NCBI GenBank assembly: GCA_050125095.1
Contig: JASFEA010000063.1
Coordinates: forward strand, 1-18,474
Direction: 5' to 3'
From: a bacterium
GTDB taxonomy: Bacteria; Arandabacterota; Arandabacteria; Arandabacterales; JALGWA01
Length of the DNA: 18,474 nucleotides
Shown: piece after piece, positions 1 to 18,474 of the stretch
Layout: each line of letters opens with the position of its first letter
How positions within the stretch are numbered: position 1 is the first letter of the stretch
Notes under the pieces: generated by a model
What the model was told of the DNA's origin: nothing
What the model saw: the letters and a program-made list of their open reading frames with translations, nothing else
Databases searched by the model: none
Program-made: the position numbers and the translations under genes

Positions 1-2
1 GC

Positions 3-770
3 CTCAGGATCGTCGAGCAGGCCGCGAAGATGGTGCCGGGCCAGATCTGGATAAAGCGCGTGATCGCCGAGATGGGCGGCAAGGACACCATCGTGGTCGA
101 CAGCGATACCAATCTGGACGACGCCGTCGACGGCGTGCTCCGCTCGGCTTACGGGTTCCAGGGCCAGAAGTGCTCGGCGTGCTCGCGGGCGATCGTCGTG
201 AGCAGCGTATATAAGAAGTTCATCGACAAGCTCGTGCCGAAGGTCGAGGCTCTCAAGGTCGGACCGCCGCAGGACTTCGGCAATTACATGGGGCCTGTGG
301 TAAACGAGGGCGCCGCAAAGAGCATCATGAACTACATCAAGATCGGCAAGACGGAAGGCAGACTCGCGGCGGGCGGCAACAGGCTCTCCCGCAAGGGGTA
401 CTTCATCAGGCCGACCGTCATAAAGGACGTCAAGCCCCACGCCGTCATCAGCCAGGAGGAGATATTCGGACCGGTGCTGGCGGTGATCAAGGCGCGCAAT
501 TTCGACCATGCTCTTGAGATCGCCAACAATACCGAGTACGGGCTGACGGGCGCGGTGTACACCCGCAACAGCAGCAAAATCAACAAGGCCAAACAGGTCT
601 TCCATGTGGGCAACCTTTACATCAACAGGGGATGCACGGGCGCCCTCGTAGGCGTGCACCCGTTCGGGGGCTTTAATATGTCGGGCACCGACTCCAAGGC
701 CGGCGGAAGAGACTATCTGTTGCTGTTCACGCAGGCCAAGTCGATCTCCGAGAAGATCAGAAAGCGGTGA
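3..770 (+). CDS. pruA: 1-pyrroline-5-carboxylate (glutamate-gamma-semialdehyde) dehydrogenase, aldehyde dehydrogenase family; 5'-truncated by the window edge
   Basis: The frame is open from base 3 (LRIVEQAAKMVPGQIWIKRVIAEMGGK). ALDH motifs: EMGGK (catalytic Glu), FQGQKCSACSR (catalytic Cys), EEIFGP, YGLTG. PFGGFNMSGTDSKAGG is typical of RocA/PruA-type P5CDH. Confidence 0.9.
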   Translation, partial: LRIVEQAAKMVPGQIWIKRVIAEMGGKDTIVVDSDTNLDDAVDGVLRSAYGFQGQKCSACSRAIVVSSVYKKFIDKLVPKVEALKVGPPQDFGNYMGPVVNEGAAKSIMNYIKIGKTEGRLAAGGNRLSRKGYFIRPTVIKDVKPHAVISQEEIFGPVLAVIKARNFDHALEIANNTEYGLTGAVYTRNSSKINKAKQVFHVGNLYINRGCTGALVGVHPFGGFNMSGTDSKAGGRDYLLLFTQAKSISEKIRKR

Positions 771-775
771 TGTGA

Positions 776-2044
776 ATGAGGTCAGGACTCTGGATTCTGC
801 TCCTGGTGATACTCGCCGGAATCGTGGTCGGCACCCTGCTTAAGGGCAGGCTCAACGAGCCGGAGGAAATCGACGACATTACGGTGCTCCGTAGAATATC
901 CGCGGTGGAGGACCCCGAAGCCAAGATCGAGCAGCTGAGGCAATTCCTCGTGGACTACCCTGAAACCGAGTACGAGTCCGACGCCTACTACATGATCGCA
1001 GGCACAATGTTGAACGACCAGGGTGACACGAGCGGCATGATAGCTTTTGCAGAGGAGACGCTCGATGAGGTGGATGACCCGGAGACGCGGGCGGTCATGT
1101 ATTACAGGCTGTACCGCGCGACCGCCGAAACGCAGCCCAACGAAGCGTACATGTATGCGGTCAAACTGCGCGACTCGGGCCTCGAGGTCGCCTGGGTCTA
1201 CAACTACATCGCCTACGACTACGCGGAGAAAGCCAAGCGGCTGATGCTGGCGGCAACCCTGGCCGACCGGGCCGTCGAGTTCGCGGAGTCCGCAGAGGAC
1301 AGCTCGAGCTACCTTGATACGCGCGGATGGGTCCACTTCATGGCGCGTGATTATGAAAAGGCGCTTATCGATCTCGAAGAGGCCGTGCGCATTACCCCTG
1401 AGCCCTCCCCCGAAATCCTGGGGCACCTCGCCCGGGCCCAGCTCAAGTTGGGAAGGTCGGACGAGGCTTTCGACACCTTCCGCACCGTTCTGGTGATGGG
1501 TGAATACAGTGACGCCCGGGAGAATATCGCCGCCATCATGGACCGGAAGGGTTACACTGGCCGGCAGCGAGAGGCGTTCGAGAGCGACCTCTGGGCCGAG
1601 CGCATGGACCGGGCGGAGACTGTCGACCCGTTCACCCTGAAGACGCTGGACGGCAGCGATTTTGAATACAGGCCGGATGCGTCCACGCTGTCCATCATCA
1701 ACTTCTTCAGCCCCACCTGAACGCCGTGCCGTACGGAGTTACCGTACCTGGAAGAGGTTCACTTGGCATACGGCGACAGGGGAGTCAAGGTCATTATCAT
1801 CGACACCAGGAATCAGACTGAGGCGACGCGGAAGATAATGGACGGTATTCCGGTGACGGCCCTTGTCCTCCTGGACGACCGGCGCCTGGCCTGGGACGTC
1901 TTCGAGATTGTAGGGACGCCCACGACGCTTATTGTCGACGCGCAGGGCCGCGCCGTGTTCACGCATATAGGCTACGCGGAAGAGATGAACGAGATGCTCT
2001 CAAGCGAGATAGAGGCAATGCTCGAGAGGTCCGAAGCCCTCTAA
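776..2044 (+). CDS. Membrane-anchored TPR-repeat protein fused to a TlpA/ResA-like thioredoxin domain; probable selenoprotein (UxxC, TGA at 1718-1720), 422 aa by readthrough
   Basis: ORFs 776..1720 and 1763..2044 are in the same frame, separated only by TGA. Readthrough gives IINFFSPT-U-TPCRTELPYLEEVH, which aligns with the TlpA motif NFWATW-C-xxC-xxExP. The cis-Pro motif GTPTTLIVDAQGR follows. N-terminal hydrophobic anchor and TPR-like helices (YLDTRGWVHF...YEKALIDLEEAV; ILGHLARAQLKLGRSDEA) are present. Confidence 0.8.
1731..1747 (+). promoter_or_regulatory. Candidate bacterial SECIS hairpin
   Basis: GTACGG-AGTTA-CCGTAC forms a perfect 6-bp stem with a 5-nt loop containing GU. 16 nt separate the TGA (1718-1720) from the loop. 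Confidence 0.6.
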
Positions 2045-2048
2045 AAAT

Positions 2049-2123
2049 CCGGGGTCAGGTCTTGAAATGCATAATTTCAAGGTGCCTGACCCCTTCTCTA
2101 TGTGCATTCTGAGACCTGACCCC
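2049..2123. repeat. Intergenic REP-like repeat cluster (three copies of the GGGGTCAGG.../...CCTGACCCC unit); may also act as a terminator
   Basis: GGGGTCAGGTCTTGAAATGCA at 2051-2071; inverted imperfect copy ATTTCAAGgtgCCTGACCCC at 2074-2093, forming a hairpin; third inverted copy TGCATTCTGAGACCTGACCCC at 2103-2123 (18/21 identical). Confidence 0.75.
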
Positions 2124-2131
2124 ATTTTAGC

Positions 2132-2161
2132 TTGAACCGGCATTACCTGCGATGATATGAT
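2132..2161 (+). promoter_or_regulatory. Putative sigma70 promoter for the 2182 ORF
   Basis: TTGAAC (2132-2137), 18-nt spacer, extended -10 TG-A-TATGAT (2156-2161), then a GGGAG SD-like sequence before the ATG. Confidence 0.45.
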
Positions 2162-2181
2162 AGTGGGGCGGGGAGAATGAG

Positions 2182-2532
2182 ATGTCACGTCTGTCGCTGC
2201 TCACAGTTATTCTGCTTCTCTCGCTGTTCCCCTGGCCTGCGCCGAGCCATGCCCAATCCGATGAGCCCATTCAAATCGCCGCAGCCGGCGACCGGGCTAC
2301 AGAACTCCAGAAGCAGAGCGACTACCATCAGCGTGTGGAGAAGAAAAGGGAGGAAAGGGAGATTGAGAAGCAGGTTGCAGCCATAGCGGATACACCGACC
2401 GGTGGCCGGATTCTTGACGATTTCGTGCTGATATTGCTGGCGGTTTCCGCCAGCGCCATCTTCCTCATATCCAGACGAGTGCGCAGCGGGCGCAGGAGAA
2501 GAACGCGACCTCGCAGCCTACCGCTTGGCTAG
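2182..2532 (+). CDS. Hypothetical small exported or membrane protein (signal peptide, charged helix, C-terminal TM, Arg-rich tail)
   Basis: N-terminal signal peptide ending ...SHA-Q; charged helix (RVEKKREEREIEKQ); TM FVLILLAVSASAIFLI followed by RRVRSGRRRR; upstream SD and promoter-like sequence. Confidence 0.6.
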   Translation: MSRLSLLTVILLLSLFPWPAPSHAQSDEPIQIAAAGDRATELQKQSDYHQRVEKKREEREIEKQVAAIADTPTGGRILDDFVLILLAVSASAIFLISRRVRSGRRRRTRPRSLPLG

Positions 2533-3324
2533 CGTGCTCGAAGGGCAGTACTTCTCAAGGACGCAGTCTTCGCATCTCGGTTTCCTCGACTTGCAGACCT
2601 CCCTCCCGTGCAGGATGACTATGAAAGAGAAAGGCTGCCACTCGCGCCTCGGCAGAATCTCCATGAGGTCGAATTCAATCTTGACGGGGTCGGTATGCCG
2701 GGTAAGCCCGAGCCTGCCGCTCACTCTCTTCACGTGAGTGTCCACTGCGATCGCCGGCTTGTTGAATGAGCCCGCCAGAACAACATTTGCGGTCTTCCTT
2801 CCGACTCCGCGAAGTGTCACCAGGTCATCTATATTGTCGGGGACCCCGCCGTCGAACCTATCGACGATATCCTGCGACAGCTCCATAATGCTCTTGGCCT
2901 TGGCCCTGAAGAATCCGGTTGGTCTTATCTCCTTCTCCAGCGTGCTCCTTCTTGCCCGCGCGAAGTCCCCGGGAGAGCGGTACTTCTTGAAGAGAGTCTC
3001 CGTGACCATGTTAACCCTCTTGTCCGTGCACTGCGCCGAGAGAACAGTGGAGACCAGAAGCTGGAAGGGATTTTCGGCCTTAAGTGCGGTGCCCGCACCG
3101 GGGTACTTCTTCCTGAGGACAGCCGCTATGCGCTTTGCTCTCTTTCTGAGATCTTCCCTGCTCTCCCTTCCTCGCCTCGCCGGTGCTCTGCTTTTCGCTT
3201 TTACGGCGGCGGACCTTCCCTGGCGTTTCGCCTTCGATGACTTCCCCGCCGGCTCATTCTCTTCGGGTTTCTTCTTCGCGGACTTCTTCCCTGAAGACTT
3301 CTTCTTCGCCGTCGCCTTCTTCAT
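2518..3324 (-). CDS. nth: Endonuclease III (DNA glycosylase/AP lyase) with a Lys/Arg-rich N-terminal extension
   Basis: PFQLLVSTVLSAQCTD; HhH motif LRGVGRKTANVV; AVDTHVKRV; 4Fe-4S motif C-x6-C-x2-C-x5-C (CKSRKPRCEDCVLEKYC). Confidence 0.93.
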   Translation of the reverse strand: MKKATAKKKSSGKKSAKKKPEENEPAGKSSKAKRQGRSAAVKAKSRAPARRGRESREDLRKRAKRIAAVLRKKYPGAGTALKAENPFQLLVSTVLSAQCTDKRVNMVTETLFKKYRSPGDFARARRSTLEKEIRPTGFFRAKAKSIMELSQDIVDRFDGGVPDNIDDLVTLRGVGRKTANVVLAGSFNKPAIAVDTHVKRVSGRLGLTRHTDPVKIEFDLMEILPRREWQPFSFIVILHGREVCKSRKPRCEDCVLEKYCPSSTLAKR

Positions 3325-3353
3325 TTGTCTCGCTCTCCGTAGGACAATACGCC

Positions 3354-3989
3354 TTAGAATTCCTCCTTGACCTTCTGACTCAAGTGGGAGTTCCTGTTCC
3401 AGCTAATGAGTGTGAAAGCCCCACCGGCGTGTTCAAACACGCAATAGGCGGCGTTGTCGGTATAGAACTTCCAGAAGTAAGGCGGCGGCACATTGAGCAT
3501 GAAGGCGGCGAGCACCTTGATCACGGACCTGTGCGTCACGATAGCGATGGCCCCGTCCCTTGCCGAGACTATATCCTCAAGCCTGGCCGAGGCCCTTTCC
3601 CTGACGTCCTCCACGGACTCCCCTCCCGGCACCACCAGGTGCTCGGGCTCGGTTGTCCAGCGCCGCCACTCGTCCGGATAATCCTCCATCACCTTCTTCT
3701 TCGGGACGCCCTGCCAGCTGCCGAGGTTTATGTTATTGAAAGCCTCGTCAACCTCGTAGCCAATCCCGAGCGCAACCGCGATTGTCTGCGCGGTTACCGC
3801 CGCCCGTTTAAGCGGACTCGTCAAGATAAGATCGATCCCCTCGCCGACCAGGGCGTCTCCTGTCTCCCGGGCCTGCTTGAGGCCCACTTCGTTGAGGTCT
3901 ACGTCAAACCGGCCCCTGAATACCCCCAGGCGGTTGAATTCAGTCTCTCCATGCCTGACGAGATAGATCCTGGTGTTACGCTTTGCCAT
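3354..3989 (-). CDS. Histidine phosphatase / phosphoglycerate mutase family protein (PhoE/CobC/GpmB-like)
   Basis: LVRHGET, SPLKRA, PGGES and VTH motifs. Start placed at MAKRN (3989), overlapping the nfi stop, rather than at 4040. Confidence 0.85.
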   Translation of the reverse strand: MAKRNTRIYLVRHGETEFNRLGVFRGRFDVDLNEVGLKQARETGDALVGEGIDLILTSPLKRAAVTAQTIAVALGIGYEVDEAFNNINLGSWQGVPKKKVMEDYPDEWRRWTTEPEHLVVPGGESVEDVRERASARLEDIVSARDGAIAIVTHRSVIKVLAAFMLNVPPPYFWKFYTDNAAYCVFEHAGGAFTLISWNRNSHLSQKVKEEF

Positions 3990-4692
3990 TGCTATATCCG
4001 ATCGGTTGCCCAACCCCGCCCCGCACCTCGAGCTTGCCAACGCTCAGACTATGCGCAAGCCTAAGGGGCTCCGGGATACGATACCTGGGCGAACACGCCA
4101 GCACAAGGTCAACCGATGTCGCCAGGTCGATGCGGTTCCCCACGGACACGTATACGGGCTTCACCCCGTCCCGTGTGCGGACGGCCGCCCCTACAATGCC
4201 TCCGTCCCTGCCGTGCATATAAGACATCGAGCCCTTCCTGGCGCCGGGCTCGGCGAACTCCCCGTAGAGCACGGACTTGGCGCAGCCCAGAACGGGAGAG
4301 TCCAGCAGTATGCCGACATGAGTCGCCAGCCCCAATCCGCGCGGATGGGCAAGCCCCTGGGCGTCGCACATGAGAACGTCGGGTGCGGTCCGCACTTTCT
4401 CAAGACAGCCGAGGAGCGCCGGAACCTCCCGGAACGAAAGATAACCCGGCACATAGGGAAATCTCACCTTCCCCTTCTTGACGCGCGTCTCGACGATCTC
4501 CAGATCGGGGAAGGTGAGTACCACGACCGCCGCCAGCACTGTATTCCTGTCAGGTAAACCCACGTCGGCCGCAGCTATCAGCCGCACCTCGCGGCCGTCC
4601 CACTCGGGTACCAGCCGCCCTGCGAGCGCCAGCTGAATCTCTTTTGCGCGCGCGGTGCCGACCTTCCAAGGATGGAGTTTGAGGTATTTCAA
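3976..4692 (-). CDS. nfi: Endonuclease V (deoxyinosine 3' endonuclease)
   Basis: AADV, FPYVPGYLSFRE, DAQGLAHPRGLGLATHVG, GCAKS, PVYVSVG and RYRIPEPLRLAH motifs; ATGA-type overlap with the rhomboid stop. Confidence 0.93.
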   Translation of the reverse strand: MKYLKLHPWKVGTARAKEIQLALAGRLVPEWDGREVRLIAAADVGLPDRNTVLAAVVVLTFPDLEIVETRVKKGKVRFPYVPGYLSFREVPALLGCLEKVRTAPDVLMCDAQGLAHPRGLGLATHVGILLDSPVLGCAKSVLYGEFAEPGARKGSMSYMHGRDGGIVGAAVRTRDGVKPVYVSVGNRIDLATSVDLVLACSPRYRIPEPLRLAHSLSVGKLEVRGGVGQPIGYSNGKA

Positions 4693-5483
4693 GAACGCTT
4701 CCCGCTCTGCTTCTGGAGGAAGTTCCTTTCGCGGTTTGAAAGGGAATCCAGGCCCTCGCGGTTGATCTTATCTAGGATGCGGTCAACCTCGGCCCTGAGC
4801 TCCCGCTCCTTCTCCTCGTCTTTCCGCCGTGCCGCATCCTCTCTCCTTACCATGCTCCTCCGCTGCCAGCGCTTGAGGGGATACGTGATCCTCTCCCACT
4901 TAAGATATAAGTAGCCGACCACGAGACCGCCGAGATGCGCGAACCTCGCTACACCGGCATTCGGAAGGGCGAAAAGCGAGATGAGCTCGATGAGGCCGAT
5001 GAGCACGGCGAAATGCTTCGCCTTGATCCGGATGAAGAAATAGAGAAGAAGTTCCCTGTCCGGAAACGCCATCCCGAAGGCGATAATGAGCCCGAAGACG
5101 GCGCCGGATGCTCCTATGATGGGCACTGCCGAGTGCGGCTGCACGAGAACATTGACGACGCCCGCGCCGGCTCCCGTCACCAGGTAGTACTTGACGAACT
5201 CCCTGCTTCCCCAGTAGCGCTCCAGCTCCGAACCCATCATCCACAGGAACAGCATGTTGAAGAATATATGAAGCAGGCTGCCGTGGAGGAACATGTAGGT
5301 CACGAGTTGCCATATGAAGCCGCGCCCGAGAACCAGGGCCGGCACGAGGCCGAATACCCTGAGGTAGCCATCGGGGGCGAAGTGCTGGACGATGTAGAGT
5401 ATCAGGTTGATGAGGATGATAAGGCGCACGGCCCGGCTCAGCCCCGGCACTCTCGACTGGGTATATCTCATCCTGTAACTCAT
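4689..5483 (-). CDS. Rhomboid family intramembrane serine protease with a C-terminal soluble helical domain (DUF6576-like)
   Basis: WQLVTYMFLHGSLLHIFFNM, catalytic GASG, AHLGG and multiple TMs; tail EVDRILDKINREGLDSLSNRERNFL. Confidence 0.9.
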   Translation of the reverse strand: MSYRMRYTQSRVPGLSRAVRLIILINLILYIVQHFAPDGYLRVFGLVPALVLGRGFIWQLVTYMFLHGSLLHIFFNMLFLWMMGSELERYWGSREFVKYYLVTGAGAGVVNVLVQPHSAVPIIGASGAVFGLIIAFGMAFPDRELLLYFFIRIKAKHFAVLIGLIELISLFALPNAGVARFAHLGGLVVGYLYLKWERITYPLKRWQRRSMVRREDAARRKDEEKERELRAEVDRILDKINREGLDSLSNRERNFLQKQSGKRS

Positions 5484-5510
5484 GACCGGCTCCTGCTGCT
5501 GTTCCGCCTT

Positions 5511-5539
5511 ACTCTATTAGAAGCCCCATGCGAGGTCAA
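5511..5539 (-). promoter_or_regulatory. Putative sigma70 promoter for the rhomboid-nfi-phosphatase-nth operon
   Basis: Minus strand TTGACC (5539-5534), 17-nt spacer, TAGAGT (5516-5511). Confidence 0.5.
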
Positions 5540-5563
5540 GATGCAAGCGCCCGCCGTCTTGGC

Positions 5564-5592
5564 TTGAAAGTGCGTGTTCCTTCATATAGTAT
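5564..5592 (+). promoter_or_regulatory. Putative sigma70 promoter for the CHAT/ECF operon
   Basis: TTGAAA (5564-5569), 17-nt spacer, TAGTAT (5587-5592); GGGAG SD at 5601-5605 before ATG 5610. Confidence 0.5.
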
Positions 5593-5609
5593 GCGCGTGG
5601 GGGAGCCCG

Positions 5610-7022
5610 ATGAAGCCTATCGAGATTGAGATCATTCCCGTCTCCGGCGAAAGCGTCTCGGTGAGCGTGAACTTCAGTGCGCCGGGTTCCACACCTATCA
5701 TAAGGCGCTGGCATGTGGAGAGGTCCACGCTAGATGAGATAAACGGTACCATCGAAGAAATCGTAGAGAAGGCGCTTGCCGGGCGGTCCAGAGGCGGCGG
5801 AGGATCTCAGGGCGGCCCGGAGGGCGGACCCGCCGAGAGCCTCGAGAACGCCGGTCGGACTTTCTTTGAGGTCCTCTTCAGGCAGCAATGCGACCGCCTC
5901 AGAGCTGCGTTGCGCGGAGGCGACCTGTATTTCATCTTCAAAGTCGACCGCTCTCTTGCCCACCTTCCTTTTGAAGTGCTGCATGACGGCGAGAGGTTCC
6001 TCTCCAGGGACTTCGCCCTCGGAAGAGTGATTTATTCCGAAACCGGCCACCAAAACTCGGGCGGAGCCGCCGGCGGCGACCGGGTCCTGATACTGGGCGA
6101 CCCGTCCGATGACGCCGCCATAAGGGACGACGTCGAACGCGAGGTCGATTCGCTCAGGGACCTTTTCAAGAAAGAGGGCGGATACGGGATGACCATAGGC
6201 ATGGGACGGGAGGTAAGCGAACGCATGGTCCTGTCCCTGCTTCCCGAGACGGCCCTGCTTCATTTCACGGGTCACGGCGCGGCGGCCGCGGACGGCACCG
6301 CGGGCCTTGAGCTTTACAGGGACAGAGTTCTCTCGGCGGAGGCATTCAAGGGCGTCAAACATCCGCCCGCGGTGGCTTTCTTCAATACCTGCTCGACCGC
6401 GTCCCATGAGGCCTGGAGGTCTCCGCTGGGCATCATGGAAGCTCTTATATCAAGGGGCACCCGGGCCTGCATAGCCCCTGTATGGGACGTGGCAAGCGGC
6501 GCGGCGACATCCGTCGCCCTGGCCTTCTACAAACACCTGCTTAAGGACGAGACTTTCGGCGAGGCCCTGCGGAAAGCGAGAGCCGACGTGGCCCGGAACG
6601 GCGACCCCGGCGACCCGACATGGGCGGCCTACGCGCTTTACGGCGATCCGCTGTCCGGGCTCCGGACGCCCACGGGAGATGCGCGGGGCCGGAGGCGCGC
6701 GGGCATCGCCCTGCGCGTGGTATTCGCGGTGATAGCTGCGCTGCTGCTCCTTCTCACCCCCAGGACCATGGACAGGCGCATGACCGATGTTGTCGTTCCG
6801 GTCGAGGTCGGGTATGTTATATTCGAGTCCGAGCCGGCCGACGCAAGGATCTTCTTAGACGGCAAGGATGTCGGATTGACACCGGCGGCGATCGAGGTTA
6901 GCGTAGGTGAACATCAGGTAGCCCTGATGAAGAAGGGATACAGAAGGTGGCAGGCATCGGTAGACGTAAAGAAGGGTCCGGAAACCGTGGTGCGGGCCGT
7001 CCTGCAGAGAACAGAAGAGTAG
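5610..7022 (+). CDS. CHAT-domain (caspase/HetF-like) cysteine protease with a single TM helix and a C-terminal PEGA domain
   Basis: CHAT motifs LAHLPFEVL, LHFTGHG (His, 6273), FFNTCST (Cys, 6390), PVWDV, FYKHL, WAAYALYGDP. TM IALRVVFAVIAALLLLLT after RRR. PEGA motif ESEPADARIFLDGKDVGLTP...VGEHQVALMKKGY. Start moved to ATG 5610 because of the SD. Confidence 0.88.
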   Translation: MKPIEIEIIPVSGESVSVSVNFSAPGSTPIIRRWHVERSTLDEINGTIEEIVEKALAGRSRGGGGSQGGPEGGPAESLENAGRTFFEVLFRQQCDRLRAALRGGDLYFIFKVDRSLAHLPFEVLHDGERFLSRDFALGRVIYSETGHQNSGGAAGGDRVLILGDPSDDAAIRDDVEREVDSLRDLFKKEGGYGMTIGMGREVSERMVLSLLPETALLHFTGHGAAAADGTAGLELYRDRVLSAEAFKGVKHPPAVAFFNTCSTASHEAWRSPLGIMEALISRGTRACIAPVWDVASGAATSVALAFYKHLLKDETFGEALRKARADVARNGDPGDPTWAAYALYGDPLSGLRTPTGDARGRRRAGIALRVVFAVIAALLLLLTPRTMDRRMTDVVVPVEVGYVIFESEPADARIFLDGKDVGLTPAAIEVSVGEHQVALMKKGYRRWQASVDVKKGPETVVRAVLQRTEE

Positions 7023-7660
7023 CCTCGGGACGCTCCCACCCCCGCCGGGCACTGTCCCTGTTGCTTACATTCACCGTGTTGGCCGCATCGACGCTTCCGT
7101 TATCTTCCCCCGCCGTGGGCGCGGAGCTCCCCGACCTGGACGTAAAGGACCTATGGGACTATCCCGAGAACCTCCGCTCCATAGTGGCGGACGGGACGAC
7201 TCTCTTCTTCATATGCGACCCCAAGGTCAAGGAGTGCAGAGAGGGCGCGGTCTTCATCGAGAATCGCGCCTCGGGCATCAATGAGGCCGGCGCGAAGCTC
7301 GTGATGCTGTTCCGCGGCGGCGCCGCGGAGGTACGCAGCGCAGCTCTCGACATGGACCTGGACTCCGACATCTACATAGACGAGGACGGCCACGTCATAG
7401 ATGCGGTTCTCGATGAGGACATCCTGCCCGCCCTCCTCCTGGTCTCAAGCGATGGGACGGTGCTAGAGGCCGTTTACGGCGGCGGAGAATCCCTGGCCGG
7501 CAACATCGAGCAGATTCTACGGTACGAAGTGCCGGAGCCGCCCCCTCCCCCGCCGGCACAGGTTGCCGAGCCCGAAAAGAAAGGCTCGGGCAGGTGGAAG
7601 TACATTCTTGGAGCCGCCGCGGTTATCGTCCTGGGGACTCTCCTGTTCGTAATCGACTGA
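6947..7660 (+). CDS. Exported thioredoxin-fold (redoxin-like) protein with a Pro-rich linker and C-terminal TM anchor; start codon uncertain
   Basis: Signal-like segment RRALSLLLTFTVLAASTLPLSSPAVGA; redoxin-like LPDLDVKDL...LFFICDPKVKECRE...LPALLLVSSDG; PEPPPPPP linker; C-terminal TM YILGAAAVIVLGTLLFVI. Confidence 0.65.
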   Translation: MAGIGRRKEGSGNRGAGRPAENRRVASGRSHPRRALSLLLTFTVLAASTLPLSSPAVGAELPDLDVKDLWDYPENLRSIVADGTTLFFICDPKVKECREGAVFIENRASGINEAGAKLVMLFRGGAAEVRSAALDMDLDSDIYIDEDGHVIDAVLDEDILPALLLVSSDGTVLEAVYGGGESLAGNIEQILRYEVPEPPPPPPAQVAEPEKKGSGRWKYILGAAAVIVLGTLLFVID

Positions 7661-7661
7661 T

Positions 7662-8243
7662 ATGAACGAGAAGGAACTGATCACAAGATGCATCGCGCGC
7701 GACGAGACGGCATGGCGCGAGTTCCTGAAACGATATTCCGACTGCATATACGGCTCGGTAGTCAACCTCCTCAAGAAGTACTCCATAGACTCGGCGGAGA
7801 CGGCCGAGGATATCTACGCCGGGGTTATCGAGAAGCTGCTGGCGGACGACTGCAGGGCGCTTAGGAACTTCAAATGGAACTCCAAGGTCACCACGTGGCT
7901 TATAAGCGTCTCGCGAAACAAGGCCTACGATCACCTGAGGACGCTCAAGCGCAGGCCTACCGTATCCCTCGACGCGCCCGTCTCCGATGACGAGGACGAG
8001 TACATCGATTTCATCGCGGGCGACATCCGCCTCGATCACGATATTGAGGTGAGACTCACCGTGGAGGAGGCTCTCGACAGGCTCCCGCCCGGGGACAGGC
8101 TCATACTCAGGTTCTACTATATTGAAGGACTCAAGGAAAGGGAGATAGCAGAACTGCTCGGCATGTCAACCGACGCCCTATCTGCAAGAAAATCAAGGGC
8201 TTTAGCCAAACTGAGAAAACTCGCAGCAAAAGGGCGGCTGTAG
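7662..8243 (+). CDS. ECF-type RNA polymerase sigma-70 factor
   Basis: Region 2 (ELITRCIARDETAWREF...AEDI...TTWLISVSRNKAYDHLR) and region 4 HTH (LDRLPPGDRLILRFYYIEGLKEREIAELLGMS...RALAKLR); 193 aa. Confidence 0.92.
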   Translation: MNEKELITRCIARDETAWREFLKRYSDCIYGSVVNLLKKYSIDSAETAEDIYAGVIEKLLADDCRALRNFKWNSKVTTWLISVSRNKAYDHLRTLKRRPTVSLDAPVSDDEDEYIDFIAGDIRLDHDIEVRLTVEEALDRLPPGDRLILRFYYIEGLKEREIAELLGMSTDALSARKSRALAKLRKLAAKGRL

Positions 8244-8267
8244 GCGTCACATCTGTAGAGGACAGAA

Positions 8268-8888
8268 ATGAAGAATGAATGCCTGACAGAATCCGAAATC
8301 TCAGCCTATGTAGACGGCACCCTCGACGCCAGGGCGCGGGAGAGGGCCGAGTCCCACCTCGAGCGCTGCCGGCTCTGCCTTAACAGCGTGGCCGAGGTAA
8401 AGCGGCTCACCGACGCCCATGAGGCGAGCCCCGTCCCAACGCCCGAAGCGGCGCTGGCCCGCGCCAGAGAGATCATAGAGGCCGGTGCGGCATCGATGCC
8501 CGGATTCTCGATAGTGGCCGCCCTCCGCCAGGGGATGGTCAAGATCATAGAGACCACGGGCAGCCTCCTGCCCCCTCCCAGTCTCGAGCCCGTAGCCGTC
8601 AGAAAGCGAAGAGACTCGAAGCTACTGCCGCGCGTCGCAAGGTCCATCTCGGGCTACTTCGTAACGGTGGAACTCAGTGAAGAGGGCGGCGAATTCGCCG
8701 CCGAGATTACGATCGTCGACGAGAAGACGTCCGAACTGCCGGACGGTCTAAAGGCCAAGCTGCACGCCGAGGGCGGGAGCGAGACCAGGTACTCGCGGTC
8801 GGGAAGGCTGCGCTTCACTTCTCTTAAGAGGGGGACGTCTGACCTCCATCTTGAGAACATCGGCAGGATAAGACTCGAGATCAGGTAG
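8268..8888 (+). CDS. Putative zinc-binding anti-sigma factor (zf-HC2/ZAS) with a soluble beta-rich C-terminal domain
   Basis: CLTESEISAYVDGTL...ESHLERCRLC (H-x3-C-x2-C); directly downstream of the ECF gene; SD GAGGA; no TM helix visible. Confidence 0.85.
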   Translation: MKNECLTESEISAYVDGTLDARARERAESHLERCRLCLNSVAEVKRLTDAHEASPVPTPEAALARAREIIEAGAASMPGFSIVAALRQGMVKIIETTGSLLPPPSLEPVAVRKRRDSKLLPRVARSISGYFVTVELSEEGGEFAAEITIVDEKTSELPDGLKAKLHAEGGSETRYSRSGRLRFTSLKRGTSDLHLENIGRIRLEIR

Positions 8889-8904
8889 GCCGCGCGGCCC
8901 GAAC

Positions 8905-10032
8905 CTATTCCCGGACTTCTGAAAGAGCTTTCACGGCCTCGGCTATATCCCTGCGCGCGACCACTCCCACTACCCTCCCGGCATCGACAACCGGAAGGCC
9001 CCCGCAGCGCTCCGCCACGGTCTTCCTGAGCGCGCCGGCCAGGTCATCATCTGGATGAACGCTTATCCTCCCGGCATCCGTTCGCATCACGTCTGCGATG
9101 GGGGTGCTTGCCCATGAGCTCCTCGGCTTGCTCTTTATGTCTTCCACCGCGACCACTCCCCTGAGCTCGTCGCCTTCAACAACCGGGTAGCAGTCGAGGT
9201 GGTGTCTGAAGACGTATTGGTCGACGAGTTCCTGTATGCTTATGTGTGCCGGCACGGCCACGAAATCGCCGCGCATGGCGTCGCGCACTTTGAAGCCCTT
9301 AAGCGCCCCCTCAACCACTACATGGAAGTAGGACGCGGAAGCGGCCTGCCTTAGGAAAAAGCCTATCATGACCATCCACAGCCCGAAGATGAAGTAGCCC
9401 CTGAACACGGCCAGGAAACCGAAGAGCACAAAGATGATACCCACGACGCTTCCCACCCTGCTCGCGACATAGGTGGCCTTCTTTATGTTGCCCGTGCCTT
9501 TCCAGATGGCCGCGCGAAGAAGCCTCCCGCCGTCCAGAGGAAAACCGGGAATGAGGTTGAAGACGCCCAGCATGCCATTCACGATGGCGAGGTACCTGAA
9601 TACCGGCGCGACTCCCCCCGTCTCCCCCGCGGTTCGCACAACGTAATAGACAATGAAGAAAACGAACATGAGCACGAAACTCATCGCCGGACCCGCGATG
9701 GCTATCTTGATCTCGGTCCCGGGCTCATCCGACTCGCGTTCCATCTGCGACACGCCGCCGAAGAGGAAGAGCGTGATCCTCCTGATGGGAACGCCGTGCC
9801 TCTTGGCGACGTAAGAGTGGCTGAGTTCGTGGAGAACCACCGAAGCGAAGAGCATCAGGGCGGCGACCAGGCCCATTATCCAGTAGGAGGCAGCCGACAT
9901 GTCGGGGTAGTTTGTCGGGAAGTAGAGCGAGACAAGGCTCCATGAGACCAGGGCGAATATGATGAACCAGGATACGTTCACCTCTACGGGAATCCCGAAG
10001 ACCTTGAAGAGCCTGATGCTTGTCTTCAGCAT
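8905..10032 (-). CDS. Site-2 protease (M50 zinc metalloprotease) with two CBS domains
   Basis: HELSH, LFLFGGVS, IAIAGP, FNLIPGFPLDGGR, several TMs, and a C-terminal CBS pair (YPVV...GVV; LPVVD...GVV); SD GGAGG. Confidence 0.92.
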   Translation of the reverse strand: MLKTSIRLFKVFGIPVEVNVSWFIIFALVSWSLVSLYFPTNYPDMSAASYWIMGLVAALMLFASVVLHELSHSYVAKRHGVPIRRITLFLFGGVSQMERESDEPGTEIKIAIAGPAMSFVLMFVFFIVYYVVRTAGETGGVAPVFRYLAIVNGMLGVFNLIPGFPLDGGRLLRAAIWKGTGNIKKATYVASRVGSVVGIIFVLFGFLAVFRGYFIFGLWMVMIGFFLRQAASASYFHVVVEGALKGFKVRDAMRGDFVAVPAHISIQELVDQYVFRHHLDCYPVVEGDELRGVVAVEDIKSKPRSSWASTPIADVMRTDAGRISVHPDDDLAGALRKTVAERCGGLPVVDAGRVVGVVARRDIAEAVKALSEVRE

Positions 10033-10087
10033 AGTACCTCCGCGGGGTAGTCGCCCGCCATACCGGCCATTCTTGCTCCGCAGTCAC

Positions 10088-10164
10088 ATCCTATCATGCG
10101 GGCCTGCCCGTGCCAAGTCAAACGCCGGGCGGCCTTGACGCAGAGGCTTGCCCTGGCATAGTCT
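10088..10164. promoter_or_regulatory. Candidate divergent sigma70 promoters for S2P (minus) and polX-ligA (plus)
   Basis: Minus: TTGGCA (10116-10111), 17 nt, TG-A-TAGGAT (10093-10088). Plus: TTGACG (10135-10140), 18 nt, TAGTCT (10159-10164). Confidence 0.4.
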
Positions 10165-10181
10165 TGTAGGCGGGGGCGATT

Positions 10182-11897
10182 ATGGAAAACCACCGCATAG
10201 CCGACATCTTCGACGAAATCGCGGACGTGCTCGAACTTAAGGATGAGAGCGTATTCCGCATAAGGTCGTACCGCAGGGGCGCCAGGGCGATCCGCGATCT
10301 ACCGGAAGACGTCAAGACCCTCGCCGAGAGCGGGGAGCTTATCAAAGTCCCCGGCATAGGCAAGAGCCTGGCCGAGAAGGTCGATGAGGTGCTCGCAACC
10401 GGCACGTCCGAGTTCTACGAGAAGATCAAGAAGGCGCCCGAGTATCAGCTCCTGCCCCTGCTCGGCATTCCGGGCCTGGGGCCCAAGCACGTAATGCAGT
10501 TCTACCGGGTGCTCGGCATCGCGAGCGTCGATGACCTCGAGAATGCCGCCAGGGCCGGCAGGCTCCACGACCTGGAGCGCGTCGGAGAGAAACTCGAGGA
10601 GAAGATCCTCAAGGGAATCGAGCAGCACCGGAGAAGCAGCGGGCGGTACCGGCTCGCGGAGGCGCTCCATCATGCGGAGTCGGTGGTCGAAGAGCTCAGG
10701 AGACTCAAGGGAGTGACGAGAATCGACGTGGCCGGCAGCTGCCGGCGCATGAAGGAGACCATTGGTGACATCGACATACTCGTTATCTCCAGGTCCCCCG
10801 AGAAGATCATGGAAGCGTTCACCAGGATGAAGTCCGTGGCCGATGTGATAGCCCGCGGCGGCACCAAGTCCAGCGTCCTCCTCCGCGCCGGCATTCAGGT
10901 CGACCTCCGGGTTCTGCGCAAGGAGAACTACGGCGCGGCGCTGCATTATTTCACGGGGTCGCAGGACCACAATGTAATCATCCGGGACCGCGGCAAGCGC
11001 AGGGGCCTGCGCGTGAGCGAGTACGGCGTCTTCAACGTGGAGACCGCCGAGCGGCTGGGCGGCGAGACCGAGGATGAGATATTCTCCGCGCTCGGGCTTC
11101 CGTTCATCCCCCCGGAGCTCAGGGAGAACAACGGCGAGTTCGAGGCCGCGGACGAGGGCCGGCTCCCGAAACTGGTTGAGATGAAGGACATCAGGGGCGA
11201 CCTGCATATGCACACCACCGCCACCGACGGCCGCAATACGCCCAGAGAGATGGCGACGGCAGCCAGGAAGCGGGGCTACAAATACATAGCCATAACAGAC
11301 CATTCCCAGGCAGTCAGGGTCGCGGGCGGCCTCGACGCCGACGAGCTGGCGGCGCATATAAAGGCCGTCAGGAGGGCCAACAAAGAGGTCAAGGGCATCG
11401 AGGTCCTCACCGGTGTCGAGGTGGACATATTGAAGGACGGCAGTCTCGACCTGCCCGATGACGTCCTCAAACAATGTGACGTCGTGGTGGCCGCCGTCCA
11501 CTCGGGCTTCAGCATGCCGGAGAATAAGATGACCGAGCGCATACTCAGGGCCTTCGAGAACGAGAACGTGAACATACTCGCCCACCCGACGGGAAGGATA
11601 ATCGGGGAACGCGAGCCATATGAGGTGGACATGGAGGCCGTGATAAAAGCGGCCAGGGAGTCCGGGGTTGCGCTTGAACTCAACGCGTTTCCCGATAGAC
11701 TTGACCTCAAGGACGTGCACTGCCGCGCCGCCAGGGAAGCCGGAGCAAAAATAAGCATCGGTACGGATTCGCATGCCGTGGCTCATCTTGATAACATGCG
11801 CTACGGAACAGGCACGGCGAGAAGGGGCTGGTGCGAGGCCGGAGACATAGTGAACACGATGACGCTCGCGAAGCTCAGGAAGTTCATCGCGCGCTAG
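10182..11897 (+). CDS. polX: DNA polymerase X / PHP 3'-5' exonuclease
   Basis: HhH motifs VPGIGKS and IPGLGPK; GSCRRMKETIGDIDIL (DxD intact); QVDLR; YFTGS. PHP motifs DLHMHT, TDHS, HPTGR, TDSH. Confidence 0.95.
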   Translation: MENHRIADIFDEIADVLELKDESVFRIRSYRRGARAIRDLPEDVKTLAESGELIKVPGIGKSLAEKVDEVLATGTSEFYEKIKKAPEYQLLPLLGIPGLGPKHVMQFYRVLGIASVDDLENAARAGRLHDLERVGEKLEEKILKGIEQHRRSSGRYRLAEALHHAESVVEELRRLKGVTRIDVAGSCRRMKETIGDIDILVISRSPEKIMEAFTRMKSVADVIARGGTKSSVLLRAGIQVDLRVLRKENYGAALHYFTGSQDHNVIIRDRGKRRGLRVSEYGVFNVETAERLGGETEDEIFSALGLPFIPPELRENNGEFEAADEGRLPKLVEMKDIRGDLHMHTTATDGRNTPREMATAARKRGYKYIAITDHSQAVRVAGGLDADELAAHIKAVRRANKEVKGIEVLTGVEVDILKDGSLDLPDDVLKQCDVVVAAVHSGFSMPENKMTERILRAFENENVNILAHPTGRIIGEREPYEVDMEAVIKAARESGVALELNAFPDRLDLKDVHCRAAREAGAKISIGTDSHAVAHLDNMRYGTGTARRGWCEAGDIVNTMTLAKLRKFIAR

Positions 11898-13955
<2,058 letters not shown>

Positions 13956-14008
13956 CCTTCACACCCGATGGTCTTCCCGCCGGCCGGCCGTCGCACCAGC
14001 CGACCGTC

Positions 14009-15001
14009 CTAGGTGTTGAACTCGATGATATCCTTATCGTCGAGAACGTGGTCTTTCTCCACGGGCAGGCCGTCGATCTTGGTGTGCCCCCAGACCCTCG
14101 CAAACTTGAGATTGTCGTGGAAGTCGCGGTGCACGATTCTCGCCATTTCTATGACCGTCGTGCCCCGCTTCACAACGTAGGGTTTGGAGAGGTCCGGCTC
14201 CTTATGCGGCGCCTTGGAGTATACCCTGACGATGCCGAGCATCTCGTATATGGTCTGGCGCAGCGCCTCCAGGCCTTCTCCCGTCTCGCATGAAACCTTG
14301 TGTATGGGAAGGTCTCCGGACACGGGCTTCACTATGTCGATGAAGATATCGGCTCCGCCCAGGTCGATCTTGTTCACAACCATCAATGTTTTTTTCTGGG
14401 TCATCTTGAAATCGGACTGCTCCTGGTCGGTCTCCAGCGCCGTGAGCCTGATGCCGACCTTCTCCAGGCGGTCCAGCACCACCGCGAGCGACTTGTCGGG
14501 ATCGAGGTCCGCGAGGCCCAGAACCAGGAGTACTATGTCTGACTCCCTTATGATGTTGCTGAACCACCCCTCATAATGGGTCTCGGTTATCGGCGGCATA
14601 TCCACCAGCTGTATCTGTATGTCTTCATAGGGCATCATTGCCGGCTGGACTTTCATTGTCGTGTAGGGATAGGCTGCTATCTCGGGCTTGGCGTGGGTCA
14701 GCCTGTCCACAATGCTGCTCTTGCCGGAATTGGCCGGCCCGATCAACACGACCTGCCCCGCGCCCGACCGCTTAACGTACTCGCCGTGCCTTTTGCCGCC
14801 GCCGCCCTTCTTGGCCTGCTGGACCTCTTCGGTCGTGCGCGAGATGCGGCGCTTGATGTCGGCCTGGAGCTTCTCGGTTCCCTTGTGCTTGGGTATGACC
14901 GAGAGCATCTCGCGCAGCGCGCGCAGCCGGTCCCGCGGGGTCGCGGCTTCCTTGTACTTCCTCTCGGCCTCGAAATACTGTGGTGTCAGATTAGCGGGCA
15001 T
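14009..15001 (-). CDS. OBG-family GTPase, DRG/RBG-like, with a C-terminal TGS domain
   Basis: N-terminal PKHKGTEKL...IK; G1 GPANSGKSS, G2 YPYTT, G3 QLVDMPP, G4 NKID; TGS RVYSK...IHRD-like VHRDF...FARVWG. Start at MPANL (15001) with SD GGAGG. Confidence 0.88.
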   Translation of the reverse strand: MPANLTPQYFEAERKYKEAATPRDRLRALREMLSVIPKHKGTEKLQADIKRRISRTTEEVQQAKKGGGGKRHGEYVKRSGAGQVVLIGPANSGKSSIVDRLTHAKPEIAAYPYTTMKVQPAMMPYEDIQIQLVDMPPITETHYEGWFSNIIRESDIVLLVLGLADLDPDKSLAVVLDRLEKVGIRLTALETDQEQSDFKMTQKKTLMVVNKIDLGGADIFIDIVKPVSGDLPIHKVSCETGEGLEALRQTIYEMLGIVRVYSKAPHKEPDLSKPYVVKRGTTVIEMARIVHRDFHDNLKFARVWGHTKIDGLPVEKDHVLDDKDIIEFNT

Positions 15002-15141
15002 TGTTCCCTCCGATAGGATTCTAACCACGAAGCGGCGCCTATTCAACCGGTTCGTGGCTCTTAGATGAGAGCTTGAGGGCCGGCATTTTGTTTGGTACAG
15101 TGCCAGTGAAGCAGAGACCCGGACACAAGGACGGTGTGCTG

Positions 15142-15741
15142 ATGACGAGAATCCTGTTATTCGCCTTCCTCGTATCAGTCATAGTGGCCGCGATGGCCGC
15201 ATGCGCTTCAGCCGGCTCCGATCACAAGATCGCGGTTCACGTGCTCCCCCACTCCGGCAGGACCTGCGGAAGCCTGCCCGAAGTCCCGGGCTGCATGGAC
15301 ATCAACCATACGCTTGCCGGCTGCGGCGACGTGGATGTCTATCCTGTGGTCTACGATATTTCGGGCATAACCGGCATAGAGGTCGGACTCACCTGGCCTG
15401 AGGCCTGGGGCAGCTGCGCCTTCACGCCATGTGGCATCGATTTCGTCATATCCGAGATCAAATGGCCCGGCGACGGGATCAGCGGCACCTGGCAGGAATG
15501 CCAGAACGACCGCTCAATAGTGATCGGGTTCGGCTGGCTGGCGCCGACATCGGCGGGGCTGATATGCCCCTCACCTCTCCGGACCACCGGTTTCATCGGT
15601 GTTGCCGACTGCGGCTACGCCGTATATCCGCCGTCCGCCCTGTTCTGCGCAGGCGTATGCGGCGCCGAGGGCGATGACCCCTGCGGAGGCCGCGTCTCAG
15701 AGGACAGGACCTGGGGCTCGATCAAGTCCATGTACAGGTAA
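15142..15741 (+). CDS. Secreted Cys-rich hypothetical protein with a C-terminal TWGxIKxxYR motif
   Basis: Signal peptide MTRILLFAFLVSVIVAAMAACASA with SD AAGGA; 12 Cys; ends EDRTWGSIKSMYR. Confidence 0.75.
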   Translation: MTRILLFAFLVSVIVAAMAACASAGSDHKIAVHVLPHSGRTCGSLPEVPGCMDINHTLAGCGDVDVYPVVYDISGITGIEVGLTWPEAWGSCAFTPCGIDFVISEIKWPGDGISGTWQECQNDRSIVIGFGWLAPTSAGLICPSPLRTTGFIGVADCGYAVYPPSALFCAGVCGAEGDDPCGGRVSEDRTWGSIKSMYR

Positions 15742-15759
15742 TACGCGGTTCTGCCATTG

Positions 15760-15802
15760 TGCATTTCAAGACCTGACCCCGGCTTCTCTGACCCCGGCTT
15801 CT
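15760..15802. repeat. REP-like repeat copy plus a 15-bp tandem duplication
   Basis: TGCATTTCAAGACCTGACCCCGG (15760-15782) is the exact 23-bp reverse complement of 2049-2071. CTGACCCCGGCTTCT occurs twice in tandem (15773-15787, 15788-15802). Confidence 0.8.
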
Positions 15803-15810
15803 AACTTCCC

Positions 15811-15839
15811 TTGATTAAGGCGCGGGCTGGCAATATAAT
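15811..15839 (+). promoter_or_regulatory. Putative sigma70 promoter for the M16 peptidase pair
   Basis: TTGATT (15811-15816), 17-nt spacer, perfect TATAAT (15834-15839); strong SD AAGGAG before ATG 15903. Confidence 0.65.
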
Positions 15840-15902
15840 CGGGAGGATTGCATTATCATACGACACTATCGGGAGCAACTGCAAACGGGAAAGGAGAGAG
15901 AA

Positions 15903-17762
15903 ATGAAGAAATACGCCCTGCCCGTGCTGCTCGTGGTCTTATTGTGCCTGATGCCCGCCCTTTCTTTTTCGGAGAAGCTCGCCGAGAAGGTGACGGAGTT
16001 CTATCTCGACAACGGGATGAAGTTCATCGTTGTCGAGCGCAACGTCTCCCCCACATTCTTCGGCGTTATAGGCTTCGATGTCGGGAGCATCAACGAGCGG
16101 GACGGCATCACAGGCATCTCACACCTGCTCGAACACATGATGTTCAAGGGCACCTCCACGGTCGGCACCACAAACTACAGGAGGGAACTCAAGTACATAG
16201 AGAAGATCGACGACCTGGCGCTCGAGATAATGGATGTGAGGCCCCAGATCGGCGACTGGCGCCTGGAGATCTTCGACGAATTCTCCAGGGAACTCATGGC
16301 CTCCCAGACCGAAGAGGACAAGGGGACCGCCGGGGCCGACAAGATCGCGGAGCTCACCGCCCTCACCGAGATGCTGGCCAATAGCACGGCTACACCGCAG
16401 GAGGCCAAGGTCTACCCCACGCTTCTGAAAGAGCCGGGGGTCGACTACTTCGAGAAATACAGGTATCTCAAGGGGCTGGAACTCGAGCTCGCGAAAGCCC
16501 AGAGAGAGCACAAGCAGTTCGTCGTCAAGGACGAGCTCTGGGACACCTACAAGCAGAACGGCGGCAGAATGCTCAATGCCTTCACCGCCAATGACCTCAC
16601 CGCATACATCGTGGCCCTGCCCGCCAACCGCCTGGAACTGTGGATGATGCTGGAATCCGACCGCATGAAGGACGCCGTTTTCCGCGAGTTCTATTCCGAG
16701 CGCGACGTCGTCATGGAGGAGCGTCGCCTCGGCGAAAACGACCCCGATAGCGAGCTCTGGGACGTATTCGCGGCGACAGCCTTCCAGGCGAGTCCCTACG
16801 GCCGCCCGGTGGTGGGCTGGATGAGCGACATCGAGATGATGACCAGGCAGGAAGTGGAAGCTTACTTCAAGCAGTACTACGCGCCCAACAACGCGACGGC
16901 CATGCTCGTGGGCGACATCGACCCGGCCGAGGTTGAGATGCTGGCGAAGAAGTACTTCGGCCGCATACGGGCTCAGACGCCGCCGCCGGCCGTAGTCACG
17001 GTCGAGCCCGAGCAGAAAGGCGAGAGGCGCGTCGTCCTGGAATTCGACGCCAGCCCCAAGCTCCTGATAGGCTACCACGTGCCCGTCGCCCCGCACCCCG
17101 ACGCCTACGCGCTAGAGGTGCTGATGGCCGTTCTCGGGCAGGGACGGACTTCGAGGTTCTATAAGAAAATATACGAGGAACTCGAGCTCACTTCATCGCC
17201 CCCCGGGGTGGGCGCCGAGCCGGGCAGTAAGCTGCCCAATCTGCTCGCTATCGTGGCCGAACCGCGCCATCCCCATACGACCGAAGAGGTGGAACAGGCC
17301 ATTTATGAGGAGATCGAGGTCATAAAACAGGAGCCGCCGACGGAGCGCGAACTGCAGCGCCTGAGGAACCGAATCGACGCCCAGATGGTTAGAAGCCTTG
17401 GAAGCAACTATGGGATCGCTTTCCAGCTGGGCTTCTCGGAGCTGATAAGGGGCAGCTGGCGGACTTATCTGGAGGACATGGAGCGGGTGAAGGCCGTCAC
17501 ACCGGAGGAGGTCTCGGCTGTCGCCGCGAAGTACCTGACTCCGAGCAATCGCACCGTCGCCACGCTCGTCAAGATAGAGAAGGAAGAGGGCGAAGAGGAC
17601 GAGATGGAGGGCATCGACATCCAGGCGCTCATCCAGTGGGTGCGCACTCTGCCCGAGGAGGAACAGAAGGAGATCTTCATGAGGTTCCAGAGCATGACGC
17701 CCGAGGAACGCGAGGAGCTGGGCAAGCAGCTCTGGCAGCGCATGCAGGCAACCACCGAGTAG
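15903..17762 (+). CDS. Exported M16 (pitrilysin/insulinase family) zinc peptidase, catalytic subunit
   Basis: Signal peptide; LDNGM; inverted zinc motif HLLEH followed by MMFKGT; NAFT; ESDRM; ERDVVMEERR; YYAPNNA; LGQGRTSRFY. Confidence 0.92.
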   Translation: MKKYALPVLLVVLLCLMPALSFSEKLAEKVTEFYLDNGMKFIVVERNVSPTFFGVIGFDVGSINERDGITGISHLLEHMMFKGTSTVGTTNYRRELKYIEKIDDLALEIMDVRPQIGDWRLEIFDEFSRELMASQTEEDKGTAGADKIAELTALTEMLANSTATPQEAKVYPTLLKEPGVDYFEKYRYLKGLELELAKAQREHKQFVVKDELWDTYKQNGGRMLNAFTANDLTAYIVALPANRLELWMMLESDRMKDAVFREFYSERDVVMEERRLGENDPDSELWDVFAATAFQASPYGRPVVGWMSDIEMMTRQEVEAYFKQYYAPNNATAMLVGDIDPAEVEMLAKKYFGRIRAQTPPPAVVTVEPEQKGERRVVLEFDASPKLLIGYHVPVAPHPDAYALEVLMAVLGQGRTSRFYKKIYEELELTSSPPGVGAEPGSKLPNLLAIVAEPRHPHTTEEVEQAIYEEIEVIKQEPPTERELQRLRNRIDAQMVRSLGSNYGIAFQLGFSELIRGSWRTYLEDMERVKAVTPEEVSAVAAKYLTPSNRTVATLVKIEKEEGEEDEMEGIDIQALIQWVRTLPEEEQKEIFMRFQSMTPEEREELGKQLWQRMQATTE

Positions 17763-17776
17763 AGAGGAGGTCCGAG

Positions 17777-18474
17777 ATGTTCTCACAGAGAGCTGGAATC
17801 GGCAGCAGATTCTGGACATCCGTCCTCATCTCTGCCCTTGTCCTGATGTTCGCCGCCACGTCGACGGCCCGCCTGCCCAAGAAACTCAGGTACGGCGAAA
17901 TCGAGTTCGAGCCCCCCGAGCCCGAGACGATAGAGTTCGCCAACGGCCTACACGGCTATTTCCTGGAGGACCATGAGATCCCGGTTATCGACATCGTCAT
18001 CATGTTCAAGGCCACATACCCGGAAGAGTCCAAGACAGGGCTTAACAGCCTGGCGGGGTGGGCCATAAGGAACGGCGGCAGCGCCGGTTTCCCCAAGGAG
18101 ACCATAGATGACGAGCTCGAATTCGTGGGCGCGTCCATCGAGACCAGCGCGGGCGGCTTGACCGGATCCATAAACGCCAACTTCCTCACCAAGGACGCCG
18201 AGATGGTGGTCGAGATTCTTACAGATATCATCGTCAATCCGGCGTTTGCCGAGGACAAGGTCGAGCTTCAGAAAAAGTCCATGATAGAGTCGATCCGGCG
18301 CAAGGCCGACGACCCATGGGACCTGGGACGCAGGGAATACGCCAAGCTGATCTACCATAACCACCCGGCCGGCCGTGAAGCCACCGTGGAAACCGTATCG
18401 GGCCTCACGCGCGATGACGTGGCGGAATTCCACCGCAAGTACGTCAGGCCCAACAACGCGGTTATCGGTATAAC
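17777..18474 (+). CDS. Exported M16 family non-catalytic partner subunit; 3'-truncated by the window edge and absent from the ORF track
   Basis: SD GGAGG then ATG 17777, open to the end: MFSQRAGIGSRFWTSVLISALVLMFAATSTA...FANGLHGYFLEDHEIPVI...KTGLNSLAGWAIRNGG...IDDELEFVGASIE...NPAF...HPAGR...LTRDDVAEFHRKYVRPNNA. HxxEH is absent at the equivalent position. Confidence 0.88.
   Translation, partial: MFSQRAGIGSRFWTSVLISALVLMFAATSTARLPKKLRYGEIEFEPPEPETIEFANGLHGYFLEDHEIPVIDIVIMFKATYPEESKTGLNSLAGWAIRNGGSAGFPKETIDDELEFVGASIETSAGGLTGSINANFLTKDAEMVVEILTDIIVNPAFAEDKVELQKKSMIESIRRKADDPWDLGRREYAKLIYHNHPAGREATVETVSGLTRDDVAEFHRKYVRPNNAVIGI

Follow-up and report, generated by a model that had tools for sequence, protein, structure and literature searches.

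A TGA-interrupted gene of Candidatus Eisenbacteria almost certainly encodes a membrane-anchored selenoprotein with TPR-like and ResA-like domains

The stretch of DNA analyzed here, referred to as the window, comprises 18,474 nucleotides (assembly GCA_050125095.1, contig JASFEA010000063.1). On its forward strand a reading frame extends from ATG 776 to TAA 2042-2044 and is open throughout except for a single TGA at 1718-1720. When this TGA is read as selenocysteine (Sec, U), the product is a protein of 422 residues containing the segment ...IINFFSPT-U315-TPC318-RTELPY...; under translation table 11 the gene is split in two, with a 314-residue ORF at 776-1720 and a leftover ORF at 1763-2044. The following features were assigned:

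776 to 2044, forward strand: full-length gene of the predicted selenoprotein, 422 codons plus TAA, based on the frame, orthologues with a single in-frame TGA, dN/dS and GC3.
785 to 850, forward strand: N-terminal hydrophobic helix (residues 4-25, LWILLLVILAGIVVGTLL; helix in the AF2 model), predicted to be an uncleaved membrane anchor whose orientation we infer.
875 to 1612, forward strand: all-alpha TPR-like repeat domain of 14 helices (residues 34-279), based on Pfam TPR matches and AF2 secondary structure.
1631 to 2035, forward strand: ResA/DsbE/TlpA-like thioredoxin-fold domain (residues 286-420), its annotation broken by the TGA, based on Pfam and Foldseek.
1718 to 1720, forward strand: TGA, putative selenocysteine codon U315 at the N-terminal (attacking) position of UxxC, based on column conservation and on Cys in G014/L049, L094 and P0003.
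1727 to 1729, forward strand: TGC, predicted resolving Cys318 of U-T-P-C, a nearly invariant column of alignment A2 with Ser in G014.
1731 to 1747, forward strand: putative SECIS-like hairpin GUACGG-AGUUA-CCGUAC, based on pairing, covariation, RNAalifold, a frozen synonymous site and the selD register.

GC3 is 0.81 upstream and 0.78 downstream of the TGA, and dN/dS, computed against G002, is 0.12 before it and 0.105 after it. Contigs of three DNA runs from different studies cover 1300-2200, and none has a listed difference at 1718-1720, even though in two of them 15 other positions depart from the window. Run X1 is near-identical to the window and may be its own source. The metatranscriptome run X6 contributed two 151-nt contigs only, over 1417-1712, which end short of the TGA and provide no proof of transcription. 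A terminator consensus scan found none 3' of the stop codon, its single match lying inside the ORF (1644-1658). A strong hairpin at 2051-2124 was considered as a mark of the gene end and rejected, being a dispersed repeat.

Full-length matches with one in-frame TGA were identified in 11 genomes, the window's own included (39-74% identity). All 11 read-through orthologues have the TGA in one and the same alignment column, which rules against chance or error as its origin, and frame and spacing across it are kept in all of them. The orthologue in G009 has an additional in-frame TAA elsewhere in the gene. Among metagenome loci covering the site, 26 of 27 have TGA there (L091, L102 and L104-L139, which are short, thioredoxin-only or do not cover the site, were left out), and so do L053 from a Deferribacteres MAG and L054 from an Acidobacteria MAG. 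The Sec architecture is present in other phyla; the family with Sec is seen in Ca. Eisenbacteria, in MAGs of Deferribacteres and Acidobacteria, and in at least 22 clusters formed at 50% identity.

An earlier note on this DNA had placed Sec at the attacking position of a TlpA-type CxxC motif and had proposed a homologue search at this column. The search bore this out, since homologues have either TGA or, in a few close relatives, Cys: CGPC in P0003, CGPS in G014/L049, and CGAC in L094, G014 representing the single CxxS form with Ser in place of the resolving Cys. Many distant Cys-type relatives have WATWCGPC forms. In the tree, Cys-type fusions of TPR and TlpA-like domains fall outside the Sec group, save four singly nested Cys forms, and two Sec/Cys sister pairs were found (L090/L049, L101/L094). 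Sec seems to have preceded Cys in this group, with a few Sec-to-Cys replacements of recent date. A restricted homology search with residues 275-422 returned 3 proteins only and added nothing, and L055-L069 from the contig scan, which lack the repeat domain, turned out to be ordinary thioredoxin-fold proteins with Cys and are uninformative on known selenoprotein families.

The genome encodes the selenocysteine machinery that the earlier note had suggested looking for: selA, at 561 bits, scores above its curated cut-off, as do selB (380) and both selD matches (398 and 355), and a tRNA-Sec (75.5 bits) was identified by ARAGORN as tRNA-SeC with anticodon tca, i.e. tRNA-Sec(UCA). One selD copy has its own in-frame TGA. 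TGA also serves the genome as a stop codon: it terminates the aldehyde dehydrogenase ORF upstream of the target, at 768-770, and some of the target orthologues end with it as well.

Immediately 3' of the TGA, comparative analysis revealed a putative SECIS-like element. Counted from the U of UGA, its 6-bp stem is formed by +14 to +19 and +25 to +30, and the loop (+20 to +24, consensus AGUUN) begins 17 nt past UGA with G21 and U22 invariant; for comparison, the corresponding loop positions of the E. coli fdhF hairpin are presumably G23/U24. In the hairpin alignment 97.2% of cells are paired, with compensatory change in two of six pairs (pair 14/30: GC:7 UA:2 AU:1; pair 16/28: GC:10 GU:1 AU:1), a covariation score matched by 1 of 500 shuffles, and RNAalifold arrives at an identical helix. 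The Pro codon inside the hairpin is the only one of 22 invariant four-fold codons to have an invariant third base. Moreover, selD of the same genome encodes SCSG-U-ASK and has, 3' of that UGA, a hairpin whose loop occupies +20 to +24, a register equal to that of the target. Folding of the 73 nt 3' of UGA was no better than shuffles (z -0.26) and is uninformative, the hairpin being revealed by the comparative analysis only, and Rfam, searched with the entire window, returned 0 matches at gathering score. Some of the nucleotide conservation reflects constraint on the protein, since the loop and a portion of the stem double as codons for E-[LF]-P, a motif kept in Cys-type relatives too. Two of the Cys forms, G014 and L094, still have the hairpin, a retention that may be explained by recent Sec-to-Cys conversion.

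The domain organization claimed in the earlier note, a membrane anchor followed by TPR repeats and a thioredoxin fold, was recovered by Pfam, AlphaFold (AF2) and Foldseek. Orthologues share M[KR]SGLWIL at the N-terminus. TPR families match over about residues 138-240 (TPR_2, 35 bits against a cut-off of 27; TPR_12, 31.8 against 30.1), and AhpC-TSA (41.5 bits, cut-off 26) and Redoxin (31.3 bits, cut-off 26.6) match over residues 285-403, so that the thioredoxin-fold match straddles the TGA. The AF2 model (pLDDT 91, pTM 0.82) shows a transmembrane helix, a low-confidence linker at residues 22-31 after the anchor, the 14-helix TPR-like domain and the thioredoxin fold. Best Foldseek matches are DsbE (3gl3, TM 0.90, rmsd 1.7 over 136 residues) and ResA (1st9/2f9s, TM 0.87-0.89); further PDB matches include StoA, TlpA and DsbF, and 3gl3, 1st9, 2f9s, 3erw and 1jfu together span TM (target) 0.64-0.90. 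The target has the motif U315-T-P-C318-x-x-E321-x-P323 and a cis-Pro loop G-T-P-T-T, with E321, P323, T381, P382 and T383 invariant in alignment A2; the active site of ResA we take to be numbered C74, C77 and E80. All NCBIfam scores of the target are below cut-off (ResA 61.5/170, TlpA 38.1/230, DsbE 36.3/123.15, StoA 32.5/210). The target resembles ResA, TlpA, DsbE and StoA in its predicted mode of action but is an equivalog of none.

Three explanations would dispense with selenocysteine at this position. In a nonsense pseudogene, or after an assembly or sequencing error, TGC or TGT would have become TGA and the downstream part would be dead. The existence of the close Cys forms P0003 and G014 fits such a history, and the TAA in G009 indicates that damaged copies or assembly errors do occur, but the conserved column in orthologues and metagenome loci, the low downstream dN/dS and the retention of TGA in three independent assemblies leave this explanation practically no room; the sequencing error and downstream decay that the earlier note had raised as possible objections were accordingly not found. 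Two real products, a 314-residue TPR membrane protein and a small protein from an internal start such as TTG 1763, would match the split made by gene callers exactly: 22 of 25 database matches are cut off (about 310-322 residues, one 237), in agreement with the earlier statement that such genes are mis-split, and among the top 150 representative clusters 22 end at ...PT and four are C-terminal fragments. However, the thioredoxin fold starts about 30 residues before the TGA (strands 286-311) and the active site straddles it, so a fragment from 1763 would be without its first three strands and active-site motif, and with frame and spacing kept across the TGA such a pair of products is extremely improbable. 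Reading of UGA as something other than Sec, by near-cognate insertion of Trp or Cys or by a genome-wide UGA sense code, would by itself account for the conserved frame; it is nevertheless a very improbable explanation given the use of TGA as a stop in the genome and at the ends of target orthologues, a column that in relatives is Cys and not Trp or Gly, the complete Sec machinery and the conserved hairpin in the selD register. The apparent stop inside the gene thus almost certainly encodes selenocysteine, as the earlier note had claimed from the continuous frame to 2044, and the two fragments in the annotation belong to a single membrane-anchored redox enzyme of 422 residues.

Two further alternatives accept the selenoprotein and differ in its location or chemistry. 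With an N-out/C-in anchor, the TPR and thioredoxin domains would be cytoplasmic, as in a membrane-tethered chaperone-thioredoxin of the CnoX/YbbN kind. Cytoplasmic Trx-TPR fusions do exist (CnoX), and the hydrophobic helix has one K/R before it and two close after it, but the domain order of CnoX is the reverse of that of the target, every one of the closest structures (DsbE, ResA, StoA, TlpA, DsbF) is that of an extracytoplasmic oxidoreductase and distant family members start with lipoprotein-like signals, making this orientation unlikely. Such signals, a hydrophobic stretch ending in a small residue and Cys, were recognized by eye in 6 of 22 shortened relatives and also in L053 and L054. Because of these signals and the extracytoplasmic fold class, the protein probably faces outward, with its soluble part outside the cytoplasmic membrane; the earlier description as probably extracytoplasmic is supported on these grounds, while the anchor itself is ambiguous by the positive-inside rule. 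Alternatively, an exported selenoprotein of this kind might mainly reduce peroxides or sulfenates, in a peroxiredoxin- or GPx-like manner, and not protein disulfides. Sec is typical of peroxidases, and AhpC-TSA is the best Pfam match. Known Sec forms of the fold are also named 'Prx-like thiol:disulfide oxidoreductase' in PMC13188914 and PMC1794560. Against this, the structural neighbors are ResA, DsbE and TlpA and not peroxiredoxins, and the ResA-type CxxCxxExP arrangement is present with Sec in place of the first Cys. In addition, the peroxiredoxin signature, which we take to be PxxxTxxC, was by eye absent from IINFFSPTU, and peroxide chemistry as the main activity seems rather improbable, if conceivable. 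For the locus as a whole, the best explanation, and in our assessment a highly likely one, is that 776-2044 is a single gene for a 422-residue selenoprotein read by SelB with the hairpin, the product being a ResA-like anchored reductase.

With ResA, CcmG (DsbE), TlpA and StoA the target shares the fold (Foldseek TM 0.87-0.90, rmsd 1.7-2.1 Å over about 136 residues), the N-terminal anchor, xxC-x-x-E-x-P and the T-P-T cis-Pro loop. In contrast to ResA, DsbE and TlpA, the attacking Cys is replaced by Sec, the three residues before it are [SH]-P-T instead of the A-T-W of most Cys forms, and anchor and fold are separated by a TPR-like domain of 245 residues. The genome encodes CcdA (CcdA/DsbD_TM, 38.4 bits, above cut-off) and the system II cytochrome c maturation proteins ResB and ResC/CcsA, but the target does not adjoin resBC or ccdA, which are on other contigs. 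Cys-type TPR and TlpA-like fusions, unnamed and widespread, have the same domain order in one protein and carry Cys, mostly as WATWCGPC; TPR and thioredoxin parts occur in one stretch in 70 of the top 150 representative clusters. CcmI/NrfG-type TPR apocytochrome chaperones work with CcmG/CcmH, and CnoX/YbbN is a Trx-TPR chaperedoxin; in both systems a TPR surface that holds unfolded clients is paired with a redox partner of thioredoxin fold, as in the architecture of the target. CcmI and CcmG, however, are separate proteins of system I, in contrast to the system II of the target genome, and CnoX is cytoplasmic. Pfam and NCBIfam scans of the target gave no family-specific match to CcmI/NrfG or CnoX/YbbN.

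Predicted selenoprotein families with Sec in a TlpA/AhpC-TSA-type thioredoxin fold are tabulated in PMC13188914 and PMC1794560, and these known UxxC TlpA/Prx-like proteins likewise have Sec at the redox-active position and Cys orthologues. UxxC thioredoxin-fold selenoproteins, TlpA-like ones included, are well known, and the target is not a new principle. Judged by profile scores and the published tables, it seems distinct from 'Prx-like thiol:disulfide oxidoreductase' and 'UGC-containing TlpA'. Against NF041054, a ResA-like WAxxUGC selenoprotein, it scores 17.1 bits (cut-off 300), and against SelL_rel_redox 22.1 (cut-off 120); its motif is SPT-U-xPC (FFSPTUTPC) and not WAxxUGC, and it adds the TPR domain. 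No curated NCBIfam model reaches its cut-off on the target, our literature searches found no description of such a protein, and 'TPR' and 'tetratricopeptide' occur 0 times each in the review PMC13188914. The earlier note had called an exported Sec enzyme of this architecture unusual. This part calls for qualification, as exported thiol-oxidoreductase-like selenoproteins are already listed in the literature and the architecture is widespread in metagenomes, where gene callers cut it short.

In the proposed mechanism, SelB-GTP-Sec-tRNA(Sec) would bind the hairpin while the ribosome is on UGA, allowing insertion of Sec315. With the soluble part on the outer face of the cytoplasmic membrane, like that of ResA, CcmG and TlpA, the U315 selenolate would attack a disulfide or other oxidized sulfur of a substrate protein, and C318 would resolve the intermediate to yield a selenenylsulfide. 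The enzyme might then be re-reduced via CcdA, a possible electron source, by cytoplasmic thioredoxin. The TPR domain would probably provide the surface on which the substrate docks or is held. Neighbors conserved within the order encode an aminotransferase, an aldehyde dehydrogenase, an HhH-GPD glycosylase, a histidine phosphatase, EndoV and a rhomboid protein; L053 and L054 have neither these neighbors nor the within-order synteny of aminotransferase, aldehyde dehydrogenase, target and small ORF, and no neighbor in the gene context points to a substrate or redox partner.

A broader proposal, which we regard as tentative and rather doubtful, is that the target is the founding, so far unannotated example of a phylogenetically broad exported selenoprotein family, a 'seleno-chaperedoxin' combining a TPR client-holding domain with a Sec-containing ResA-like reductase, in which Sec is ancestral and has repeatedly and recently been lost to Cys. 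If true, such a protein would capture unfolded or oxidized envelope proteins, for example apocytochromes in an organism with system II, and reduce them at a higher rate, or with greater tolerance of oxidants, than Cys enzymes do.

Public gene calls stop at residue 314 and label the product a plain TPR protein ('YciM' in one case), a truncation that hides the redox enzyme in every family member. A family model aware of read-through would mend many records, such truncations making up 22 of the top 150 representative clusters. A literature search found no paper naming Ca. Eisenbacteria together with selenocysteine, and the locus points, as read from genes, to selenium use in this uncultured phylum. 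It also adds a distinct architecture to the thioredoxin-fold selenoproteins, an anchor or lipoprotein signal followed by TPR repeats and a UxxC ResA-like fold, and the sister pairs L090/L049 and L101/L094 constitute a natural experiment on the benefit of Sec to an envelope reductase.

The target gene opens on the forward strand with ATG at 776 and, on translation of the window, halts at TGA 1718-1720, after which the frame stays open to TAA 2042-2044. With the TGA read as selenocysteine (U), the product is a 422-aa protein carrying ...IINFFSPT-U315-T-P-C318-RTELPY..., and the earlier note, which had placed the TGA at the first position of a TlpA-type motif in a frame open to 2044, was correct as written, judged by the frame and the Pfam matches. 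Because the AhpC-TSA and Redoxin matches cover residues 285-403, the thioredoxin-fold match straddles the TGA. The following features were located by Pfam or in an AlphaFold2 model built with an 11-sequence alignment (mean pLDDT 91, pTM 0.82):

Residues 4-25, N-terminal helix (LWILLLVILAGIVVGTLL), model
Residues 22-31, low-confidence linker, model
Residues 34 to 279, 14 helices, model
Residues ~138-240, TPR families, Pfam
Within residues 285-403, AhpC-TSA, Pfam (41.5 bits, cut-off 26)
Within residues 285-403, Redoxin, Pfam (31.3 bits, cut-off 26.6)
Residues 286 to 420, thioredoxin fold, model

In a six-frame search of 41 genomes, the own genome among them, 11 gave full-length matches interrupted by a single in-frame TGA: the own genome itself, another member of its genus (74% identity) and nine genomes from a second family of its order (39-44%). 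In the protein alignment the TGA column is identical in all 11 read-through orthologues; Cys occupies it in the match from genome G014, which has no stop (SPT-C-GPS), and in the database protein P0003 (65% identity, SPT-C-GPC), and one match is cut by a contig end. At E <= 1e-30 the gene was found in 13 of 18 genomes of the phylum, all of one order; the other three genomes of that order (completeness 85, 87 and 57%) gave no match, and with the target as query none came from two genomes that belong to a different family of the class. The same architecture, with TGA at the same place, is encoded in a Deferribacteres MAG (locus L053, 28% identity, NFFSPT-U-GPC) and an Acidobacteria MAG (locus L054, 27%, NFWHYN-U-GFC). 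A metagenome scan returned 66 loci, of which 29 were looked at; 27 span the Sec site in a protein of the target's architecture, 26 with TGA and one (L094) with TGC, the loci being partly near-copies of genome loci (e.g. L077 of L048, and L074 of the window). The 26 include a second clade of ~540 aa with FWSYG-U-G[PA]C.

Purifying selection is equal on both sides of the TGA, with a dN/dS against genome G002 of 0.12 upstream and 0.105 downstream, and third-position GC is 0.81 and 0.78, respectively. The stretch 1300-2200 is covered by contigs of three DNA runs that come from different studies, and none departs from the window at 1718-1720; two of the three show 15 differences elsewhere, and the near-identical run is possibly the window's own source. 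On these observations a sequencing error, a recent nonsense mutation and a reading as two genes can, for practical purposes, be excluded. The decay downstream of the TGA that the earlier note had raised as a sign of a pseudogene is not seen, and, together with the Sec machinery and hairpin described below, these observations uphold in substance its proposal of one 422-aa UxxC thioredoxin-fold selenoprotein.

An orthologue in genome G009 (L032, contig C5, 9025-10281) has an extra in-frame TAA in its TPR part (…IGN*LLR…) beside the conserved TGA; either this copy is damaged or the contig is misassembled there. More distant genomes hold further thioredoxin-fold matches with one in-frame TGA (genome and contig: G017:C6:33598-34032, G039:C102, G039:C35, G023:C55, G023:C2 and G019:C35), which may represent further unannotated thioredoxin-fold selenoproteins.

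The Sec machinery, for which the earlier note had suggested a search, is present over curated cut-offs in the own genome (268 contigs, 91% complete):

selA, 561 bits
selB, 380 bits
selD, two copies, 398 and 355 bits
tRNA-Sec, 75.5 bits (ARAGORN call tRNA-SeC, anticodon tca)

One selD copy (contig C59, 10192-11321; L011, L016), immediately upstream of the tRNA-Sec gene, has its own in-frame TGA (SCSG-U-ASK) and its own hairpin, and is itself a candidate selenoprotein. The open frame around the other selD match (contig C26) is 753 aa long, a length suggestive of a fusion protein.

A hairpin, the candidate SECIS element (window 1731-1747), is possible at the same offset 3' of the UGA in every orthologue. 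In an alignment of 12 sequences over 48 nt from the UGA, 97.2% of cells in helix columns 14-19/25-30 are paired, and two of the six pairs show changes on both sides (14/30, GC:7 UA:2 AU:1; 16/28, GC:10 GU:1 AU:1). The covariation score was matched by 1 of 500 shuffles, sliding the helix partner by 1-3 columns lowers pairing to 25-61%, and RNAalifold predicts the same helix unprompted. G21 and U22 are invariant in the loop, AGUUN. Since the hairpin also codes for protein (C-R-A-E-[LF]-P-[HY]), synonymous sites were used as a control: among 22 four-fold-degenerate codons across the whole gene whose amino acid is identical in all 12 sequences, the only one with an invariant third base is a Pro codon inside the hairpin, and column 15 is an invariant T despite a varying amino acid. 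The selD hairpin has its loop at +20..+24 after the UGA, in the same register; in E. coli fdhF the critical loop G and U lie at +23/+24. The target stem is short, the 73 nt after the UGA as a whole fold no better than shuffles, no Rfam family matched anywhere in the window at gathering score, and the loop-encoded E-x-P motif is also a protein-level feature of Cys relatives.

In a tree of 39 proteins, one group comprises 30 Sec forms and four Cys forms nested singly: the G014 protein (L049), sister to the Sec form L090 (support 100/100); L094, sister to L101 (96/85); P0003, within the target's own-genus clade (100/100); and P0064, on a long branch. The hairpin is retained in two Cys forms, and the pattern fits recent Sec-to-Cys replacements in which it has not yet been lost; the direction of change is our inference, because the tree is rooted only at its midpoint. 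In the genus of L049 and L090 the protein is 500 aa long and its N-terminal repeat segment is duplicated; the Cys version reads C-G-P-S, its resolving Cys lost, where L090 retains U-G-P-C.

Foldseek ranked Chlorobium tepidum DsbE (3gl3; TM 0.90, rmsd 1.7 A over 136) first among PDB matches to the model, followed by B. subtilis ResA (1st9, 2f9s and variants; TM 0.87-0.89) and then by StoA, M. tuberculosis DsbE/DsbF and B. japonicum TlpA, all extracytoplasmic oxidoreductases. The family alignment shows no variation at E321, P323 or the T381-P382-T383 loop, which presumably match ResA's CxxCxxExP arrangement and its cis-Pro loop. The nearest NCBIfam models (ResA, 61.5 bits; TlpA, 38.1; DsbE, 36.3) score far below their cut-offs, as does the curated ResA-like selenoprotein model WAxxUGC_long (17.1 bits, cut-off 300); the target thus probably works like a ResA/TlpA protein, yet lies outside every curated equivalog.

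The earlier note had proposed an extracytoplasmic location. With one K/R before the anchor and two just after, the positive-inside rule leaves its orientation undecided. In the L053 and L054 proteins the N-terminus is a hydrophobic stretch closed by ...LGC and ...QSC, and by eye 6 of 22 representatives ending at the Sec site start likewise; such N-termini read as lipoprotein-like signals. Given these signals and the fold class, the target probably faces outward. CcdA/DsbD_TM (38.4 bits, over cut-off) and the system II cytochrome c maturation genes ResB and ResC/CcsA are encoded on other contigs of the own genome, and by analogy with ResA, CcmG and TlpA the protein would be re-reduced through CcdA. 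Our prediction for the target is an extracytoplasmic enzyme that uses Sec to reduce protein disulfides (or sulfenates) and grips its client with the TPR domain; the chief rival for the function is a chemistry of the peroxidase type.

The neighbours of the target gave no clue to function. Within the order, the conserved sequence is aminotransferase, aldehyde dehydrogenase, target and a small ORF, followed on the opposite strand by an HhH-GPD glycosylase, a histidine phosphatase, EndoV and a rhomboid protein; the neighbours of L053 and L054 are unrelated. Two features follow the target:

2051-2124 (also 15756-15782), intergenic palindrome directly after the target stop
2182-2532, + strand, small ORF of 116 aa directly downstream of the target

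The palindrome has a strong fold (-39.1 kcal/mol, z -6.4). It is a dispersed, REP-like repeat matched 67 times in the own genome, and over 2044-2136 the summed contig depth is ~5-10-fold above the flanks; it may serve as a terminator as well. The 116-aa ORF has a signal-like N-terminus, a TELxQQSDHHRRV motif, a hydrophobic C-terminal helix and a basic tail, and no Pfam match. Three of four further loci used for comparison keep it at the same position (in L052 the chosen ORF fails to align); it may be a partner of the selenoprotein, or the link may be one of synteny only. Elsewhere in the window, 5574-8888 (+) encodes a CHAT-domain protease-like protein that carries a PEGA domain, then an unassigned 237-aa ORF, a sigma factor of the ECF type and a zf-HC2 anti-sigma factor.

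In a 5.8-billion-protein collection, 22 of 25 matches are truncated at the TGA (~310-322 aa, one of 237) and, where named, are called 'TPR repeat protein' or 'YciM'. Searching 1.84 billion representatives with a profile returned 119 matches at E <= 1e-30. Among the 150 best representatives, 22 stop precisely at ...NF[WFM][SH]PT, one residue short of Sec, four are C-terminal fragments, 70 carry TPR and thioredoxin parts in one stretch and 54 belong to no such class; those that span both parts are Cys forms, mostly WATWCGPC, with a few ...PT-C... like the Sec group. The TPR-thioredoxin architecture is therefore common, and the Sec form is a distinct, diverse subgroup hidden by standard gene calling. 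A 2026 review (PMC13188914) tabulates four related predicted families, including 'Prx-like thiol:disulfide oxidoreductase' (PF00578, UxxC) and 'DsbG-like protein', and contains no occurrence of TPR, tetratricopeptide, Eisenbacteria, signal peptide or extracytoplasmic; the tables of PMC1794560 list two of the four, among them the Prx-like family. The full-text literature, which leaves out most subscription journals, yielded no description of a TPR and TlpA/thioredoxin-like selenoprotein or of selenocysteine in Eisenbacteria. Large screens may already include this family under some generic label. UxxC thioredoxin-fold selenoproteins are a known kind, and the target family, not surprising in principle, is real, widespread and unannotated.

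Follow-up and report, generated by a model that had tools for sequence, protein, structure and literature searches.

A membrane-anchored CHAT protease encoded beside an ECF sigma factor and a soluble anti-sigma factor suggests a route of trans-membrane signalling by cleavage of the inhibitor

Introduction

In the HetF/PatU3/HetZ pathway of Anabaena, a CHAT protease cleaves a partner protein and thereby regulates a sigma-like factor. DdvA of Myxococcus xanthus has been described as a ZAS anti-sigma factor fused to a CHAT domain (PMC11506125). In type III-E CRISPR systems, the TPR-CHAT protein Csx29 is reported to cut Csx30 in its C-terminal part, which relieves the inhibition of CASP-sigma and leaves an unstable N-terminal fragment (PMC10028731), and CHAT proteins are recorded near the genes of ECF54 sigma factors (PMC8999054). 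Two further kinds of anti-sigma proteolysis are on record: in CalpL/CalpT/CalpS, as described, a SAVED-Lon protease acts on the anti-sigma, and in the classical RIP systems (RseA/DegS/RseP, RsiW) an extracytoplasmic signal is described as leading to anti-sigma proteolysis and ECF release (PMC10028731).

Here we analyzed a stretch of 18,474 nucleotides (contig JASFEA010000063.1, hereafter the window) from a genome of the Candidatus Eisenbacteria lineage. In this lineage and several other phyla, the gene of a membrane caspase-like protease stands next to those of a sigma factor and its soluble inhibitor, which suggests an undescribed route by which an outside signal could reach the genes through cutting of the inhibitor.

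Results

Organization of the locus

Positions 5610–8888 of the window hold four closely packed genes on the forward strand, in the order CHAT-TM-PEGA protein, thioredoxin-fold protein, ECF sigma factor and anti-sigma factor (Table 1). The tight coupling described in the original prediction was found again in the ORFs, as the start of the thioredoxin-fold ORF overlaps the end of the CHAT gene by 76 nt, the ECF gene starts 1 bp after that ORF and the anti-sigma gene 24 bp after the ECF gene. The divergent and convergent genes said to bound the block are a rhomboid gene and an M50+CBS peptidase gene. A Shine-Dalgarno-like GGGGGAG precedes the ATG of the CHAT gene, and the sole alternative in-frame starts of the thioredoxin-fold ORF are TTG/GTG near 7061/7076.

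A consensus scan, which returned 5 sites in the region for 1.6 expected, placed a promoter candidate just ahead of the block, where a promoter-like site had been proposed, and by eye a similar hexamer pair was seen at the same position in at least 12 of the 17 orthologous upstream regions. Since this candidate looks sigma-70-like and not ECF-like, autoregulation is not evident.

Table 1 Coordinates of the features in and around the four-gene block.
Feature	Position	Strand	Evidence and remarks
Rhomboid gene	4689–5483	-	Divergent left boundary of the block
Sigma-70-like promoter candidate	5564–5592	+	TTGAAA-17 nt-TAGTAT, 18 nt ahead of the CHAT start codon; consensus scan
CHAT-TM-PEGA protein, 470 aa	5610–7022	+	Pfam CHAT 6e-25, PEGA 4e-13 (both above cut-off); orthologues in 17/17 class genomes
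CHAT protease domain	5928–6647	+	Pfam CHAT; catalytic His222 = codon 6273–6275, Cys261 = codon 6390–6392
TM segment of the CHAT protein	6699–6758	+	Hydropathy 2.7 at residue 364
PEGA domain	6816–7013	+	Pfam PEGA 4e-13, residues 403–468; predicted extracytoplasmic
Thioredoxin-fold (ResA/TlpA-like) protein, 237 aa	6947–7660	+	AF2 pLDDT 82 and Foldseek; GTG start uncertain
ECF (group IV) sigma factor, 193 aa	7662–8243	+	Sigma70_r2 3.5e-7, Sigma70_r4_2 1.6e-12 (both above Pfam cut-off)
TM-less anti-sigma, 206 aa	8268–8888	+	zf-HC2 7e-7 (above Pfam cut-off); AF2 pLDDT 87.7
Flexible loop 102–121 of the anti-sigma with Arg112 (codon 8601–8603)	8571–8630	+	Candidate cleavage site
M50+CBS peptidase gene	8905–10032	-	Convergent right boundary of the block

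The CHAT protein and its thioredoxin-fold neighbor

The first protein of the block consists of an N-terminal region (residues 1–106), a CHAT domain (107–346, 88.7 bits for a Pfam cut-off of 24), one TM segment (~364–383) and a PEGA domain (403–468); Pfam found no TPR in it. It has no signal peptide-like start, the CHAT domain lies N-terminal to the TM segment and four Arg stand just ahead of that segment, so that the positive-inside rule predicts a cytoplasmic CHAT domain and an outer PEGA domain; hydropathy and charge thus support the topology first proposed. All 50 of 50 aligned relatives keep the catalytic His222 and Cys261, as well as G221, N259 and E122, and the Cys codon at 6390 to which the original prediction had pointed is that of Cys261, in keeping with an intact dyad. 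The sole solved sequence relative, 8tl0_A (8e-8), is a CHAT domain protein.

The next protein was modeled with the thioredoxin fold of thiol-disulfide oxidoreductases and peroxiredoxins: the top Foldseek match was ResA (1su9_B, E 1e-10, TM-score on the target 0.77), followed by many TlpA, DsbE and Prx matches, and Pfam AhpC-TSA matched below its cut-off (6e-4, 20.1 for 26). A hydrophobic helix near the N-terminus (32–47) and a C-terminal TM helix (216–236) predict a membrane-anchored protein. Neither a CxxC active site nor a conserved peroxidatic Cys is present. C90 and C97, seven residues apart, occur in 13 and 15 of 17 aligned orthologues, respectively, and D68, R98, E99, D145, P161 and GGG178–180 are invariant (alignment read by eye), R98-E99 even in the orthologues with Ser replacing Cys.

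This protein was not found outside Eisenbacteria with the profile used. The PEGA domain is conserved within Eisenbacteria. A Pfam scan of 10 CHAT proteins linked to an ECF gene in other phyla detected it in none, and the outer domains replacing it there are TPR, CsgG/LpoB-like or unassigned. The thioredoxin-fold protein and PEGA are probably accessory sensor parts; because the former was found only in Eisenbacteria, lacks CxxC and has variable Cys, and the latter is replaced elsewhere, the sensor role itself is a guess.

The sigma factor and the soluble anti-sigma

The sigma factor belongs to group IV (ECF), with Sigma70_r2, Sigma70_r4_2 and TIGR02937 (94 bits, cut-off 42.9) all detected, and none of the NCBIfam equivalogs scored above its own cut-off. 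In the ECF tree, the module ECFs are set apart from 10 of 11 same-genome paralogues with a support of 97. The branch uniting the Eisenbacteria ECFs with those of other phyla is weak (support 49), and on the paralogue side of it lie four of the module ECFs from other phyla.

The last gene encodes a predicted sigma inhibitor of the ZAS type, with HxxxCxxC in an N-terminal helical domain and the ECF gene adjacent. Its profile matched RslA (3hug_B, 3.5e-5), RsiW (1.1e-4), ChrR (2e-3) and, weakly, RsrA (0.34). In the AF2 model, a four-helix zinc-binding domain (8–75; zinc ligands C5, H30, C34 and C37, spaced H30-x3-C34-x2-C37) is followed by an Ig-like beta-sandwich (79–101 and 122–205), and Foldseek returned no specific fold match to this model (nothing at E ≤ 1e-3). 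A CHCC zinc site would permit redox control of the anti-sigma alone, a point against a proteolytic mechanism.

No TM segment was found in the anti-sigma: its best 19-residue hydropathy window reaches 1.27, compared with 2.7 in the membrane-spanning stretch of the CHAT protein, and past residue 75 the model contains no helix. Both observations uphold the description of the protein as soluble. The hydropathy is below 1.6 in 15 of 16 Eisenbacteria anti-sigmas, the window's own counted, and 1 of 37 neighboring anti-sigmas of other phyla reaches that threshold.

Residues 102–121 form a loop of low confidence (pLDDT 61–66) and no secondary structure between strands modeled at pLDDT >90. Its Arg112 is the sole invariant column among 44 anti-sigmas. 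In the family, 141 of 143 representatives retain it, which makes it as well conserved as the zinc ligands H30 (142/143), C34 (142/143) and C37 (141/143). G or S follows it in 130 of the 143, giving the family motif [A/P]-[V/I]-R-[G/S], and the window's copy reads V-R-K, the Lys after Arg112 being a point against cleavage at this site. An Arg kept in 141 of 143 sequences within a flexible loop is a candidate cleavage site. Separase, another CHAT-type protease, is reported to cut after Arg (PMC11506125), and from the conserved Arg112 of the neighboring anti-sigma we infer that the P1 residue of the CHAT protease would be Arg. A cut in a beta-sandwich loop need not separate the two halves, which also counts against the mechanism.

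The zinc site could have another meaning, in which the anti-sigma would be a sensor like RsrA or ChrR, its zinc-thiolate sensing oxidants or electrophiles and releasing the ECF, with the CHAT and thioredoxin-fold proteins as output genes of the regulon. The conserved HxxxCxxC and upstream Cys, the matches to ChrR and weakly to RsrA, and the thioredoxin-fold gene in the operon would suit such a sensor. However, an extracytoplasmic location is predicted for the thioredoxin-fold protein, which has no CxxC and was not found outside Eisenbacteria with the profile used; the beta-sandwich, the Arg loop and the predicted docking on CHAT (see below) would be left unexplained; and DdvA also has a CHCC zinc site, yet is presented as a candidate for proteolysis (PMC11506125). 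We therefore consider direct redox sensing distinctly unlikely.

Conservation within the lineage and across phyla

The four-gene order was kept in all 17 same-class genomes searched (15 complete blocks and 2 cut by contig ends). Within the order, the whole neighborhood is syntenic, including the rhomboid, EndoV, M50, PolX and LigA genes, so conservation there says little alone. In a second family, locus L037 (16 kb examined) has the block without the window's flanking genes, and the contig of L036, 4.8 kb long, shows none of the flanks. Outside the order, the conserved block does not include the M50+CBS gene.

Among 64 CHAT loci outside Eisenbacteria, an ECF gene and an anti-sigma homologue adjoin the CHAT gene on the same strand in 35, one of the two is present in 4 and neither in 25, of which 7 have no upstream DNA. 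The unlinked CHAT proteins are confined to a few clades of the CHAT tree, and the 25 relatives without an adjoining ECF indicate that this CHAT subfamily has other uses too. Conversely, when metagenomes were searched with a Desulfobacterota-type anti-sigma as query, a CHAT gene was found downstream in 24 of the 25 loci with at least 1300 nt of downstream sequence, and an ECF gene upstream in 27 of the 28 loci with at least 700 nt upstream.

The trio was also found in Thermodesulfobacteriota, Myxococcota, Nitrospirota, Omnitrophota, Planctomycetota and Binatota, where the flanks and the gene order differ. One cultivable carrier is Desulfobacter curvatus. Synteny of the entire neighborhood within the order would fit the view that the genes have no functional link and simply inherited their adjacency in a small lineage, but recurrence of the trio in six other phyla in other settings, with which the reverse search agrees, already disfavors this view and makes it very improbable. 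The co-conservation of all four genes that had been predicted thus holds within the class (17/17); across phyla it holds for the ECF, anti-sigma and CHAT genes, and the thioredoxin-fold protein and PEGA were found in Eisenbacteria alone. The conserved core is three of the four genes, encoding the ECF, the TM-less anti-sigma and a CHAT-TM-sensor protein.

The 25 of 64 related CHAT proteins without an ECF neighbor, which show that the protease can work in other contexts, would also be compatible with a reversed wiring, where the anti-sigma inhibits CHAT as a securin-like pseudosubstrate, the true substrates are other proteins and the ECF does no more than set how strongly the pair is expressed; separase is described as restrained by its inhibitor securin (PMC11506125). 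Such wiring is hard to reconcile with the complete sigma-binding ZAS domain kept in 141–142 of 143 anti-sigmas and with the ECF gene adjoining the anti-sigma in 27 of 28 loci, and appears improbable to us.

Predicted docking of the anti-sigma on the CHAT domain

Complex prediction of CHAT residues 1–360 with anti-sigma residues 76–206 supported the pairing that had been put forward, giving a median score of 0.69 (runs 0.75, 0.00 and 0.69) where the best of three controls scored 0.00. Among solved complexes, 58 of 80 attain the docking mark, and so do 2 of 110 mismatched pairs; this calibration holds only roughly here because our own alignments were used. For the partner, the pLDDT was 73 or higher, and the runs agreed in at least 0% of contacts. 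The predicted interface joins CHAT 167–201 to anti-sigma 159–182 and includes conserved positions (S/T173 in 140/143; E178 nearly invariant). The model thus docks the Ig-like sandwich of the anti-sigma on the CHAT domain, itself predicted to be cytoplasmic, with the R112 loop outside the confident contacts and not in the CHAT active site. The position of this loop, the run that scored 0.00 and the low floor on shared contacts count against the reading.

That the confident predicted contacts form an edge-strand docking surface away from this loop could also mean tethering without cleavage. The Ig-like domain docked on the CHAT protein would then keep the sigma/anti-sigma pair at the membrane, a conformational change of the receptor would release or re-shape the anti-sigma, and the protease activity would have a different role, for instance self-processing. 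PMC7826278 names conformational release as a mechanism for soluble anti-sigmas. However, tethering would explain neither the His-Cys dyad, invariant in 50 of 50 sequences, nor the conservation of an Arg in a disordered loop to the same degree as the zinc ligands, and we regard it as unlikely.

Discussion

We favor, with a probability of roughly 60%, the reading that the locus encodes a module for signalling across the membrane, in which a one-pass CHAT protease acts as the receptor, cuts the soluble anti-sigma after Arg112 and frees the ECF. Anti-sigma cleavage and sigma release are what we infer, and they might proceed as follows. In the resting state, the anti-sigma would hold the sigma factor with its four-helix domain while being docked on the CHAT domain. 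A signal received by the outer domain, in Eisenbacteria perhaps relayed via the membrane-anchored thioredoxin-fold partner, would switch on the protease, which would cut after the nearly invariant Arg112 in the exposed beta-sandwich loop. The sigma-binding fragment would then be destabilized or degraded, and the freed ECF could bind RNA polymerase. The outcome of the S1P/S2P cascade would thus be reached through one cytoplasmic cut, without intramembrane proteolysis.

The odds are about even that the trio represents a widespread, so far undescribed class of "receptor caspases", one-pass membrane proteins that combine a cytoplasmic CHAT domain with interchangeable outer sensors and convert an envelope signal into gene expression by a single cut after an invariant Arg in a dedicated soluble anti-sigma, docked through its Ig-like domain. 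If true, trans-membrane ECF signalling would have a third general route in addition to intramembrane proteolysis and to partner-switching or protein–protein relays, and bacteria would possess a counterpart to the receptor-proximal activation of caspases known from animals.

In classical RIP, the anti-sigmas are membrane-spanning and depend on site-1, site-2 and cytoplasmic proteases, whereas in this module it is the receptor that crosses the membrane, together with a soluble anti-sigma. With no membrane-spanning segment, the window's anti-sigma is not of the S1P/S2P-controlled kind. The RsrA, ChrR and RslA/RsiW domains share its N-terminal HxxxCxxC domain but have no counterpart of the C-terminal Ig-like sandwich with the Arg loop, and anti-sigmas of the RsrA/ChrR type sense the signal directly, not through a partner protease. 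ChrR carries a cupin domain. CalpL differs in being, as described, a Lon-type protease driven by cyclic oligoadenylate. In ECF54, protease genes including CHAT adjoin the ECF gene according to PMC8999054, but this group is actinobacterial and described as having no anti-sigma (PMC7826278).

The craspase parallel drawn in the original prediction agrees with PMC10028731, where the inhibitor of an ECF-like sigma factor, a soluble protein that binds the sigma through its N-terminal part, is cut by a CHAT protease. There, however, Csx29 is described as activated by target RNA through Cas7-11 (PMC10028731), whereas an envelope signal via a TM receptor is expected for our module and the inhibitor is a classical ZAS anti-sigma. 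The window's genes show no cas-like domains, which sets the locus apart from a type III-E craspase module, and PADLOC matched none of the four proteins.

DdvA-DdvS resembles our module in having a CHCC/ZAS domain that holds the ECF, as is predicted for ours, and a His-Cys CHAT domain in the same pathway, and signal-induced CHAT proteolysis is likewise proposed there as the first step of sigma release (PMC11506125). DdvA, however, is described as a single ZAS-TM-TPR-CHAT polypeptide with a periplasmic CHAT domain and an incomplete active site, for which a self-cut followed by intramembrane proteolysis by RseP is proposed (PMC11506125). In the window, the CHAT domain is separate, predicted to be cytoplasmic and without TPR, and no intramembrane step is needed since the anti-sigma lacks a TM segment. 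The N-terminal domain of DdvA matched the anti-sigma family profile weakly (E 0.056). The locus is not of DdvA type, as two different proteins carry ZAS and CHAT, the anti-sigma is TM-less and CHAT precedes the TM segment. The idea of a caspase-gated sigma switch is less isolated than first thought, given the accounts of DdvA (PMC11506125) and ECF54 (PMC8999054). The closest known systems are DdvA, with its fused, periplasmic CHAT domain, and Csx29/Csx30/CASP-sigma of type III-E.

The gene block and its surroundings

Four co-directional ORFs at 5610-8888, flanked by a divergent rhomboid gene and a convergent M50+CBS peptidase gene, encode a CHAT-TM-PEGA protein, a thioredoxin-fold protein, an ECF sigma factor and a zinc-finger anti-sigma. 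ORFs and domains were found as the original prediction had described them, the spacings agree with those claimed (a 76-nt overlap, given a GTG start at 6947, then 1 bp and 24 bp), and position 6390, proposed as the catalytic Cys codon, corresponds to Cys261 of the CHAT protein.

Features of the window and, in the last six rows, envelope-protein genes preceding the ECF gene at Desulfobacterota-type loci (L numbers, genomic loci)
Feature	Position	Strand	Remarks
HhH-GPD glycosylase	2518-3324	-	DNA-repair neighbour
Endonuclease V	3976-4692	-	DNA-repair neighbour
Rhomboid gene with C-terminal DUF6576	4689-5483	-	divergent flank
Sigma-70-like site TTGAAA-17-TAGTAT	5564-5592		upstream of CHAT gene
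CHAT-TM-PEGA protein	5610-7022	+	470 aa; CHAT 107-346 (Pfam 6e-25), PEGA 403-468 (4e-13)
Hydrophobic segment of CHAT protein	residues ~364-383		single; mean hydropathy 2.7
Thioredoxin-fold protein	6947-7660	+	237 aa; AhpC-TSA match sub-threshold (6e-4)
ECF sigma factor	7662-8243	+	TIGR02937, 94 bits vs cut-off 42.9
zf-HC2 anti-sigma	8268-8888	+	206 aa
M50 site-2-type peptidase, two CBS domains, no PDZ	8905-10032	-	convergent flank
PolX-PHP polymerase	10182-11897	+	DNA-repair neighbour
NAD-dependent ligase LigA	11946-13955	+	DNA-repair neighbour
GTPase-TGS gene	14009-15046	-	
ORF, no Pfam match	15073-15741	+	222 aa; between GTPase-TGS gene and M16 pair
M16 peptidase gene	15903-17762	+	
M16 peptidase gene	17636-18472	+	
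Pre-ECF envelope gene	L060:432-2501		
Pre-ECF envelope gene	L067:1831-3897		
Pre-ECF envelope gene	L063:1779-3842		
Pre-ECF envelope gene	L091:942-2975		
Pre-ECF envelope gene	L101:2445-4406		
Pre-ECF envelope gene	L098:2367-4409		

Within the overlap (6947-7022), the thioredoxin-fold ORF runs over the PEGA-coding end in a different frame, and its first residues (MGSMGRG-like) may look conserved merely because the PEGA coding sequence is. Three orthologues (at L030, L031 and L036) begin right at the hydrophobic helix.

DNA-repair genes surround the module (2518-4692 and 10182-13955), and the neighbourhood, with its rhomboid, EndoV, M50, PolX and LigA genes, is syntenic throughout the order. 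The flanking rhomboid and M50+CBS genes, which encode intramembrane proteases, were rejected as parts of the system: their synteny holds only inside the order, where everything is syntenic, and both genes are missing beside the block at L037, a locus of the second family, and at all 64 loci of other phyla. A defence system was likewise rejected, as neither PADLOC matches nor cas genes were found. We also discarded an ECF-type autoregulated promoter, since the conserved upstream element is sigma-70-like; the sequence upstream of the ECF genes in other phyla is coding sequence of another gene. At two orthologous loci (L025 and L027), a long perfect inverted repeat of the GGGGTCAGGTACCG...CGGTACCTGACCCC type takes the place of the upstream sequence seen in other orthologues, about 60-130 nt ahead of the CHAT start; it may be a repeat element or act as terminator for the divergent gene.

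Conservation within Eisenbacteria

The window's genome (3.35 Mb, 91% complete) holds a single copy of the module and about 11 further ECF genes. The CHAT-PEGA protein is present in all 17 genomes of the same class, and the order CHAT-PEGA, thioredoxin-fold gene, ECF, anti-sigma is constant across them when wider regions are compared. Fifteen blocks are complete (in genome G017 the second gene was detected by profile alone, 3e-26), and the remaining two end at a contig edge after the second or third gene. Among the other relatives, 10 of 43 gave a CHAT-PEGA match at E <= 1e-5, each of them weak or partial: one at 8e-25 in the CHAT region only (G035), one at 1e-10 with internal stop codons (G031) and eight between 1e-6 and 1e-9. 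Because the whole neighbourhood is syntenic within the order, conservation there is by itself weak evidence; mere synteny with no functional link is one rival explanation. In the second family, the 16-kb locus L037 retains the block while the window's flanking genes are absent; the other genome of this family is represented by a 4.8-kb contig (L036), which does not extend to the flanks.

An ECF, anti-sigma and CHAT trio recurs across phyla

A scan with the CHAT alignment, one genome per species, gave 80 loci. The 64 that lie outside Eisenbacteria belong, going by record title or tree label, to Thermodesulfobacteriota, Myxococcota, Nitrospirota, Omnitrophota, Planctomycetota, Binatota, Chloroflexota and Actinomycetota, and their neighbours were called with profiles from the Eisenbacteria genes. 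At 35 of the 64, the CHAT gene has an ECF and an anti-sigma homologue as same-strand neighbours; nearly always the pair sits directly upstream, with the ECF first and the anti-sigma next to CHAT. Four loci have one of the two genes and 25 have neither, 7 of the latter lacking upstream DNA. In the CHAT-domain tree, the 18 informative unlinked loci cluster in few clades (Actinomycetota/Chloroflexota, nine mostly Myxococcota rows and Syntrophobacteraceae, plus three single rows), and linked loci occupy the remainder. This recurrence of the trio speaks against mere synteny, which we disfavour.

The expected co-conservation of all four genes stands for the 17 genomes of the class, two of them with truncated blocks, and for the trio across phyla; it does not extend to the thioredoxin-fold gene, found at none of the 64 loci outside Eisenbacteria, or to PEGA, found by Pfam scan in none of 10 ECF-linked CHAT proteins of other phyla.

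We also searched in reverse, with a six-sequence alignment of Desulfobacterota-type anti-sigmas that covers one subgroup and yielded 43 metagenomic loci. A CHAT protein lies downstream in 24 of the 25 loci with at least 1300 nt there, and an ECF upstream in 27 of the 28 with at least 700 nt; as the members are kin within one subgroup, these counts denote tight linkage rather than many independent events. One locus (L134) has ECF and anti-sigma with no CHAT match within 5 kb downstream, and another (L127) has anti-sigma and CHAT with no ECF match within 5 kb upstream.

A coherent ECF group across phyla was not upheld. The branch uniting Eisenbacteria ECFs with those of other phyla is weak (support 49), and four other-phylum module ECFs fall on the side of the own-genome paralogues; 10 of these 11 paralogues are separated from the module ECFs with a support of 97.

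The anti-sigma and its candidate cleavage site

The N-terminal 75 residues of the anti-sigma are predicted to form four helices carrying C5, H30, C34 and C37, and among solved structures the family profile picks out the anti-sigma domains of RslA (3.5e-5), RsiW (1.1e-4) and ChrR (2e-3). The lack of a TM segment recurs elsewhere, with 36 of the 37 anti-sigmas neighbouring CHAT in other phyla also under the TM threshold. The remainder is modelled as a beta-sandwich (strands 79-101 and 122-205, pLDDT above 90) broken up by a loop at 102-121 (pLDDT 61-66). Foldseek against the PDB gave no specific fold relative of this domain at E <= 1e-3, only generic Ig-like sandwiches.

The family is sizeable: a profile search of 1.84 billion representatives returned 370 clusters at E <= 1e-30 and 2020 at E <= 1e-10, both upper figures because the top rows hold a few very large repeat proteins. 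The top 150 matches are mostly full-length (200-250 aa), and the ESM Atlas clusters nearest the window's protein are labelled 'hypothetical protein' or 'putative Zinc-finger domain-containing protein'. When 44 family members from several phyla are aligned, the sole invariant column is Arg112, which lies within the loop. It is kept in 141 of 143 representatives, on par with the zinc ligands (142, 142 and 141 of 143). In a rival explanation, the zinc site would sense redox autonomously. The motif is [A/P]-[V/I]-R-[G/S], with Lys after Arg112 in the window's protein. A scissile site would be expected to look like this, with an invariant Arg before a small residue, placed in a disordered loop, and a clan CD protease encoded next door; we infer that the bond after Arg112 is the candidate.

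The CHAT receptor and its predicted docking

Among CHAT sequences, His222 and Cys261 show no variation (50 of 50), and the same goes for G221, N259, E122 and R139, while D113 is nearly invariant; the only solved sequence relative is the CHAT domain protein 8tl0_A (8e-8). Four Arg stand just ahead of the TM segment and the start is not signal-peptide-like, so that CHAT should be cytoplasmic, like sigma and anti-sigma, with PEGA outside. The linked CHAT proteins of other phyla share this plan, CHAT first, usually one hydrophobic segment, then a variable part; the hydropathy threshold is met once in 30, twice in 2 and never in 3 of the 35. The variable part of the 10 Pfam-scanned proteins contains TPR in four (one also CsgG/LpoB-like), a CsgG-like domain alone in one and nothing recognisable in five. 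One of the 10 has an additional N-terminal nucleotide cyclase domain: the ECF-linked receptor at L054:2491-5679 carries an adenylate/guanylate cyclase domain (1.6e-14) ahead of CHAT, and the same may hold for several relatives that resemble it in length (~1060 aa) and have a TM near residue 630.

CHAT 1-360 was modelled with anti-sigma 76-206, giving a median score of 0.69 (runs 0.75, 0.00 and 0.69), against 0.00 for the best of three controls. Among solved complexes, 58 of 80 attain this mark, compared with 2 of 110 mismatched pairs; the calibration is approximate, since our own alignments were used. The partner pLDDT is at least 73 and the agreement between runs at least 0%. Confident contacts join CHAT 167-201 (a helix and an edge strand) to anti-sigma 159-182 and include S/T173, kept in 140 of 143 representatives, but do not involve the Arg loop. 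The model therefore backs exosite-type docking and is silent on the cut. Two rival readings are that the anti-sigma docks on CHAT without cleavage and that it is a securin-like inhibitor.

We favour, with a probability of roughly 0.6, the original proposal that the receptor protease would cut the soluble anti-sigma and thereby free the ECF. Counted against this reading are the complex run at 0.00, the position of the Arg loop inside a domain, the sigma-70-like upstream promoter and the 25 of 64 relatives without an ECF neighbour. It is highly probable that, by whatever mechanism, the CHAT protein acts through the anti-sigma to control this ECF.

Candidate outer partners

In the AF2 model of the thioredoxin-fold protein (pLDDT 82), a hydrophobic helix at the N-terminus precedes the fold and a TM helix at the C-terminus follows it; the best structural match is ResA, followed by TlpA, DsbE and peroxiredoxins. 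It has no CxxC; C90 is present in 13 and C97 in 15 of 17 orthologues, and D68, R98, E99, D145, the cis-Pro-like P161 and GGG178-180 are invariant. It is best seen as an Eisenbacteria-specific membrane-anchored thioredoxin-like module, probably non-catalytic or single-Cys, that may sense together with the small PEGA domain.

At Desulfobacterota-type loci a different envelope-protein gene (about 650-690 aa, often with KVITE at the end) precedes the ECF. One of these loci (L101) belongs to Desulfobacter curvatus DSM 3379, a carrier of the trio that can be cultivated. The six proteins scanned have TPR in most, Ig-like Glucodextran_B in all and a CsgG/LpoB-like domain in four. This protein may be an outer partner of the receptor there, which fits lineage-specific outer partners around a constant inner trio.

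Occurrence and expression

Three further metagenome runs (X2-X4; labels wetland, sediment and seawater) have contigs with near-identical DNA; another run (X1) may be the source sample, and runs with small shares were left out of account. From one wetland metatranscriptome (run X9) came just one contig of 232 nt (8482-8713, one difference) within the anti-sigma gene, at most a weak hint of its transcription, with DNA carry-over possible.

Comparison with known systems

ECF sigma factors are among the commonest bacterial signalling devices, and for many groups the route by which the signal crosses the membrane is obscure. The comparative data give a compact module with catalytic residues (His222/Cys261), a candidate scissile bond after Arg112 and a predicted docking surface. 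If the cleavage reading is true, the role of bacterial caspase-like proteases would reach beyond defence and cell differentiation and take in ordinary envelope sensing, and the module would offer a simple orthogonal transcription switch gated by a protease.

In CC-licensed PMC papers and bioRxiv we found no description of an ECF and a soluble anti-sigma working with a CHAT-TM protein that is a separate polypeptide; the ECF Hub group descriptions may mention such a system briefly. ECF54, with CHAT, subtilase and carboxypeptidase genes nearby, is actinobacterial and described as having no anti-sigma (PMC8999054, PMC7826278). DdvA of M. xanthus is a fusion in which a TM helix links a CHCC anti-sigma domain to a TPR-CHAT part in the periplasm, its self-cut being proposed to precede RseP action, and is according to its authors the only characterised anti-sigma with TPR-CHAT (PMC11506125); our family profile matches it weakly (0.056). 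In type III-E CRISPR, Csx29 cleavage of Csx30 lifts the inhibition of CASP-sigma, the cut lying in the C-terminal part of Csx30 and the N-terminal fragment being unstable (PMC10028731). The module has neither the fusion nor the periplasmic CHAT that define the DdvA type, nor the Cas7-11 locus that defines craspase, but it is like both in its working principle.
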